Below, one piece after another: positions 1-64,000 of a stretch of 64,000 bases of DNA; position 1 is the first letter of the stretch, and the number at the start of each line of letters is the position of its first letter. The notes under the pieces were generated by a model. The model was not told the origin of the DNA and did no database searches. It was given only the letters and a program-made list of their open reading frames with translations. The translations under genes were made by a program, and so were the position numbers. Location of the stretch: assembly GCF_016863295.1 (NCBI RefSeq), contig NZ_BOOP01000035.1:37952-101951 (forward strand), written 5' to 3'. The stretch is from Planotetraspora phitsanulokensis. GTDB taxonomy: Bacteria; Actinomycetota; Actinomycetes; Streptosporangiales; Streptosporangiaceae.

Positions 1-417
1 CTCGAGTACTTCCTGCAGATCACCAACCCCGAGCACGTCTGGCTGGAGATGGACATCTTCTGGGCGCATGTGGCCCAGTTCAAGTACCGCAACTACACCG
101 CGCCGGACGGCTCGGCGCAGACCAACGTCTTCAACCCGCTCGGCGTCGTGCAGAAGCAGACCAAGCGGTTCCCCCTCTTCCACGCCAAGGACGGCAGGTC
201 CAACCCGGCGACGGGCAACGGCTACGACATGGTGCCGTTCGGCACCGGCGACATCGACTACACCACCTTCTTCTCCCAGATGGGCGCGAAGGGCTACCAC
301 AACCCGATGTACGAGCAGGACAACGCGCCCGGAGGCTCGGCCAACCCGAACCAGTCGCTCGAGTTCTCCGAGATCAGCTACGACAACATGGCCGCGCTGC
401 GCGCACCCAGGGGCTGA
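1..417 (+). CDS. C-terminal fragment of a conserved enzyme; weak resemblance to the C-terminus of xylose-isomerase-like TIM-barrel (sugar phosphate isomerase/epimerase) proteins. 5' end lies outside the window.
   Basis: Frame 1 is open from nt 1 (LEYFLQITNPEHVWLEMDIFWAHV...), stop TGA at 415-417. GC3-rich codon usage typical of the window. The product call is tentative and rests on motif memory only. Confidence 0.45.
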   Translation, partial: LEYFLQITNPEHVWLEMDIFWAHVAQFKYRNYTAPDGSAQTNVFNPLGVVQKQTKRFPLFHAKDGRSNPATGNGYDMVPFGTGDIDYTTFFSQMGAKGYHNPMYEQDNAPGGSANPNQSLEFSEISYDNMAALRAPRG

Positions 418-489
418 CGCGAAACGCCTGACCAGCGAAACGCCTGAGATACGGCACACGAGCGGCTGAGAAGGCCCCTCGAGCATTCC

Positions 490-541
490 GGCGGACCGCC
501 ACGTTCTCGAACCGTTGCACCGGTACGCGTGGCGGTCCGCC
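490..541. terminator. Perfect 14-bp inverted repeat (GGCGGACCGCCACG / CGTGGCGGTCCGCC) with a 24-nt loop, between the upstream gene and the 570 CDS. Could be a terminator hairpin or an operator.
   Basis: Read directly from the sequence: 490-503 is the reverse complement of 528-541. No U-tract follows, which is common in actinomycetes. Confidence 0.35.
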
Positions 542-569
542 TCTCCTGTCACCCCTCGCGGAACAAGAG

Positions 570-3500
570 GTGCAGCAAGTGCAGCGTACTCGCATGATTG
601 CCGCCGTCCTTCTGACGGCCGTGGCGCTCCCCCTCGCTCTGCCCGGAGCCACCCCCGCCTTCGCCCACCCGGGACACGACCCCGCCACCGAGTGGTCCGA
701 CTACGAGAAGATCACGTTGACCAAGAACGTCGGCGAGCCGGAAGACCTCGCGGTGCTGCCCGACAAACGGGTCCTGCACACCGCGCGTACCGGCGACCTC
801 CGGCTGACTGATCCGGCGACCGGCATCACGAAGATCGTCAACACGTTTTCCGTTTACAACAACTCGGAGGACGGCCTCCAGACGGTCGCGATCGACCCCC
901 ACTTCGCCGAGAACAAGTGGGTCTACGTCTACTACGCACCGAAGACGATGACCGCGCCGTACCCGGAGACGACCCCGACCGGTTCGGCGCCCAACTCGTT
1001 GCCCGCCGGCGCGGACGAGTCGTACTGGAACCAGTGGAAGGGCTACAACCAGCTGTCCCGGTTCAAGTGGACCGGTGACGCCCTCGACCTGTCCACCGAG
1101 CAGGTCATCATCAAGGTCGGCACGCAGCGCGGGCAGTGCTGCCACGTCGCCGGCGACGTGGACTGGGACGCCGACGGCAACCTCTACCTCTCCACCGGCG
1201 ACAACACTCCGGCGAGCACGCCCGGGGCCAACGGCATGGCCCCCAACAACGACGCCCCCGGGATGAACCCCGGATTCGACTCGCGCCGCGGCTCCGGCAA
1301 CAGCAACGACCTGAGGGGCAAGATCCTCCGGATCCACGTCGAGGAGAACGGTTCCTACACGATCCCCGAGGGCAACCTGTTCGCCCCGGGAACCGCAAGG
1401 ACCCGTCCGGAGATCTTCGTGACGGGAGTGCGGAACCCGTTCCGCATGGACGTCGACGCGGTGACCGGGACGGTGTCGTGGGCGGACTACGGTCCCGACG
1501 CCGGCGCACCCGACCCCAACCGGGGGCCCATGGGCTACGTCGAGTGGAACGTCACGCCCATCGACAAGCCCATGAACAGCGGCTGGCCGTACTGCACCGG
1601 TGACAACTTCAACTACAACAACTGGAATTACGCGACCGCCACACCGCGCGAGTGGTTCGACTGCGCGGGCGGTCCGACGAACACGTCACGGTGGAACACC
1701 GGTCTGGACAAGCTCCCGCCCGCGACGCCGGCGGACCTCTACTACGGCGACAACAACACCCACCAGCCCGCGGCCTGGGCCGGGCTGACCGACTTCGATC
1801 CGCAGGGCGGCCAGGGGCCGATGGGTGGTCCCGTCTACCACTACGACGCGTCGAACCCGTCGCCGACGAAGTTCCCCGAGTACTGGGACAAGAAGTTCTT
1901 CTTCGCCGAGTTCTCCCAGGACTACCTGGCGGCGTTCACCGTGACCGGGGCCGACGGGCCGGTGACCGGGATCGAGCAGTTCCTGCCCAACAGCGCGCTG
2001 ACCTCGATGGCGATGCCCATCACCGACAGCCCGATGGACATCGAATTCGGCCCCGACGGCTCGTTGTACGTGCTCGACTACGGCGACGGCTTCTTCCGTG
2101 CCAACCCCGACGCCGGTCTCTACCGGATCGACTACGCGCCGGGAAACAAGACGCCCCAGGCGAAGATCAGCACCGATCGCGCATCGAGCAGCGAGGCACC
2201 GCTCACTGTCGAGTTCGGCGCGGCGGCGTCGCGCGACGAGGAACCCGGGACGCTGACGTACGAGTGGGACTTCGACGGCAACGGGTCCTTCGACGCGTCG
2301 GGTGTGACGGTCTCGCACACCTACACCGAACTCGGGCAGTACACCGCCCGGCTTCGCGTGACCGACGCGGGAGGCAGGTCCGGGCTGGCCACGACGGAGA
2401 TCACCGTGGGCAACACCGCGCCCCAGGTGACCATCCAGACGCCAGGAGACGGAGGCTTCGTCGACTGGGGCGACGTGGTGCCGTTCCGGATCGCGGTGTC
2501 CGACGCCGAGGACGGCAACAATCCCGTCTGCAGCCGGGTGCAGTGGACCTTCGGCCTCGGCCACGACACCCACGCTCACCCGCTGACGACCGGAACGGGA
2601 TGTTCCGGCGCTTGGGCGGCTCCCGCCGACGCCCCCGAACACGGTGAGACCGAGAACATCTTCGGCGTCGTGGTCGTGAGCTACCGGGACAACGGGCACA
2701 GCGGCGTCCCGGGAGCGCTCGGCGAGGACACGCTCATCATCAACCCGAAGCAGCTGCAGGCCGAGCACGCGGACACGAGCAGCGGGGTCACCGAGGTCGC
2801 GGACGAGACGGCGTCCGCCCTCACCAAGGTCACCTCATTCGACCCCGGCGACTGGATCGCGTACGACCCGGTGAACTTCTCCGGCATCACCGCGGTGACG
2901 ACCCGGGCATCCGGCGCGGGCACGCTGTCCCTGCGGTGGAACTCACCGTCGGCGGAGCCGTTCGCCACCGTCACGGTGCCCGCCGGGGACGGCTGGCAGA
3001 CGGTGAACACAGCACTCCCGAACGCCCCTGCGGGCAGCGGCGAGCTCTATGTCACCTCGTCCGGCGGCGTGGACGTCGACGCGTTCACGTTCGTGGGCGC
3101 CGGGATCGCGGACAAGACGCCGCCGACCGTGACGGCGACCCTGAACCCTGCCCAGCCGAACGGGGCCAACGGGTGGTACACCGGCAACGTCACGCTCACC
3201 GTCACCGCGACCGACAACGTCACGGTGTCAAGCCGGCAGTACTCCCTGAACGGCGGCGCCACCTGGTTGAACGCCAACAACCCGGTGACGCTGAGCGCGG
3301 AGGCCGTCCACGATGTGCGCTACCGCGCGACCGACAGCGGCGGCAACGTGTCACTGGTCGGATCGGTCACGGTCCGGATCGACAAGACCGCGCCCACCCT
3401 GTCGGTGAGCGGCGTCGAGTCGGAGACGTACGGAGACTCCGGCTCGGTCACACCGGTCTTCTCGGCGGCGGACACGACGTCGGGCGTCGACACCGTGACC

Positions 3501-3902
3501 GCGAAGATCGACGACGACGAGGTGTCCTCAGGCGAGCCGATCGCCCTGTGGCGGCTGGCGCTCGGTGAGCATGAGCTGACCGTCACCGCGAAGGACAAGG
3601 CGGGTCACACCACGACGAAGACCGTGTCGTTCGAGGTCATGACCTCCTTCGCCGACGTGCGGGCGCTCCTCGGCGCCTTCGCCGAGGCGGGCTCACTCAC
3701 GGCCGACGGCGCGGACGTCCTCGGTGCGCAGCTCAACGTGGCCGAGAAGCAGGCGGACAAGGACAAGCCGCAAAACGCGATCAGCGCGCTGGAGCGGTTC
3801 GCCGAGTTCGCCGGCAGGCCGAGCAACGTCACCGACGCCGCCGCGCGTGATGCTCTGGTCCGCGACGCGCAGGCGCTGATCGCCCAGGTCCGCGCCATGT
3901 GA
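570..3902 (+). CDS. Large secreted multidomain protein: N-terminal PQQ-dependent (soluble glucose/sorbosone dehydrogenase-like) beta-propeller, PKD domain, CBM6/35-like carbohydrate-binding domain, bacterial Ig-like repeats, C-terminal FIMAH-like helical domain.
   Basis: ATG at 570 is followed by a signal peptide (MIAAVLLTAVALPLALPGATPAFA). Propeller-type motifs (LYLSTGDNT, RNPFRMD). PKD signature (TYEWDFDGNGSFDASG...YTARLRVTDAGG). CBM-like block (DWIAYDPVNFSG...DAFTF). The C-terminal alpha-helical tail (ADVRALLGAFAEAG...) resembles FIMAH. Long uninterrupted ORF with consistent codon bias. Confidence 0.8.
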   Translation: MQQVQRTRMIAAVLLTAVALPLALPGATPAFAHPGHDPATEWSDYEKITLTKNVGEPEDLAVLPDKRVLHTARTGDLRLTDPATGITKIVNTFSVYNNSEDGLQTVAIDPHFAENKWVYVYYAPKTMTAPYPETTPTGSAPNSLPAGADESYWNQWKGYNQLSRFKWTGDALDLSTEQVIIKVGTQRGQCCHVAGDVDWDADGNLYLSTGDNTPASTPGANGMAPNNDAPGMNPGFDSRRGSGNSNDLRGKILRIHVEENGSYTIPEGNLFAPGTARTRPEIFVTGVRNPFRMDVDAVTGTVSWADYGPDAGAPDPNRGPMGYVEWNVTPIDKPMNSGWPYCTGDNFNYNNWNYATATPREWFDCAGGPTNTSRWNTGLDKLPPATPADLYYGDNNTHQPAAWAGLTDFDPQGGQGPMGGPVYHYDASNPSPTKFPEYWDKKFFFAEFSQDYLAAFTVTGADGPVTGIEQFLPNSALTSMAMPITDSPMDIEFGPDGSLYVLDYGDGFFRANPDAGLYRIDYAPGNKTPQAKISTDRASSSEAPLTVEFGAAASRDEEPGTLTYEWDFDGNGSFDASGVTVSHTYTELGQYTARLRVTDAGGRSGLATTEITVGNTAPQVTIQTPGDGGFVDWGDVVPFRIAVSDAEDGNNPVCSRVQWTFGLGHDTHAHPLTTGTGCSGAWAAPADAPEHGETENIFGVVVVSYRDNGHSGVPGALGEDTLIINPKQLQAEHADTSSGVTEVADETASALTKVTSFDPGDWIAYDPVNFSGITAVTTRASGAGTLSLRWNSPSAEPFATVTVPAGDGWQTVNTALPNAPAGSGELYVTSSGGVDVDAFTFVGAGIADKTPPTVTATLNPAQPNGANGWYTGNVTLTVTATDNVTVSSRQYSLNGGATWLNANNPVTLSAEAVHDVRYRATDSGGNVSLVGSVTVRIDKTAPTLSVSGVESETYGDSGSVTPVFSAADTTSGVDTVTAKIDDDEVSSGEPIALWRLALGEHELTVTAKDKAGHTTTKTVSFEVMTSFADVRALLGAFAEAGSLTADGADVLGAQLNVAEKQADKDKPQNAISALERFAEFAGRPSNVTDAAARDALVRDAQALIAQVRAM

Positions 3903-3913
3903 ACCCAGTGATA

Positions 3914-3990
3914 CGCGAGGGCGTTCAGGTCCGGAGACGGGCCTGGGCGCCCTCGTCGTTTCGCCGGGGGTACGGCACGGCGCCGTACTG
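3914..3990 (+). terminator. Two stem-loops (CGAGGGCG...CGCCCTCG at 3916-3955; GTACGGC..GCCGTAC at 3970-3988) immediately downstream of the 570..3902 gene.
   Basis: Inverted repeats read from the sequence, positioned 12-90 nt after the stop codon. Confidence 0.45.
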
Positions 3991-4075
3991 GCGGCGGATC
4001 CCTCGCCGGAGGTAAGAACGGAGGCCCCCTGCGCATTACCTGGTGACACCTTCCCCGACGAAGGAGCAGGAACCA

Positions 4076-4600
4076 GTGACGGAACCCGATGCGGGCGCCC
4101 GGTTCACCGAGATGTACGCGTCCTGCCACGAGCAGGTGTACGCGTACGCGGTGAGCCGGGCGGGCCGGCACCTCGCCGACGACGTGGTCGGCGAAACCTT
4201 CCTCGTCGCATGGCGGCGCCTGTCGACGGTCCCCGAGACGCCGTTGCCGTGGTTGCTCGTCACGGCCCGCAACGTGATGCACGGGCGGTACCGCGACGAG
4301 GTACGGCAGGCCTCGCTGGCCGCCGAGTTGCGCGCCTGGGCCGAGGAGGCGGACGCGGACGTGGCCGACGGGGTGACCGAGCGGGCCGCCGTCCTCGCCG
4401 CCCTGGCCCGGTTGAGCGAGAACGACCGCGAACTGCTGACGCTGGTGGCCTGGCAGGGCCTGTCCAACCGGGAGGCGGCGCACGTCGTCGGCTGCTCGGT
4501 GGCGACGTTCTTCGTCCGCCTGCACCGCGCCAGGAAACGGCTCGAAGCCGCGATGGAAGACGCACCGACCACATTCGACCTGAAGGAGTTCAGCCGATGA
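4076..4600 (+). CDS. ECF (sigma-70 family) RNA polymerase sigma factor.
   Basis: Region 2/4 signatures (FTEMYASCHEQVYAYAVSR; ETFLVAWRR; LSENDRELLTLVAWQGLSNREAAHVVGCSVATFFVRLHRARKRLE). GTG at 4076 is preceded by GAAGGAG at a 9-nt spacing. The in-frame GTG at 4043 is an alternative start. Stop overlaps the next gene (ATGA at 4597-4600). Confidence 0.85.
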   Translation: MTEPDAGARFTEMYASCHEQVYAYAVSRAGRHLADDVVGETFLVAWRRLSTVPETPLPWLLVTARNVMHGRYRDEVRQASLAAELRAWAEEADADVADGVTERAAVLAALARLSENDRELLTLVAWQGLSNREAAHVVGCSVATFFVRLHRARKRLEAAMEDAPTTFDLKEFSR

Positions 4601-5697
4601 GCAGGCATCGCGACGTGCTGCGGGTGTTGTCCGAGGCCCGGCCCGCCCAGCTCGATCGAGGCCCGCGCCCGATCGACCTGGCCGCCGTCACCGCCTTCCC
4701 GCAGGAAGCCGGCGACCGGGCGAACAGACGCCGGCTGGTGCTCACGGCCGGGCTCGTCCCCGCCGTGGCGGCCGCCGCGGCGGTGACCGTGATGGTCGCC
4801 CAGAGCCCCGCCACCCCCACGCCTCAGCCCACCCTCGCGCAGCGGCCCACGCCGGCGGACACGCCCACCACGGCGCGGGGGCTGCTGCTGGTCGCCGCCG
4901 AGCAAGTCGCCGACGACCAGACCGTGGGCGGCCGCTACTGGGTCACCAGGATCGAGAACGGCGAGACCCGGCAGGTCGGCCCCAAGGCCCGGCCGTACGA
5001 CGTCGTCCTCAGGATGACCGAGGAGAAGTGGCTGGCGTCGAGCCCGAAGGACAAGAGCTGGGTCTTCTTCCAGAGCCTCGGCGCCGCGCCGGCCACCGCC
5101 GCGGACAAGGACGCGTGGAGGCAGGACGGCTTTCCCGCCCAGTGGACCGAGCCCGCGCCCAAGGGCATGAAACCCGTCGTCATCAGCGCGGAGGGCGGGC
5201 CTCGCCTGCTCAGGACCCCCGGCGGTCTGTCCGGCAGGGACGTCCACGTCCTCGGAGGTCAGCCGATCACCTCGGCCGAGTTGTCCGCGCTACCGGCCGA
5301 CTCTGCGGCCCTGAAGGCCTACCTGGTGAAGAGGTACAAGGACACTGGTGGACTCGAAGGCGAGAACGACTACCTGTTCAACAGCGCCGACGCGCTCGTG
5401 CTCGATCTGCCGGTGACGCCGGAGGTGCGTGCGGTCGCGTACAAGCTGATCGCCGGCCTGAAGGGCATCACCACGTTGGGTTCCGTCACCGACCAGCATG
5501 GCCGTAAGGGTGTGGCCGTGGCGTACACCCGGCGCGGCGACTCAGGCGCCCTCGCCCAGACCCGGCTGATCATCGATCCGCGCACCGGGCACGCCCTCGC
5601 CGAGGAGTCCTGGAGCCTCGGAGCCCGGGACAAGCTCATGAGCTACACCCTCGTCCTCGGCGCCGCCTGGTCCGACGACACTCCCCCGGCCAAGTAG
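4597..5697 (+). CDS. Anti-sigma-factor-like protein (CU044_5270-type: N-terminal sigma-binding segment, one TM helix, extracytoplasmic domain), cognate partner of the upstream ECF sigma.
   Basis: ATGA start/stop overlap with the sigma gene. Predicted TM segment (LVLTAGLVPAVAAAAAVTVMVA). A paralogous pair at 14908-16646 has the same architecture and conserved blocks (RYWVTRIE / RYWYTLERE; WLASSPKDKSW / WLARSPKDRSR). Confidence 0.75.
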   Translation: MSRHRDVLRVLSEARPAQLDRGPRPIDLAAVTAFPQEAGDRANRRRLVLTAGLVPAVAAAAAVTVMVAQSPATPTPQPTLAQRPTPADTPTTARGLLLVAAEQVADDQTVGGRYWVTRIENGETRQVGPKARPYDVVLRMTEEKWLASSPKDKSWVFFQSLGAAPATAADKDAWRQDGFPAQWTEPAPKGMKPVVISAEGGPRLLRTPGGLSGRDVHVLGGQPITSAELSALPADSAALKAYLVKRYKDTGGLEGENDYLFNSADALVLDLPVTPEVRAVAYKLIAGLKGITTLGSVTDQHGRKGVAVAYTRRGDSGALAQTRLIIDPRTGHALAEESWSLGARDKLMSYTLVLGAAWSDDTPPAK

Positions 5698-5712
5698 GCA
5701 CGCACAAGCGAA

Positions 5713-5744
5713 GGCCGCCCACGAGGTTTCACCTGTGGGCGGCT
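5713..5744. terminator. Bidirectional terminator hairpin between convergent genes (stem GCCGCCCAC / GTGGGCGGC, 12-nt loop).
   Basis: Inverted repeat 5714-5722 / 5735-5743 read from the sequence, located between the + gene ending at 5697 and the - gene ending at 5834. Confidence 0.5.
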
Positions 5745-5833
5745 CTCGCCGTACACGGCCGGGTCTGCGGTGGATCCGCACCAGCCCTGGTGGAAGTAGC
5801 CACCTGCCGCCGGGGTGGTGGCGGTCTGGGAGG

Positions 5834-6352
5834 TCAGACGGCGAACGGCACAGCCAGGGCGAGGATCGAGGCGCCGAACACCACCACGTGGCGGACGTTC
5901 TGCAGGATCCACGTCCAGGCGGGGAAGCCGTCCTCGGCCGCCTTGAGGAGGGCGCGGACGTCGACGCGGGCCAGCATCGGGTCGCCCTTGCGCAGGAAGG
6001 CGGCCTGCACGGACTTCACCGCGGTGAGGTTGCTGTACAGGATCAGGCAGTTGCCGAGGAGCACGATCGACTGGAAGACCCAGGTCAGGGGCCGGGCCAG
6101 GTCGCCGCCGTACAGGTTGAGCCCGGCGAGCGCCACCATGACCGCGGCGACCGCCACGGGGACCGCCGTCTCGTGGCCTCCGGCGTCGAACCTCATCCCG
6201 TTCTCGGCCAGGATGGTGGGCCGCACACCCTGACGCTCCAGCTCCGCCTCCGCGCTCGCCGTCGCGGCGGGGCCGTAACGGTGGCGCCCGAGCGGAATGC
6301 TCACGAAGGCCGCGGCGACCAGCAGCTGCATGACGGCGACGAAAACGTTCAT
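5834..6352 (-). CDS. Small integral membrane protein (about 4 TM helices), divergent from and probably regulated by the TetR regulator.
   Basis: Start ATG at 6352 is preceded on the minus strand by GGAGGAGACCGACC. The in-frame upstream ATG at 6409 lacks an RBS. Hydrophobic segments throughout. Confidence 0.65.
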   Translation of the reverse strand: MNVFVAVMQLLVAAAFVSIPLGRHRYGPAATASAEAELERQGVRPTILAENGMRFDAGGHETAVPVAVAAVMVALAGLNLYGGDLARPLTWVFQSIVLLGNCLILYSNLTAVKSVQAAFLRKGDPMLARVDVRALLKAAEDGFPAWTWILQNVRHVVVFGASILALAVPFAV

Positions 6353-6390
6353 GGTCGGTCTCCTCCATCTGACGCTCTCCGGCGCCGCAT

Positions 6391-6469
6391 TGACTTGCAC
6401 TAAGTTCAAGTGGAACGTAACCCATTTATTGAACTAAGTGCAAGAGTTGACTTGAACTTTGTGCAAGTC
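6391..6469. promoter_or_regulatory. Divergent promoter region with TetR-type operator: TTGCACTAAGTTCAA (6395-6409) and its near-perfect inverted copy TTGAACTAAGTGCAA (6429-6443), plus a third related half-site TTGACTTGAACTTTGTGCAA (6446-6466).
   Basis: Seen directly; 14 of 15 positions are reverse-complementary. The element sits between the divergently transcribed membrane-protein gene and the TetR gene. Confidence 0.6.
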
Positions 6470-6495
6470 GCTGCCGGGGGCCCTATCGTGGGGGC

Positions 6496-7197
6496 ATGCC
6501 GCGCGACACGCTGACCAAGGAGCAGATCGTCAAGACGGCGACCGAACTGCTCGACGACGAGGGCCTGGAGGGGCTGAACATGCCCAGCCTGAGCAAACGC
6601 CTCGGCACCGTCGCGACGGCGGTCTACTCGCACGTCAAGAACGAGGACGACCTCGTCCTGCTCGCCGGCGACCGCGTGTGGGACGAGATCGAGCTGCCCG
6701 ACATCGCCACTGCGGGCTGGCGCACGGCCGCCACGACGATGGCCGCCGACCTGCACACGATGCTCGGCAGGCACCCGTGGCTCGTGCAGGCCTTCTGCTC
6801 ACATCTCTTCTACGGCCGCGGCAAGGCGCGCCACGACGACCACAGCCTCGCCGTCTACGAGGCGGCCGGCTTCGTCGGCGAGGAGGCGGACCGGGCCGCG
6901 GCCACCGTGTTCACGTTCGTCCTCGGCAACGCCCTCGGCCTGTCCGCCACGGCCTCGCTGGCCCGGCGGCTGAACCGGGACGGCGGGAACGCCGAGGAGC
7001 TGATCCAGGACACGGTGACCAAGGCGACCGAGATCGCCATGGAGTTCCCGCGGCTGCGCAGCCGTCTGACCACGGAGGCCGCCGACTACAACGCGGCTCC
7101 CGTGCAGACCTTCGAGTACGGCCTCCGCACCCTCCTCGACGGCTTCGAGGCCGAGCTCCGCGAGCGTCGTGCACAGGCTCGCCCGGACGTGCGCTGA
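6496..7197 (+). CDS. TetR/AcrR family transcriptional regulator.
   Basis: N-terminal HTH block (TKEQIVKTATELLDDEGLEGLNMPSLSKRLGTVATAVYSHVKNEDDL), then a C-terminal ligand-binding helical domain. About 233 aa. Confidence 0.85.
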   Translation: MPRDTLTKEQIVKTATELLDDEGLEGLNMPSLSKRLGTVATAVYSHVKNEDDLVLLAGDRVWDEIELPDIATAGWRTAATTMAADLHTMLGRHPWLVQAFCSHLFYGRGKARHDDHSLAVYEAAGFVGEEADRAAATVFTFVLGNALGLSATASLARRLNRDGGNAEELIQDTVTKATEIAMEFPRLRSRLTTEAADYNAAPVQTFEYGLRTLLDGFEAELRERRAQARPDVR

Positions 7198-7199
7198 CG

Positions 7200-7337
7200 C
7201 GCCGTCACCCCCAGCCGCGTGCCCAGCCCCAGCGCGGCGACCAGGGCCAGGGTGCGGACGAACCCGGTGATCCGGGAGACCAGAGTGGCCACCGCCATCG
7301 CCCTGCCGGTCCTGATGAGGCGTGGCTGCTCGACCAT
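7200..7337 (-). pseudogene. Remnant of the N-terminus of a MurJ/MviN lipid II flippase (about 46 aa) truncated where it abuts the 3' end of the TetR gene.
   Basis: The ORF starting at 7337 reads MVEQPRLIRTGRAMAVATLVSRITGFVRTLALVAALGLGTRLGVTA. This is the hallmark MurJ N-terminal motif (...AxxTLVSRxTGFxRxxxxAAxxG...). Similarity is lost after about 46 codons, although the frame stays open to 7086, while MurJ proteins are about 550 aa. Confidence 0.4.
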
Positions 7338-7469
7338 GCGCGCGTCCTTCCGCTAACGATCTCGCCATCAGTATCCCGGCAGAGATCACCGGGCGTCGGC
7401 CGACCCTTGACAGGGGCTGAACCACAGACGTATAAAACCATCTAGTTATAGAACCGGAAGGTAATTAGC

Positions 7470-7820
7470 GTGGCTGCCGACATTCTCGACGCGACGTTCG
7501 CCGCACTGGCGGACCCGACCAGGCGGGCTATCCTTGCCCGGCTGGCGGAAGGCGACGCCACGGTGATGGAGTTGGCCGCGCCGTTCGCGATGAGCCAGCC
7601 GGGCGTTTCCAAGCACCTGCGGGTGCTGGAGCGCGCCGGCTTGATCTCCCGAGGTCGCGACGCGCAGAGGAGGCCCTGCCGGCTGGAGGCCGGCCGACTC
7701 AAGACCGCGATGGACTGGCTGGCGGACTACCGCTCCTACTGGGAGGAGAGCTACCAGCGGCTCGACGACCTCCTCGGCGAACTCGAAGCCGGCACGTCCA
7801 GCGAGCGGGAGACTCGGTGA
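7470..7820 (+). CDS. ArsR/SmtB family metalloregulator-type transcriptional regulator.
   Basis: GTG start at 7470. HTH motif (LADPTRRAILARLAEGDATVMELAAPFAMSQPGVSKHLRVLERAGLI). About 116 aa. Confidence 0.85.
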   Translation: MAADILDATFAALADPTRRAILARLAEGDATVMELAAPFAMSQPGVSKHLRVLERAGLISRGRDAQRRPCRLEAGRLKTAMDWLADYRSYWEESYQRLDDLLGELEAGTSSERETR

Positions 7821-8350
7821 TGTCGCGGCCGGGGAGTGGCGAGGGACTGTCCGTGACGACGCCATCCGACACCGAGCTGGTCCTGACCAGGACGTTCGCC
7901 GCATCCCGTCCCCTCGTGTTCGACGCGTTCACCCGGCCCGAGCTTGTCCGGCGGTGGCACGGGGCGCGTGGCTGGCATCTCGTCGTCTGCGAGATCGACC
8001 TGCGTCCGGGAGGCGCGTGGCGCTTCGTGTCACGCGGTCCGGACGGCGCCGAGATGGGCCTCAGCGGGGTCTACCACGAGGTCGAGCCGCCCCACCGGCT
8101 GGTCCAGACGGAGTCGCACGACGGCTGGGAGGCGGGCGAGGCACTCGTCACCACCGTCTTCCACGAGGTGGACGGCCAGAGCGCGATGACCACCAGGATG
8201 ACCACCAGGATGACCACCACGGTGCGCTACCCCTCGCGGGAGATCCGCGACAGCGTGCTCCGTACCCCCATGAAACGCGGCGCGGGCGAGGCCTATGACC
8301 GGCTCGCCGAACTGCTCCGCGAAACGACCCTGAAGGGCGATCTTCCATGA
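7817..8350 (+). CDS. SRPBCC / AHSA1 (activator of Hsp90 ATPase homolog 1-like) domain protein, the typical partner of ArsR regulators.
   Basis: Start overlaps the ArsR stop (GTGATG at 7817). Conserved TRTFAASRPLVFDAFTRPELVRRW motif. Contains an in-frame triplicated 12-nt unit (MTTRMTTRMTT, 8187-8222). Confidence 0.75.
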   Translation: MMSRPGSGEGLSVTTPSDTELVLTRTFAASRPLVFDAFTRPELVRRWHGARGWHLVVCEIDLRPGGAWRFVSRGPDGAEMGLSGVYHEVEPPHRLVQTESHDGWEAGEALVTTVFHEVDGQSAMTTRMTTRMTTTVRYPSREIRDSVLRTPMKRGAGEAYDRLAELLRETTLKGDLP

Positions 8351-8823
8351 GCGATTCCCAGCCCGTCGACCTGCGGCACACGCAGACCGAGATTCCGTCC
8401 GACGTCGCCGACACCCAGGGCGACCCCGCGCTGCCACCCGTACACCCCGGGATGTTCCTGCTCGAACTCGTCCCGGTACCCGTCCAGGACATCGACCGGG
8501 CCAAGGCCTTCTACGTGGCGCTCGGTTTCCACCCGGACGTGGACGTGCGACCGGCGGACGGAGTACGGATCGTCCAGCTCACCCCGCCGGGCTCGGCCTG
8601 CTCGATCAACTTGAGCGAGGGCGTCCCGTCCCTCGACATGCCCGTCGGCACGCTGCGCGGCCTGCACCTGGTGGTGAGCGACATCGAGGAGGCCCGGGCG
8701 GCGTTCATCGAGCGCGGCGCGGACGTGGGGCCGGTCGAGGATCTGGGCGGTGTCCTCTACGCCGCCTTCGCCGACCCGGACGGCAACACCTGGACCCTGC
8801 AGCACATGCCCTGGCGGGGCTGA
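8347..8823 (+). CDS. VOC family (glyoxalase/bleomycin-resistance/dioxygenase fold) protein.
   Basis: ATGA overlap with the upstream gene. Glyoxalase-like blocks (AKAFYVALGFH...; LHLVVSDIEEARAAFIERGADV; AFADPDGNTWTLQ). Confidence 0.75.
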   Translation: MSDSQPVDLRHTQTEIPSDVADTQGDPALPPVHPGMFLLELVPVPVQDIDRAKAFYVALGFHPDVDVRPADGVRIVQLTPPGSACSINLSEGVPSLDMPVGTLRGLHLVVSDIEEARAAFIERGADVGPVEDLGGVLYAAFADPDGNTWTLQHMPWRG

Positions 8824-8834
8824 GCTCCGCGTCG

Positions 8835-9737
8835 TCAGGCCGGCAGGCCCGCCCGCCGTACGTGATCCAGGAAGCGGCGGGCGGCGGGGCTGGCCGCATG
8901 CCCCTTCGGCAGGATGAGGTCGACCCGGCGCTCCAGGCGGACGCCCGTGAGCGGGACGAGCCGAAACGAACCCGTGGGCCGCGGGTGGAGGGAGAAGTCC
9001 AGCCCCTGCGGCACGAGCGCGATACCCACTCCCGCCGCGACGAGATCGAGCACCATCGTCCATTCGTTGACCTCACACACGACGCGGCGGGTCAGACCGG
9101 CGTCCCTGAAGGCCGAGTCGATCATCACCCGGATCGCCCACTCGGGATGGGTCTCCACGAAACTCTCGCCGTCCAACTGCTCGAATGTGAGGGAGTCGGC
9201 CGCCGCGAGCGGGTGGTCGGGAGCACAGGCCACCACGAGGGGCTCCGCGACGAGAGGCACGACGTCGAGGCCGGACATGTGATCGGGCACCGCCGAGACG
9301 AGCGCGCAGTCGAGCTCTCCTGACGTGATCATCGTGAGCATCTGCAGGGCGGGCAGTTGCCGTACGGCGATGTCGACGCCCGGATGCGCCCGGGAGAAAT
9401 CGGCGAGCCAGCTCGTGAAGGGCAACGTGTGCCCGATGGTCTGCAGGGCGCCGATGCGCAGCCGTCCGGTCAGGACTCCGTGGACGTCCCGGACGGCCTG
9501 CCGGGCGGCCTCCGCCGCGTCCAGGGTGTGACGCGCGGCGGGGAGCAGGGCCTCCCCCTCGGCCGTCAGCCGGACCGGGCGGGTCCCCCGGATGAACAGC
9601 AGCGCGCCGACCTCCTTCTCCAACGCCCGGACGGAGGACGACAGGCCGGACTGGACGATTAACTCGCGGGCGGCCGCGCGGGTGAAGCTGCGCTCCTCGG
9701 CCAGGGCGACGAAGTGGCGCAGATGACGGAGCTCCAT
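8835..9737 (-). CDS. LysR family transcriptional regulator.
   Basis: N-terminal LysR HTH (MELRHLRHFVALAEERSFTRAAARELIVQSGLSSSVRALEKEVGALLF) plus a substrate-binding domain. Divergent from the MFS transporter gene. Confidence 0.9.
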   Translation of the reverse strand: MELRHLRHFVALAEERSFTRAAARELIVQSGLSSSVRALEKEVGALLFIRGTRPVRLTAEGEALLPAARHTLDAAEAARQAVRDVHGVLTGRLRIGALQTIGHTLPFTSWLADFSRAHPGVDIAVRQLPALQMLTMITSGELDCALVSAVPDHMSGLDVVPLVAEPLVVACAPDHPLAAADSLTFEQLDGESFVETHPEWAIRVMIDSAFRDAGLTRRVVCEVNEWTMVLDLVAAGVGIALVPQGLDFSLHPRPTGSFRLVPLTGVRLERRVDLILPKGHAASPAARRFLDHVRRAGLPA

Positions 9738-9884
9738 CGGCCGAGTATCTCAACAGGAGATGGAACTCATCTCCACCAGGTGCACCAGAGCTGGTACGAG
9801 CCCTCGCACGGGACATGTTGTCCCAGGCGACAGCCGGCCGCCCCGGGCCGAGGCGATCGACCACCCAGCTTCGAAAGGCACCAG

Positions 9885-11132
9885 ATGACCACCGCACACG
9901 TCCCCGACCAGGTGTCCTCACCCGCTCCCGAGGCGCCTGGCCGGCGCATGCGCGTCTCTCACATGTCCGGGTTCTGGGCGGTGGCGGCGGCCTTCACCTC
10001 CCTGATGGCCTTCGGCACCGTCCCGACTCCGCTCTGGCCCCTCTACCAGGCACGCGATCATTTCGGCGCGACCACGGTCACCGTCGCCTTCGCCGTCATG
10101 GGCGTGGGCGCCGCCGGCAGCCTGCTCGCTCTCGGCCATCTGTCCGACCGGCTCGGGCGCCGCCGGGTGATCGTGCCCGCGCTGCTGGCCGGCATCGTGT
10201 CCGCCGTCGTGCTGGCGGCCTGGCCCGCGCTTCCCGGGCTGATCGTCGGACGGCTGCTCACCGGCGTCGCCGTCGGGCTCATGGCCTCCACCGCCACGGC
10301 CTACATCACCGATCTCCACCACCAGGCCCGGCCCGAACGCGCCGGCTCGCCTCTGCCCGGGCTCGTCGCGACAGCCGCCAACCTCGGAGGGCTGGCCCTC
10401 GGGCCGCTCGTGGCGGGCGTCCTCGCCGAGTGGGCCCCCGCTCCCCTGGCCACCTCCTACGTCCTGTTCGCCGCCCTGATGGCCGTCCTGCTGGTGCTGG
10501 TGCTGGTCAGCCCCGAGACCGTCGACACCGAACTCAAGGCCGAGGCCCGGCCCGGCCGGTTCGCCCTCCGCCTCGGTCGTCGCACCGCGTTCGGCGGCGC
10601 GGCCGCGGTCGGCTTCTTCGCCTTCGCCGTGATGGGCCTGTTCTCCTCCCTCGGCGCGATCATCGTCCGCGGGCAGCTCGGCATCACGTCCCAGTTCGTG
10701 GGCGGCCTCGCACCCTTCACCGTCTTCGCCGCGTCCGCCTTGGGGCAACTCGTGCTGGGCAGGCTCCCCCTGCACCGCCTGCTCATGACGGGCACGCTGC
10801 TCTTCCCCGCCGGTCTGGCGCTCACGGCGCTCTCGCTCTACCACCCCGCGCTCTGGTTGTTCCTCGTCGCCGCCGCTCTGGCGGGCGCCGGAGCCGGTCT
10901 CCTCTTCAAGGGAGCCGTCACCCAGAGCGCCGTCTCGGCCGTCCCCACCTCCCGGGCGGGCGTGCTGGCGACCTTCTTCGTCGTCGCCTACCTCGGCATG
11001 GGCCTGCCGTCGATCGCGTTCAGCCTCGTCATCCAGCACACGGCCCTCGAAGCCACGATGATCGGCTTCGCCGTCGCCCTGTCCCTCGGCGCCGTCGCCG
11101 CCGTCGTCACCGCCATCCGCACCGCGAGGTGA
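9885..11132 (+). CDS. MFS transporter (12-TM).
   Basis: ATG at 9885 is preceded by GAAAGG. The long upstream extension in the ORF track (from 9714) has no RBS and is not hydrophobic. MFS motif GRLSDRLGRRRV present. Confidence 0.85.
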   Translation: MTTAHVPDQVSSPAPEAPGRRMRVSHMSGFWAVAAAFTSLMAFGTVPTPLWPLYQARDHFGATTVTVAFAVMGVGAAGSLLALGHLSDRLGRRRVIVPALLAGIVSAVVLAAWPALPGLIVGRLLTGVAVGLMASTATAYITDLHHQARPERAGSPLPGLVATAANLGGLALGPLVAGVLAEWAPAPLATSYVLFAALMAVLLVLVLVSPETVDTELKAEARPGRFALRLGRRTAFGGAAAVGFFAFAVMGLFSSLGAIIVRGQLGITSQFVGGLAPFTVFAASALGQLVLGRLPLHRLLMTGTLLFPAGLALTALSLYHPALWLFLVAAALAGAGAGLLFKGAVTQSAVSAVPTSRAGVLATFFVVAYLGMGLPSIAFSLVIQHTALEATMIGFAVALSLGAVAAVVTAIRTAR

Positions 11133-11139
11133 CAGCGAT

Positions 11140-12144
11140 TCAGGCCGGCGTGGCGAGAAGGGATTCCGCGATGGTCGTACGGGCGTAGAGCACCGAGTGG
11201 CCCGCACGATGGGCGCTGACCATGCCCGCGTCCCGGAGGGCGGTCAGGTGCTGGGAGACCCCGGCCGCGGAGATGCCGGTGCGGCGGGCGAGTTCGGTCG
11301 TGGAGGCCGGGGCCTCCAACTCGGCCAGGATGACGGACCGGGAGCGGCCGAGGACCCGCGCGATCGCCTCGATGTGCGCGACGGGGCGGTGCTCCCACAA
11401 CGTGCCGATGCCGCGGGCGGGATAGGCGAGCTGGGGCGGCTCCGGCGAGCGCGACCAGGTGAGCATGCCGTCGGCGAAGACGGAGGGGACCAGCAGCAAC
11501 CCCGACCCGGTCGTCTCCCGGCGGATGCCGCAGTGCCTGCGGACCAGCCGGAGGGTGTTGTCGTCCCAGCTCACCGTGGAGTGCAGGTCGTTGAAGAGGT
11601 GGCCCGCGCCGCGCTCGGCGACCTGCCGGGCACGGTGGAAGACGTCCGCGTCGAGCACCACGCGGATCTTCGCCCAGTAGGGGGCGAGCGCCAGCCCCCA
11701 GTAGACCTCGATCTCCTCCGTCAGGCGGGCCAGCCGGCCTTCCGGGTCGGCGCGAAGAGCCCTGCCGAGGGGACCGGTGCCGCCGAGGACGTCGAGGTCG
11801 GCCAGCACCTGATCGGCCGGGGTGGCGCGGATGGCGGCGAGTTCGGCGTCGAGCGTGGGAGTCGGCTCGTCGGGCGGCGGGGTGAGGAAGTCGGGAAGGT
11901 AGCGACTGGCCGGGATCAGTTCGGCCAAATAGCCCGAGTCCAGCCTGGCGGCGGCGACGCGCGGCCGTACCTGATCGAACCACGTGCGGTGCACGGGATG
12001 GGCCGAGCCCATCGCGAGCAGCCGGAAGCTGGTGACGACCTCCCACATCGGCGAGATCGCGAACCGGGTCAGGGCCAGATCGTCGGCCGAGAAGGCCAGT
12101 TCGGACAACACGGCCGCTCCAAGATTCGATCTGGACTTAATCAA
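11140..12144 (-). CDS. DUF5937-type winged-helix (ArsR-like C-terminal HTH) transcriptional regulator, divergent from an MFS transporter.
   Basis: N-terminal motif (FSADDLALTRFAISPMWEVVTSFRLL) typical of this family. C-terminal ArsR-like HTH (STTELARRTGISAAGVSQHLTALRDAGMV). True start may be GTG near 12111. Confidence 0.65.
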   Translation of the reverse strand: MIKSRSNLGAAVLSELAFSADDLALTRFAISPMWEVVTSFRLLAMGSAHPVHRTWFDQVRPRVAAARLDSGYLAELIPASRYLPDFLTPPPDEPTPTLDAELAAIRATPADQVLADLDVLGGTGPLGRALRADPEGRLARLTEEIEVYWGLALAPYWAKIRVVLDADVFHRARQVAERGAGHLFNDLHSTVSWDDNTLRLVRRHCGIRRETTGSGLLLVPSVFADGMLTWSRSPEPPQLAYPARGIGTLWEHRPVAHIEAIARVLGRSRSVILAELEAPASTTELARRTGISAAGVSQHLTALRDAGMVSAHRAGHSVLYARTTIAESLLATPA

Positions 12145-12153
12145 TGGTCATGA

Positions 12154-13410
12154 GTGTACGGCGGACGCAGGATCACCGTCATGCTCTCCACCTTCAGCGG
12201 GCTGCCCCGTACCGCCTGGGTCGTCTTCGCCGGCACCGTGGTGAACCGACTCGGTTACGTGGTCACCCCCTTCCTCGTCTTCTACCTCGGGTCGCGCGGC
12301 ATCCCCACCGCGCAGACCCCGTACGTCCTGGGTGCGCTGGGCGCGGGCAACCTGATCGGCCCCGTGGTGGGCGGCCTGCTCGCCGACCGGGTTGGCCGGC
12401 GTCCCACGATGTTGACCGGACTGATCGGGACGGCTCTCGCCCAGGGCCTGTTGTTCGCCGCGCCGAACGTGGTCACGCTGGCACTCGCCGCAGCGCTCCT
12501 CAGCGCGGCGGGTTCGATGGTCAGCCCGGCCTCCGGCGCGCTGCTCGCCGACACGGTGCCGGCGGAGCGGCGGCGCACCGCCTTCTCGCTGCTGCACTGG
12601 GCGATCAACATCGGCACCGCGGTGGCTGGAATGCTCGGCGGGTTCCTGGCGACGCACGGCTACTGGCTGCTGTTCGCGATGGACGCGGCGACGTCGCTGG
12701 CGTTCGCGCTCATCGTCGTCACGCTGCTCCCCGGCGGTGACGCCGTCGCCGCACGGGCCGCCGATTCCGCGAGCGGCGTGGGATACGGAGTGGTGTTCCG
12801 GGATCCGCTGATGCGGGCACTGCTCCCGCTGACCGGCGTCGGACTGGCGATCTACTCGCTCACCGAGGTCTGCCTGCCGCTGGCGATCCGCGACCACGGC
12901 CTGCCCGCCACCACGCTCGGCCTGATGGCCACGCTGAACGCCGCCCTGGTGGTAGTGCTGCAACCGATCGCCACGAACGTCCTGGCCCGGTTCCGGCAGA
13001 TCCCGGTCTACGTGTGCGCGAGCGTGCTCGCCTCGATCGGCATCGCCCTGACCGGAGTGGCACACGACACCTGGTCGTACGGGGGGACCGTCGTTCTCTG
13101 GTCCGTCGGCGAGGCGATGGTCGGCGGCATCCCCGGCGCGATCGTCGCGAGCCTCGCCCCGGCCGACGCGCGCGGCCGCTACCAGGGCAGCTTCCAGTGG
13201 ACCTGGGGCATCGCCCGATTCACCACCCTGGCTGTGGGCACCACCGTCTACGCCGCCGCCGGCCCCGCCGTGGTCTGGTGGTTCAGCGCCGTCGCAGGCG
13301 TCGCCGCCGCCCTCGGAGTCGGCGCCCTGGCCCCGATGATCTCCCGTCGCACGGCAGCTCCCACTCCCGTCGCCGACCCCGCTCCCGTTCTCGGCGAGGC
13401 CGCGGCCTGA
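12154..13410 (+). CDS. MFS transporter.
   Basis: 12 predicted TM segments. Motif ADRVGRRPTM. Alternative start ATG at 12181. Confidence 0.8.
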   Translation: MYGGRRITVMLSTFSGLPRTAWVVFAGTVVNRLGYVVTPFLVFYLGSRGIPTAQTPYVLGALGAGNLIGPVVGGLLADRVGRRPTMLTGLIGTALAQGLLFAAPNVVTLALAAALLSAAGSMVSPASGALLADTVPAERRRTAFSLLHWAINIGTAVAGMLGGFLATHGYWLLFAMDAATSLAFALIVVTLLPGGDAVAARAADSASGVGYGVVFRDPLMRALLPLTGVGLAIYSLTEVCLPLAIRDHGLPATTLGLMATLNAALVVVLQPIATNVLARFRQIPVYVCASVLASIGIALTGVAHDTWSYGGTVVLWSVGEAMVGGIPGAIVASLAPADARGRYQGSFQWTWGIARFTTLAVGTTVYAAAGPAVVWWFSAVAGVAAALGVGALAPMISRRTAAPTPVADPAPVLGEAAA

Positions 13411-13454
13411 TCGCGGCGCCGTCCGCCGTGGTCCTCCAGCACTCCGGCGATGAG

Positions 13455-14264
13455 TCAGGGCACCAGGTAGGCGGTGTCGCGGGCGTCGGTGATCGCCATG
13501 TGGCCGGGCGCGTGGCCGATGGCGAACGGCGGCCGCGACCGCATCACCGCCGCCTGGGGAGTGACCCCGCAGGCCCAGAAGACCGGCAGCTCGCCGGCGC
13601 GCACCTCCACCACGTCCCCGAAGTCCGGGCGGTCGAGGTCGGCGATGCCCAGCGCGGCGGGATCGCCCACATACACCGGGGCGCCGTGCACGGCCGGGTA
13701 ACGCGAGGTGATCCGGACCGCGGCCGGCACCAACTCGGCGGGGACCGGGCGCATCGACACCACGAGGGGACCGGACAACTCGCCCGCCGGCCGGCACGGG
13801 CGGTCGGTCAGGTACATGGGCACGTTCGTGCCCGCCTCGATGTGACGCACCGGCACACCCGCCTCCAGCAGCGCCGCCTCGAAGGTGAAGCTGCAGCCGA
13901 TGAGGAAGCAGACCAGGTCGTCACGCCAGTAGGAGCTCACGTCGGCGACCTCGGCCACCTGCTCGCCGTTCCGGTACACGCGGTAGGCGGGCAGGTCGGT
14001 GCGCAGGTCGCCGTCGAAGATCGACGCGGCGGTCTCGCCCGGCTCGGTGACGTCCAGCACCGGGCATGACCGCGGGTTGCGCTGGGCGAACAGCAGGAAG
14101 TCGTACGCCCGGTCCCGCGGCAGCGCGATCAGGTTGGCCTGGGTCCAGCCCGCGGCCCAGCCGGAGGTGGGCGTGACGAGCCCCGCCCGGAAGAGCGCCC
14201 GCGCCTCCCGTGGGGTCAGCCGGGCCCGGTCGGTCACGTCCCCGCCCGCTCTCATGCTCACCAC
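13455..14264 (-). CDS. DUF1445 / UPF0317 family protein (putative hydro-lyase, D-glutamate-cyclase-like).
   Basis: Conserved blocks ([15 protein letters not shown]; [17 protein letters not shown]; [14 protein letters not shown]) as I recall them for this family. Confidence 0.6.
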
Positions 14265-14294
14265 TCAACGATGCCAGGTCCGGGATGAGAAACA

Positions 14295-14333
14295 GGCCGG
14301 GTCCACTGACGCAGGATGTCAGTGGACCCGGCC
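14295..14333. promoter_or_regulatory. Perfect 16-bp inverted repeat GGCCGGGTCCACTGAC-(7 nt)-GTCAGTGGACCCGGCC in the divergent intergenic region between the 14264(-) and 14347(+) gene starts.
   Basis: Read directly from the sequence: 14295-14310 is the reverse complement of 14318-14333. Confidence 0.5.
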
Positions 14334-14346
14334 TAGCGTTCGCGGC

Positions 14347-14850
14347 ATGACGGAGAACACGGACACAGACGGCCGCCATGACTTCGACTTCTTCCACGGC
14401 CACTGGAAAACGCACAACCGCAAGTTGGCCGACGTGCTCGATCGCGACTGCGCGACCTGGATCGAGTTCGACTCGACCGTCCGCTGCGAGCCCGTTCTCG
14501 GCGGGCTGGGCAATGTCGAGCCCTTCTCGGCGCCGGCCATGCCGCCGTCGGGGGATCCGTTCGACGCCATGACGCTGCGGTTGTTCGACCCGCGAACCCG
14601 GAACTGGCGGATCTGGTGGATCTCCCCGCGGCAGCCGGGACTGCTCGACGACAACCCCATGGAAGGGCGGTTCAGCGGATCGCACGGCGAGTTCTTCGCA
14701 GTCGAGACCATCGACGGCGAGGAGGTACGGGTGAGATGGGACTGGGACGACCTCGGCTCCGAAGGCGCCCGATGGGAGCAGCGTTTCTCCTACGACGACG
14801 GCGTGACCTGGCACCTGAACTGGACCTCGACTCACACCCGGTCGGACTGA
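14347..14850 (+). CDS. Hypothetical cytoplasmic protein (167 aa).
   Basis: ATG at 14347. ORF with window-typical codon bias. The upstream in-frame extension from 13999 is antisense to the neighbouring gene. No confident family assignment. Confidence 0.55.
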   Translation: MTENTDTDGRHDFDFFHGHWKTHNRKLADVLDRDCATWIEFDSTVRCEPVLGGLGNVEPFSAPAMPPSGDPFDAMTLRLFDPRTRNWRIWWISPRQPGLLDDNPMEGRFSGSHGEFFAVETIDGEEVRVRWDWDDLGSEGARWEQRFSYDDGVTWHLNWTSTHTRSD

Positions 14851-14907
14851 CCGTACGGCAGGCGCCCCCGTTCGCCCCTGCCGTACGGATTCCCTACGCG
14901 GCCGCGA

Positions 14908-16098
14908 TCAGGGGCGCGTGCCGAGGCCGTCGGTCCAACCCATCGACTTGTAGGCCATCGTCAGGAGAGGCTTCTCCCCTTCACCGAAGGCTGCCTGGTA
15001 GGCCAGCAGCCGGCCGGTGTCCGGGTCGACGATCAGCCGGAACTTGGCGGCCGAGTCCGAGGGCACGGTGACCTTCTTTCCGCTCATCTCGATCGCGATG
15101 CCGGAACGGCCGAACGGATCCGTCACCTTTCCGGCCACGGTGAGGCCGGGCTGGTCGGCGAGGACGCGGTAGAGAGCCGCCCGGGTCCCCGGTGTGACCG
15201 GCCCGGCCAGCAGGTCCTGCGCCGTCGACCAGACGTACTGCAGGAAACTGCCCTTGAGGGGGTACTTCGGGTCGTTCACGTCGGCCTGATACCTGCGCTT
15301 CAGCTCCTTCTCCAGGCCGTCCTTGGTGGTGGGCAGCTTCGCGAGCTCGGCCATGCTCAGCTGCTGCTGGCCGATCATGAAGTTGAGCGCCATGTCGTAG
15401 TTGTTGACCCTGGGCTTGGTCGAGCCGCCGGTGTGGAGGGTGAGCGGGGGCGCGCCCATCTCCTTCCACTTGGCCTCGTCGGCCGGCGAGTCGAAGGCTG
15501 TCTTGAAATCGATGCCGGTGATCGTCCGGCTGCGGTCCTTGGGGCTCCGCGCCAACCAGGACTCCTGCGAGGTGGAGACGGAGGCGGTGAAGGGCAACAT
15601 CTTCACCTTCGGGCTCTTCCCCGATCCCGGCTTGGTCACGATCCGGTCGACCCGTGAGGTCTCCCGTTCGAGGGTGTACCAGTAGCGGCCGGTCGTGGCC
15701 GGCTCGCGCGCCGCGGTCGCCGCGGCCGCCAGCAGGACCGAGTGGGCGTCCAACCGGGTCGCCGAAGGACTCGGAGCCGCGGCGACGGGCGTCGTGGACC
15801 GGCCGTCTCCGGAGACCGTGTCCCCGGAGACCATTCCAGGGACGATGATCGCAGCGGCGGCGAGTCCGGCGACGGTGGTGCCGGCGATCAGGAAGAGGGG
15901 ACGACGGCGCTGTGACAAGGTGATCCTTCGGGTCGGTCGGGGGGTTCGGGGGGTCTCGAACGCGCGGGCCAGATCCGCGGACCGGCGCCGTCCGTAGGCG
16001 TCGTCGGCCAGACCGTCCAGCTGCGCCGGCCTGAGCCGGGCGACCAGGTGGTCGGTCATGTCGTGCTCCCGACGGGGGTCTCCGGGCGGGTTCGGCAT
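14908..16098 (-). CDS. Anti-sigma-factor-like membrane protein (paralog of 4597..5697), partner of the ECF sigma at 16098..16646.
   Basis: ATGA overlap with the sigma gene at 16096-16100. TM segment (LFLIAGTTVAGLAAAAIIV). Conserved blocks shared with the first pair. Alternative start at 16059 (MTDHLVARL). Confidence 0.7.
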   Translation of the reverse strand: MPNPPGDPRREHDMTDHLVARLRPAQLDGLADDAYGRRRSADLARAFETPRTPRPTRRITLSQRRRPLFLIAGTTVAGLAAAAIIVPGMVSGDTVSGDGRSTTPVAAAPSPSATRLDAHSVLLAAAATAAREPATTGRYWYTLERETSRVDRIVTKPGSGKSPKVKMLPFTASVSTSQESWLARSPKDRSRTITGIDFKTAFDSPADEAKWKEMGAPPLTLHTGGSTKPRVNNYDMALNFMIGQQQLSMAELAKLPTTKDGLEKELKRRYQADVNDPKYPLKGSFLQYVWSTAQDLLAGPVTPGTRAALYRVLADQPGLTVAGKVTDPFGRSGIAIEMSGKKVTVPSDSAAKFRLIVDPDTGRLLAYQAAFGEGEKPLLTMAYKSMGWTDGLGTRP

Positions 16099-16646
16099 CA
16101 GATCTCCTCCAAGGACGGGCGGGCTGCTGCCCGGTACGGCGGCGCGACTCGTTTCTCCGCCCGCATCGCCTTGGACAGGCGTGTGCGGGCACGGTGGAGA
16201 CGCACGTTGTAGGTGCGGGCCGAGCAGCCCATGACGGCGGCGGCCTGTTCGGGCGTGAGGCCGTGCCAGGTGGCGAGCGTGATCGCCTCGAGGTCCTTCT
16301 CGCGGAGGGAGGCGAGCGCGGTGAGCGCGTCCTCCCTGTCCAGCACGTGCTCGGCGACGTCCCAGCTCGTCTGGTCGGCCGCCGTCGTGAGCGCCGCGAT
16401 CCGGTCGATCAGGGCCTGGCGGCGGTGACGTACGTCACGCTGTTTGGCGAGCAGGTTACGAGCCACTCCGAGCAGCCACGGCAGCGGCTGATCGGGAAGC
16501 TCGTCCAGGCGCCGCCAGGCGACCAGGAACGTCTCGCTCGACACGTCCTCCGCCGTCTCGCGCTCGGCGCGCAGCAGCGCGTAACCGAACACGCTGCGGT
16601 AGTGCCGGTCGTAGAGGTTGGTGAAGCGTTCTTGAGGATCGTTCAC
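16098..16646 (-). CDS. ECF RNA polymerase sigma factor (second copy).
   Basis: FTNLYDRHYRSVFGYALL (region 2.1/2.2). ETFLVAWRRLDELP. Region 4 HTH (ITLATWHGLTPEQAAAVMGCSARTYNVRLHRARTRL). GTG at 16646 is preceded by GGGAGGG. Alternative ATG at 16739. Confidence 0.8.
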   Translation of the reverse strand: MNDPQERFTNLYDRHYRSVFGYALLRAERETAEDVSSETFLVAWRRLDELPDQPLPWLLGVARNLLAKQRDVRHRRQALIDRIAALTTAADQTSWDVAEHVLDREDALTALASLREKDLEAITLATWHGLTPEQAAAVMGCSARTYNVRLHRARTRLSKAMRAEKRVAPPYRAAARPSLEEI

Positions 16647-16936
16647 ACCAAGTAGTCCCTCCCGGCGCGCCCCGATTACCGCCCCCGACAAGGAATACGC
16701 GATCGATTCGCCCCCGAATCCGACCAAGGAAGTGATCATGGTCGTGACCTGCGCGTCAAGGCTCGATGAGGCGTGTTCAATTCCTGAACAATGTGTTGCG
16801 GCCCGCTTCCCCGAGGACGCAGGATCTCCAAGTACCGGGGCCGACACCCCCGGCCCGGCGAGATCGGCCGGCGTCGACGACGCCGATCGTCCCCTCGGCG
16901 GGCGACTGCCTGGTGGCCGACGGAGGAGGACCAAGC

Positions 16937-17842
16937 ATGGCGACGCAGTTCGACGATCTCGCCGCTCAGGCGCCGGTCAACTGCGATCAGCTTGGGGGCG
17001 AACGCACCGAGTGGATACTCGCTCAGCAGCTCCAGTTCGCCGCGGACGTCTCGCATGAGCTGCGGACGCCTCTGGCCGCGTTGAGACTCCAGTTGGAGGA
17101 GGCTCTGCTGCACCAGGACGAGACCGAGCTTCCCGGCCTGCTCGCCGGCCTGTTGCGTGATGTCGACCGGCTCGAGTCGATCACGACCGACCTGCTCCTG
17201 CTCACGCGAGTGGCCGCCGGCCCGAGGCCGTCCGAACAGGAGAAGGTCGACCTGGCCGACACGGTGCGGGTGGGCGTCTCCCGGCGGGCGAGCGGCCACG
17301 AGGTCCGGCTCCGGCTCGAGCGCGGAGTGATCGTCAAGGCCGTCCCGAGCCAGCTCGACCGGTTGCTCGCCAACCTGCTCGACAACGCACACCGGCACGC
17401 GAGGACCACGGTCGAGATCCGGGTCCGCCGCGACGGCGACTGCGCCGAGCTCCACGTCATCGATGACGGTCCGGGCGTCGCGGCCCCGGATCGAGAAAGG
17501 ATCTTCAGGCGCTTCAGCCGGCTCGACGCCGCCCGCAGCCGCGAGAGCGGAGGCACCGGCCTCGGCCTGGCGATCGCCCGAGACATCGCGCACGCCCACA
17601 AGGGCACGCTCCACGTGGGGGACGCCGCGGGCGGCGGCGCGTCCTTCGTCCTTCGACTTCCTCTGGCCGACCCTCCCGACCGACCCGTCAGGTTGTGGGA
17701 GCGTCTGAGGCAGAACCCGGTGACCAATCTCTGGGGTCCACAGGATTCCCTCGTCATCGTGACCGCCTGTTGTCCACCAGGTCCGGTCGCGTCGGCGAGT
17801 ACACGATCCTTCCAGGTGACCAGGTCAGCGGAGGCTGTCTAG
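16937..17842 (+). CDS. Histidine kinase lacking any transmembrane or sensor domain (DHp + HATPase_c only); orphan, with no adjacent response regulator.
   Basis: ATG at 16937 with strong RBS GGAGGAGGA (5-nt spacer). H-box (FAADVSHELRTPLAAL). N/G boxes (LLDNAHRHA; DDGPGV; GGTGLGLAIA). Confidence 0.75.
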   Translation: MATQFDDLAAQAPVNCDQLGGERTEWILAQQLQFAADVSHELRTPLAALRLQLEEALLHQDETELPGLLAGLLRDVDRLESITTDLLLLTRVAAGPRPSEQEKVDLADTVRVGVSRRASGHEVRLRLERGVIVKAVPSQLDRLLANLLDNAHRHARTTVEIRVRRDGDCAELHVIDDGPGVAAPDRERIFRRFSRLDAARSRESGGTGLGLAIARDIAHAHKGTLHVGDAAGGGASFVLRLPLADPPDRPVRLWERLRQNPVTNLWGPQDSLVIVTACCPPGPVASASTRSFQVTRSAEAV

Positions 17843-17980
17843 TTCGCCGGTACGGCCATGGCGGCGTTCGCCGGCGTGGCCGTACCGGCGGACAACCCTT
17901 CACATGCGGCGATCGAGCAGGGGGTTCGCAACGGTGAAGGCGGCAGGACGGAGGTCCTGCCACCTGGTCCGGGGGCCGAT

Positions 17981-19046
17981 CTACTTGAGCCGGTAACGCC
18001 GGAGCTTCTGATAGAGCGTGCCCCGGGAGATGCCCAGTTTGGCGGCGGCGGCGGACTTGTTGCCCGCGCACTCGATGAGGACATTCGAGATGATCTGGGC
18101 CTCGGCCCGTTCGATCGGAGTGAGCCCGACGGGCTGCGGCTCGGCAGGGGCGCCGGGAAGGGCGCCGCCGGCCTGCCGTCCGACGGGGACGACTCCGCCC
18201 AGCAGGAGCACCACCCCGTCGGCCAGCGTTCCCGGCGTCACGGGGAACATGCGGGCGGTCACCGTCCCGCTGAGGCGGAGCGTCCGCGCCGTCGGCCCGG
18301 CCTCCCTGACCGCCGCCCACAGGCGGCCCTGGTCCAGATTGAGCGACGTCGCCGTCTCATCGGCGATCATGATGTGGTCGTAGAGCGTGATCACCGGGCT
18401 GGTCGTCGCCGCACGGTAGTTGAGGAAGACGTCGAGCAGTCGGCGCTGCTTGGCGGTGGAGGCGGCGTACAGCGCCGCCTTGATCTCGTCGGCGAGGAGT
18501 CGCACCGCCATCCGCAGGAGGTGGTTCGCGTCGGCCGCCTTGCAGGTCACGTTGACGGTGCCGAGGACCTGGCCGGTTATGGGGTGGGCGATCGGCGTGG
18601 CGGCGCACGCCCAGCTGTGCAGGGGTTGCTTGTAGTGCTCTCCGCCCACGATCATCGCCGGGCGGCCGCTTTCGAGGGCCACCCCGATCGCGTTGGTCCC
18701 GGCGTGCGCCTCGCCGTAACGCGCCCCCTTCGCGAATTCGAACCGATCGAGCGCACGGCCCAGGGATCGCTCCGAGACCCAGCGCCAGCTCAGATTGCCG
18801 CTGGTGTCGGTCAGGACCAGGCAGGTCGCGCTGCCCACGAGAACGTCGCCGATCTTCTCCAGCACGGGAGCCGCCGTGCGCACGAACGCGGAGCCCGAGT
18901 CGATCTCGATGTAACCGACGTCGAGGCGGTCGGGGTTCACACCTCTGTGCTGGGACCGTCGCCAGGAATTGACGATCTCCCCCTGGATATCGGTGGGTTC
19001 TCCCCCGGATTGGAAGATCTCCCACGCGTCGAGAGCACGCGCCATG
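17981..19046 (-). CDS. GAF-domain transcriptional regulator with C-terminal Fis-type HTH (AcoR-like N- and C-termini but no sigma-54 AAA+ domain).
   Basis: Start ATG at 19046 (MARALDAWEIF...). The longer 628-aa ORF upstream is low-complexity antisense-like. C-terminal HTH (IERAEAQIISNVLIECAGNKSAAAAKLGISRGTLYQKLRRY). Confidence 0.75.
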
Positions 19047-19206
19047 ATCCCCCCGATGCGACGCCGTTCTAGTTGACCCGTGTTATCCCCTCTGTCTACC
19101 TTCTGGCGAACTTTCCCAGGTAGCGGGCATGCCCAACATTTGGCGCGCGCATGCCGAACCCTTGAACCGCGGCCCCGGACCACGCCCCGCAGCCGGGGAT
19201 CCGGCC

Positions 19207-19968
19207 TCAGCCGTTGTACGGCGGGGCGACGCCCCAGCCCCAGTGCGGGACGGGCGCCTGCCGTACGGGCTCGGCTCCCGGCTGGGAGTTGCTGAACGCG
19301 AGCCGGGTCCCCCATTCGATGTATCCGGCGAAAGCGGCGCGGAACTCGGGATCGGCCGGAAGCTCGACCTGGTCGGCGGCGTCCATCAGCAGGCTCACCC
19401 AGCGGCGTCGCATCGGCTCGGTGATGCCCTTGCCCAGATGCATCGACAACATGTGGGGGTAACCACCCCGCTCGGCCGTGTACCTGGCCGGTCCGCCGAA
19501 CACCTCGGCCAGCCACATCGCGACGTAGCGGGGGTGGCCGGGGTCCATCCCCTTGAACAGGGGCCCGATCAGGTCGTCGGCCGCGACAAGGTCGTAGAAC
19601 CTTTCCGTCAGCCGTTCCAGCGCTTCGGTGCCGCCCACCCAGTCGTACAACGACGGGATCGAACCTCCGGCGCCCCGCACGGCTGTCCTCCGGTAGTGGC
19701 TCGTCTCCTCGGCGTCGTCCGCGAACGGGCTGATCGCCGCGGAGAACTCCGGATAGAGGTCGCTGTTCCGGAAGCCTTCGAGGTGGTCCTTCGCCGATGT
19801 CCACGTGATGCGCAGGATGTAGGAGCTCGGCTCCGCCGTGCTGCGGGCGAGCTCGTAGTCCACACACTGCGGGGCACGCGAAAGGCAGGCTGCCGCCCGC
19901 TCGTAGGCCCTCTCGAAATCGTCACTCAGCTCGGATGGAACGCGATAGCGGACGTACTGGACGATCAC
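19207..19968 (-). CDS. Fusion protein: N-terminal ABM (antibiotic-biosynthesis-monooxygenase/Dabb) domain plus C-terminal group-II truncated hemoglobin (trHbO-like).
   Basis: N-terminal MIVQYVRYRVPSELSDDFERAYERAAACL...ILRITWTSAKDHLEGFRNSDLY is ABM-like. The C-terminal half (LYDWVGGTEALERLTERFYDLVAADDLIGPLF...WLAEVFGGPARYT...HLGKGITEPMRRRWVSLLMDAAD) matches 2/2 hemoglobin signatures. Confidence 0.75.
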   Translation of the reverse strand: MIVQYVRYRVPSELSDDFERAYERAAACLSRAPQCVDYELARSTAEPSSYILRITWTSAKDHLEGFRNSDLYPEFSAAISPFADDAEETSHYRRTAVRGAGGSIPSLYDWVGGTEALERLTERFYDLVAADDLIGPLFKGMDPGHPRYVAMWLAEVFGGPARYTAERGGYPHMLSMHLGKGITEPMRRRWVSLLMDAADQVELPADPEFRAAFAGYIEWGTRLAFSNSQPGAEPVRQAPVPHWGWGVAPPYNG

Positions 19969-20130
19969 GACCTGTCACCTCGTCGGGGAGCGAATGCGTC
20001 TGTCAGCCGGAAGGCCTCCTGCAGCAGTGTAATCAAGTAAGCATCCACAAGAGGCCTCGGGCGTGTGGCGTTCGGCACCGTAGCGCCGACCGCGTAGGCC
20101 CCCCATAAGGGCCGGGCCGGCGGCGGCGGA

Positions 20131-20904
20131 TCACGTCTCTTCGGGGTCGCGGCCGGCGGCGGACCGGCCGCCGTCGACAGGCACGATCGCGCCGTTGACG
20201 AAGCTCGCGTCGTCGGACAACAGGTAGGCCACCGCCGCCGCCACCTCGTCGGCCCGCCCGACCCTGCCCAGCGGATGCAGCAGGCCCATCTCGCCTTCGA
20301 TCCGCGCGGCCTTCTCAGGAGACTGGCTCCCGAGAAGGTTCTCGTATCTCTCGGTGCTGATCGAGCCGAGCGCGACGGCGTTGGTCCTGACGCCCGAGGG
20401 TCCGTAGTCGACCGCCAGCGCCCGGGTCAGCCCCTCCACCGCGGCCTTGGCCGTCACGTACGGCAGAGCACCTCGGACGGCCCGCTGCGCCTGGTGCGAG
20501 GAGACGTTCACGATCGCGCCGCCCCGGCCGCGTGCCAGAAACCGGCGCACCGCCGTGCCGCAGCCGGTCACCGCCGGGGCGAGGTTCAACGTGATGAGGT
20601 CGAGGACGTCCCGCGCCGCCGCCGAATGCAGCGCGGCGTCGCGGAAGACCGCGGCGTTGTTCACCCACCCCGCGAGCGCGCCGGAGGACTCCGCCAGGTC
20701 GGCGGCCCGCTCGGTCACGGCCTCGTCGGCGGCGTCGCCCGCCACTGCCGTCAGACGAGACCCGGCGGGGTGGTCGTCGGTCCACGCCAGCGCCGCCGGG
20801 TCGAACTCGATGACGACGACGCCGCTCCCCCCGCCCAGCAGTCGCTCGGCTATGGCACGTCCGATGCCATGGCCGCCTCCGGTGACGATGTAGGTGTCGC
20901 CCAT
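20131..20904 (-). CDS. SDR family NAD(P)-dependent oxidoreductase.
   Basis: ATG at 20904 with RBS GAGGAGGG. Cofactor motif TGGGHGIGRAIA. Catalytic YxxxK (YVTAKAA). The ORF-track start at 21105 adds an unlikely 66-aa extension. Confidence 0.85.
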   Translation of the reverse strand: MGDTYIVTGGGHGIGRAIAERLLGGGSGVVVIEFDPAALAWTDDHPAGSRLTAVAGDAADEAVTERAADLAESSGALAGWVNNAAVFRDAALHSAAARDVLDLITLNLAPAVTGCGTAVRRFLARGRGGAIVNVSSHQAQRAVRGALPYVTAKAAVEGLTRALAVDYGPSGVRTNAVALGSISTERYENLLGSQSPEKAARIEGEMGLLHPLGRVGRADEVAAAVAYLLSDDASFVNGAIVPVDGGRSAAGRDPEET

Positions 20905-21049
20905 GATCCCTCCTCGGTCGGGCTCGCACCTACCCGAAGGAGCACGGGAATGTCGCCCGCAGGCCACAAACCGCATCGCCTCATTCCCCATCTCTTCTCT
21001 CAGTGGCGACGTGACCGGGGACGGCAGGCGGCCCGGGGAAGGACGCGCG

Positions 21050-22153
21050 ATGAGAACAAGGATGTTGTACGGCCTGGCCGCCGCGACGTTGGTCGTCGGC
21101 CTCACGACGACGGCAGGTCAGGCACAGGCGGTGCCCACGCTGAAAGCGGCGGCGGCCCCACCCGCCTGGAAGATCTTCTACGCGGGCAGGCTGACGGAGG
21201 GATACCTCCACTCGGTGGCCGCCCCGAGCCCGTCGAGCGCATGGGCGGTCGGCCAGTACCAGGACGCGAACGGCGGCCACCACGCGGCGGTCCTGCGCTG
21301 GAACGGGCGCGCCTGGAGCCTGACACCACCCGGCTCGCTGCCGGACATGAAGTACTGGTACTCCGTCAGCGCGTCCTCGCCCCGAGACGTCTGGATCTAT
21401 GGATGGAACGAGGAGCGGGCGGGGATCGCCCACTTCGACGGGCGGAAATGGCGCGAGGTCGCCTTCCCCGAGCTCCCTGAGAGCGCGCCCGTCTCCTACG
21501 CCGAACTGGCCTCAGCGCACAATGCCACGTGGCTGGTCGGAGAGACCTGGGTGTCGCGGCGCGTCCACGGAGGCTGGAAGACCACGACCTTGCCCGCGGG
21601 CGTGCGCATCAGCTCGATCGATGCCCGGTCCGCCCACGACGCGTGGATCGCCGGGACCGTCTACACCGAGGCCAGGGGGCTCCAGCCGTACACCGCGCGG
21701 TGGAACGGCCATGCCTGGAAGCGGGTGAAGACCCCGGCGAACAAGCTGGGCGTCAACGACGTGTGGGCCCAGTCCAGGAAGAGCGTGTGGGTGACCGGGC
21801 TGATCCCGAAGGGCGAGGGCTGGGTCCCGACCGTCCTGCACTGGAACGGCAGGCGCTGGAAGAACGTCAAGATGCCCGACCAGGGCCAGTGGCCGCTCGC
21901 CATCAGCGGCAACGGCGGCAAGGTGTGGGTGACCGGCGACCCGGCCGGGTTCGACGGGCCGCCGCTCTACTGGCGCTTCGACGGCAGGCGCTGGACGACG
22001 GTCGCGGGCGCCGTTCCCGCCGGCGGCCGGGTCGAAGCGGTGAACGCGTTGGCTCCGATCAAGGGAACGGCCCGTTTGTGGGGCGTCGGCAACTACATCG
22101 TCGACGACGGCCAGGTCGCCCACAGCTTCGGGCTCGTCCAGCGCGATCGCTGA
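21050..22153 (+). CDS. Secreted hypothetical protein with repeated W/G-rich beta-propeller-like blades.
   Basis: ATG at 21050 followed by a signal peptide (MLYGLAAATLVVGLTTTAGQAQA). Recurrent motifs (AWAVG, VWIYGW, TWLVGE, AWIAGT, VWVTG). Confidence 0.7.
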   Translation: MRTRMLYGLAAATLVVGLTTTAGQAQAVPTLKAAAAPPAWKIFYAGRLTEGYLHSVAAPSPSSAWAVGQYQDANGGHHAAVLRWNGRAWSLTPPGSLPDMKYWYSVSASSPRDVWIYGWNEERAGIAHFDGRKWREVAFPELPESAPVSYAELASAHNATWLVGETWVSRRVHGGWKTTTLPAGVRISSIDARSAHDAWIAGTVYTEARGLQPYTARWNGHAWKRVKTPANKLGVNDVWAQSRKSVWVTGLIPKGEGWVPTVLHWNGRRWKNVKMPDQGQWPLAISGNGGKVWVTGDPAGFDGPPLYWRFDGRRWTTVAGAVPAGGRVEAVNALAPIKGTARLWGVGNYIVDDGQVAHSFGLVQRDR

Positions 22154-22259
22154 ACCGGGACCTGCCACCGGGGGCACATCGGAGGCCCACCGGCCCCCGG
22201 TGGCACTCCGCCCGATGCGCACGCCCGGCACACCCCGCCTGACGCGCGCGCGGGCTGGA

Positions 22260-22805
22260 TCAGTGGGCCTTCTTGTCGATCTCCTTGCCCTTCGGCGTGA
22301 TGGCGTGCCAGGCGCCCTGGGCCAGCTGGCCCTTGACGTCTCCCGGCGCCTTGTCCCCGGCGTAGAGGTAGACCGGGTGGTCGTTGATGGTGAGCTGCTG
22401 GGATCCGTCCTGGCGGGTCAGCGAGCCGACCAGCGCGGAGTCGATCCCGGCGACGTCGGTGGTGGCGGGAACGGGGGGCCACTGGGCGGCGCACTGGGCG
22501 TTGCAGTCCGACGTCGCGGGCTGGGTCTTGTCCTTGTCGTACGCGTAGACCGTGCGGCCCGTGCCGTCGACCACGATCAGTCCGAGGGACGACGTCGAGG
22601 TGCCGACCGGTCCGCCCACGACGGGGCCGGGGGACGCCGTCGCGTCCGCGGCGGCGGAGCCCGCGGTCGAATCGGGAGCGGCGGCCTTGGTGGCGGGGGC
22701 CGGGGCGGCGCCCTTCGTCTCGTCACCGGACGAGCAGGCGGTCGCGAGCCCGACGACGGCGAATGTGGCGGCCACGAGACGGCCCGCACGGGCACGAGTG
22801 TTCAT
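22260..22805 (-). CDS. Lipoprotein of the COG4315-like family (secreted, tandem YxYxxD-type repeats).
   Basis: Start ATG at 22805 gives MNTRARAGRLVAATFAVVGLATAC (lipobox LATAC). Repeats TVYAYDKD and PVYLYAGD. Confidence 0.7.
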   Translation of the reverse strand: MNTRARAGRLVAATFAVVGLATACSSGDETKGAAPAPATKAAAPDSTAGSAAADATASPGPVVGGPVGTSTSSLGLIVVDGTGRTVYAYDKDKTQPATSDCNAQCAAQWPPVPATTDVAGIDSALVGSLTRQDGSQQLTINDHPVYLYAGDKAPGDVKGQLAQGAWHAITPKGKEIDKKAH

Positions 22806-22848
22806 CAGGGTGGTCCTTCGCATGATGGACGGCGAATGGCGTTCCGGC

Positions 22849-22905
22849 ATGTACGGCAAGCCGCTCAGGATAGTCCCGCGTGTACGGCGAGCCGCTCAGG
22901 GTGGT
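22849..22905. repeat. Imperfect 26-nt direct repeat (GTACGGCAAGCCGCTCAGGATAGTCC / GTACGGCGAGCCGCTCAGGGTGGTCC) in the promoter region of the lipoprotein gene, just downstream of the LAL regulator gene.
   Basis: Seen directly in the sequence. Confidence 0.5.
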
Positions 22906-23009
22906 CCGGCGTCCTGTGCCGCCGGCCCTTCCTGAGACGTCCATCTCACCAGCACCGGCCGGACCCCCGTCCGCCGGGTGGGGCGATCTTTACCGCCGCC
23001 TCTCTCCCG

Positions 23010-25880
23010 TCAGCCGACGCCCAGGCGGCGGGCGACGGCCGCGGCCTCGCCCCTGCCCGCCACCCCGAGCTTGGTGAGGATGTTCGACACGTGGACACTG
23101 GCGGTCTTGGCCGAGATGAACAGCGCGCCGGCGATCTCGCGGTTGCTCCGGCCCTCCGCGATCAGGCGGAGCACCTCGCGCTCCCGCGGAGTCAGCCCGA
23201 ACGAGTCGTCCCCGGATCGCGGGCCGATCGACACGCGAACGCGGCGGGCCCGGGTCTCGATCTCCTCGAGCAGCGGCTGCGCGCCGACCGAGTGGGCCAG
23301 CTCGGCCGCACGGTGGAGCCGGGCCGCCGCGTCCTCCTTGCCTGCGGCCTCCGCCGCGCGGAGCAGCGCGTAGGCCTCCGAGTACGGTTCGCCCAGCGCC
23401 TTCCATTCCGCGGCCGCGGCGTCCCACTCGCTCTGGCTGGAACGGCCTTCGGCCCGCGCGGCCTCGGCGTGGAACACGAGGGCGTAGGCCTGCTGGATGC
23501 GGACGCGCACGGGCGTCCTGGACGCCTGCCCGCGCAGCTCGCCCAGCAGCCCGGCCGCGCGTTCTCCGCCCGCCTCGGCGCAGGCGCGTGCGGCGCTCGC
23601 CAGCACCGGCCAGCCGTACCGGGGGCTGGCGCAGAGGCAGAGCTCCTTCAGCACGTAGTCGACGACGTCGAGAGCGCCCGGCAGGTCGCCCTGGGCGACG
23701 CGGAGGTCCATCCGCAGCCGCTCGGGCGGGAAGAAGTCCTGGACGAGTGAGGAGGAGGACGCCCGCACCGTGTCGAGGGCGGCCACCGCGTCGGCGGCGG
23801 CGTCGAGGTCGCCGCGCGCCACCGCGACGCACCCGATCAGCCAGTGCAGCGAGATCCGGGTCAGCCGGGGAGGCGACAACTCCAGCGCGTGCTCGACCAG
23901 CTCGAGGACCTCGTCCCAGCAGCCGAGCGCGAACAGCGGCTCCGCCAGGTTCATCGTGAGGAACGAGCCTGACGTGCGGGCCTGGCCGTGCCGGCCCGCG
24001 GCCTCGATGCCCCGCCGCGCCGCGGCCGCGGCGCGTTCGTGCTCGCCCATCCCCTCGAGGACGTGCGCCTCGTTGGTCGCCACCCTGAGCAGCACGGAGT
24101 CGGCGGCCCCGCGCTCGGAGACCCGTACGGCCTCCGCCAGGGCGGCCACGTGCCGCTCCGCGTCCCCTTCGTCGAAGTCGCACCCGGCGAGCGTGATGAG
24201 CGCGTGGGCCTCGACGGTGGCGTCGCCCACCGCGCGGGCCATGGCCAGCGCCTCCGCGGCGAGGGCGCGGGCCTCGTCCCGGCCCGACGGCATCAGGTAG
24301 AGCCGCTGTGCCAGGGTGGACAACACCCGCGCCCGGGGCAGGCTGGGCGGGTGCGCGGGCACCAGCCTGGCCGCCTCGTGCAGGTCGTCGAGAACCGTGG
24401 CGTCCCCCAGCTTGATCTTGATCCTGGCCCGCTGTTCGAGGATTCCCGCGGCGCGCACCGGGTCGTCGATCTCCCTCAGCGCCTCCCGGGCGTACGCGAT
24501 CCCCCGATCGGTCTCGCCCGCCACGTTGGCCGCCTCGATCGCCGCCTCCAGCACCGACGTGTGGTCGACCCCGAGACGCTCCTGCGCGTCCGGCACCTTC
24601 TTCCACAGGTCGAGGACGCGGTCGAGCATCTGCAGCGACTCGGTGGAGGCGGCCGCCTCCTTCGCGACCCACGCGGCCTTCCACGCGCTGACCAGCGCCC
24701 CGGTGTCGTCGTGCACGGAGTACCAGTGGAAGGCCAGCGCCGCGGGCGCGCGGCCCGGCGGCACCAGGGACGGGTCGGCCTCGAGGGCCTCGGCGAACCT
24801 GGCGTGGCTGCGGGCGTGCTCGCCCGGCAGCAGGTCGCCGTGGACCGCGTCGCGCAGCAGGGCGTGCCGGAAGGAGTACGCCTCACCGTCCACGACCACG
24901 ACGTTGCCGGAGACCGCCGGCCGGAGCACCCGTGACAGGGCGGCGTCGTCGAGCCCGCTGACCGCCGCGAGCAAGGCGTGCTCGACCCGGGCGCCTCCCG
25001 CACTGGCCAGCCGCAGGATCTCCTGGGTCTCCTCGGGAAGCTTGTGCACGGCTCCGAGCATGAGATCGCGCAGCGACTCGGGCAGTTCGCCCTCGATCCT
25101 GCCGTCGCCGAGCAGTGCCTCGACGAACAGCGGGTTGCCCTCGCTGCGCTCGTAGATCCGGTCGAGCAGCCGCGGGTCGAGCTCGCGGCCGAGGATGCTG
25201 CGCGCCTGTTCCGCGACCGCCCGGCGGGGCAGGCGGTCGAGCTCGAGCCTGCGCACCCAGGGGATCCGGTCGAGGTCGGCGACCAGCGGCCGGAGCGGAT
25301 GCGTGCGGTGCAGTTCGTCCGACCGGAAGGCGACGATCGCCAGGACTCCGGGAGGCAGGTTGCCGATCAGGTAGCTGAGCAGGTCGCGGGTCGAGCGTTC
25401 CGCCCACTGCGCGTCCTCGATGACCAGGATCACCGGCCTGTCCTCGGCCAGCCGCTCGAAGAGCAGCAGGACGTGGTCGAACAGGCGCGTCCTGGCCGTC
25501 GACGTGCCGGACTCGGTGTCCGGCTCGCCGAACTCGGGGAGCAGGCGGGCGAGCCCACGGGGCGAGCCGCCGGGCAACAGCGCGGTGACCCCCTCCACGC
25601 CGATCTGCCTGACGAGCCGGCGGAGCACGCCGCTGAAGGGCGCGTACGGCAGGCCCTCCGCGCTGATCTGGTGGCAGGCGCCGATCAGCGCCAGCGCCCC
25701 CTCCGCCCCCCTGCGCTGCCGGACCCGTTGCAGGAACTCCCTGATCAGCCTGCTCTTCCCGACGCCCGCCTCGCCCCCGACGAGCAGCGCCGTGGGAAGC
25801 TCCTCCATGGCCGCGTCGAGGAAGGCGAGCTCACCGGAGCGCCCCACCAGAGTCGAACTAATCCCCCGAGTAGCTGACAC
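23010..25880 (-). CDS. LAL-family (large ATP-binding LuxR; STAND NTPase + TPR-like + C-terminal LuxR HTH) transcriptional regulator.
   Basis: Walker A (GGEAGVGKSRL). C-terminal LuxR HTH (TPREREVLRLIAEGRSNREIAGALFISAKTASVHVSNILTKLGV). 956 aa. Starts only 26 nt downstream of the giant ATPase gene. Confidence 0.9.
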   Translation of the reverse strand: MSATRGISSTLVGRSGELAFLDAAMEELPTALLVGGEAGVGKSRLIREFLQRVRQRRGAEGALALIGACHQISAEGLPYAPFSGVLRRLVRQIGVEGVTALLPGGSPRGLARLLPEFGEPDTESGTSTARTRLFDHVLLLFERLAEDRPVILVIEDAQWAERSTRDLLSYLIGNLPPGVLAIVAFRSDELHRTHPLRPLVADLDRIPWVRRLELDRLPRRAVAEQARSILGRELDPRLLDRIYERSEGNPLFVEALLGDGRIEGELPESLRDLMLGAVHKLPEETQEILRLASAGGARVEHALLAAVSGLDDAALSRVLRPAVSGNVVVVDGEAYSFRHALLRDAVHGDLLPGEHARSHARFAEALEADPSLVPPGRAPAALAFHWYSVHDDTGALVSAWKAAWVAKEAAASTESLQMLDRVLDLWKKVPDAQERLGVDHTSVLEAAIEAANVAGETDRGIAYAREALREIDDPVRAAGILEQRARIKIKLGDATVLDDLHEAARLVPAHPPSLPRARVLSTLAQRLYLMPSGRDEARALAAEALAMARAVGDATVEAHALITLAGCDFDEGDAERHVAALAEAVRVSERGAADSVLLRVATNEAHVLEGMGEHERAAAAARRGIEAAGRHGQARTSGSFLTMNLAEPLFALGCWDEVLELVEHALELSPPRLTRISLHWLIGCVAVARGDLDAAADAVAALDTVRASSSSLVQDFFPPERLRMDLRVAQGDLPGALDVVDYVLKELCLCASPRYGWPVLASAARACAEAGGERAAGLLGELRGQASRTPVRVRIQQAYALVFHAEAARAEGRSSQSEWDAAAAEWKALGEPYSEAYALLRAAEAAGKEDAAARLHRAAELAHSVGAQPLLEEIETRARRVRVSIGPRSGDDSFGLTPREREVLRLIAEGRSNREIAGALFISAKTASVHVSNILTKLGVAGRGEAAAVARRLGVG

Positions 25881-25906
25881 AAGGTAAGGATGCCATCAAA
25901 GGTCTC

Positions 25907-28900
25907 TCATTCGGGGCCGGCCGCCCGTTCGATCGCCTTCTCCACCCCGCCCACCCGGTCGGCGAGCAGGCCGATGGCGCCGACGGCCCGGGTCACCGGG
26001 TCGTCCCCGTCCCCGCCGAGGGCCTTCGAGCGCAGGTAGGCGGACTTCACCTCGGCCCAGCGCTCGGCCTGGCCGGGTGTCATCGTGCCGCGCAGCTCAG
26101 CCAGCTTGAGCAGGTTGGCCTCGGCCCCGGAGGTGAGCGTCTGGGCCTCCCCCAGGTAGTGGTCGTTGATCACCGCCTGGAGTTCGGCCTCGTTCATGAT
26201 CGGGATGATCCGCTCGGCCAGCTTGTTCATGTTCCGGTACGACCCCTGGAGCTGGAAGGGCGGCTCGGTCCTGGAGGCGTCCGCCTGGGCCGCCGAGGCG
26301 ATGTACGCCTGGTTGACGGACAACACGATCTCCTGGACCCGCAGCAGCTTGGCCAGCACCGCGACGATCTGGTCGAGCTCGACCTTCGAGTACGGATGGC
26401 TCAACTGGTCGGCGCGCACTCCCGAGTCGCCCCGGGCCAGCCGTACGAGCGACTCGACGTCGCCGCGGTCGCGTGTCGACAGCGGCGCGAGAACGGGGTT
26501 GGAAGTCAGCGCGTTCTCGATGTAGCTGAGCGCGAACAACTCCTCCTTGCCCGACAACACGTCGCCGAGGTTCCACACGTCGGCCCGGTTGGCGAGCATG
26601 TCGGGGATGCGGAAGCGCCTGCCCGCCTCGGTGTACGGGTTGCCCGCCATGCAGACGGCGAAGCGCTTGCCGCGCAGGTCGTAGGTGCGGGTCCGGCCGT
26701 TCCAGACGCCCTCCATGCGGCGCTGGGCGTCGCACAACGAGATGAACTTCTGCAGCAGTTCGGGAGAGGTGTGCTGGATGTCGTCGAGGTAGAGCAGCAC
26801 GTTGTTCGAGCACTCCAACGCGAACGAGACCTTCTCGATCTCCTGCCGCGCGGTGGCGTCCGGAGCCTGGGCCGGATCGAGCGAGGTGACCGCGTTCCCC
26901 AGCGCCGGGCCGTTGACCTTCACGAAGACCAGGCCGAGCCGGCTCGCGACGTACTCCATCAGCGTCGTCTTGCCGTACCCCGGCGGGGAGATCAGCAGCA
27001 GCAGGCCCATCTGGTCGGTGCGCTTGGCGTCTCCCGCCGCGCCCAGCTGCTTGGCGAGGTTGTCGCCGATGAGCGGCAGGTAGACCTCGTCGAGCAGCCG
27101 GTTGCGCACGAACGCGCTCATCACCGAGGGCTTGTACTCCTCGAGCCGCAGCCGCGCCCGCTCACGCTCGACCAGTTCGCCTCGCCGCCGCTGATAGGCG
27201 CGGTAGGCGGGCACCCGCTCGGTGCGGAAGCGCCGGGTGCGGGCGAGCACCTCGTCGAGGCGCAGGTCGAGGCTCCGCCCGGTCAACCGGGGATGCGTGC
27301 CCAGCAGGTTCTCGACGGTGGCCGTCAGGGCCGCCGACGAGTCGTGCCGCGGCAGGTCGCACAGCTGCACGGCGACGGCCTCGGCCAGATCTCCCGCCTG
27401 TACGGCCGGCCGTCCGCCGGAGGCGTCGAGGTAGGCCCCGAGCCAGGCGTCGACCAGCTGGTGGCGGGCTCTCAGGTCGTCGCCGAGTGCCCGCAGATCG
27501 GATTCGAGCTCCCTCGCGGAACCGCCGAGCGCCCCCCGGAAACCGTCGAGGAGGCCTCTGGCGGCGGCGCTCGTGACGAAACCGGTGGGCGTGCTCGACA
27601 ACTCCTCGAAGAGGTACTCCCCCGCGAGGCCGGTCTCGCGGCCCGGCAGTCCCGCGCCGCGCAGGAAGGCGTCCACGGCCGAGCCCAGCTCCGCGTGCAT
27701 CTCACCGACGGCGGAGCTCCCGCGGAACATGGCCCGGGCCCTGGCCAGGGAACGGGCGCGCGTCGTCCACGTGGCGCGGGTGGCCTCCTCGGCGCCGAAC
27801 GCCCAGAACAGCTGCGCGGCGGCACGTGCCTCCGGCGGGTAACGCAGCAGGCCGGCGCCGGCGTGGAGGCGTAGCAGAGCGTCGAGGACGGCCGCCGCGT
27901 CGTGATCGTGCACTCCGCGCTCGTACCCCTCGTCGTAGCGGGTCTCCACGACGCGGCGGACCACGTCGAGCAGTCCGCCGTCGGCGAGCGCGGCCGCCTG
28001 GAGCGCGTCGAGCGTGACCGCCTGGCCGTCCGTTCCGGCCTCGGCGAGGATCGCGGCGGCGAGGTGCTCCGCCCGGTAGACGTCGGCGGACTCCGAGACG
28101 AGCAGCTGGTCCCAGAACGGCCGGGTGGCGTCGAAGGACTCGTCGCCGACCGGCGCCCGGTAGTCGGTCCCGGTGATCGCGAACGCCATCCGCTCGTCCA
28201 GCGGGACGAGCGTGAGGTCGAGCGGCTGCGTGTTGACGGCGAAGCGGTGCCGGCCGAGCCGGATGGTCTCGCCGCCGTCGGCGTAGAGGTCGAGCCGGTC
28301 GCGCAGCGCACGGCCCGCGTCGAGCCGGGCCGCCTTGATCCGGCCGTCGAGCTCCTCGGCCCTGACCTGGTCGCCGAGCTCGCGCAACTCGCCGGAGACG
28401 GCGCGCAGCTTGGCCACCATGGGATCGGAGGCGAAGTAGGTGTTGACCTCCTCCAGCGATCCGAGGCTCGCGACCCGGCGTCCCAGGCTGCCGAGGATCC
28501 GGTCGGCGGAGGCGGACAGCCGGTCGGCGCGCCGTGCGCGCTCGTCGAGAAGCGCCTGCTTGCGCGAGGAGAACGCCTCGTAGACGTCCTCCCGCTTCTC
28601 CTCCAGCCGGGCCACGAGGTCGTCGAACTCGCCGAACCGCGACTCCAGCCCCTCCAGCTGGAGCATCAGCCGCCCGAGTTGCTCGTCGCACCGTTCGGGG
28701 GTGTCGGCCACGTCGAGCGCGCCGGTGATCGTCTGGCCGAGCACGGCGAACTCGGCGGCGAAGCCGGCCCGTCCCTCGGTCGCGAGCAGCTCCTCGCGCC
28801 GCGCGGTGAGCGTGGCCCTGGCCCGGTTGATCCCCCCGAGGACGTCGCCGATCCGCTCCAGGATCGCGGTGCGCACCGTCGCGTCGTCGATGTCGAGCGT

Positions 28901-30955
28901 GCCGACGACCTCGGTCAGGATGGCCAGGCCCTCGCCCTGCTCCGCCAGCCGCTCGGAGACGGGAGTGGCTTCCGCGACGGTGCCGATGGCCCGGGCCTGC
29001 CCGGTGAGCCGTTCCACGTCGGCGTGGTAGCCGGTGAACGCGTCGTCGCCCTGGAGGAACGCGACGGCCCGCCGCGCGGCCGTGCCGATCTCGGAGTCGA
29101 GGTCGGCCGTCAGCGCGTCCACCTTGCTCAGGTCGACGTACCGCATCTCGCGCAACGTCGCGAGGCGGCCCTGGGCCCGGCGAAGCTCGGCGAGTTGCCG
29201 GACCCAGGCGTCGGCCGTCATGGGGGTCTCGCCGCGGGCCTGCCGTACGAGCGAGACGATCCGCCCCTCCGCCTCCCCCAGCGCGGACGCGGCCTGCTCG
29301 GTCAGCGACTGGACCTTCTCGAACTCGTCCAGGACCTGCTCGGCCGTTGCGCGGACGTCTGCGAGCGGCCCGCGCAGACCGTGGTCGTTCAGCCAGTGAT
29401 AGGAGTCGAAGGCCCGGACGCACGCGGCGATCAGCGCCTCGAACACCGGCACTGACGGCGCCATCTCCCCGACCATGCGGACGACGGACAGGCAGTCGGA
29501 GATCCCGCGCACCAGCTCGGCGTTGCCGACGCGTTCCAGCGGGCCGGAGCCCACCGGCTGGGCCGCGGCGAAGGTGTCCGAGACGTACGGCGTCTGCCAG
29601 ACCTGCATGGGATGCACGCGGGTCGGCTCGGCGGAGGTCTCCCGGAACACGATGAGGGTGCCGTCGTCGAACAGCGAGTAGCCGTGACAGGTGATCGGGT
29701 TGGCGACCTCCTTCCGGATCACGTTGTACGGCAGGAGCAGCGTCCGGCCCTCCACCCGCGCGTGGAAGACGTAGAGCACGTCCTCGCCGTTGGGCGAGCG
29801 GATGACGCGCTCGAACTCCAGGCCCGCCACGTCGGTGTCGAAGGTCTTCGCCGTGCCGGTGGCGAGGTAGTAGCCGCCGGGGAAGATGAGGCCCTGGTCC
29901 TCGGGGAGCCGCAGGCAGGACTGGCCGATGCCGTCCAGCCTGACCACGGCCTTGGTCCGGGTGTTGAAGACCAGGTGACGCCAGTCGGCCTCGTTGTAGG
30001 GCCGGATGCGCAGCAGGATCAGCGGGCCGACCCTGGCGTGTTGGACGTCGGCGTCGGCCAGGCTCTGCAGCGGCTCGGCGACGGGCTCCCGGTAGACGCC
30101 CTCTCCGGTCTCCGTGTTGTTCTCGATCTTGATGGTGAGGTCGCCGCCGACGGTCTCGACGAACACCTCGTCCCCGATCGAGATGTGCGGATGGCGACCG
30201 AGGACGTGGTCGTCCCGGGTGGTCTGCGTCCACTCGAAGTCGTGCGACGGCGGGAAGACGTGGTCGCGTTCGCCGCGGTTGTCCAGGTAGGCGATGGAGC
30301 CGTCGGCCGCGACCGTCCACCGCAACACCCGGATGTCCTGCGGACCCGTCTGGAAGACCGCGAGCAGCCTGCCCTCCACCCGGCGCAGCTGCAGCAGCCT
30401 GGTCTCTTTGTAGTACCGGTACAGCTCGCCGAAGTCCCGCTCGAATTGGGAATCGCCGCCGAACGGCAGGGGCGCGTCGTCGAACCGGAACGCGTCGCCG
30501 TCACGGCTGAACCGGTGGGCGGAGAACACGTCCGAGACCGTCGTCTCGGACTTCAGCCCGATGAACACGTTGTAGCCGAACAACATGACCCCGTCCGCCG
30601 ACACGATGTCGCGGGGCACGCAGTTGTTCTCCGTACGGACGCGGTCGGTGCCGACGAGCCGGAGCTCCGTGCCGCCGAAGACCTCGAGCCGGTCGGCGTT
30701 GAGCGCCTCGGCCCGGCGGGCGAGCTCCTTGGCCTGCTCGCCCAGCCGGGCTCTGAGCACCTCGTAGGTGCCCGCGTCGAGCCCGGCCCGCGTCCCGGCG
30801 GCGCCCTCCGCCTCAGCGCCCCCTGTTCCTGCGCCCCCTGTTCCTGCGCCCTCTGTTCCTGCGCCCTCTGCTCCGCTGGTTCCTGTAGCGATCGACTCTG
30901 TCCCGGTCACTGCGGTGTCCGTCCCGCCGGCCTCTGTCACGGAAACCTCTGTCAC
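25907..30955 (-). CDS. Giant (1682 aa) protein: low-complexity Gly/Ala/Thr/Glu N-terminus, about 450-aa globular N-terminal domain of unknown fold, about 650-aa Ala/Arg/Glu/Leu-rich coiled-coil region, C-terminal MoxR-like AAA+ ATPase module. I recall NCBI 'DNA repair ATPase' annotations for homologs.
   Basis: GTG start at 30955, 7 nt after the flotillin stop. Walker A (ISPPGYGKTTLMEY). Walker B (VLLYLDDIQH). Sensor-1-like (VCMAGNP). Very long helical heptad-like stretch (REELLATEG...LRELGDQVRAEELDGRIKAARLD). Single uninterrupted ORF of 5049 nt with consistent codon bias. Confidence 0.85.
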   Translation of the reverse strand: MTEVSVTEAGGTDTAVTGTESIATGTSGAEGAGTEGAGTGGAGTGGAEAEGAAGTRAGLDAGTYEVLRARLGEQAKELARRAEALNADRLEVFGGTELRLVGTDRVRTENNCVPRDIVSADGVMLFGYNVFIGLKSETTVSDVFSAHRFSRDGDAFRFDDAPLPFGGDSQFERDFGELYRYYKETRLLQLRRVEGRLLAVFQTGPQDIRVLRWTVAADGSIAYLDNRGERDHVFPPSHDFEWTQTTRDDHVLGRHPHISIGDEVFVETVGGDLTIKIENNTETGEGVYREPVAEPLQSLADADVQHARVGPLILLRIRPYNEADWRHLVFNTRTKAVVRLDGIGQSCLRLPEDQGLIFPGGYYLATGTAKTFDTDVAGLEFERVIRSPNGEDVLYVFHARVEGRTLLLPYNVIRKEVANPITCHGYSLFDDGTLIVFRETSAEPTRVHPMQVWQTPYVSDTFAAAQPVGSGPLERVGNAELVRGISDCLSVVRMVGEMAPSVPVFEALIAACVRAFDSYHWLNDHGLRGPLADVRATAEQVLDEFEKVQSLTEQAASALGEAEGRIVSLVRQARGETPMTADAWVRQLAELRRAQGRLATLREMRYVDLSKVDALTADLDSEIGTAARRAVAFLQGDDAFTGYHADVERLTGQARAIGTVAEATPVSERLAEQGEGLAILTEVVGTLDIDDATVRTAILERIGDVLGGINRARATLTARREELLATEGRAGFAAEFAVLGQTITGALDVADTPERCDEQLGRLMLQLEGLESRFGEFDDLVARLEEKREDVYEAFSSRKQALLDERARRADRLSASADRILGSLGRRVASLGSLEEVNTYFASDPMVAKLRAVSGELRELGDQVRAEELDGRIKAARLDAGRALRDRLDLYADGGETIRLGRHRFAVNTQPLDLTLVPLDERMAFAITGTDYRAPVGDESFDATRPFWDQLLVSESADVYRAEHLAAAILAEAGTDGQAVTLDALQAAALADGGLLDVVRRVVETRYDEGYERGVHDHDAAAVLDALLRLHAGAGLLRYPPEARAAAQLFWAFGAEEATRATWTTRARSLARARAMFRGSSAVGEMHAELGSAVDAFLRGAGLPGRETGLAGEYLFEELSSTPTGFVTSAAARGLLDGFRGALGGSARELESDLRALGDDLRARHQLVDAWLGAYLDASGGRPAVQAGDLAEAVAVQLCDLPRHDSSAALTATVENLLGTHPRLTGRSLDLRLDEVLARTRRFRTERVPAYRAYQRRRGELVERERARLRLEEYKPSVMSAFVRNRLLDEVYLPLIGDNLAKQLGAAGDAKRTDQMGLLLLISPPGYGKTTLMEYVASRLGLVFVKVNGPALGNAVTSLDPAQAPDATARQEIEKVSFALECSNNVLLYLDDIQHTSPELLQKFISLCDAQRRMEGVWNGRTRTYDLRGKRFAVCMAGNPYTEAGRRFRIPDMLANRADVWNLGDVLSGKEELFALSYIENALTSNPVLAPLSTRDRGDVESLVRLARGDSGVRADQLSHPYSKVELDQIVAVLAKLLRVQEIVLSVNQAYIASAAQADASRTEPPFQLQGSYRNMNKLAERIIPIMNEAELQAVINDHYLGEAQTLTSGAEANLLKLAELRGTMTPGQAERWAEVKSAYLRSKALGGDGDDPVTRAVGAIGLLADRVGGVEKAIERAAGPE

Positions 30956-30962
30956 CCGTCCG

Positions 30963-33038
30963 TCAGTGCTTCACCGCGTCGAGCGCCGCCACCGGCTGTT
31001 CGGCGACGCCGAGCCGCTGCGCGGCGCTCAGCAGGGCCTGCAGCTTGTCGGCATCGGGTCCGCCCGCCTTGATGAGCTTCACCAGGAGCGCGGAGAGCGT
31101 GAGGTTCCGCACGTCGGCCGTGTCCAGCGAGCCGAGCATCCGGCTGAGGTCCTCGGTGAGGCTGGCGGTCCCGTCCAGGTACGGCCGGGCCACCGCCCGC
31201 GCGACGTCCGAGTTCTCGACGAAGCCGTCGATGCTCTTGCCCATCGAGATCGAGCTCATCAGCCGGTCGAAGAACACGGTGTCGCCGCCGACGATGTCGA
31301 TGTCGGCCTTCTCCAGCCCGGCCGCCAGCACGGCCGCCTGCGCCTCGGCGATCTTGCGCTGGACGTCGATGCTCCTGAGCCGGACCTCCGTGTCGGCCTC
31401 CAGCCGCAGGCGGTACTCCTCGTGCCCCCGGCTCGCCTCGTCGAGCGCGGCCATCGCCGCCGCCTTCTCCGTGAGGCCCTCGGCCTCGGCCTTCAGCTTC
31501 TCGCCCACGGCGGCCGCGGCCGCGAGCGCCTTCGCCTGCTCGCCCTCGGCCTCCGCCTTGAGCTTCTCGCCGACGGCCAGGGCGGCGGCGAGCGCCTTCT
31601 CCCTGTCGACGGCGGCCTCCGCGCGGCCCACCTTCTCGATGGCCTCGGCGTCGCGCTCACGCACCTGGACCTCGGCGAGGCCGGCCGCGGCCGCCTCGGC
31701 CTGGATGCCCTCGGCCAGGCGGATCTTCGCCCGGCTGTCGAGCTCGGCCGCCTGCTGGCGGGCCTCGGCGAGCACGAGCTCCTCGCGGGCCTTGTGCTTC
31801 GCGGCGGCCTCGGCGGCCTCGGCCGCCTTGATGTCCTTGACGAGGTTCTCCTGCGCCTCGGCCTCGGCCTGGATCACCAGCGCCTGGCGCGTGCGTTCGG
31901 CCTCCTCGACGACCCGCAGGCGCTTGATGGTCTCCTCCTGCTCGGCGACCGTCTTGTCCACCGCGATCCGCTCGCGTGTGACCTCGGCGATGGCCCGCTT
32001 CTCGACCTCGAGCTCCTTGTCCTTGGCGATGCGGGCCAGCTCGGTCTCACGGTCTCTGGCGATCACCTCGAGCAGGCGGTCCTTCTCGATCCGCTCGGTC
32101 TCGATCGCGATGACCCGCTCGCGGTTCTTCTCCGCGACGGCGATCTCCCTGGCCCGGTTCTCCTCCTGGACGCCGACCTGCTCGTCGGTGCGGATGATGG
32201 CCGACTGCGCCTTGAGGCGTTCCTCGGCCCGCACCCGGGAGGTCTCGGCCTCCTCCCGCGCCCGCATGGTCTCGATCTCACGCTTCTGCTTGGTCTCGGC
32301 GTCGGCCTGGCGCCGTTCCAGCTCGAGGATGGCCTCCCGCGCGTCGACGTTCTGGCGGGTGATCTCCTTCTCCTCGTTGCGCTGGTACTCGTTGGTCCGC
32401 ACGTGCTCGATCGCGGTCAGTTCGGTGATCTTGCGGATGCCCTGGGCGTCGAGGATGTTGGCCGGGTCGAGCTGGGCCATGGGCGTCTGCTCGAGGTAGT
32501 CGATGGCGGCGTCCTCGAGGCTGTAGCCGTTGAGGTCGGTGCCGATCACGCGGACGATCTGGTCCCGGAACTCGTCGCGCTTGGTGTAGAGGTCGACGAA
32601 GTCGAGTTGCTTGCCGACCGTCTTGAGCGCCTCGGAGAACTTGGCGTTGAACAGCTCCTGCAGCGTCTGCTCGTCACTGGCCCGGGCGGTGCCGATCGCC
32701 TGGGCGACCTTGATGACGTCCTCGACGGTCTTGTTGACCCGGACGAAGAACGTGATGCGGATGTCGGCCCGGATGTTGTCCCGGCAGATGAGCCCTTCCT
32801 GCCCGGTCCGAGTGATCTCGATGGTCTTCACCGAGATGTCCATCGTCTCCGACTTGTGCAGCACGGGCATGACGACGGCGCCGGTGAATGTGACGTCCAC
32901 CTTCCGCACTTTGGAGACGATCAGGGCCTTGCCCTGCTCGACCTTGTGGAACAGGCGGCTGATGACGAACACCATGCCGATGACGACGAGAAGGATGACG
33001 CCTAAGAAAACGCCCATTCCTGTGGTGATGACATCCAT
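30963..33038 (-). CDS. Flotillin-family SPFH/band-7 protein (YqiK/FloT-like) with N-terminal membrane anchor and long Glu/Ala/Arg-rich coiled coil.
   Basis: N-terminus (MDVITTGMGVFLGVILLVVIGMVFVISRLFHKVEQGKALIVSK) matches flotillin/YqiK. SPFH core follows, then EA-repeat coiled coil (AEAEAQENLVKDIKAAEAAEAAAKHKAREE...). Confidence 0.9.
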   Translation of the reverse strand: MDVITTGMGVFLGVILLVVIGMVFVISRLFHKVEQGKALIVSKVRKVDVTFTGAVVMPVLHKSETMDISVKTIEITRTGQEGLICRDNIRADIRITFFVRVNKTVEDVIKVAQAIGTARASDEQTLQELFNAKFSEALKTVGKQLDFVDLYTKRDEFRDQIVRVIGTDLNGYSLEDAAIDYLEQTPMAQLDPANILDAQGIRKITELTAIEHVRTNEYQRNEEKEITRQNVDAREAILELERRQADAETKQKREIETMRAREEAETSRVRAEERLKAQSAIIRTDEQVGVQEENRAREIAVAEKNRERVIAIETERIEKDRLLEVIARDRETELARIAKDKELEVEKRAIAEVTRERIAVDKTVAEQEETIKRLRVVEEAERTRQALVIQAEAEAQENLVKDIKAAEAAEAAAKHKAREELVLAEARQQAAELDSRAKIRLAEGIQAEAAAAGLAEVQVRERDAEAIEKVGRAEAAVDREKALAAALAVGEKLKAEAEGEQAKALAAAAAVGEKLKAEAEGLTEKAAAMAALDEASRGHEEYRLRLEADTEVRLRSIDVQRKIAEAQAAVLAAGLEKADIDIVGGDTVFFDRLMSSISMGKSIDGFVENSDVARAVARPYLDGTASLTEDLSRMLGSLDTADVRNLTLSALLVKLIKAGGPDADKLQALLSAAQRLGVAEQPVAALDAVKH

Positions 33039-33053
33039 GCGCTTGGTCCCCTG

Positions 33054-33614
33054 TCAGTGCATTTCATAGGGCATGACCCAGAAGAACTCGCCCTCCGGGT
33101 CGTAGTCGAAGATGAGGGCGGTACTGCCGGCGCGAAGGTCGTCCTCGCCGGTCTGCCGCACCTGGACGACCGCGGAGGAGCCGTCCTCCGCGGTCACCTC
33201 GGCCTGGCCGAAGTCACGCCCGACCCGTCCGGTGCGGATGACGCACATCCGCCCGACGAAGTCGTTCCGCGAGGGCGCGGCGATCGGCGGCAGGAACCGC
33301 CGGAACGGCAGCGCCAGAAGGCGGGTGAGCGACCATGCGGCGAACAGTGCGACCAGCAGGACGGCGATCCTGGCGGGCGTCCCGTCGACCAGCGTCACGC
33401 CGGCGAGGCTGACGAACCAGGCGATCGCCACCATGAGCGAAAGCGCGACGCCCGCGGGCAGCCCGCGCATCCCGATGCCGGACAGGAACTCGTCAGGAAG
33501 GTCCAGCCCGAGACCTCCGAGCAGAACGAGCACCCAATAAGCGATGACGACGACCAACATGAAGCTGAACAGGACGGCCGGAAAACCGAGCGCCGCGCCG
33601 ACGAAATCCCCCAT
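33054..33614 (-). CDS. NfeD/YqiJ-like inner-membrane protein (TM helices plus C-terminal OB-fold), canonical partner of flotillin.
   Basis: Four hydrophobic helices. C-terminal beta-rich OB-like block (GRMCVIRTGRVGRDFGQAEVTAEDGSSAVVQVRQTGEDDLRAGSTALIFDYDPEGEFFWV). Ends 15 nt upstream of the flotillin start. Confidence 0.75.
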   Translation of the reverse strand: MGDFVGAALGFPAVLFSFMLVVVIAYWVLVLLGGLGLDLPDEFLSGIGMRGLPAGVALSLMVAIAWFVSLAGVTLVDGTPARIAVLLVALFAAWSLTRLLALPFRRFLPPIAAPSRNDFVGRMCVIRTGRVGRDFGQAEVTAEDGSSAVVQVRQTGEDDLRAGSTALIFDYDPEGEFFWVMPYEMH

Positions 33615-33639
33615 CGACTCCCACCGTTTGCGTACGTCC

Positions 33640-33720
33640 CCCCTGAGACGTATGCATTATTGCCTGATAGCCGCGCATTTGTAACTAACAAATTGAATGC
33701 GAATATCGGGCACTTCTCGC
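33640..33720 (-). promoter_or_regulatory. AT-rich promoter island (TATGCATTATTGCCTGATAGCCGCGCATTTGTAACTAACAAATTGAATGCGAATATCG) upstream of the nfeD-flotillin-ATPase operon.
   Basis: Local GC drops to about 40% in a roughly 72% GC background, immediately 5' of the nfeD start. Confidence 0.5.
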
Positions 33721-33918
33721 GGCTTCAGCCCGTTGTGTTCACAACGACTCCCTCCACTCACAGGACTCCTGCCCAGCCTCTGTCAGGAGGACGAAGCGAG
33801 CCGGGCGCATCGGCGTGCCGGATGCCGCCTCTTTCGTTTCTCATGGAATCTCGGGGCGACTTCCGCGAGAAAGGAAACCCGCGGCCGGGAGGCCGCGGGA
33901 CCGGCGGGCCGCACGCCC

Positions 33919-34494
33919 TCAGGAGCCAGAGCCCGCGCGGGGGAAGTCACGAGCCTTGATCTTGGCCATGCGACCGTCGGGGTGGTGCCAGACGATGCCC
34001 TCGTACGGACGCGCGTGGAGCCAGGCGCGCAGTCCGTCGAAGTCGCGCGGCGCCGTCTTGACGTCCGCGTCGAGGGTGCCCGGCGCCCAGGCGTGGCGCA
34101 TCAGGACATGCCCGGGGAACCCGTCCGGATTGCCGTTGACCTTGGGGCCGAGCAGTTCGTAGGTGCCCGGCTCGAACGGCTCGGTCGCCGCCGCCTCGGC
34201 CTCCGCGTGCCAGCGGGCGAAGGCGGACTGGACCATGGGCTCCCAGCCGACGGTCTTGCCCGTCTCCTCGTCGGCGGAGAGGGTGACGAACCCGGCGGGG
34301 GCCGCCTTGCCCGGCTTGACCTCGCGTCGCGCCCACCAGCCGGTCCCGTCGAACATCACGCAGGTGCCGTCCCATTTCAGGGTGGGTGTCCCCGCGCCGG
34401 CGAACACCCAGGAGCACTCCGGGTTCTCCGCACGGGTGACGAACTTGGGATTGCCGTCCCAGTCGCGGGCGTAGATGGTCGGGATCTTCCTCAC
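33919..34494 (-). CDS. Minimal covalent nucleotidyltransferase (ATP-dependent RNA/DNA-ligase-like adenylyltransferase domain only, 191 aa).
   Basis: GTG start at 34494. Motif I KWDGT (lysine nucleophile). Motif IV EGIVW. Motif V AKIKARD. Spacing of the motifs is consistent with the Rnl/ligase nucleotidyltransferase fold. No OB or other appended domain. Confidence 0.55.
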   Translation of the reverse strand: MRKIPTIYARDWDGNPKFVTRAENPECSWVFAGAGTPTLKWDGTCVMFDGTGWWARREVKPGKAAPAGFVTLSADEETGKTVGWEPMVQSAFARWHAEAEAAATEPFEPGTYELLGPKVNGNPDGFPGHVLMRHAWAPGTLDADVKTAPRDFDGLRAWLHARPYEGIVWHHPDGRMAKIKARDFPRAGSGS

Positions 34495-34772
34495 GGGGGG
34501 CCGTCCTTCCGCAGGACCACGCTCGTTCGTGCCACGTCTCCCCGGGCGCGCTGAGAAACCGCGTCGGCGCCGTACGACCGGTGAGACCCGGAATGATCAC
34601 CTGATTGTGCCGCCCAGGGCAGCGCGATTGCGATTGATTTGTCGCGGTGCGAGGGAAATCCCGGGGTGCTCAGGCACCGCTGCCGGCCCTCACGGCGAAG
34701 CCGCACCGAGAGAATCCGACTCTGATCCCGCGAACCGGCCGGCCCCAGGGACGTGAGGCCGGCCGGCCGTAC

Positions 34773-35549
34773 TCAGATGGACTTCTGGTAGCTGCGGAAG
34801 GACAACGTCGACAGCAGGATCATCAGCGCAGCCAGGCCCAGCAGCCAGCCGCCGTGGACGGCGACGGCCTGCCAGTCCGGGACGTCGGCCAGGGCCCCGC
34901 GGCCGGTGTCCAGCGACCAGTTGAGCGGGTTGAACGCCGCGATGTTCCGGATCCAGTCCGGCATGAGGTCCTCGGCCATGAACGCCGAGGACAGGAAGGT
35001 GAGCGGCAGCAGGAGGAAGACGCTCAGCCCGATGATGGTCTCCCGCTGACGCACCAGCAGGCCCATCGTGCTCGACAGCGCGCTGAAAATCGCTCCGAGC
35101 AGGATCGACGCCACGATCAGCACCACCACGCCGAGGACGCCGCCGGGATACGACGCGCCCGCCAGCCGTCCGAGGAAGACGATGACCAGCGACTGGACCG
35201 CAGTGCTCACCGCCTGCTCGATGACCCCGGCGTTGAGGATGGCGCTGCGGCGCACCGGTGAGACGAGGAACCGATTCAGCGTGCCGCGCTCGATTTCGTC
35301 GATGACGCCCATGCCGGCCCACATGTTCGACGACACCGCGCTCATCACGACGACGCCGGGCACCAGGTAGTCGGCATAGGAGGCGGCGCCGAAGCCCGGC
35401 AGCTCCGCGACCTTGCGGAACAGGCCGCCGAAGAGGAAGAGCCAGATCGCGGGCTGTACCAGCGTCATGACCACGAGACCGGGATTGCGCATCAGCGCCT
35501 TGAGGCGGCGGTGGGTCATCCACCAGGTGTGCACGAAGAGTGCGCTCAT
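34773..35549 (-). CDS. ABC-2 type transporter permease.
   Basis: Six TM helices. ATGA overlap with the upstream ATPase gene (35546-35549). Confidence 0.8.
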   Translation of the reverse strand: MSALFVHTWWMTHRRLKALMRNPGLVVMTLVQPAIWLFLFGGLFRKVAELPGFGAASYADYLVPGVVVMSAVSSNMWAGMGVIDEIERGTLNRFLVSPVRRSAILNAGVIEQAVSTAVQSLVIVFLGRLAGASYPGGVLGVVVLIVASILLGAIFSALSSTMGLLVRQRETIIGLSVFLLLPLTFLSSAFMAEDLMPDWIRNIAAFNPLNWSLDTGRGALADVPDWQAVAVHGGWLLGLAALMILLSTLSFRSYQKSI

Positions 35550-36544
35550 CGGGCACCTCCAGCCCCGGCCGTGACGGGTTCGTCGGTGTGCGCGAAGCGA
35601 CGGCCCGCGTGACGCAGGTAGACGTCGTCCAGGGACGGCCTGGCCACCGTGACCGCCGCTACCGGCACTCCGGCCTGGTCGAGTGCCGCGAGCGCGATCG
35701 GCACAGCCGCCGCGCCGTCGTCGGCCCTGGCGCTGAGCCGCCGCCCGTCGAACACGATCTCCCGGACGCCGGGAAGGGCTTCCACGAGGGACCGCACGCG
35801 CCGCTCGTCCGGCGCCTCGCGCAGTTCGAGGTGTACGGCGTCGCCGCGCAACTCGGCCTTGAGACCTTCGGGGGTTCCCTCCGCGACGACCCTGCCGCCG
35901 TCGACGATGGCCAGCCGCCTGGCGAGGCGGTCGGCCTCGTCCAGGTAGTGCGTGGTGAGCAGGATCGCCAGCGAGTCGTCACCGGCCAGCCGGGCGATCT
36001 CCTCCCACATCGCGGCCCGCGCCTCGGGGTCGAGCCCGGTGGTCGGCTCGTCGAGGAACAGGACGCGCGGACGGTGCACCAGGCCGAGGGCCACGTCCAG
36101 CCTCCGCTGCATGCCGCCGGAGTACGTCCTGACCTGACGGCCGGCGGCGTCCCCGAGGTCGAACCGGTCGAGCAGTTCCGAAACACGCCGCTCCACCTGG
36201 GCTCCGCGCATGCCGTACAGGTGGGCCTGCAGCACCAGGTTGTCGCGCCCGCTCGCCATGGGGTCGGCGCCGGAACGCTGCGACACGACGCCGATCACCC
36301 TGCGCACCCGGTCGGGGCGGCTCAGGACGTCGTGCCCCGCGATGCTCGCGGTGCCCGAATCAGGCCTGACCAGAGTCGTAAGGATCTTGATGGTGGTCGA
36401 CTTGCCGGCGCCGTTCGGGCCGAGCAGCCCGAACACCTCCCCCGGCCGGACCGTGACGGACAACCCGTCGAGCGCCTTCACGCCTCCGGGATAGGTCTTC
36501 ACGATGCTCTCCGCCTCGACGGCGTTCGTCGCCGTGTTCTGCAT
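35546..36544 (-). CDS. ABC transporter ATP-binding protein (DrrA-like exporter ATPase).
   Basis: Walker A GPNGAGKST. Signature YSGGMQRRL. Walker B VLFLDEPTTGLD. ATG at 36544 with RBS GGAGGAAT. Confidence 0.9.
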   Translation of the reverse strand: MQNTATNAVEAESIVKTYPGGVKALDGLSVTVRPGEVFGLLGPNGAGKSTTIKILTTLVRPDSGTASIAGHDVLSRPDRVRRVIGVVSQRSGADPMASGRDNLVLQAHLYGMRGAQVERRVSELLDRFDLGDAAGRQVRTYSGGMQRRLDVALGLVHRPRVLFLDEPTTGLDPEARAAMWEEIARLAGDDSLAILLTTHYLDEADRLARRLAIVDGGRVVAEGTPEGLKAELRGDAVHLELREAPDERRVRSLVEALPGVREIVFDGRRLSARADDGAAAVPIALAALDQAGVPVAAVTVARPSLDDVYLRHAGRRFAHTDEPVTAGAGGAR

Positions 36545-36703
36545 GGATTCCTCCGGTCTCGGATCTTGATCATCCGAACCGGCCCGGGAAGGGGAGCCCA
36601 GCTATCCTTGCGGTTGCCACCTCGTGCTGGTTCCCTTCCGCGGGTTCGGTTCGAGGCCGGGGATCCCGGCGGGGTGTTGCAGCACCTTCGCCGGGGTCCC
36701 TTT

Positions 36704-37356
36704 TCACGTGGCGTCGTTCGTACGGCTCCTCTCCGCGATGTCGAGGACCTCCTGGGGAATCTGCCCCGTCTCGTGGAACCGCCGCCAGAGCTCGAGCTCC
36801 GGAAGCGAACCCGAGGTCAGCTCGCCGAGCAGCGAGCGGACCCAGGTCGCCTCCGCCTCGCGCATGGCCAGGTCGTACTCCGCCTCGAGGAGAAGAACCC
36901 GGGGAATCTCGCCGGCGACCCTCTCAAGCGACTCCCGCGCATCGGCGATCTCCGCCTCCAGCAGGCTCAGGCGCTGACCGAGCAGCGTGGTCACCTCGTC
37001 GGGAGGAAGCACCACGAGCACCGAGAGCCCGGCCTCGAACCTGAAGAACTCACGCTCGGGCGTGGAGACCAGCTCACGCACCCAGTCGACGAGCTCAGCG
37101 CGACCGGCGTCGGTGATCCGGTAGACGGTGCGCTCGGGGCGGCCCCCCTGCCGGACGCTCTCCGTCGCCTCCAGCAGGCCGTGCTTCTCCATGTTCCGCA
37201 CGACGGTGTAGAAGGAGCCCCACTTGATGTTCATGTCGCGGTCCTTGCCCCGCTCGCGGAGCACCGAGGCCATCTCGTAGGGGTGCATCGGCCGTTCCAT
37301 GACCGCGGAGAGCACAGCCAGCGCCAGCAGGTTGCCGACCTTTCGACGCCTGGCCA
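36704..37356 (-). CDS. PadR family transcriptional regulator with extended C-terminal dimerisation domain; likely regulator of the downstream ABC exporter.
   Basis: ATG at 37356. PadR winged-helix block (MHPYEMASVLRERGKDRDMNIKWGSFYTVVRNMEKHGLLEA...GGRPERTVYRITDAGRAEL). Confidence 0.8.
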
Positions 37357-37468
37357 TGGACGCTCCCGCATATTCGCCACCGATTACTCGGATGCGAGTA
37401 TACGTTTGCGAGTAATCGCTGACAACAGCTTCCCGCGGCCCGCCCGGCGCGCGCGTACCCTTCGAGAT

Positions 37469-38257
37469 ATGGCCGCAGACCGGGAACGGCTCCGCCGTAC
37501 ATTCACTGAGGACGCCGAGCTGTACGACCGGGCACGGCCCGGATATCCCGCCGGGCTCTTCGACGAGATCCCCCGTGGAAGCCGCGTACTGGAGATCGGC
37601 TGCGGCACCGGGCAGGCGACGATTCCACTCGCCGAGCGCGGATGCCGGATCGTCGCGATCGAACTGGGCGAGGAACTGGCTCGATTCGCCCGCCGCAAGC
37701 TCGCCGGCTTTCCCGACGTCGAGGTCGTCAACGCCGCCTTCGAGGACTGGCCGCTGCCGCCCGAGCCGTTCGACGTGGTCCTTGCGGCCACCAGCTTCCA
37801 CTGGATCGACCCGGCCGTCCGCGTCGCCAAGTCCGCGGACGCGCTGCGTCCAGGAGGCACCCTCGCCGTCATCTCGACGCACCACATCAGCGGAGGGACG
37901 AACCCCTTCTTCGCCGAGGTCCAGCGGTGCTACGAGAGGTTCGACCCGGACACGCCGCCGGGCCTGACGCTGCAGCCGGCCGTCGCGTTGCCGTCCGACA
38001 GCGCCGAGATCGACGCTTCAGGCAGGTTCGGCATCTCACGGTTCCGCCGCTTCGAGTGGGAACGGGGCTACACCACGGCCGAGTACCTCGACGTGCTCTC
38101 CACCTACTCCAACCACCGGGCGCTGCCCGCCGACGCCAGGGCCGGGTTGCTCGACTGCATCGCCACCCTCATCGACGGCCGGTACGGCGGGCGGATCGTC
38201 AAGCGCTATCTCACCCTGCTGCGTCTGTCCGACACGCTCCTCCCGAACGGACGCTGA
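37469..38257 (+). CDS. Class I SAM-dependent methyltransferase.
   Basis: ATG at 37469. SAM motif I (VLEIGCGTGQATIPLAERG). Motif II (DVVLAATSFHW). Post I (GGTLAV). The 905-aa ORF-track entry (35540..38257) is an antisense artefact upstream of this start. Confidence 0.8.
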   Translation: MAADRERLRRTFTEDAELYDRARPGYPAGLFDEIPRGSRVLEIGCGTGQATIPLAERGCRIVAIELGEELARFARRKLAGFPDVEVVNAAFEDWPLPPEPFDVVLAATSFHWIDPAVRVAKSADALRPGGTLAVISTHHISGGTNPFFAEVQRCYERFDPDTPPGLTLQPAVALPSDSAEIDASGRFGISRFRRFEWERGYTTAEYLDVLSTYSNHRALPADARAGLLDCIATLIDGRYGGRIVKRYLTLLRLSDTLLPNGR

Positions 38258-38303
38258 CACGCGGCGGGCCCGCGACCCACCGCGCTTCAACGCATCACGC
38301 TGA

Positions 38304-39035
38304 TCAGGACGACCGCCGCCCGGGCGGAAGGTCGAACTCGTCGTCGCGCATCCGCAGAAGGGCGAGGCCCGCACCGGCCATGCCGATCGCGCCCACCAAC
38401 AGTCCCGCGGCGCTGCCGATCTGACCCGGGATGAACGGGTGGGTCGGACCGGCGATCATGAGAGCGACGCCGGCCCAGGCGGGCGCGACCCGGCTGCGCC
38501 AGAGCGCGGCCCCCACCAGCGCAAGGCCCACGGTGAGCCCCAGGATCCACAGCCCCGAGGCGGCGGAGACGACAGGGTTCGCCCACAGCCCCTGGTCGAG
38601 CGCGGCCGCGGCGCCCTGGTCGATCCCGTCCTGCAGGGTGACCAGCGCGATGAGGTGGTCGTTGGGCAGCAGGGCCGAGGCGAGGAACCCCAGAACCGAC
38701 AGCAGGGCACCGGCCGTCGCGAGCCGGGGAGCGCCGCGGCGGGCGATCCACGCCACCGTGCACGTGGCCGGGATGAGCGTGACGGTGAAGACGGCTCCCA
38801 CCCACTGCAGCGCGCCCACCGTGCCCTGGGCGGAGCCGACCATGTCCAGCGTGCTCGCGAAGTCGCCGCCGGCGGGGCCCGGCATCAGCAGCTGGTAGAC
38901 CGCCTGGGCCAGCAGCGGCAACGGAGTGATCACCGCGAGCAGGACCCGCCAGAACGCGCGGACGTCTCGCAGTGGTCTGCCGGCCGCCGGCGCCGCGGCG
39001 CGGCTCGCCGTCTCGGTACGGGACTCGTCTTTCAT
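38304..39035 (-). CDS. Integral membrane protein (about 6 TM), divergent from the two-component system.
   Basis: ATG at 39035 with RBS GGAGGA. Hydrophobic helices throughout. Confidence 0.6.
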   Translation of the reverse strand: MKDESRTETASRAAAPAAGRPLRDVRAFWRVLLAVITPLPLLAQAVYQLLMPGPAGGDFASTLDMVGSAQGTVGALQWVGAVFTVTLIPATCTVAWIARRGAPRLATAGALLSVLGFLASALLPNDHLIALVTLQDGIDQGAAAALDQGLWANPVVSAASGLWILGLTVGLALVGAALWRSRVAPAWAGVALMIAGPTHPFIPGQIGSAAGLLVGAIGMAGAGLALLRMRDDEFDLPPGRRSS

Positions 39036-39182
39036 GGATCCTCCGATGCCTGTGGTGTGCTCTCCCGCCGAGAGTGGGCCGCCGGAGCCCCCGTGTTCGT
39101 GGGCTCGTCCTCCCATCCGCCCCCAGGCCTCCTGCGGCGGGATGGGAGTCCGCTCCTATGGCTCCGGGGGTCGCCGGACCCG

Positions 39183-41159
39183 ATGATTGGTCGCATGCCA
39201 GCCTCCCGAGCCGCTCCGATCGCCACGTTCACGATCACGAGCGTGGCGATCGCGGCCGCCTGGTGGTCGTGGTTCGCCGGCGGCTACGACCTGCGCGACG
39301 CGGCCGAGACCTACCTGCTGACGAACTCGGCGATGGGCGTGACGTTCACCGCGTTCGGCGCGCTCGTGCTGGCCCACCGGCCGCGGCATCGCATCGGGCG
39401 GTTGTTCGTCGCGTTCGGCGCCTGCTACGCGGCGAGCGTGGTCAGTCTGGGCCTGCAGTCGGGCGTGATCGCGCTGACGCCGGGGTGGGAACGGCTGATC
39501 GACGTGATCGGCATCACGGTGTGGATCCCGGCCCCCGTGGTCTGCCTGCCGCTGATCCTGCAGCTCTTCCCCGACGGGACCGTGCTGTCGCCGCGATGGC
39601 GCCCGTTGGCCGTGGTCACTCTGGCGCTGGTCGTGCTCACGCCGGCCCTCACGCTGCAACCGGGGGTCATCGAGAACGAGCCCATCGCCGACCGCAGCCC
39701 GCTGCTGCCGGAGGCGGCCGGACGCGTGGTGGCGGCGGTCGTCCCGGTGGCGGTCGCCCTCGTGGGACTCGTGCTGCTGGCCAGCGTCGCCGCGTTGTGG
39801 TCGCGGGTCCGGCGCTCGAGCGGAGACCAGCGGCTCCAGCTCATGTGGCTGCTCTGGGCGGCGGCCGTCTTCCTCGTGCTCAATGTCCAGCGCCTCGTGA
39901 CGACCGACGGGCCGATCCTGTTCCTGCTGACCCTGCCGCTGATCCCGGCCGCCGCGACGATCGCGATCATCCGTCACCGGTTGTACGACATCCGGTTGGT
40001 GGTCAACCGGTCCATCGTCTACGGCGTGCTGACGGTGGGTGTGATCGGCGCCTACCTGGGCATCGTCGCGGTGCTCGGCGCTCTGGCCCGCGACCGGCTC
40101 GAGGCCAGCCCGCTGGTGGCGACCGGTGTGGTCGCGCTGGTCTTCTCGCCCGCCCGCGCCGCCGTCCAGTCCGGCGTGGACCGGCTCATGTACGGCCGGC
40201 GCCAGGATCCGGCCGCGGCGGCGGCCAGCGTGGGCGTGCGGCTCGGGGCCGGCCTGGAGGGTGTGCTCCGGGCGGTCTGCGAGGCGTTGCGCCTGCCGTA
40301 CGCCGCGGTCAGCGCCGACGGCAGGCTCGTCGCCACATTCGGCGCCGCGTCCGACGGGCGGCACACCGTGCCCCTGGAGGTGGCGGACGGCACGCCCGCC
40401 GACCTGCTGGTGGGACTGCGCTCGGGCGAGTCCCGGCTGTCGGCGGCCGACAGCCGGGCGCTCGAGCTGCTCGCGGCGCCCATCGGAGTCGCGCTCCAGG
40501 CGGTCCTCCTGTCGGAGCAGTTGCGCGAGTCGCGTGCCCGCATCGTCGCCGCCAGGGAGGAGGAACGCCGGCGGCTGCGCCGTGACCTGCACGACGGTCT
40601 CGGCAGCGCGCTGACCGCCGTCACCCTGAAGGCGGACGCGGCCCACAACCTCCAGGCCGTCGATCCGGCGCGGTCCGGGGAGTTGCTGCTCGACCTGCGC
40701 GCCGACCTGACCGGCGCCATCGCCGACATCCGCCGCCTTGTCTACGACCTGCGGCCGCCCGACCTCGACGAGCTCGGGCTGCTCGGCGCGCTGCGCCAGC
40801 GCGCGGAGCAGTCCTGGCGCCGCGATGACGGCCGTTTCGTCGTCACCCTCGACTCCCCCGCGGACCTGCCCCCTCTGCCGGCTGCCGTGGAGGTCGCGGC
40901 CTACCGCATCGCCACGGAGGCGGTCACCAACGCGCTGCGTCACGGCAGCGCGGGCTCGTGCGTCATCTCGCTGCGGGCCGACCACGCCCTGCATCTGGAG
41001 GTGCGCGACGACGGCGCCGTCGGAGTGACCGCGTGGCAGCATGGAGTCGGCCTCCGGTCCATGCACGAACGCGCCGCCGAACTCGGGGGCGTCCTCAGCG
41101 CGGGACCCACCGACCGCGGCGGCCGCGTCCACGCCCTTCTGCCCCTGGAGCCGAGATGA
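39183..41159 (+). CDS. Sensor histidine kinase, NarL/DesK type (polytopic membrane sensor + HisKA_3 + HATPase_c).
   Basis: About 8 N-terminal TM helices. H-box (AREEERRRLRRDLHDGLGSALT). ATPase motifs (TNALRHGSAGSC; DDGAVG; GLRSMHERAAELGG). Stop overlaps the response-regulator start (ATGA 41156-41159). Confidence 0.85.
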   Translation: MIGRMPASRAAPIATFTITSVAIAAAWWSWFAGGYDLRDAAETYLLTNSAMGVTFTAFGALVLAHRPRHRIGRLFVAFGACYAASVVSLGLQSGVIALTPGWERLIDVIGITVWIPAPVVCLPLILQLFPDGTVLSPRWRPLAVVTLALVVLTPALTLQPGVIENEPIADRSPLLPEAAGRVVAAVVPVAVALVGLVLLASVAALWSRVRRSSGDQRLQLMWLLWAAAVFLVLNVQRLVTTDGPILFLLTLPLIPAAATIAIIRHRLYDIRLVVNRSIVYGVLTVGVIGAYLGIVAVLGALARDRLEASPLVATGVVALVFSPARAAVQSGVDRLMYGRRQDPAAAAASVGVRLGAGLEGVLRAVCEALRLPYAAVSADGRLVATFGAASDGRHTVPLEVADGTPADLLVGLRSGESRLSAADSRALELLAAPIGVALQAVLLSEQLRESRARIVAAREEERRRLRRDLHDGLGSALTAVTLKADAAHNLQAVDPARSGELLLDLRADLTGAIADIRRLVYDLRPPDLDELGLLGALRQRAEQSWRRDDGRFVVTLDSPADLPPLPAAVEVAAYRIATEAVTNALRHGSAGSCVISLRADHALHLEVRDDGAVGVTAWQHGVGLRSMHERAAELGGVLSAGPTDRGGRVHALLPLEPR

Positions 41160-41839
41160 GCACCGAGGCCGACCTGAGCACCGGGGCCGCCATCCGCGTG
41201 GTCGTGGTCGACGACCACCCGTTGATGCGCGAGGGCATGCGCGCCCTCGTCGCCTCCCTGAGCGACATCGAGATCGTCGGCGAGGCGGGAGACGGCGAGG
41301 CCGCCTGCCGGGAGACACAGCTCACCCGTCCCGACGTCGTCGTCATGGACCTGCACATGCCCGGGGTCAGCGGCGTGGAGGCGACCCGGTCGATCCTGCG
41401 CGTCGCACCCGCCACCCGGGTGCTGGTCCTGACGATGTTCGAGGACGACGAGTCGGTCTTCGCCGCGATGCGCGCGGGTGCGTCCGGCTATCTCGTCAAG
41501 GGCGCCCAGCAGGACGAGATCGTCCGGGCCGTCCGGGCCGTCGCCGCCGGTCAGGCCGTCTTCGGACCGACGGTGGCGCGCCGGATCATCGACTTCTTCG
41601 CCGGTGGCGGCCGCGACGCGACCCCCGCGGAGCCGTTCCCCGAGCTGACCGGCAGGGAGCGCGAGGTCCTCGATCTCATCGCCGCCGGACACTCCAACGC
41701 GGTGATCGCCCGGCGTCTCGTCATCAGCCCCAAGACCGTCAGCAACCACATCTCCGCGATCTTCGCCAAGCTCCAGGTCGCCGACCGCGCCGAGGCGATC
41801 GTGCGCGCCCGCCAGGCAGGTCTCGGGCACCGGCCCTGA
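41156..41839 (+). CDS. Response regulator, NarL/LuxR family (REC + LuxR HTH).
   Basis: REC motifs (VVVVDDHPLMREG; phospho-acceptor D in VVVMDLHMPG). HTH (LTGREREVLDLIAAGHSNAVIARRLVISPKTVSNHISAIFAKL). Confidence 0.9.
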   Translation: MSTEADLSTGAAIRVVVVDDHPLMREGMRALVASLSDIEIVGEAGDGEAACRETQLTRPDVVVMDLHMPGVSGVEATRSILRVAPATRVLVLTMFEDDESVFAAMRAGASGYLVKGAQQDEIVRAVRAVAAGQAVFGPTVARRIIDFFAGGGRDATPAEPFPELTGREREVLDLIAAGHSNAVIARRLVISPKTVSNHISAIFAKLQVADRAEAIVRARQAGLGHRP

Positions 41840-41895
41840 CCGGGCCGGCGGATCCCGGCCACTACGATGGCCGAAACGGGACGAAAGGGTACGGC

Positions 41896-42291
41896 GTGAA
41901 TCTGGTCGAGCGCGGTGCGGAGTTCGCCGGGTTCTGGCGGGAGCGGCACCTGTGCACGCTCACCACCGTCCGGCCTGACGGCACGCCCCACGTGGTGCCG
42001 GTCGGCGTGACCCTCGACCTGGAGTCCGCGACGGCCCGCGTCATCACCTCGGGCACATCGCACAAGGCACGCCGCGTCGCCGCCGCAGGACCCGAGGGCA
42101 CACCGGTCGCGGTCTGCCAGGTCGACGGACGCCGGTGGTCGACCCTCGAAGGCACAGCGGTCCTCCGCACCGAGCCCGAGCAGGTCGCCGACGCCGAGCG
42201 TCGCTATGCCGAACGGTACAAGCAGCCGCGTCCCAATCCGGCCCGCGTGGTGCTGGAGATCCGGGTGACCCGCGTTCTGGGAAACATGTGA
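41896..42291 (+). CDS. PPOX-class (pyridoxamine 5'-phosphate oxidase-like) F420/FMN-binding split-barrel protein; translationally coupled to cobL.
   Basis: GTG at 41896. Motif (FWRERHLCTLTTVRPDGTPHVVPV...AVCQVDGRRWSTLEGTA). 131 aa. Its stop TGA (42289-42291) overlaps the cobL GTG start (42288-42290). Confidence 0.65.
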   Translation: MNLVERGAEFAGFWRERHLCTLTTVRPDGTPHVVPVGVTLDLESATARVITSGTSHKARRVAAAGPEGTPVAVCQVDGRRWSTLEGTAVLRTEPEQVADAERRYAERYKQPRPNPARVVLEIRVTRVLGNM

Positions 42292-43526
42292 TCACGGTCG
42301 TCGGGATCGGCGCCGACGGGTGGGCCGGTCTGTCCCCCGCCTCGCGGGAGGCCGTCGAATCCGCCGAGGTGCTGATCGGCGGCTCCCGGCAGCTCGATCT
42401 GATCCCTGACGTGCCGGCTGAGCGGATCACCTGGCCGTCCCCCCTTATGCCCGCTCTGCCCGGCCTGATGGAGGCGCACGCCGCCAGGGCCGTCTGCGTC
42501 CTCGCGAGCGGCGACCCCATGTTCTTCGGCGTCGGCTCGACGCTGGTGCGCCTGCTCGGTCCTGAGCGGCTGCGCGTGCTGCCCCACCTGTCGTCGCTTT
42601 CACTGGCCTGCGCGAGGCTCGGCTGGCCCGTCGAGCAGGTCGAGGTCGTGAGCCTCCTCGGCCGTCCGCTCGCCGCCGTGAGCGCGGCCGTCTCGCCGGG
42701 GCGGCGCGTCCTCGTGCTCAGCGCGGACGGCGACGGCCCCGCCCAGGTGGCCGCGTTGCTGACCGCGCGCGGATACGGCGCGAGCGGCATGACGGTCCTG
42801 TCCGATCTGGGCGCGAAGGCCGAGTCACGGCAGGACGGCGTCGCGTCCCGCTGGCCGCACCCCGCCTCCCCGGCGCTCAACGTGATCGGCGTCGAATGCG
42901 CGGCCGACCCCGGCGCCCGGCCGCTCGCCCTGGTTCCCGGCCTGCCCGACGAGGCGTTCGAGCACGACGGACAGCTCACCAAACGAGAGGTGCGGGCGGT
43001 CAGCCTGTCCCGGCTCGCCCCTCTTCCCGGCGAACTGCTGTGGGACGTCGGCGCGGGCGCGGGAAGCATCGCGATCGAGTGGATGCGGACCCATCCGTCC
43101 TGTACGGCCGTGGCCGTTGAGGGCCGAGCCGACCGCGGCGAGCGCGTCCGCCGTAACGCGGAGACGCTGGGCGTGCCCGGGCTGCGCGTGGTGGACGGGT
43201 CCGCCCCGGCGGCGCTGGCGGGCCTGCCGGCGCCCGACGCGGTGTTCATCGGCGGCGGCGTGACCGTTCCCGGAGTGGTCGAGGCGTGCTGGACGGCGCT
43301 GCGGCCCGGGGGGCGGCTCGTCGCGAACGCGGTCACCCTGGAGTCCGAGTCGGTCGTCGGCCAGTGGTACGGCAGGCTCGGCGGCGACCTGGTACGCCTC
43401 TCGGTGCAGCGGGCCTCTCCGGTCGGCGGCTTCACCGGTTGGCGGGCCATGTTGCCGGTGACCGTCTGGTCCGTGGTCAAAGAGGTCCCGGTCCAGGAAG
43501 ACGCGGTCGAAGGAGATTCCCCATGA
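42288..43526 (+). CDS. cobL: Bifunctional precorrin-6Y C5,15-methyltransferase (decarboxylating), CbiE+CbiT fusion.
   Basis: N-terminal tetrapyrrole-methylase half (ITVVGIGADGW...GDPMFFG). C-terminal class-I methyltransferase half (LWDVGAGAGSIAIEW). Confidence 0.85.
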   Translation: MITVVGIGADGWAGLSPASREAVESAEVLIGGSRQLDLIPDVPAERITWPSPLMPALPGLMEAHAARAVCVLASGDPMFFGVGSTLVRLLGPERLRVLPHLSSLSLACARLGWPVEQVEVVSLLGRPLAAVSAAVSPGRRVLVLSADGDGPAQVAALLTARGYGASGMTVLSDLGAKAESRQDGVASRWPHPASPALNVIGVECAADPGARPLALVPGLPDEAFEHDGQLTKREVRAVSLSRLAPLPGELLWDVGAGAGSIAIEWMRTHPSCTAVAVEGRADRGERVRRNAETLGVPGLRVVDGSAPAALAGLPAPDAVFIGGGVTVPGVVEACWTALRPGGRLVANAVTLESESVVGQWYGRLGGDLVRLSVQRASPVGGFTGWRAMLPVTVWSVVKEVPVQEDAVEGDSP

Positions 43527-44266
43527 CGGTGCACTTCGTCGGCGCGGGCCCGGGAGCGGCCGACCTCATCACGTTACGCGGGCTGCGGGTGCTGGAGTCG
43601 TCGCCCGTCTGCCTCTACGCGGGGTCGCTGGTCCCCCGTGAGCTGCTCGACTCCTGTCCCGAGGGAGCCCGGCTGGTCGACACCGCCGATCTGACGCTCG
43701 ACGAGATCGTCGCCGAGATGGCCGCCGCGCACGACGCGGGGCTGGATGTGGCGCGGCTGCACTCGGGCGACCCTTCGGTGTTCAGCGCCGTGGCCGAGCA
43801 GATGCGCCGGCTCGAGGTGCTGGACATCCCCTACGTAGTGGTGCCGGGAGTGCCGGCCTTCGCCGCGGCGGCCGCCTCGCTGGGCCGCGAGCTCACCGTC
43901 CCCGGCGTCGGCCAGACGGTCATCCTCACGCGCACGTCCGCGCGGGCGACACCGATGCCGGAGGGCGAGGACCTCGGGACGCTGTCGGCGAGCACCGCGA
44001 CCATGGTGCTGCACCTGGCGGTCCAGCGGATCGAAGAGGTCGTCGCTGAGCTCCTGCCCTCGTACGGCGCGGGCTGTCCCGTCGCGGTCGTGGCACGGGC
44101 GAGCCGCGACGACGAGGTGATCCTCCGGGGCACGCTCGCGGACATCGCCGACCAGGTACGGCAGGCCGGGATCAGGCGCACGGCCGTCATCGTGGTGGGC
44201 CGGGTGCTCGCGGCGTCGGAGTTCCCCGACAGCCACCTCTACTCGCCCGGCCGCCGCCGGTCGTGA
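43523..44266 (+). CDS. cobM: Precorrin-4 C11-methyltransferase.
   Basis: VHFVGAGPGAADLITLRGLRVLESSPVCLYAGSLV; GDPSVFSAVAEQ. ATGA overlap with cobL. Confidence 0.85.
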   Translation: MTVHFVGAGPGAADLITLRGLRVLESSPVCLYAGSLVPRELLDSCPEGARLVDTADLTLDEIVAEMAAAHDAGLDVARLHSGDPSVFSAVAEQMRRLEVLDIPYVVVPGVPAFAAAAASLGRELTVPGVGQTVILTRTSARATPMPEGEDLGTLSASTATMVLHLAVQRIEEVVAELLPSYGAGCPVAVVARASRDDEVILRGTLADIADQVRQAGIRRTAVIVVGRVLAASEFPDSHLYSPGRRRS

Positions 44267-44339
44267 CAGTGAACGGGACCCTGCCTGCCAGTCCCATGGT
44301 CACCGGCACCGCGCCGGTCCGCGTCACCGCGCAGTCAGG

Positions 44340-44410
44340 CGTGGTCGTGCCGTCAGACGTGCCCGTGCCGTCAGACGTGCCCGTGCCGTCAGACGTGCCC
44401 GTGCCGTCAG
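44340..44410. repeat. Tandem 18-bp direct repeat (GTGCCGTCAGACGTGCCC, about 3.8 copies) between convergent cobM and cbiD.
   Basis: Seen directly. In the + frame contiguous with a GTGA-coupled ORF at 44263 it encodes VPSDVPVPSDVPVPSD. It resembles the VPSD-coding repeats at the 5' end of cobN (50150-50300). Confidence 0.7.
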
Positions 44411-45489
44411 GCGTGGCCGCCCGCCCGTCCGACGATCACGCCGGCCCGGTCGATGACCACGATGTCGACCTCGACCGGAGCCTCCCGCAGCACCTCGACC
44501 GCCGTGGCGCGGGCACCCTCGGCTACCAAGTCGCCGAGAGGCAGCCCGGCCTCCTGGCACAGCCGCAGCGCGTGCAGCGCGGTGTTGGCCTCGCGGACCC
44601 TCTCGGCGAGGTCGGCCGTGCCTCCCGCGTCGAGCACGAGTCTCGCGAGCAGGTCGGGGTTGACCTGGGAGCGGCCCGAGTGCAGGTCGAGGTGGCCGTC
44701 GGCCAGTTTGGAGAGCTTGCCGACGCCGCCCGCGATCGTGAGCCGCGGCACGGGGTGTCGGCGCAGGTACTTCAGCAGCGCTCCCGCGAAGTCGCCCATG
44801 TCGAGCAGCGCGTCGTCGGGCAGGCCGTACAACTCGGCCGCGACGCGCTCCGAGGTGCTGCCCGTGCATCCGGCCACATGGACGTGCCCGGCGGCCCGGG
44901 CGACGTCGACCCCGCGTCTGATGGAGTCGATCCAGGCCGAGCACGAGTAGGGCACGACCACTCCGGTCGTCCCGAGGATCGACAGCCCGCCGAGGATGCC
45001 CAGCCTCGGGTTCCATGTGTGGCGGGCCAGTTCCTCGCCGTTCTCCACCGAGATCTCGACCACGAGGTCGCCGCTGCCGCCGTGCGCCGCGGCCACCTCG
45101 GCGACGTGCTCGCGCATCATGCGGCGCGGCACCGGGTTGATCGCCGGCTCGCCGACGTCGAGCGGCAGGCCGGGCTTGGTGACCGTGCCGACGCCCGGCC
45201 CGGCGGTGAACGTCACGCCGCTTCCCGGGAGGCCGGGCCGTACCGACGACGAGATCAGCGCGCCGTGCGTCACGTCGGGGTCGTCACCCGCGTCCTTCAC
45301 GATCGAGGCGGAGGCGAAGCCGTCCCCGAGCGTCTCGCGGGCGAGCGCGAAGGCGGGTGTGCGGCCCTTGGGCAGCGTGATCGTCACCGGATCGGGGAAC
45401 TCGCCGGTGAGCAGCGCCGTATAGGCCGCCGTGGTGGCGGCGGTCGCGCAGGCGCCGGTGGTCCAGCCGTGACGCAGCGGGGCGCTCAT
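44407..45489 (-). CDS. cbiD: Cobalt-precorrin-5B (C1)-methyltransferase CbiD-family protein.
   Basis: N-terminal LRHGWTTGACATAA motif characteristic of CbiD. About 360 aa. Confidence 0.8.
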   Translation of the reverse strand: MSAPLRHGWTTGACATAATTAAYTALLTGEFPDPVTITLPKGRTPAFALARETLGDGFASASIVKDAGDDPDVTHGALISSSVRPGLPGSGVTFTAGPGVGTVTKPGLPLDVGEPAINPVPRRMMREHVAEVAAAHGGSGDLVVEISVENGEELARHTWNPRLGILGGLSILGTTGVVVPYSCSAWIDSIRRGVDVARAAGHVHVAGCTGSTSERVAAELYGLPDDALLDMGDFAGALLKYLRRHPVPRLTIAGGVGKLSKLADGHLDLHSGRSQVNPDLLARLVLDAGGTADLAERVREANTALHALRLCQEAGLPLGDLVAEGARATAVEVLREAPVEVDIVVIDRAGVIVGRAGGHA

Positions 45490-45548
45490 GAGACGGCCTG
45501 CCCGCGGACGGACGGCCCCACAGATGGGGACACGGAGGGGGACACGGT

Positions 45549-46307
45549 ATGCGGGTGCTGATCCTGGGCGGGACCGCCGAGGCGCGGGCGCTGGCCGCCG
45601 CGCTCGACCCCGAGCCGGGCGTCCATGTGGTGTCGTCGCTCGCCGGACGGGTGAGCAATCCGCGCCTGCCGGTCGGTGAGGTGCACGAGGGCGGCTTCGG
45701 CGGGCCGGACGGCCTCGCGGCCTGGATCCGCGACAACACGATCGACGCGCTCATCGACGCGACCCACCCGTTCGCCGCGCGGATGAGCGCGTCGGCGGCG
45801 GAGGTGGCACGCCGCACCGGCGTCCCCCTGCTCGTGTTGCGACGTCCCGGCTGGGCGGAGGAGCCCGGCGATTCCTGGCATCGCGTCCCGTCGCTCCACG
45901 CGGCGGCGGACGTGCTGCCCTCGCTTGGCCGGAGGGTGTTCCTCACGACCGGACGCAGGAGCCTGCCGGTCTTCGCCGCGCTCGACGGCCTGTGGTTCCT
46001 CGCGCGTTCGGTGGACCCGCCCGAACCTCCGATCCCCGCGAATGTGCGGATCCTGCTCGCCCGGGGCCCGTACACCGTGGAGGGCGAGCGTGCCCTCATC
46101 GGGGAACATCGCCTCGACGTGCTGGTGACCAAGGACAGCGGGGGCTCGATGACCACCGCGAAGCTGGTCGCCGCCAGGGAGCTCGGCCTGCCCGTGGTCA
46201 TGGTGGACCGGCCGTCGCCGCCCGACGGCGTACGGCTCGTGACCACGCCCGGCGAGGCCGCCGACTGGCTCGGCGGCCTGGCGGCGGGCCGGCGTCACGA
46301 CGGGTAG
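45549..46307 (+). CDS. cobK: Precorrin-6A reductase (CobK/CbiJ).
   Basis: MRVLILGGTAEARALAA...; THPFA; LVTKDSGG. RBS GGAGGGGGA. Confidence 0.85.
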   Translation: MRVLILGGTAEARALAAALDPEPGVHVVSSLAGRVSNPRLPVGEVHEGGFGGPDGLAAWIRDNTIDALIDATHPFAARMSASAAEVARRTGVPLLVLRRPGWAEEPGDSWHRVPSLHAAADVLPSLGRRVFLTTGRRSLPVFAALDGLWFLARSVDPPEPPIPANVRILLARGPYTVEGERALIGEHRLDVLVTKDSGGSMTTAKLVAARELGLPVVMVDRPSPPDGVRLVTTPGEAADWLGGLAAGRRHDG

Positions 46308-47887
46308 CGGCGCGGTGTGTAGACCACAGGGCCGCCCTCACGTTCGACCACCCGCGTCGTCGAGGACCCGACGAGCAGCAGGCACCGCATGTCGACGGCC
46401 GACGGGTCCAGCTCGCCCAGCGTGGTGATCGTGACGCTCTCCTCCGGCCCGCCGACGTCACGCCCGACGACCACCGGCGTACCGGGATCGCGGTGCTCCA
46501 GCAGCAGGTCGCGCGCGGCTCCCACCTGCCAGGCACGGGTGCGCGAGGCCGGGTTGTAGACGGCCAGCACCATGTCGGACCTGGCCGCCGCAGTGATGCG
46601 GTCCGCGACGACCTCCCACGGCTTGAGGATGTCCGAGAGCGACAGGACGCAGTAGTCGTGGCCGAGCGGCGCCCCGGCCCTGCTGGCCACCGCCTGCGCC
46701 GCGGTGAGCCCCGGCACGATCCGCACGGGCACCCCGGCGTACCTCTCCTCGCCGGCCTGCTCCAGCACCGCGCTGGCCATGGCGAAGACCCCTGGATCGC
46801 CCGAGGACACCACCGCGACCCGCGCGCCCCCGAGCGCCATCTCCAGCGCATGCCTGGCGCGCTCGGCCTCCACCCGGTTGTCGGTGCGGTGGCGGCGCTG
46901 GCGGGGATTCTGCGGCACCCTGTCGACGTAGGGGCCGTATCCGACCAGATCGGTCGCGTCGGCGAGGGCTTCCTGCGCCTCCGGGGTGAGCCACGGGCGT
47001 CCCGCAGGGCCGAGCCCGATGACGGTGACCTGCCCTCCGCGTCCGTCGGCGGTGTGCTGGAGCGTGCTCGCCTCGGGCTGCGCCTGCTCCTGCTCGTGTT
47101 CGGTCGGCCCGGTGTGTTCGGTCCCCTCAGCATGCCCGGTGTGCTCGGGGACGAAGGTCCGCTCGGCGGGGCTCGGGATGAGCGCGAGCGAGAAGTAGGG
47201 AACCTCGGACGGGTCCACGTCCTTCAGCGGGAGGACCCGCTCGCCCTTCGTCGTGGCGCGCTCGACGTACCACGCCTCGTCGAGGCGACCTGCCTCCGCG
47301 AGCGCGTCACGGACCTTCTCGAAGGTACGGCCCAGCTTGAGCACCGCCGCCGAGTCCGTGTTCCGCAGCTTGTCGGCCAGCACGTCAGCGGGGAGCGTCC
47401 CCGGCAGGACGGTCAGCGTCTCGTCCCGCTCCACCAGCGGCCGCCCGAGCACCGCCGACGCCCCGCTGACCGAGGTCACGCCGGGCACCACCTCGGTCGG
47501 GTACCGATGCGCGAGCCGCTTGTGCATGTGCATGTACGACCCGTAGAAGAGCGGGTCCCCCTCGCACAGCACGACGACGACCCTGCCCGCGTCGAGGTGC
47601 GCGGCCAGCCTCTCCGCGCAGACGACGTAGAAGTCGTCGAGCGCGCCCTGGTAGCCGCCGGGGTGGTCGGTGGTCTCGGTGGTCAGGGGATATTGCAGGA
47701 GCTCCTCGACCTGGCCCTCCCGCATGTACGGCAGGGCGATCGAGCGGGCGATGCTCCGGCCGTGACGGGCGCTGTGGTAGGCGATCACGTCCGCCTCACC
47801 GATCAGGCGGGCCGCCTTCACCGTCACCAATTCGGGGTCTCCCGGGCCGAGCCCGACACCGTAGAGCCGACCTGTCATCGCGTTCAC
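46295..47887 (-). CDS. cobIJ: Fused precorrin-2 C20-methyltransferase / precorrin-3B C17-methyltransferase (CobI-CobJ).
   Basis: Two tetrapyrrole-methylase modules ([15 protein letters not shown]...; [15 protein letters not shown]...GDPGVFAM) joined by a His/Glu/Thr-rich linker. Confidence 0.85.
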
Positions 47888-48504
47888 TCCTGCTCGCTCG
47901 CGATGGCGTTGACCGCCGCCGCCACCATCGCGCTGCCGCCCCTGCGGCCGTGGACCACCAGAAACTCCAGATCGCTGTCCGCCAGCGCCTGCTTGGACTC
48001 CGCGGCTCCGATGAAGCCCACCGGGATGCCCAGCACGGCGGCCGGCCGGGTAGCCCCCTCCGCGATCAGCTCCAGGAGACGGAAGAGGGCCGTCGGCGCG
48101 TTGCCGATCGCGACGACCGCGCCGCCGAGCCGGTCACCCCACAACTCCAGCGCTGCGGCGCTGCGGGTGGTGCCGAGCCGCTCGGCGAGCTCGGGGACGC
48201 GGGGATCGCCGAGAGTGCACACCACGTCGTTGTCCGCCGGGAGCCTCCGCCGTGTCACGCCCGAGGCGACCATCGCCGCGTCGCACAGAATCGGCGCGCC
48301 GCCGCGGAGCGCCGCGCGCGCGGACGCCACGACGGCGGGCGACCAGGCGAGGTCGTCGACCAGGTCCGTCATGCCGCAGGCGTGGACCATGCGCACGGCC
48401 ACCTGGGCCACATCCGGCGGCATCCGGGTGAGGTCGGTCTCGGCGCGTATCGTGGCGAACGACCGGCGGTAGATCTCGGCGCCGTCGCGTACGTAGTCGG
48501 TCAC
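47884..48504 (-). CDS. cobH: Precorrin-8X methylmutase.
   Basis: GTG at 48504 (RBS GAGGGGAAAA). CobH motifs (IRAETDL; VHACGM; [14 protein letters not shown]). The ORF-track start at 48957 adds an arginine-rich artefactual extension. Confidence 0.8.
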
Positions 48505-49880
48505 TTTTCCCCTCTGGATGCGGGCACGCTCGACACGGCCTCGCTGGATGCGGCTGGGTTTTCGCCGGCCGCGGGATTGCCTGCGGTGCTGAATGCCGCC
48601 ACGGCGGCGGCCACCTCGTCGAGGTCGGAGCACGTACGGCGGTCGCCGCCCAGTTCGACCCGGTATCCCGGGCCGGTCGACACCACTTCGACGACCTGTC
48701 CGCGCGGCCGTCCGCAGCGGCGCTGGCATCCGGCCCAGTGCACGGGCAGTCCGCGCGCGTGAACCGTCGCGTCCGCCTCCAGGGCCGCGTCGGCCTGGAC
48801 GTCGGCGAGCGACTTGGCGCAGCCGGGTCTGCCGGTGCAGGCGCTCACGCCCACCCAGGGCGACGACGGGTCGGCGACCAGCCCGGCCCGGGTGAGGATC
48901 GGCGTCCAGTGGCTGGCCTGGGCGCGCGTCAGGTCCGGGACGACGACCGTCCGCCACGGCGTCAGCCGTACCGACGGCGGCTCGTCAGCCTGCCCTGCGG
49001 CCGCCGCCGCGTCGGCGAGAAGCAGCGCCTGGGCGGCGGACAGCCTGCCGAGCGGCACCACGACCTCCAGGGCGACGCGCCCGTCCCTCTGCTCCATGAG
49101 ACCCGGTCTCCGCACAAAGGCGGTCGTCCGTACGGGAACGGGTGCCGGGCTGCTCACGGGCGCGGAGTCGAGGTGCATGCGTGCGGCGACGCGGGCGGGG
49201 CCGTCCTCGAGATCGGAGACGCGCCACGCCGAACCGCCCTGAGCGGCCCTCTCGTCCAGGAACCCCTCAGCGGCCGCCACCATGACGCCGACCGGAACGG
49301 CCGCCGGAACGACGGCTGGAACGGCGGCGCCACCGGTCGCCTGGACGCTTCCGGCCTCCACACCGGCGAGCAGCACCGTCCATGCCGTAAGCGACCGTGC
49401 GACGAGCGCGACGTCGGCGCCGAGCCGGTTCACGTCGCCGGTGCCGTCGTCCAGAGCGAACAGGAAGCGCCCGGACAACTCCGCCAGCCGTGGCCGGGCG
49501 CACAGGGCCCGGTCCAGCTCGGCGACCAGCGGGCGCACATCGAGCAGGGTCGAGCCGGATCGGCCGGAGAGCGGGGAGGCGATGATGTTGCGCACACGTT
49601 CGTGCGTCTCGGACGGCAGAAGCCCGGCGGCGGCCATCCGCTCGGCGAAGGCCGATGAGGAGGAGAGCCCGCGCACCTGGACGTTCGCCCGTGAGGTCAG
49701 CTCGATGACGCCCGAGCCCAGCTCGTCCGCGCAGGCGGCCAGTTCGCGCAGTTGGGCCGCCGATACGGCGCCGCCGGGCACGCGGACGCGGGCGAGACCG
49801 CCGTCGGCGGCGGTATGGACCTGTAGCGCACCTGGACATGCGTCGAGGTGCGCACGTCCGGAAAAGTCGCCAATCGCCAC
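48501..49880 (-). CDS. cobG: Precorrin-3B synthase (sulfite/nitrite-reductase-like ferredoxin fold).
   Basis: DACPGAL...ARVRVPGG motif near the N-terminus. C-terminal Cys cluster ([12 protein letters not shown]...WAGCQRRCG). GTGA overlap with cobH. Start GTG at 49880 is inferred; the 1411-aa track ORF extends far upstream, antisense to cobN. Confidence 0.7.
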
Positions 49881-49919
49881 GAACAGGATGTTAACGCCAG
49901 TTATTGCATTCCATCCGGC

Positions 49920-50090
49920 TGCCGTAGTCTCATCGAAGACGACGGCACAGGGAGGAAGCCGGTGCGAAGCCGGCGCGGTCCCGCCACTGTGACCAGGGAG
50001 CGACCCCCATCGCGGGCCACGGTCCGGCTTCGGACGGGAAGGCCGGGGTGAGCGTCGATCTGGGAGCCAGGAGACTCCTGCCGTCGCGAC
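49920..50090 (+). ncRNA. Cobalamin (AdoCbl) riboswitch controlling cobN.
   Basis: GGAAGCCGGUGCGAAGCCGGCGCGGUCCCGCCACUGUGACC (B12 box). GGGAAGGCCGG. 3' GCCAGGAGACUCCUGCC. All are signature RF00174 elements as I recall them. Located 40 nt upstream of the cobN RBS. Confidence 0.8.
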
Positions 50091-50129
50091 ACCCACGACC
50101 GGGGCGAGGACCCCGAGGGAGGAACCCCC

Positions 50130-53100
50130 GTGCGCCCTGAGCCGTCCAGCCCCATGCCGTCCGACTCCACGCCGTCCAGCCCCGTGCCGCCCAGCTCTAC
50201 GCCGTCCAGCCCCGTGCCGTCCAGCTCTACGCCTTCGGGCTTCGTGCCGTCCGACGCCGCCGTGCCGTCCGACGCCGCCGTGCCGTCCGACTCCACGCCG
50301 TCGCCGACCGTCCTGTTGTTGTCGACCTCCGACACCGACCTGCTCAGCGCCCGGGGCAGTGGCGCGTCCTACCGTCTCGGCAACCCCGCCAGGCTGACCG
50401 TCGAAGACCTGCCCGCGCTGGTCGAAGGCACCGATCTGGTCGTGGTCCGGCTGCTCGGCGGGCGAAGGGCCTGGGAGGAGGGCCTCGACGCCCTGCTGGC
50501 CGGGCCGCGCCCGGTGGTCGTCCTCGGCGGCGAGCAGGCGCCCGACGCCGAGCTGATGGAGCTGTCCACGGTCAGCGCCGGCACGTGCGCCGACGCCCAC
50601 GCCTACCTGGCCCACGGCGGCGCCGCCAACCTCGCCGAACTGCACGCCTTCCTCTCGGACACCGTCCTGCTCACCGGCCGCGGCTTCGCGCCGCCCGCCG
50701 CCATGCCGACCTGGGGTCCGCTGGAGCGCACGCCGGGCCGTACGGAGGGTCCCGTCATCGGCGTGCTCTACTACCGCGCGCATCACATGGCGGGCAACAC
50801 CGGCTTCGTCGAGACGCTCTGCCAGTCCATCGAAGACGCGGGCGGCCAGGCGCTGCCCGTCTTCTGCTCCTCGCTCCGCACGGCCGAGCCCGACCTGTTC
50901 GAGACCCTCCGCGCCGCCGACGCGCTGGTGGTCACGGTGCTCGCCGCCGGCGGATCGCGGCCGGCCACCGCCTCGGCGGGCGGCGACGACGAGGCGTGGG
51001 ACGTGGGCGCGCTCGCCGACCTGGACGTGCCTATCCTGCAGGGACTGTGCCTGACCACCAGCAGGCAGGCATGGGACGAGAACGACGACGGGCTCTCCCC
51101 TCTCGACGCGGCCTCCCAGGTGGCCATCCCCGAGTTCGACGGCCGGATCATCACGGTGCCGTTCTCGTTCAAGGAGATCGACGAAGACGGGCTCACCGTC
51201 TACGTCGCCGACCCCGAGCGGGCCGCACGCGTCGCCGGCATCGCCGTACGGCACGGCCTGCTCAGGCACGTCCCGCCGGCGGAGCGCAAGCTCGTGGTCA
51301 TGCTCTCGGCCTATCCGACGAAACACTCGCGCGTCGGCAACGCGGTGGGCCTGGACACCCCGGCGAGCACCGTCAGGCTGCTGGCCAGGCTCGGCGAGGC
51401 GGGTTACGACCTGGGCGAGGGACTGCCCGGCGTGGCCGACCAGGACGGCGACGCGCTGATCCACGCCCTCATCGCCGCGGGCGGCCAGGACCAGGACTGG
51501 CTGACCGAGGAGCAGCTCGCGGGCAACCCCGTGCGCATCTCGGCGGCGTCTTATCGCGAGTGGTACGGCACGCTGCCGGACGACCTTCGCGAGGGCATGG
51601 AGCGCCACTGGGGGCCCCCGCCGGGCGAGCTGTTCGTCGACAGGTCCCGCGACCCTGACGGAGAGATCGTGCTGGCCGCGCTGCGGGCCGGCAACCTGGT
51701 GGTGATGGTGCAGCCGCCGCGCGGCTTCGGCGAGAACCCGATCGCCATCTATCACGACCCCGACCTGCCGCCGAGCCACCACTACCTGGCGGCCTACCGC
51801 TGGCTGGCCGCGGACTTCGGCGCCCACGCGATGGTGCACGTCGGCAAGCACGGCAACCTGGAGTGGCTGCCCGGCAAGTCGGCCGGCATGTCGGCGGCGT
51901 GCGGCCCCGACGCGGCGCTCGGCGACCTGCCGCTGGTCTACCCGTTCCTGGTCAACGACCCGGGAGAGGGCACGCAGGCCAAGCGGCGTACCCACGCGGT
52001 GCTGGTGGACCACATGGTGCCGCCGATGGCCCGCGCGGAGACGTACGGCGACATCGCACGCCTCGAACAACTCCTGGACGAGCACGCCTCGATCGCCGCG
52101 ATGGACCCGGCCAAGCTGCCGGCGATCCGAGCGCAGATCTGGACGCTGATCCAGGCGGCGAGGCTCGACCACGACCTCGGGCTGGACGACCGGCCGCACG
52201 ACACCGAGTTCGACGACTTCCTGCTGCACGTCGACGGCTGGCTCTGCGAGGTCAAGGACGCGCAGATCCGCGATGGTCTGCACGTCCTGGGCGAGGCGCC
52301 GGTCGGAAAGGTACGCGTCGACCTGGTTCTGGCGATGTTGCGGGCCCGGCAGATGTGGGCCGGCAGGCAGACCCTGCCCGGTCTGCGTGAGGCGCTCGGC
52401 CTGGCCGAGGACGGCAGCGAGGGACTGGCGAGCGTCGACCGGGCGGAGACGCTGGCCCGTGCCCTGGTCGAGGGGATGGAGGAGCGCGGCTGGGAACCGT
52501 CCGAGGTCCGCGACGTCGCCGCGGCGGTCCTGGCCGACACGACCCGCGGCGACACAACCCACAGCGGGGCGGTCCTGGCCGGCACGCTCACCGGCGACGC
52601 GACCCCTGACAGCGAGGCTCCCGGCTCGGCGGAGGAGGCCCGCCGAAAGCTCGTCGAACAGGTTCTGACGTTCGCCGCCACCGAGGTGGTGCCCCGGCTC
52701 GCACGGACGACCGACGAGCTCGACCACCTCCTCCACGCCCTGAACGGCGGCTACGTCCCCGCGGGTCCGAGCGGCTCCCCGCTCCGCGGCCTGATCAACG
52801 TGCTGCCGACCGGCCGGAACTTCTACTCGGTCGACCCCCGCGCGGTGCCCAGCAGGCTGGCCTGGGAGACCGGCCAGGCGATGGCCGAGTCACTGCTCGA
52901 GCGCTATCGCACGGACACGGGCGACTGGCCGCGCTCGGTCGGCCTGTCGGTCTGGGGGACCAGCGCGATGCGCACCGCCGGAGACGACGTCGCCGAGGTG
53001 CTCGCACTGCTCGGGGTCCGCCCCGAATGGGACGAGGCCTCGCGCCGGGTGACCCGGCTCGAACCGATCCCCCTCGAGGAGCTCGGCCGTCCCCGCATCG

Positions 53101-54002
53101 ACGTCACCGTCCGGATCAGCGGCTTCTTCCGCGACGCGTTCCCGCACGTGGTCGCGATGCTCGACGACGCCGTGCGGATGGTCGCCGCGCTCGAGGAGTC
53201 CGACGAGGACAACTACGTCCGCGCCCATGTCACCGCCGACCAGGCCACGCACGGCGACTCCCGCAGGGCCACGATGCGGATCTTCGGTTCCCGTCCGGGA
53301 GCGTACGGCGCCGGGCTGCTGCCCCTCATCGACAGCGGCAACTGGCGCGACGACGCCGACCTCGCCGAGGTCTACGCCGTCTGGGGCGGCTTCGCCTACG
53401 GTCGCGACCTCGACGGCGTCCCCGCGCGGACCGACATGGAGAGCGCATACCGCCGGATCGCCGTGGCCGCCAAGAACGTCGACACCCGCGAGCACGACAT
53501 CGCGGACTCCGACGACTACTTCCAGTACCACGGCGGCATGGTCGCGACGGTCCGCGCCCTCACTGGTACGGCTCCCGCCGCCTACGTCGGCGACAGCACC
53601 CGCCCGGACGCGGTGCGCACGCGCACCCTGTCCGAGGAGACCTCGCGCGTCTTCCGCGCCAGGGTCGTCAACCCCAACTGGCTGGCCGCGATGCGGCGGC
53701 ACGGGTACAAGGGCGCGTTCGAGCTGGCCGCGACCGTCGACTACCTGTTCGGCTACGACGCCACGACAGGCGTGATCGCCGACTGGATGTACGACAAGCT
53801 GACCGAGACGTACGTGCTCGACCCCGAGAACCAGGCGTTCATGGCGAAGTCGAACCCGTGGGCGCTGCACGGGATCGCCGAGCGCCTGCTGGAGGCGGCA
53901 GAGCGCGGCATGTGGGAGCACCCGGATCCGGAGATCCTGCGCGACCTCCAGGAGGTCTACCTCAAGACGGAAGGAGACCTGGAGGACGGCGGCTCGGCCT
54001 GA
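50130..54002 (+). CDS. cobN: Cobaltochelatase large subunit CobN, with an atypical Pro/Ser-rich N-terminal extension.
   Basis: GTG at 50130 (RBS GAGGGAGGA). CobN-wide similarity as recalled (...HVGKHGNLEWLPGK...). First about 60 aa are low-complexity (PSSPVP/VPSDAA repeats). Confidence 0.9.
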   Translation: MRPEPSSPMPSDSTPSSPVPPSSTPSSPVPSSSTPSGFVPSDAAVPSDAAVPSDSTPSPTVLLLSTSDTDLLSARGSGASYRLGNPARLTVEDLPALVEGTDLVVVRLLGGRRAWEEGLDALLAGPRPVVVLGGEQAPDAELMELSTVSAGTCADAHAYLAHGGAANLAELHAFLSDTVLLTGRGFAPPAAMPTWGPLERTPGRTEGPVIGVLYYRAHHMAGNTGFVETLCQSIEDAGGQALPVFCSSLRTAEPDLFETLRAADALVVTVLAAGGSRPATASAGGDDEAWDVGALADLDVPILQGLCLTTSRQAWDENDDGLSPLDAASQVAIPEFDGRIITVPFSFKEIDEDGLTVYVADPERAARVAGIAVRHGLLRHVPPAERKLVVMLSAYPTKHSRVGNAVGLDTPASTVRLLARLGEAGYDLGEGLPGVADQDGDALIHALIAAGGQDQDWLTEEQLAGNPVRISAASYREWYGTLPDDLREGMERHWGPPPGELFVDRSRDPDGEIVLAALRAGNLVVMVQPPRGFGENPIAIYHDPDLPPSHHYLAAYRWLAADFGAHAMVHVGKHGNLEWLPGKSAGMSAACGPDAALGDLPLVYPFLVNDPGEGTQAKRRTHAVLVDHMVPPMARAETYGDIARLEQLLDEHASIAAMDPAKLPAIRAQIWTLIQAARLDHDLGLDDRPHDTEFDDFLLHVDGWLCEVKDAQIRDGLHVLGEAPVGKVRVDLVLAMLRARQMWAGRQTLPGLREALGLAEDGSEGLASVDRAETLARALVEGMEERGWEPSEVRDVAAAVLADTTRGDTTHSGAVLAGTLTGDATPDSEAPGSAEEARRKLVEQVLTFAATEVVPRLARTTDELDHLLHALNGGYVPAGPSGSPLRGLINVLPTGRNFYSVDPRAVPSRLAWETGQAMAESLLERYRTDTGDWPRSVGLSVWGTSAMRTAGDDVAEVLALLGVRPEWDEASRRVTRLEPIPLEELGRPRIDVTVRISGFFRDAFPHVVAMLDDAVRMVAALEESDEDNYVRAHVTADQATHGDSRRATMRIFGSRPGAYGAGLLPLIDSGNWRDDADLAEVYAVWGGFAYGRDLDGVPARTDMESAYRRIAVAAKNVDTREHDIADSDDYFQYHGGMVATVRALTGTAPAAYVGDSTRPDAVRTRTLSEETSRVFRARVVNPNWLAAMRRHGYKGAFELAATVDYLFGYDATTGVIADWMYDKLTETYVLDPENQAFMAKSNPWALHGIAERLLEAAERGMWEHPDPEILRDLQEVYLKTEGDLEDGGSA

Positions 54003-54192
54003 GCGCAGCGCGCCCGCGGACGCCCTCCCCGAGGGCCTCGCACCGACGAACCTGCAGGTGAGCACCGGCGGGCCCGTCGGTGCTCACGGGTGGGCCAGCA
54101 GGCGGGCCTGCCCGGGGTCACAGGCGGGCCTCCCGGGGTCGCAGGTGGGCCCGCCTGGGGTCACAGCCGGCGCGTCGGCTGTGACCGCCTGC

Positions 54193-54795
54193 CTACCATT
54201 CGATGCCCTTCTGGCCCTTCTGACCGGCGTCCATCGGGTGGCGGACCTTGCCCATCTCGGTCACCAGGTCGGCCGCCTCGAGGAGCCTGTCCGGAGCGTC
54301 CCTGCCGGTGATGACGACGTGCTGGCTGCCCGGCCTGGCGGCGAGCGTCTCCAGCACGTCGTCCAGGTCCAGCCAGCCCCACTTGAGGGGATACGTGAAC
54401 TCGTCGAGCACGTAGAACCGGTACGTCTCCGCCGCGAGGTCGCGCTTGATCTGTTCCCAGCCCTCGCGGGCGTCGGCGGCGTGATCCTCCTCGGTGCCGG
54501 GACGCTGGATCCAGGACCAGCCCTCGCCCATCTTGTGCCAGGTCACCGGGCCGCCCTCGCCGGTCGCGCCCAGCACAGTGAGCGCGCGCTCCTCGCCGAT
54601 GCGCCACTTGGCCGATTTCACGAACTGGAACACGCCGATCGGCCACCCCTGGTTCCAGGCGCGCAGGGCCATGCCGAACGCCGCCGTCGACTTGCCCTTG
54701 CCGGGACCGGTGTGGACCATCAGCAGCGGCCGGGTGCGCCGCTGCCGCGTGGTGAGGCCGTCGTCGGGGACGCTGGCCGGCTTGCCCTGCGGCAT
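54193..54795 (-). CDS. cobO: Cob(I)yrinic acid a,c-diamide adenosyltransferase.
   Basis: ATG at 54795 (MPQGKPASVPDDGLTTRQRRTRPLLMVHTGPGKGKSTAAFG...). P-loop present. The upstream in-frame 81-codon extension is low-complexity and unlikely. Confidence 0.8.
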   Translation of the reverse strand: MPQGKPASVPDDGLTTRQRRTRPLLMVHTGPGKGKSTAAFGMALRAWNQGWPIGVFQFVKSAKWRIGEERALTVLGATGEGGPVTWHKMGEGWSWIQRPGTEEDHAADAREGWEQIKRDLAAETYRFYVLDEFTYPLKWGWLDLDDVLETLAARPGSQHVVITGRDAPDRLLEAADLVTEMGKVRHPMDAGQKGQKGIEW

Positions 54796-54796
54796 C

Positions 54797-57043
54797 TCAG
54801 ACCGCCTTCCTGTAGTCGCGCCTGTCGGCGGTGTCAGCCCGGATGCCTGCTCGGTGTCCGCCTCTGTCGTCGGGCCGGTTGTCGGGCCGGTTGTCGCGTT
54901 TGTCGCCTCGGTACTCGCGCACCAGGGCGCCCAGGTCCGCCATCGAGTCGAGGGGGACGGTCTGGGCCCGCATCTGGAACGCCAGCCGCCTCGCCAGGCC
55001 GAGCCGCACCGGACCGGTCTCGCAGTCGACGACCACACTCGCCACCCCCTTGAGCAGCCCGGCGGCCCGTTCGACGTCGCCGCCGGACGTGGCGCGCCCG
55101 TCGGTCACCAGGATCAGCAGCGGCCGGCGCGCGGGATCGCGCAGCCGCTCGACCCGCAGGACCTCGGCCGCCCGGGTCAGCCCCTCGGCCAGCGGCGTAC
55201 GGCCGCCGGTCGGCAGCGAGCGGAGCCGGGCGGCGCCCGCCTCGACCGACGAGGTGGGCGGCAGGGCCACGTGGGCGGCGGACCCGCGGAAGGTCACGAG
55301 CCCGACCTTGTCGCGCCGTTGGTAGGCGTCGAGCAGCAGGCTCAGTACCGCCGTCTTGACCGCCGTCATCCGCTTGCGCGCCGCCATTGAGCCACTGGCG
55401 TCGACGACGAACAACACGAGGTTGCCCTCCCTGCCCTCGCGTACGGCTTCGCGCAGGTCGCCGTCCCGGATCACGAGCCCCGGGCCGGACCTGCCGCGTT
55501 CCCGCTGGTACGGCGCGGCGGCGAGCAACGTGCCCGTCAGATGGACCGAACTCAGCCGCCCTCCGGGCACACGGGAGCCCGTGGTCCGGCCGTGCGGCGT
55601 GCGCGCCCGCGACCGCCTCCCCGACGCGCCGTCTCCGATGCCCGGGACCTTCATGATCGGCACCTTGTACGGCCGGCCCGCCACGGCGATCTGCTCAGGA
55701 CCGTCATGATCTGATGCGTTCTGGGACGCCTCGCGTGCTTCGTCCTCCCGCGTGCTGGAGGCCTGGTCCTCCCTGCGTGTCTGGTCCTCTCGGGCCTTGT
55801 GCGTCTGGCCCTCTCGGGCCGCGTCGTCCTGTGCCCCGTCGGCGTGCGGTTCGTCGCGTGTCCTGTCGCCAGGCTCCCCGCCGTCCTGCGCGTTCTTCGT
55901 CTCGTCCGCCGGGCCTGCCGTCGCCGAGCGATCATCGGGGCCGGTCTCGTCCCCCGCGTCCGGAGCGTCATCGGGGCCGTCGCCCTCTCGGGGAGACTGC
56001 CCGCCACCGTCGGGGTCGTCAGGGTCGTCGTCCGCCGCCTGGGACAGCAGTTCTTCCAGGAGCGACTCGTCCAGTCCCGGCGCGTCGAAGGGGTCACGGC
56101 GTCGGCGATGCGGCAGCGACAGCCGGGCGGCTGCGCGGACGTCCTCAGTCGTGACCATGTCACGGCCCTGCCAGGCGGCGTGCGCGATGGCGGCGTTGGC
56201 CGTGACGAGGTCGGCCCGCAGGCCGTCGACCTCGAACCCGGCGCATACGGTGGCGATCTGCCGCAACCGGGCGTCGGGCAGTCGCACCGTTCCCAGCCGC
56301 GCCCTCGCCTCGGCGATCCTGCTCGCCAGTGCCGCCTCCTCAGCGGTCCAACGGGCGGCGAATCCCTCGGGGTCGGCGTCATAGGCGAGGCGTCGCCGTA
56401 CCACCTCGGCCCGTTCCCGAGGATCGCGAGAGGCCTTCACCTCGACGGTCAGCCCGAACCGGTCGAGGAGCTGAGGCCGCAGCTCCCCCTCCTCCGGATT
56501 CATAGTGCCCACCAGCAGGAACCTGGCCGCATGCCGTACCGAAACGGACTCACGCTCGACGTAACAGGTTCCCAGAGCCGCGGCGTCGAGCAGCAGGTCG
56601 ACCAGATGATCGTGAAGGAGGTTGACCTCGTCCACATAGAGCACGCCCCGGTGAGCGGCGGCGAGGAGGCCGGGCTCGAAGGCCTTCACCCCTTCGGTCA
56701 GCGCCCTCTCCAGGTCGAGCGAGCCGACGAGCCGATCCTCCGAGGCGCCGACCGGAAGCTCCACGAGCGCCGCGGGGCGGTGCGCCAACGCGCTTTCCGG
56801 CTGGTGCGGGCCGTCCGGGCATTGCGGATCGGGCGCGTCAGGATCGCAGGAGAACCGGCATCCGCTGACGACCGCGACTGCCGGCAACTGCGCGGCCAGC
56901 GCACGGACGATGGTCGACTTGGCGGTGCCCTTCTCTCCGCGGACGAGCACACCGCCCACCCGGGGGGATACGGCGTTGAGCACCAGCGCCAGTTTCAAGT
57001 CGTCGAGGCCGACGACCGCGCTGAACGGGTAGGTGACGATCAA
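54797..57043 (-). CDS. Magnesium-chelatase-like ChlI (AAA+) / ChlD (VWA) fusion, probably the CobN partner of the cobaltochelatase.
   Basis: N-terminal PFSAVVGLDDLKLALVLNAV and Walker A GEKGTAKST. Acidic Asp/Glu/Gly linker. C-terminal VWA/MIDAS (LVLFVVDASGSM...TDGRAT). Apparent TTG start at 57043 with RBS GGAGGGG. Confidence 0.8.
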   Translation of the reverse strand: MIVTYPFSAVVGLDDLKLALVLNAVSPRVGGVLVRGEKGTAKSTIVRALAAQLPAVAVVSGCRFSCDPDAPDPQCPDGPHQPESALAHRPAALVELPVGASEDRLVGSLDLERALTEGVKAFEPGLLAAAHRGVLYVDEVNLLHDHLVDLLLDAAALGTCYVERESVSVRHAARFLLVGTMNPEEGELRPQLLDRFGLTVEVKASRDPRERAEVVRRRLAYDADPEGFAARWTAEEAALASRIAEARARLGTVRLPDARLRQIATVCAGFEVDGLRADLVTANAAIAHAAWQGRDMVTTEDVRAAARLSLPHRRRRDPFDAPGLDESLLEELLSQAADDDPDDPDGGGQSPREGDGPDDAPDAGDETGPDDRSATAGPADETKNAQDGGEPGDRTRDEPHADGAQDDAAREGQTHKAREDQTRREDQASSTREDEAREASQNASDHDGPEQIAVAGRPYKVPIMKVPGIGDGASGRRSRARTPHGRTTGSRVPGGRLSSVHLTGTLLAAAPYQRERGRSGPGLVIRDGDLREAVREGREGNLVLFVVDASGSMAARKRMTAVKTAVLSLLLDAYQRRDKVGLVTFRGSAAHVALPPTSSVEAGAARLRSLPTGGRTPLAEGLTRAAEVLRVERLRDPARRPLLILVTDGRATSGGDVERAAGLLKGVASVVVDCETGPVRLGLARRLAFQMRAQTVPLDSMADLGALVREYRGDKRDNRPDNRPDDRGGHRAGIRADTADRRDYRKAV

Positions 57044-57169
57044 GGAGTTGCCCCTCCGGTTGACATGGCGATCCGCGGGGAAGCGGACCTCGTCAGCTCG
57101 GGAGACTCGTCAGCTCGGGAGAACGGCACGGTGACTCACGGCGGATCCTCCTCAGGGATGACGCGTCCC

Positions 57170-57315
57170 ACGACATGAGGCCGCGGCAGCCAAGCGACCT
57201 GGCTCCCGGGATCTACGTCCCGGATACAGTGGCGCGTCCGCACCGGCATCTCACCGGATTTCCCCTGGACAACCGCAAAACCTACCGGAACGTACCGTTT
57301 CCTCCCGATCGCGTC
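57170..57315 (-). ncRNA. Second cobalamin riboswitch (minus strand) in the leader of the chlID-cobO operon.
   Basis: Minus-strand RNA reads GGGGAAAUCCGGUGAGAUGCCGGUGCGGACGCGCCACUGUAUCCGGGAC...GGGAGCCAGGUCGCUUGGCUGCC. B12 box GCCACUG and flanking conserved pairs are present. About 110 nt upstream of the chlID start. Confidence 0.7.
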
Positions 57316-57319
57316 AACC

Positions 57320-57339
57320 ATGTGAGGATCTCCTCACAT
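57320..57339. promoter_or_regulatory. Perfect 20-bp palindrome ATGTGAGGATCTCCTCACAT immediately upstream of the minus-strand riboswitch; candidate operator or promoter element.
   Basis: Seen directly; 9-bp arms and a 2-bp centre. Flanked by the partial outer repeat GCGTCAACC...CGATGACGC. Confidence 0.5.
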
Positions 57340-57526
57340 CGATGACGCGTCGGCCAGCGAATACCGCATCCGGTTGTGAGGCGTCGCACCCATGCATCGC
57401 ATCCGGTCGCGAGGAGACGCGCCCCATGAAGGGACGAACCGCAGCCCGTACCGGCGCTGCGGGTGTGGGGTCCAGGTGAAGCGGGGTCCACTCCGGGAGC
57501 CCATCTCCTCGGGAATGAACTGGGCT

Positions 57527-57865
57527 CTACTGCGGGAGCCCGTCTCCCGGGAATCCCCGCACGGGATGCACCTCGTACGTGAAGACACCGGCACGAACTC
57601 CAGGGTCGTCATCCATGAGCGTCCGCACTTCTTCGACCGAGGCGTTGAAGATTCCGACGCCGCAGAGGTCGGAGTCGTCCATGACCGGCAAGACGACGGA
57701 CAGGCTCCCCTCTGCGCGCAGGGCGAAGTTGTGCCGCACATGTTCCCAGATGACGGCGTCGCTGCCCTCCTTGCCGTAACCGTCTGCCGCCTTCAGCAAC
57801 ACCGCGACGAACTCTCGCGCACGGGTCAGCTGCTCTCGCATGTAATCGTCACTGATCTCCGTCAT
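57527..57865 (-). CDS. YciI-like (Dabb/stress-responsive) small protein.
   Basis: ATG at 57865 with RBS GGAGG at 7 nt. About 112 aa. Motif pattern (REFVAVLLKA...VRAGVFTYEVHPV) resembles YCII-related domain proteins. Confidence 0.6.
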   Translation of the reverse strand: MTEISDDYMREQLTRAREFVAVLLKAADGYGKEGSDAVIWEHVRHNFALRAEGSLSVVLPVMDDSDLCGVGIFNASVEEVRTLMDDDPGVRAGVFTYEVHPVRGFPGDGLPQ

Positions 57866-57996
57866 TCCGTACCTCCACATGCGCTCATGTCGGTCGGCCA
57901 CCGCGCGTCGAGGCTCATGGTGGCACGGAAGATGTCACCTCGACGGTCGCGGGAGGCTGCCGCATCGACCGGATCGGCCCTGTCCTACACCCGCGT

Positions 57997-58101
57997 CGCC
58001 GATCCGGGACCGTGAACGCCGATCCGGGACCGTGAACGCCGATCCGCAGCCGCGGACGCCGATCCGGGTGGCCGTGGACGCCGATTCGGGGCCGCGGCGG
58101 G
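57997..58101. repeat. Tandem repeat of a 21-bp unit (CGCCGATCCGGGACCGTGAA), 5 progressively degenerate copies, intergenic.
   Basis: Seen directly between the yciI-like gene and the HNH/DUF222 gene. Confidence 0.7.
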
Positions 58102-58181
58102 CGCGTCGTCGCGACGCGCGACCAAACGGCGCACGACCACAACGAGTACCACCAGACGACGCACCATCGGACGGCGCACGA

Positions 58182-61007
58182 TCAGAACGGCGGCACGTCC
58201 CACAACAAGGAGGCCGTCCTACCCTCACTTGCCGCGTTGCGGCCAGTGCTTCGCTCACCCGCTCGCAGATCGCCTGGACCCTCAGGCGCAGGGTCGGCGT
58301 CGGGAGCCTGGCCTGCTTCCGGCGCACGTTCGGCTGCCATGATCGGAGCTTCGTCATCGCCGATGACCTCCATCGGTACGTCAGGCCAATTGCGAGGCTC
58401 TGGCCGAGGCAGCGCAGTCATGATCGGCGGGAGCTGTGAGGCGTAGTCATGGCCAAGAGGGCTGGTCCAGACGACGAGTCCGGGCTCGGACATGGTGACG
58501 AGCCAGCGACCCTGGTGTTTGGCCCGATGGTCGTGCCGGCAGACCAGGTGCAGGTTGCCCACGTCACTGGCTCCCCCAGACGCCCACTCGATGACGTGGT
58601 CCTGGTCAGTCTTGGTCGCAGGCACGCGGCATCCCGGCCGGGAACATCCCCGTCCGCGGATTTGGAGGTACCGCCGCAATGTCGCGACCGCCCGCCTCCG
58701 GTCCCTTCCAGGCGGCGGGTCACCCCGCCCGTGCCCCCATTCCTCTCCCTTGTCGTGTCCCCTTGATCGAGTGTCACCGTTTGTCGCGACCGAATCGGCG
58801 CTCTGCCGAGCGAGATCGACGAGAACTCCGGCCCAGGCGTCGAATTCCACTGAACGGCGAACAAGGTCGTCCAGTCTCCGCTGAGTGATCTGCAGTTCCA
58901 CGATCCCGCCGCGTCGGCTGTCTCGCAGCGGACGAGCGCACGGGGCCACTGGGCGGTGATGAGTCAGTCCAACGTGTGTGAGTTGTCCATCGTCGGAACA
59001 GATCGCGAACCGCCACTCGCCTGCCGCCATTCCGGCCACGATGCGGCGCGCCAGACCTGCGTGGACCAGCCCCCATCCGGGCACTTCCGCCGGATGCTCG
59101 TCCAGCCCGAGAAGAGTGGTCAGCTCAACCCGCACCTCACCGACCGTCCACCTCTTCGCTCTGGTCCTGCTGCCGGGTACGTGGGCGTCGTCGTGGTCCG
59201 CGCTGCGAATCGCGTTGAGAGCTGAACCACCTTGTCGCTGAGTGTGCGGAGGTTCGTCTCGCTCCACCGATTCCGGACCGGGTTCGTACGCCGATGCCGA
59301 GTCAGGCCCGCAACCCGGAGGGTTGCTCGGCGCGATGCCACCTCCGCAGGTCTCGTCACCATCGTGGTCGCCCCCGAATCGGGGACCGATCCCATCGGAA
59401 GCACCCTCATCGGCAGAGTCAGGTCCGGCACCGCCGACGACGCCTCCGTCGGAATCCTGCGTCGCGCGGCTGTGAGGCGTCCTCTCCGCATGGTTCGAGG
59501 GACAACTCTCGCTCTGGCTCTCGGCGTGACTCTCGGACCGGCTCCCAGCACGGTCTTCGGACCGGCACTCATCATGGCTCCCAGAAGGGCCCTCCATGTG
59601 GCTCTCAGGGCGATTGCCGGCGCGCTCAGCATCCTCTGAATCGTCGGATTCACTCCGGCCGGTGCCGTTCCTCGTGGTGGGGCTGGTCGGATTGGCACAG
59701 CCATGTCGATCGGCACGCCTGGCTCCGCGTCGGCCCCCGGCGGTGCTCGCATGATTCGGGCTTCCAGCCGAAGATGAAAGATCGGAGTCGGGGTCGACAG
59801 TAGATGGCAGCTCGGCGAACGGATGAGCCAGAACGTGAGCGACCACCTGCTGGTCGGCCAGCCCTTCGAACGACCCGTCCAGCGAACCCAGAAACAGGTC
59901 CACCCGAATGTGATCAATGGGCCGACCATCTCCCGCACGCTTGCAGGCGCGTGCCAGCTCATCGATTCGCTCGCACCCGGCCGCCGCCCTGTCCATGGGG
60001 AGGTCCAGGCCCGACACCGTCGCGGTTCCGTCCTCCTGACGGACTCCGATCACCCGGCGACGCCGTACTGCCTCCCGGTAGCGCTTCTCCGCCCACTGCG
60101 GATCGATCGCCAGCACGAGCCGCTGAATCTGCTCGACCAGCTCTCCGACCGTCCATCCAGGCGCCTGCGGCAGTAGGAGCTCGCAAACCCGGGCCGCCTG
60201 TTCGCATGTCAGCCCGGCTGTCCAGCGGACAAATGCCTCGGCCCGAGGCTCATCCAGTCGCCCGGCCAGCATCTCCTCCCCCAACAGGGGCAGTCGCCGG
60301 TGCACGTTCCAGGCCCGCTCGAACGTCGCGTCCGACCGACGCCGCGACCAGACCAAGGCCGCCCGGACCTCATCGGGGCCGAACTCGTCGGGCACCTCCA
60401 ATCGGCGCACCGAACCACCAGACAGCGGCTCCCTCAGGCCCACCTCCAGCACCGCCTGAAGGAAGCGCGCACGCTCGTGACACAACTGCCGATACGCCGC
60501 TTTCACCACCTCAACCGCATCGAACCCCGACACCTGAGCGACGTCGATCTTCGCCAACATCGCGCTCAACTCGGAGCCGGCCGGCACCTCAGCCAGACCT
60601 TCCGGGAGCGGGATGGGGAGCGTGCTGTTACCGCCGCCGAGCCCGGGACACCCCGAGGACAACCATCCCGATCCGGCAGATGCATCAGGAGAACGGGGTG
60701 AAAATGGGACGGAGGAGGAGGACGAGGGCGCAGGAGGAAATGAGGTCGAAGAAGCCGCAGACGCAGACGCCGGCGGTGGCGGTGATAGCACTGGCGAGGG
60801 CGCCGACGGGGAGGAGAAAGGCACAGCGGCAAGCGGCACGGAAGGCTGCGCACACCCCTGCGACGAGCCGTACACGGCGAGCCCTCCTTGCCGGAGACGA
60901 AACGACGGACTGCGATTTCCCGGCCGCCCGGACCAGGACCTTCTCTGCAGGCAATCGACGACTTCATCACGCGGCGTACGGCCAAGCGGCCCGCCAATCA
61001 AGCTCAC
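58182..61007 (-). CDS. HNH endonuclease-signature protein with DUF222 N-terminal domain (REP13E12-type), carrying a long low-complexity Pro/Ser/Ala N-terminal region.
   Basis: DUF222-like block (LAEVPAGSELSAMLAKIDVAQVSGFDAVEVVKAAYRQLCHERARFLQAV). C-terminal HNH motif (CSRPGCRVPATKTDQDHVIEWASGGASDVGNLHLVCRHDHRAKH). Start is uncertain (maximal ORF given); the first about 130 codons are low-complexity. Confidence 0.7.
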   Translation of the reverse strand: MSLIGGPLGRTPRDEVVDCLQRRSWSGRPGNRSPSFRLRQGGLAVYGSSQGCAQPSVPLAAVPFSSPSAPSPVLSPPPPASASAASSTSFPPAPSSSSSVPFSPRSPDASAGSGWLSSGCPGLGGGNSTLPIPLPEGLAEVPAGSELSAMLAKIDVAQVSGFDAVEVVKAAYRQLCHERARFLQAVLEVGLREPLSGGSVRRLEVPDEFGPDEVRAALVWSRRRSDATFERAWNVHRRLPLLGEEMLAGRLDEPRAEAFVRWTAGLTCEQAARVCELLLPQAPGWTVGELVEQIQRLVLAIDPQWAEKRYREAVRRRRVIGVRQEDGTATVSGLDLPMDRAAAGCERIDELARACKRAGDGRPIDHIRVDLFLGSLDGSFEGLADQQVVAHVLAHPFAELPSTVDPDSDLSSSAGSPNHASTAGGRRGARRADRHGCANPTSPTTRNGTGRSESDDSEDAERAGNRPESHMEGPSGSHDECRSEDRAGSRSESHAESQSESCPSNHAERTPHSRATQDSDGGVVGGAGPDSADEGASDGIGPRFGGDHDGDETCGGGIAPSNPPGCGPDSASAYEPGPESVERDEPPHTQRQGGSALNAIRSADHDDAHVPGSRTRAKRWTVGEVRVELTTLLGLDEHPAEVPGWGLVHAGLARRIVAGMAAGEWRFAICSDDGQLTHVGLTHHRPVAPCARPLRDSRRGGIVELQITQRRLDDLVRRSVEFDAWAGVLVDLARQSADSVATNGDTRSRGHDKGEEWGHGRGDPPPGRDRRRAVATLRRYLQIRGRGCSRPGCRVPATKTDQDHVIEWASGGASDVGNLHLVCRHDHRAKHQGRWLVTMSEPGLVVWTSPLGHDYASQLPPIMTALPRPEPRNWPDVPMEVIGDDEAPIMAAERAPEAGQAPDADPAPEGPGDLRAGERSTGRNAASEGRTASLLWDVPPF

Positions 61008-61614
61008 CTGTAACGGCTAGCCCAACCATATATCGAACACACGATCGATGCAAGATGTCTATGCTGCGCAACGACCCTCATCGACCCGCGATCCGGTGGC
61101 CAACCACCACCTGCCCGCAGGAGACCCCCACAGAGCGCGCGACGCCGAGGCCGACGCGGAGATCTGGTGGGGATTCGGTACGGCACGAGACCATGGCCTG
61201 CTAGGGGCGATGCGGTAGCCGGCTTGGTGCGCGCGACCTGGCCCCGTGCGATGGAGTAGCTCAGTGCTGTGGCGGGGTGGCCCGTGTGATGCGGGACGTC
61301 GCGGAGAGCTGGTGCCGGGGAGGCGGCCCGCTGGGACGGATGGCTGGCCAGCATCGTGTGCGCCTGCCCCGGCTCTGCCCTTCTCCGCCTTTACCCTGCC
61401 CTGCGTCCCCCCCTGCCCCGGCTCTGCCCCTTCTGTCGCATATCTGGACAAGTCGATCAACGGTACGGCTCGGTTTGGGGACCTCCCATCGAATCCCAGG
61501 AGTGCCAGACCTAGGCTGCTGTTTCAGAGGGACATCATTTGAGGGACACCACCCGAGGGATACCAACCGAGGGACAAGGGACACCATCTTCGCGACGCGA
61601 CGGAGGTGAGCCGA

Positions 61615-61959
61615 GTGAACGACTTCCGCGTCTCGACCGAGCTTCACCCGCCTTTCACCATCATCAATGTGTGCGGCGAGCTCGACATCGCCACAGAACC
61701 GGAGCTACGCAGGCGGGTCGAAGCGATCCTCGACCACCCAACGGCGCGACTGCTCTTCGACCTCAGCAATGTGGAATTCCTCGACAGCACAGGGCTTCAA
61801 ATCATCTTTGACACCTATGTCCGTCTTGGCCGGGGGCATCGTGTGGCCGTCTGCGGCCTGTCTCCACGGATCAAGAAGGTCTTCGACGCCCTCGGCCTTT
61901 CAGAAGAAATCATCATTTATGCGGACTGTTCGGACGCGTTGTCGCACCCGGACGCCTGA
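61615..61959 (+). CDS. STAS-domain anti-sigma-factor antagonist (SpoIIAA-like).
   Basis: GTG at 61615 (RBS GACGGAGG about 9 nt upstream; alternative GTG at 61606). Motifs (FTIINVCGELDIATEPELRRRVEAIL; LLFDLSNVEFLDSTGLQIIFD). Confidence 0.75.
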   Translation: MNDFRVSTELHPPFTIINVCGELDIATEPELRRRVEAILDHPTARLLFDLSNVEFLDSTGLQIIFDTYVRLGRGHRVAVCGLSPRIKKVFDALGLSEEIIIYADCSDALSHPDA

Positions 61960-62060
61960 CGCACCTCACCCGGACGCCTGACGCGTCGCACCGGAACGCG
62001 TCACACCCGGGCTCCCTAGGCCCCCCACCCCGGGACGCCTGAACGCACCCCTCCCAGACG
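61960..62060. repeat. Short direct repeats of CCCGGACGCCTGACGC-like units (3-4 copies) downstream of the STAS gene.
   Basis: Seen directly: ...CCCGGACGCCTGACGCGTCGCACCGGAACGCGTCACACCCGGG...CCGGGACGCCTGAACGCACC... Confidence 0.5.
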
Positions 62061-62233
62061 TCTGACTCCCATGAAGCTCGGACCCGGCAGATCGCCCACA
62101 GGAATGAAGTCCCGCGAACCGAACGGCCGGTGATCCCGGCCCGAAGGCCCGAATCACCGGCCGGCATCGGCATGGAGCCGACGTGAAACGTGCGGCCTAC
62201 GTGGAGCCCATACGGGACCCACGTAGAGCCCGC

Positions 62234-64000
62234 TCAGTTGGTGATCAGATCGAACGACTCCCACGGGCCGATTGCGTCACGGTTGGCGATCAGCGGCTGG
62301 GCGCCGCCGCCCTCCGCGCAGACGTACTTGCTGTTCACCCCGGCCCTGAGGCTGACGGAGCCGTCCGGGTTGTTGATCAGCTGGAAGGTCTCCCACGACC
62401 CTGCCGACGGCCGGTTGGCGATCAGCGCCGCGGCCCCGGCGTTCTCCGCGGTCACGAACTGGTTATTGCTCTTGGCCCGCAGGGCGATGTTGCCGTTGCC
62501 GAGGTTGACCCGTTCGAACTGCTCGCTCGTCCCGATGGCCGTCTTGTTCGCGATCAGCGGCGTTCCGGTGGGCGCGGTGACGTACAGGTTGTTCGCCCGG
62601 GAACGCAGGCTGACGGTCCCCGCGCCGGAGGAGCCGCTGGTGACGCGCACGGCGTCGACCATGCCCACCGCCGTCGCCTTGTTGACGATCTTCAGGGTGT
62701 GCTGGCCGTTGGACAGCCCGGTCTTGCTGTACACGACCTGCTGGACCTGGCGTCCTCCGGACACGTTCAGGTTGACGTTGGTCTGGAAGACGTTGTCGAT
62801 GTAGACGTCGACGTTGCCCATGTCGCCGTTGCGCTCGGACAGGTAGTCGATGCCGGTCCCGGTGAAGGTGTACGTGGCGGTGGCGCCGACGGTGTTGGTG
62901 TGGTGGGTGTCGTCGTTGTAGTCGCCGTAGCCACGGGACGTGGTCTGGTACCAGTTCGAGTCGTACGTCAGCTCGGTGTCGTTGATGAGCGAGTTCGACG
63001 TCTGCGCCGCCGTGCCGAGCGCCGAGGCGGTGCCGCTCAGGGTCTTGACGCCCTGGTTGGCCGTGCCGGTCAGCGTGGTCGAGGTGTACGTGCTGAGCGG
63101 CTTGGCGGTGCGCTCCACGACGTAGACCGTGTTCGCGGCGGTCGGGAAGGTGACCTCACCACTGGAACTGGTCGTGATGATCGCGTTGTCGGACGTCCTG
63201 CGGACCTGGACCTGCTGGGTGCCCCAGGGGTTGACGACCGTGGCCTGCTTGCCGTACTGGCTCCTGAGCCCGACGTACTTGATCTCGCCGGCCTCGCGCT
63301 CGGAGCTGACGAGGAAGCCGTCCTTGGCCAGCAGGGTGAACTTCCCGACGAACGACGAGTCGCCAGGCACGGCGGGGAACACGCGGATCTTGTCGTTGTA
63401 ACTCTGCAGCAGCGTCTCGTTCATCGCCGTCAGGTGCACGCCGAGGTACTCGAAGACGCCGTTGGTGTTGTTGGTCATGCCGTTCGGGTAGTTCTGGTAC
63501 TTCTGCAGCATCGTCTTCATGCCGTTGTACGCCTGGTCTCCGAGGCCCAGCCGGGCGGCCTGGACGGCGTCGTTGGCCCACACGTTGCCGTACGGGAACG
63601 GCCGCTGGTTCCAGGTGTTCACCGCGGTCTGGTAGTCGGAGTAGCCGATGCCGGTCAGGTCGTACGGCCAGATCAGCTCGGACGAGACGTTCTCGCCGTT
63701 GCGCGTCTGCGAGATCGGCGGCTGGTGCGGCTGGTAGGCGCCGTTGGACACGACGTACGGAACGAGGTGGTCGAGCACGTTCTGCCACGTCGACCGCAGC
63801 CCCGCGTCGACGCCGAGCTGCTGGCTGACCTGGATGGTCAACGGGAAGATGCTGCGCACGGCGGCCAGGTCCGTGATCGCGTTGCGGACGTTCCAGTACG
63901 TCTCGTGCGAGTTCGAGTTGGCCATGTAGTACGTGTTGTTGCTCGTGTCGTGCGTCAGCATCGCCGAGTAGAACTTCGCGGTCTCCCGCATGAACGGGTA
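62234..64000 (-). CDS. Glycoside hydrolase (probably six-hairpin/alpha-alpha toroid catalytic region) with a carbohydrate-binding middle domain and two C-terminal beta-trefoil (fascin/CBM13/42-like) repeats. The 5' end lies beyond the window edge.
   Basis: Frame is open to nt 64000 (…YPFMRETAKFY…). C-terminal repeated units (LIANKTAIGTSEQFERV... / LIANRPSAGSWETFQLI... / LIANRDAIGPWESFDLI) are typical of beta-trefoil lectin repeats. Asn/Thr/Ser-rich composition typical of secreted actinomycete hydrolases. Confidence 0.7.
   Translation of the reverse strand, partial: YPFMRETAKFYSAMLTHDTSNNTYYMANSNSHETYWNVRNAITDLAAVRSIFPLTIQVSQQLGVDAGLRSTWQNVLDHLVPYVVSNGAYQPHQPPISQTRNGENVSSELIWPYDLTGIGYSDYQTAVNTWNQRPFPYGNVWANDAVQAARLGLGDQAYNGMKTMLQKYQNYPNGMTNNTNGVFEYLGVHLTAMNETLLQSYNDKIRVFPAVPGDSSFVGKFTLLAKDGFLVSSEREAGEIKYVGLRSQYGKQATVVNPWGTQQVQVRRTSDNAIITTSSSGEVTFPTAANTVYVVERTAKPLSTYTSTTLTGTANQGVKTLSGTASALGTAAQTSNSLINDTELTYDSNWYQTTSRGYGDYNDDTHHTNTVGATATYTFTGTGIDYLSERNGDMGNVDVYIDNVFQTNVNLNVSGGRQVQQVVYSKTGLSNGQHTLKIVNKATAVGMVDAVRVTSGSSGAGTVSLRSRANNLYVTAPTGTPLIANKTAIGTSEQFERVNLGNGNIALRAKSNNQFVTAENAGAAALIANRPSAGSWETFQLINNPDGSVSLRAGVNSKYVCAEGGGAQPLIANRDAIGPWESFDLITN

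Follow-up and report, generated by a model that had tools for sequence, protein, structure and literature searches.

Four long ORFs lie close together on the minus strand of the stretch of Planotetraspora phitsanulokensis DNA analysed here (64,000 nucleotides, hereafter the window), and the longest of them codes for a protein of 1682 amino acids that the databases name 'DNA repair ATPase'. Which of these genes belong together, and what might their products do? An initial inspection of the sequence (the first-pass annotation) proposed that all four encode the parts of a previously undescribed membrane-associated system. We find that three of them form a conserved unit, that this unit corresponds to an operon already in the literature, and that a role in envelope maintenance is its most probable function.

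Gene arrangement and predicted transcription signals

Read 5' to 3' on the minus strand, the genes code for a YqiJ-like protein (33054-33614, 186 aa), a flotillin (30963-33038, 691 aa), the giant ATPase (25907-30955) and a LuxR-type regulator of the MalT/STAND type, or LAL (23010-25880, 956 aa). The successive gaps are 15, 7 and 26 nt, and GC3 is similarly high (0.89-0.96) in all four ORFs. This agrees with the first-pass annotation in strand, coordinates and spacing; its overall range of 25880-34494, however, leaves out the LAL gene named in its own title.

An AT-rich island that had been proposed as the promoter region is indeed present 5' of the yqiJ-like gene (33500-33799), with a GC content of 0.58 versus approximately 0.72 elsewhere. 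Within it, a candidate sigma-70-like promoter (GTTACA-18-AATAAT, 33656..33685, minus strand) is located about 40 nt 5' of the yqiJ-like start codon. It is the sole match of this kind in the 12.5 kb between 22500 and 35000, where 0.2 would be expected by chance. Its -35 element overlaps a palindrome, ATTTGT-N5-ACAAAT, that P. kaengkrachanensis shares and P. thailandica retains in part. Given also that a sequence scan found no terminator-like sites between the operon genes, we predict that the yqiJ-like, flotillin and ATPase genes are co-transcribed as one operon, and the LAL gene may be transcribed with them.

Upstream of the operon, on the same strand, is a gene for a small RLIG1-like nucleotidyltransferase (33919..34494, 191 aa), as recognized by a partial match to PF17720 (E 7e-9) and a motif-I-like KWDG visible in the translation. 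The first-pass annotation was correct regarding this RNA-ligase-like identity, but the gene does not belong to the unit. A terminator-like hairpin with nine G-C pairs in its stem and a T-rich tail behind it (33878..33899, minus strand) stands 20 nt past the stop codon of the RLIG1-like gene, between this gene and the operon. Three terminator-like sites were found in the region versus 3.1 expected by chance, and therefore this hairpin is favoured by its strength and location alone. Among relatives, P. thailandica and P. mira alone have an RLIG1-like gene close to the operon, and in the latter a two-component system separates it from the yqiJ-like gene. The RLIG1-like gene is thus a separate unit, an upstream neighbour of the operon.

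Three genes form the conserved unit

A flotillin gene is located directly 5' of the ATPase gene and on the same strand in all 75 genomes examined and in 62 of 63 distant metagenome loci. This near-invariant pair spans Actinomycetota, Myxococcota, Acidobacteriota, Gammaproteobacteria and low-GC lineages, which argues that the linkage is not accidental. A YqiJ-like gene precedes the flotillin gene at 59 of 75 genome loci and 51 of 56 distant loci; given the 16 genome loci that lack it, the gene appears to be dispensable in some lineages. Any further gene family is common to at most 26 of 80 genome loci, and therefore the module appears to be self-contained. The conserved unit consists of three genes: yqiJ-like, yqiK-like flotillin and ATPase.

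The LAL gene was correctly identified at the outset, as its product matches AAA_16 (E 1e-26) and GerE (E 1e-19) in Pfam. Its proposed membership in the system did not hold. The gene adjoins the operon in only three Planotetraspora species (that of the window, P. kaengkrachanensis and P. mira) and is absent there in P. thailandica, in Planotetraspora sp. GP83 and at 78 further loci, even though the giant proteins of P. thailandica and GP83 are 86% and 84% identical to that of the window. Judging from these neighbourhoods, the LAL gene is a recent, lineage-specific addition that adjoins the conserved unit without belonging to it. This bears directly on the proposal that NfeD, flotillin, giant ATPase and LAL/STAND NTPase constitute one conserved complex. 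Such a machine would be consistent with the shared strand, the 26-nt gap, the lack of an intervening terminator-like site and the persistence of the arrangement in P. kaengkrachanensis and P. mira. However, every other genus examined lacks the LAL gene, and other lineages carry other regulators, such as a divergent PucR-type gene (26 loci, nearly all in Streptomyces) or an HTH_3-type gene next to the operon (19 distant loci). Since the LAL gene is a recent arrival in few species, we consider the four-gene machine to be largely refuted by synteny and hardly credible.

The YqiJ-like protein and the flotillin

The 186-aa protein has three predicted transmembrane helices (residues 14-32, 58-76 and 83-101) and a C-terminal soluble domain of about 80 aa. 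Pfam and PDB searches with this protein and its homologues were negative, and the homologues carry the names DUF1449 or 'OB-fold-containig protein'. Nevertheless, an HMM derived from 111 products of genes at the yqiJ-like position of the operon scores Escherichia coli YqiJ at 30.9 bits, versus at most 5.6 bits for 200 shuffled sequences. The protein is therefore predicted to be a YqiJ/DUF1449-like inner-membrane protein, in line with the earlier assignment.

The flotillin carries an N-terminal transmembrane helix (residues 8-26), an SPFH domain, a helical region of about 350 aa that is rich in Ala, Glu and Arg, and a conserved C-terminal domain. NCBI and JGI name it 'flotillin family' or YqiK, and the identity is borne out by alignment with E. 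coli YqiK (hhalign probability 99.6%, E 8.7e-24, 416 columns) and by matches of Band_7 (PF01145) to 8 of 25 close homologues (best E 5e-11).

These two genes are homologous to, and have the same order and orientation as, the two-gene operons yqiJ-yqiK of E. coli, yuaF-floT of Bacillus subtilis and SO1376-SO1377 of Shewanella, in which a DUF1449 or NfeD partner accompanies a flotillin. No ATPase gene comes next in E. coli, where the sib/ibs loci follow yqiK, or in Shewanella, where a terminator follows SO1377. The flotillin of the window is also longer (691 aa versus 553 aa).

Architecture of the giant ATPase

Translation of the giant ATPase probably starts at GTG 30955 or GTG 30940, the latter with a GAGG sequence 7 nt on its 5' side; the start assigned by NCBI (V66) truncates a conserved GTYEV motif. 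From its N-terminus, the protein comprises a variable low-complexity stretch, DUF3686, helical regions with DUF7902 among them, a middle segment that is conserved and, at the C-terminus, the AAA+ module. It is a cytoplasmic protein in which no transmembrane segment is predicted. Its sequence is 100% identical to the P. phitsanulokensis database entry, and the family comprises 898 clusters at 50% identity. Identity is approximately 70-75% across three actinomycete orders and 51-56% to proteins of Myxococcota and Acidobacteriota, indicative of strong purifying selection.

DUF3686 (29396..30727, minus strand, residues 77-520) is all-beta and propeller-like, with about 28 strands and, after them, helices. 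It had been called novel, which is correct in that it matches no characterised enzyme family, but it is already a Pfam entry (E 1e-220). The region that follows had been described as a single coiled coil of about 650 aa. Long helices of up to 49 residues are indeed predicted (model positions 417-679), and DUF7902 (PF25472, E 3.8e-32; 28790..29044, minus strand, residues 638-722) is within this region, but the helical part is broken at approximately residues 893-936 by a conserved, apparently non-helical segment, and also by an invariant GVHDxDA motif.

The AAA+ core (26456..27109, minus strand, about residues 1283-1500) was delimited by conserved columns and by a predicted structure of residues 1180-1682 (pLDDT 89). 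It includes a Walker A motif (SPPGYGKTT), a Walker B motif with Asp-Asp in place of Asp-Glu (LYLDDIQH), a sensor 1 (MAGNPYTE) preceded by a beta-hairpin (model positions 234-247) and an invariant R1457. This catalytic set, including the Asp-Asp Walker B, is conserved family-wide. The module had been termed MoxR-like, and it does share an AAA+ core with insertion hairpin with the MoxR family (RavA, CbbQ and NorQ). However, Pfam gives AAA_5 (26.6 bits, borderline) and AAA (27 bits), and a Foldseek search returned RuvB first (7e-7), followed by MCM, Lon, ClpA/X/B and NorQ/CbbQ at approximately 1e-6 to 1e-5, such that RuvB, MCM, Lon and Clp are as close as MoxR. Moreover, the unit has no VWA partner gene, and the size and N-terminal architecture of the giant protein are entirely different.

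The RuvB match raises the question of whether the database name should be taken literally, with the neighbouring flotillin being incidental or serving to tether the nucleoid to the membrane. The name appears both in the Pfam description of PF12458 and in NCBI product names, and the DDIQ of the Walker B motif presumably resembles that of DnaA. Against this, RuvB is no more similar to the module than Lon, Clp, MCM or MoxR are, neither a DNA-binding nor a nuclease domain was found in the protein, no repair genes are nearby, and the gene that invariably accompanies it encodes a membrane scaffold. The label is also unsupported in any publication we found: no paper mentions DUF3686 or pairs 'DNA repair ATPase' with flotillin. 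A function in DNA repair is therefore very improbable.

Correspondence to a published operon

The locus is not an undescribed system. Ravi et al. (mSystems 2024, PMC11237479; bioRxiv 2020) described a CesT/Tir-PspA-YqiJ/YuaF-flotillin-AAA+ ATPase operon, whose last three products are a three-TM YqiJ/YuaF protein, a protein with Band-7, coiled-coil and flotillin regions, and a 'novel AAA+ ATPase' with a beta-propeller and coiled coil. Their description, computational throughout, noted that abbreviated, PspA-less operons occur widely and proposed a chaperone-like role in membrane-complex assembly. We found no experimental study of the ATPase family in the literature.

The CesT-PspA context was recovered independently in our analysis. 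At 21 of 48 distant loci, CesT_Tir_1 (E 2e-55) and PspA_IM30 (E 8e-44) genes lie upstream of the three-gene unit, in the same-strand cluster as the ATPase gene; these full-form loci also have a divergent HTH gene and sometimes a PLD gene. The megaplasmid pQBR103 has the order PspA ... YqiJ-like - SPFH - 'DNA repair ATPase'. No PspA, CesT or PLD gene was found within 10 kb in the window or at 80 genome loci, and therefore the link to PspA rests on distant relatives. On the basis of gene order and the three protein architectures, as compared with the published description, we regard the window locus as the abbreviated, PspA-less form of this operon, differing from the full form in its lack of the CesT-PspA pair and in the appended LAL regulator.

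Some of these associations might instead suggest anti-phage or anti-plasmid defence, in which a membrane-anchored sensor, with the STAND-like LAL protein in this role in the window genome, would be joined to an effector, possibly the PLD-type hydrolase of relatives. Large, patchily distributed ATPases are typical of defence systems, PLDc_2 genes are present at 8 distant loci, one copy of the operon is on pQBR103, and a LAL/STAND gene adjoins the operon in the window. The recurrent partners PspA and CesT are envelope-stress proteins, however, and the LAL gene is confined to three species. PADLOC gave no meaningful match for any of five proteins. No copy of the family was found among 50,697 phage records, and the 72,556 plasmid records yielded just 13, most of them on megaplasmids, on chromids or on records as large as a chromosome. 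The approximately 70-75% identity across actinomycete orders likewise looks vertical, unlike that of fast-evolving defence genes. Defence, suggested by the first-pass annotation, is thus an improbable function.

Proposed function in envelope maintenance

The best-understood precedent for functional coupling between an SPFH scaffold and an inner-membrane AAA+ ATPase is HflK/C-FtsH, in which cages are described as enclosing the AAA+ protease (PMC13220708; Qiao et al. 2022). By analogy, a flotillin/YqiJ assembly could confine the giant ATPase, which would extract, unfold or pass on membrane-protein clients for quality control or complex assembly while leaving the scaffold itself unchanged. The structures most similar to the AAA+ module include the unfoldases Lon, ClpA/X/B and RuvB, the propeller-like domain could serve as a client-binding platform, and the chaperone-like role proposed by Ravi et al. 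would fit. FtsH, however, is a classic-clade, TM-anchored protease, whereas the giant ATPase has neither a protease domain nor a TM anchor and differs further in its pre-sensor-1 hairpin, its Asp-Asp Walker B, its propeller-like domain and its helical and other regions, which exceed 700 residues. No conserved client gene is in the neighbourhood. Because no aromatic pore-loop motif was recognised and the Walker B is non-canonical, substrate threading is doubtful, and we consider client processing possible but rather unlikely.

A second precedent is provided by Vps4/ESCRT-III and PspF/PspA, in which an AAA+ ATPase is coupled to a polymer of the ESCRT-III superfamily, as it is genetically in the PspA-containing relatives of this operon. 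The giant ATPase belongs to a different AAA+ clade and has neither an MIT domain nor the features of a sigma-54 activator, and the window has no PspA gene. A 2025 review (PMC7619361) notes that a Vps4-like ATPase is apparently absent in bacteria. In B. subtilis, an SPFH protein is reported to tie PspA to the membrane (Scholz 2021, as cited in that review).

We judge the most likely role to be maintenance of the envelope and membrane, in which the ATPase would remodel assemblies of flotillin, of PspA or of both, with a moderate confidence that applies jointly to the three-gene operon, its PspA-less form and the remodelling function. Transcription would proceed from the AT-rich promoter region under the control of a lineage-specific regulator. 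The flotillin and its YqiJ-type partner would form an SPFH cage or microdomain at the inner face of the membrane, where the ATPase, oligomerised via its AAA+ module, would dock by means of its propeller-like domain and long helical arms. Binding and hydrolysis of ATP would then drive the assembly, disassembly or reshaping of scaffolds made of flotillin, of PspA (ESCRT-III-type) or of both. The Asp-Asp Walker B seen throughout the family suggests slow or regulated hydrolysis, and hence an enzyme that remodels in a switch-like manner and is not a fast unfoldase; its reshaping of the scaffold would serve the upkeep of the membrane and envelope under stress.

Organization of the locus

The window consists of DNA of the high-GC actinomycete type, and the giant protein it encodes is 100% identical to a protein of P. 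phitsanulokensis. Four ORFs with coding-type composition (GC3 of 0.89-0.96) are arranged head-to-tail on the minus strand, and these code for a YqiJ/DUF1449-like protein of 186 aa (33054-33614), a flotillin of 691 aa (30963-33038), a giant ATPase of 1682 aa (25907-30955) and a LAL regulator of 956 aa (23010-25880). The gaps between these ORFs are 15, 7 and 26 nt, which matches exactly the values reported in the first-pass annotation of this region. Likewise in keeping with its reading of the four genes as one operon, a same-strand scan found no strong terminator-like site between them. The scan gave a single further match on this strand, a weak stem of 5 pairs located just within the start of the YqiJ-like gene, and the terminator-like sites in the region are equal in number to the chance expectation.

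An AT-rich island is located 5' of the YqiJ-like gene (GC of 0.58 for 33500-33799, versus approximately 0.72 elsewhere), and carries the sole sigma-70-like hexamer pair in 12.5 kb (GTTACA-18-AATAAT, 33685-33656), where one such pair was found versus 0.2 expected. Beyond this island lies an ORF on the same strand (33919-34494) for an RLIG1-like nucleotidyltransferase of 191 aa (PF17720, E 7e-9), which exhibits a KWDG sequence resembling motif I as well as EGIVW...KIK. A strong terminator-like hairpin of nine G-C pairs with a T-rich tail (33899-33878, minus strand) begins 20 nt 3' of the end of this ORF, and on the basis of this predicted structure we read the RLIG1-like ORF as a separate transcription unit from the operon that begins with the YqiJ-like gene.

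Some additional features of the region merit description. An 8-bp hairpin (ACGUCUC...GGGACGU, 33620-33650, minus strand) is found just 3' of the predicted -10 element, and both P. thailandica and a Streptosporangium have counterpart leader hairpins with other stem sequences. Folding of these 5' leaders is not significant (z of -2.2, -1.0 and -0.7), and the hairpin may be a DNA palindrome or a product of chance. An Rfam scan of 22000-36000 revealed no RNA family. Further upstream on the same strand (34773-37885) are genes for an ABC-2 permease and a DrrA-like ABC ATPase, along with an ORF with a PadR domain. Both ABC transporter genes are also found in P. thailandica, and these neighbours are probably unrelated to the operon.

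A conserved unit of two to three genes

A scan using the alignment of the giant-ATPase family, with one genome per species, yielded 80 loci (L001-L080), in which the proteins of the window were then located. The flotillin gene resides directly 5' of the giant gene and on the same strand in all 75 of the 75 loci with enough upstream DNA, and 59 loci carry the YqiJ-like gene. The taxa covered include Streptosporangiaceae, Micromonosporaceae, Pseudonocardiaceae, Streptomyces, Nocardia, Frankiales and Glycomyces among the actinomycetes, along with members of the Myxococcota and Acidobacteriota and one Clostridia MAG. When distant family members served as seeds, a second scan gave 80 metagenome loci (L081-L160) with GC contents of 30-66%. 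Among those with sufficient room, flotillin is encoded upstream in 62 of 63 and the YqiJ-like protein in 51 of 56. One locus (L159) gave no flotillin match in the 4.1 kb 5' of the ATPase gene, and in three others (L097, L138 and L145) the flotillin and ATPase genes are 1.5-2.3 kb apart. The three-gene form also occurs in Proteus mirabilis H63 (L164).

The neighbourhood survey suggested in the first-pass annotation thus shows that the linkage of flotillin and ATPase genes is not accidental, and gene-neighbourhood evidence for such a coupling could hardly be stronger. Of the other gene families, none recurs in more than 26 of the 80 loci L001-L080. Given that the flotillin and YqiJ-like genes are conserved and the other neighbours are not, the conserved unit comprises two to three genes, namely those for the ATPase, the flotillin and, in many loci, the YqiJ-like protein, whereas the LAL and RLIG1-like genes count as local neighbours. 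The identity of the giant protein ranges from 94% down to 51% over the genome loci and is approximately 70-75% across actinomycete orders, and the family, which forms 898 clusters at 50% identity, is under strong purifying selection.

Copies of the module were found in 13 of 72,556 plasmid records and in zero phage records, and it is essentially chromosomal. This distribution also bears on the idea, raised in the first-pass annotation, that the locus may act in defence. Searches against PADLOC-DB 2.0 gave just a match to IetA at the level of the Walker A motif (E 0.0026) and matches to the LAL protein at the level of its HTH. We reject the defence reading on the basis of these searches and the phage and plasmid records.

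Local neighbours and lineage-specific control

The 956-aa protein matches AAA_16 (E 1e-26) and GerE (E 1e-19), with weak NACHT and MalT-like matches, and a TPR_MalT domain is precomputed for its orthologue in P. mira. From these matches we classify it as a LAL/MalT-type STAND regulator with an N-terminal AAA_16 domain and a C-terminal LuxR HTH. Besides the window, its gene was found solely in P. kaengkrachanensis (L001) and P. mira (L161). The gene is absent from P. thailandica, whose giant protein is 86% identical and whose giant gene is followed directly on its 3' side by a Lipoprotein_15 gene. Planotetraspora sp. GP83 (giant protein 84% identical) and every other genus examined lack it as well. 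Similarly, the only other loci with an RLIG1-like gene close to the operon are those of P. thailandica (84% identical) and P. mira (95%). The first-pass annotation had placed both genes in its locus, but neither belongs to the system: the former is restricted to three Planotetraspora species and the latter, besides the window, is close to the operon in just two. It is possible that the LAL protein regulates the operon.

A comparison of the sequences upstream of yqiJ-like genes in the window, P. kaengkrachanensis (L001), P. thailandica (L002) and further genome loci (L003-L014 and L010-L029) uncovered palindromes that differ between lineages. In Planotetraspora, ATTTGT-N5-ACAAAT overlaps the -35 element (33670-33700 in the window). 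Sequences similar to GGGAA-N3-TTCCC are located at approximately -80 of the gene in several Nonomuraea and a Streptosporangium, and TGAC(A/C)-N5-TG(T/C)CA is found 5' of it in Micromonosporaceae. These palindromes are probably operators for different regulators. In addition, the gene for a PucR-type regulator (GGDEF_2 plus HTH_30, approximately 355 aa) is near the operon in 26 loci, nearly all from Streptomyces (L032-L080), mostly just 5' and divergent, at approximately 300-1400 nt from the flotillin gene on its upstream side. Where the YqiJ-like gene is missing (16 loci), this regulator gene is in most cases located within approximately 300-600 nt 5' of the flotillin gene. The differences among lineages in both palindromes and adjacent regulators fit a conserved effector module that is under lineage-specific control.

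The flotillin and YqiJ-like proteins

Neither of the two putative membrane partners in the window gave any match in Pfam, NCBIfam or PDB sequence searches, and therefore E. coli YqiK and YqiJ were used as references to establish their identities. The profile of the 691-aa protein aligns with YqiK over 416 columns (hhalign probability 99.6%, E 8.7e-24), and Band_7 matches 8 of 25 close homologues (best E 5e-11). It has a TM segment at its N-terminus (residues 8-26) and a helical region (residues 216-560) that is 21% Ala and 20% Glu. On the strength of these profiles, we assign it as a YqiK-type flotillin homologous to YqiK/FloT.

The 186-aa protein has three predicted TM helices, and its gene is on the same strand as that of the flotillin. 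In a shallow hhalign comparison, its alignment gave a weak match to E. coli YqiJ (7.9% probability, E 0.004). A deeper HMM, derived from 111 proteins encoded at the YqiJ position of the operon, gives E. coli YqiJ a score of 30.9 bits, versus 5.6 bits for the best of 200 shuffles, and we accordingly do not depend on the shallow comparison in classifying the protein as a YqiJ homologue. Thus both members of the YqiJ-flotillin pair recognized in the first-pass annotation are confirmed. Homologues carry the source names DUF1449 and 'OB-fold-containig protein', and the putative assignment of an NfeD-like OB-fold to the C-terminal domain rests on the latter name; Pfam and PDB searches of the protein and its homologues were negative or weak. 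A two-gene form without the ATPase is the subject of the Shewanella SO1376/SO1377 study. The SPFH protein of the StlP paper (PMC11920096) is a different SPFH protein and was set aside.

Architecture of the giant ATPase

Pfam assigns DUF3686 (PF12458) to residues 77-520 (E 1e-220) and DUF7902 to residues 638-722 (E 4e-32) of the giant protein, and there are weak AAA and AAA_5 matches near residues 1319-1442 (26.6 bits for AAA_5, cutoff 22). The first approximately 55 residues are Gly/Thr/Ala-rich and of low complexity, derive from short GC-rich DNA repeats, and vary among species. Within 30760-30955 on the minus strand, the NCBI start (V66, giving 1617 aa) cuts off the family-conserved GTYEV motif, and the real start is probably GTG at 30955 or GTG at 30940, the latter with GAGG 7 nt upstream.

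AlphaFold2 models were generated for residues 62-741 and 1180-1682. The first is confident (pLDDT 91, pTM 0.78) and presents an N-terminal helix, an all-beta domain of approximately 28 strands and then long helices. Foldseek comparison of this part with the PDB retrieved beta-propellers alone (E 4e-6 to 1e-4), including WD40 proteins, sialidases, prolyl-oligopeptidase propellers, YncE and paraoxonase, although the superpositions are weak (TM-scores of at most 0.35). As modelled, then, the N-terminal domain is propeller-like at the level of the blades and is near no solved propeller. This Foldseek run, which had been proposed in the first-pass annotation, also indicates that the domain fits no characterised enzyme.

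The second model (pLDDT 89) has an AAA+ fold with a beta-hairpin inserted ahead of the sensor-1 strand. Its Foldseek neighbours are RuvB (7e-7), followed by MCM, Lon, ClpA/X/B, NorQ and CbbQ (approximately 1e-6 to 1e-5). All of these, including the MoxR proteins NorQ and CbbQ, belong to the pre-sensor-1-hairpin group of AAA+ proteins. The narrower 'MoxR-like' label used previously is not sustained, since RuvB, MCM, Lon and Clp rank equal to or above NorQ and CbbQ. Moreover, no gene for a VWA-domain partner was found in the operon neighbourhood. Family-wide motifs include Walker A (SPPGYGKTT), sensor 1 (MAGNPYTE) and the invariant residues R1457 and R1574. Walker B is LYLDDIQH across the family, with Asp-Asp where Asp-Glu is usual, and we take this motif to be similar to that of DnaA. 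The Asp-Asp arrangement suggests that hydrolysis may be slow or regulated.

The middle region had been described as a single continuous coiled coil of approximately 650 aa. It is instead interrupted by two conserved stretches, which are a segment at residues ~893-936 (GGETIRLGRHRFAVNTQPLDLTLVP...TGTDY) and a Y1011...D1019 motif. The former lies upstream of the latter and looks beta-rich. The second, EGYxRGVHDxDA, spans residues 1009-1020 (27850-27930, minus strand). Its residues Y1011, G1014, H1016, D1017 and D1019 are invariant in 22 members with 31-62% identity to the window protein, and the motif could be a metal-binding or catalytic site.

Relationship to a PspA-associated operon

The first-pass annotation considered the system to be undescribed. 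However, Ravi et al. (mSystems 2024, PMC11237479; bioRxiv 2020) have already published, from comparative genomics, a PspA-associated YqiJ/YuaF-Band-7/flotillin-AAA+ operon, including an abbreviated form, and Popp et al. 2022 pointed out PspA-Band-7/FloT-NfeD neighbourhoods. The window shares with the operon of Ravi et al. the order of YqiJ/YuaF-like, Band-7/flotillin and AAA+ genes on one strand, and its ATPase shares with theirs the succession of a beta-propeller(-like) domain, a helical region and an AAA+ module, as judged from AlphaFold2 and Foldseek. Furthermore, the same ATPase family is found 3' of CesT/Tir-PspA pairs. In 21 of the 48 distant loci with room, genes for CesT_Tir_1 (PF22550, E 2e-55) and PspA/IM30 (E 8e-44) are immediately 5' of the YqiJ-like gene; a divergent HTH_3/19 gene is present in 19 distant loci and a PLDc_2 gene in 8. 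The P. fluorescens SBW25 megaplasmid pQBR103 (L163, NC_009444.1 85458-101521) carries nine same-strand genes in the order PspA, rhomboid, DUF2491, DUF350, DUF1190, glutathionylspermidine-synthase-like, YqiJ-like, SPFH and 'DNA repair ATPase'.

Unlike the full form, the window has no CesT/Tir-PspA pair, and neither it nor any of the loci L001-L080 gave a PspA, CesT or PLD match. For this reason we identify the window locus, by its gene content, as the abbreviated form of the operon of Ravi et al. Given its identical architecture and context, we infer that their exemplar ATPase (Dokdonia donghaensis, beside ANH61663.1) is a member of the DUF3686 family.

Our literature searches found no experimental work, no paper with DUF3686, and none coupling 'DNA repair ATPase' and flotillin. 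The database label itself would make the protein a DNA-repair ATPase, but we reject this explanation in that no corresponding domain, context or paper was found. Neither gene context nor the searchable literature supports the label.

Possible functions

Published precedents for SPFH cages are HflK/C, QmcA-YbbJ and eukaryotic flotillin. In what we regard as the most likely reading, the flotillin and the YqiJ-like protein would form a membrane-attached SPFH assembly, on which an oligomer of the ATPase would dock through its propeller-like domain and helical arms. The ATPase would then remodel flotillin polymers, PspA polymers or both in membrane maintenance or envelope stress. A 2025 review (PMC7619361) describes a Vps4-like ATPase for PspA as apparently absent in bacteria, and the present family is a candidate for this function. 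We raise, as a tentative and on balance rather unlikely proposal, that the DUF3686-AAA+ protein is the missing bacterial scaffold remodeller, a functional analogue of Vps4 from another clade. As such, it would build up or take apart SPFH/flotillin cages, PspA (ESCRT-III) polymers or both. Such a role would explain why almost all genomes with the ATPase gene encode a flotillin next to it.

The main rival is that the ATPase processes clients, in analogy to FtsH within HflK/C cages. Each arrangement would pair an ATPase with an SPFH assembly. Unlike in the HflK/C-FtsH system, however, the giant ATPase has neither a TM anchor (no TM segment is predicted) nor an M41 protease domain (there is no Peptidase_M41 match).

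Implications

The role of bacterial flotillins is under debate, and bacteria are not known to possess an ATPase that turns over SPFH cages or PspA/ESCRT-III polymers. Meanwhile, the label 'DNA repair ATPase' has spread over thousands of database entries. Because the family is large and conserved, has a near-constant flotillin neighbour, and in many lineages also occurs in same-strand clusters with PspA, the question of scaffold remodelling is directly testable in tractable carriers such as Streptomyces, Myxococcus, Proteus mirabilis and P. fluorescens with pQBR103, the last of which offers a ready experimental system. The locus in the window is one more instance of an operon that is known from comparative genomics and is functionally uncharacterised. 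It would gain in interest should the ATPase turn out to be the remodeller still missing for SPFH or PspA scaffolds in bacteria.
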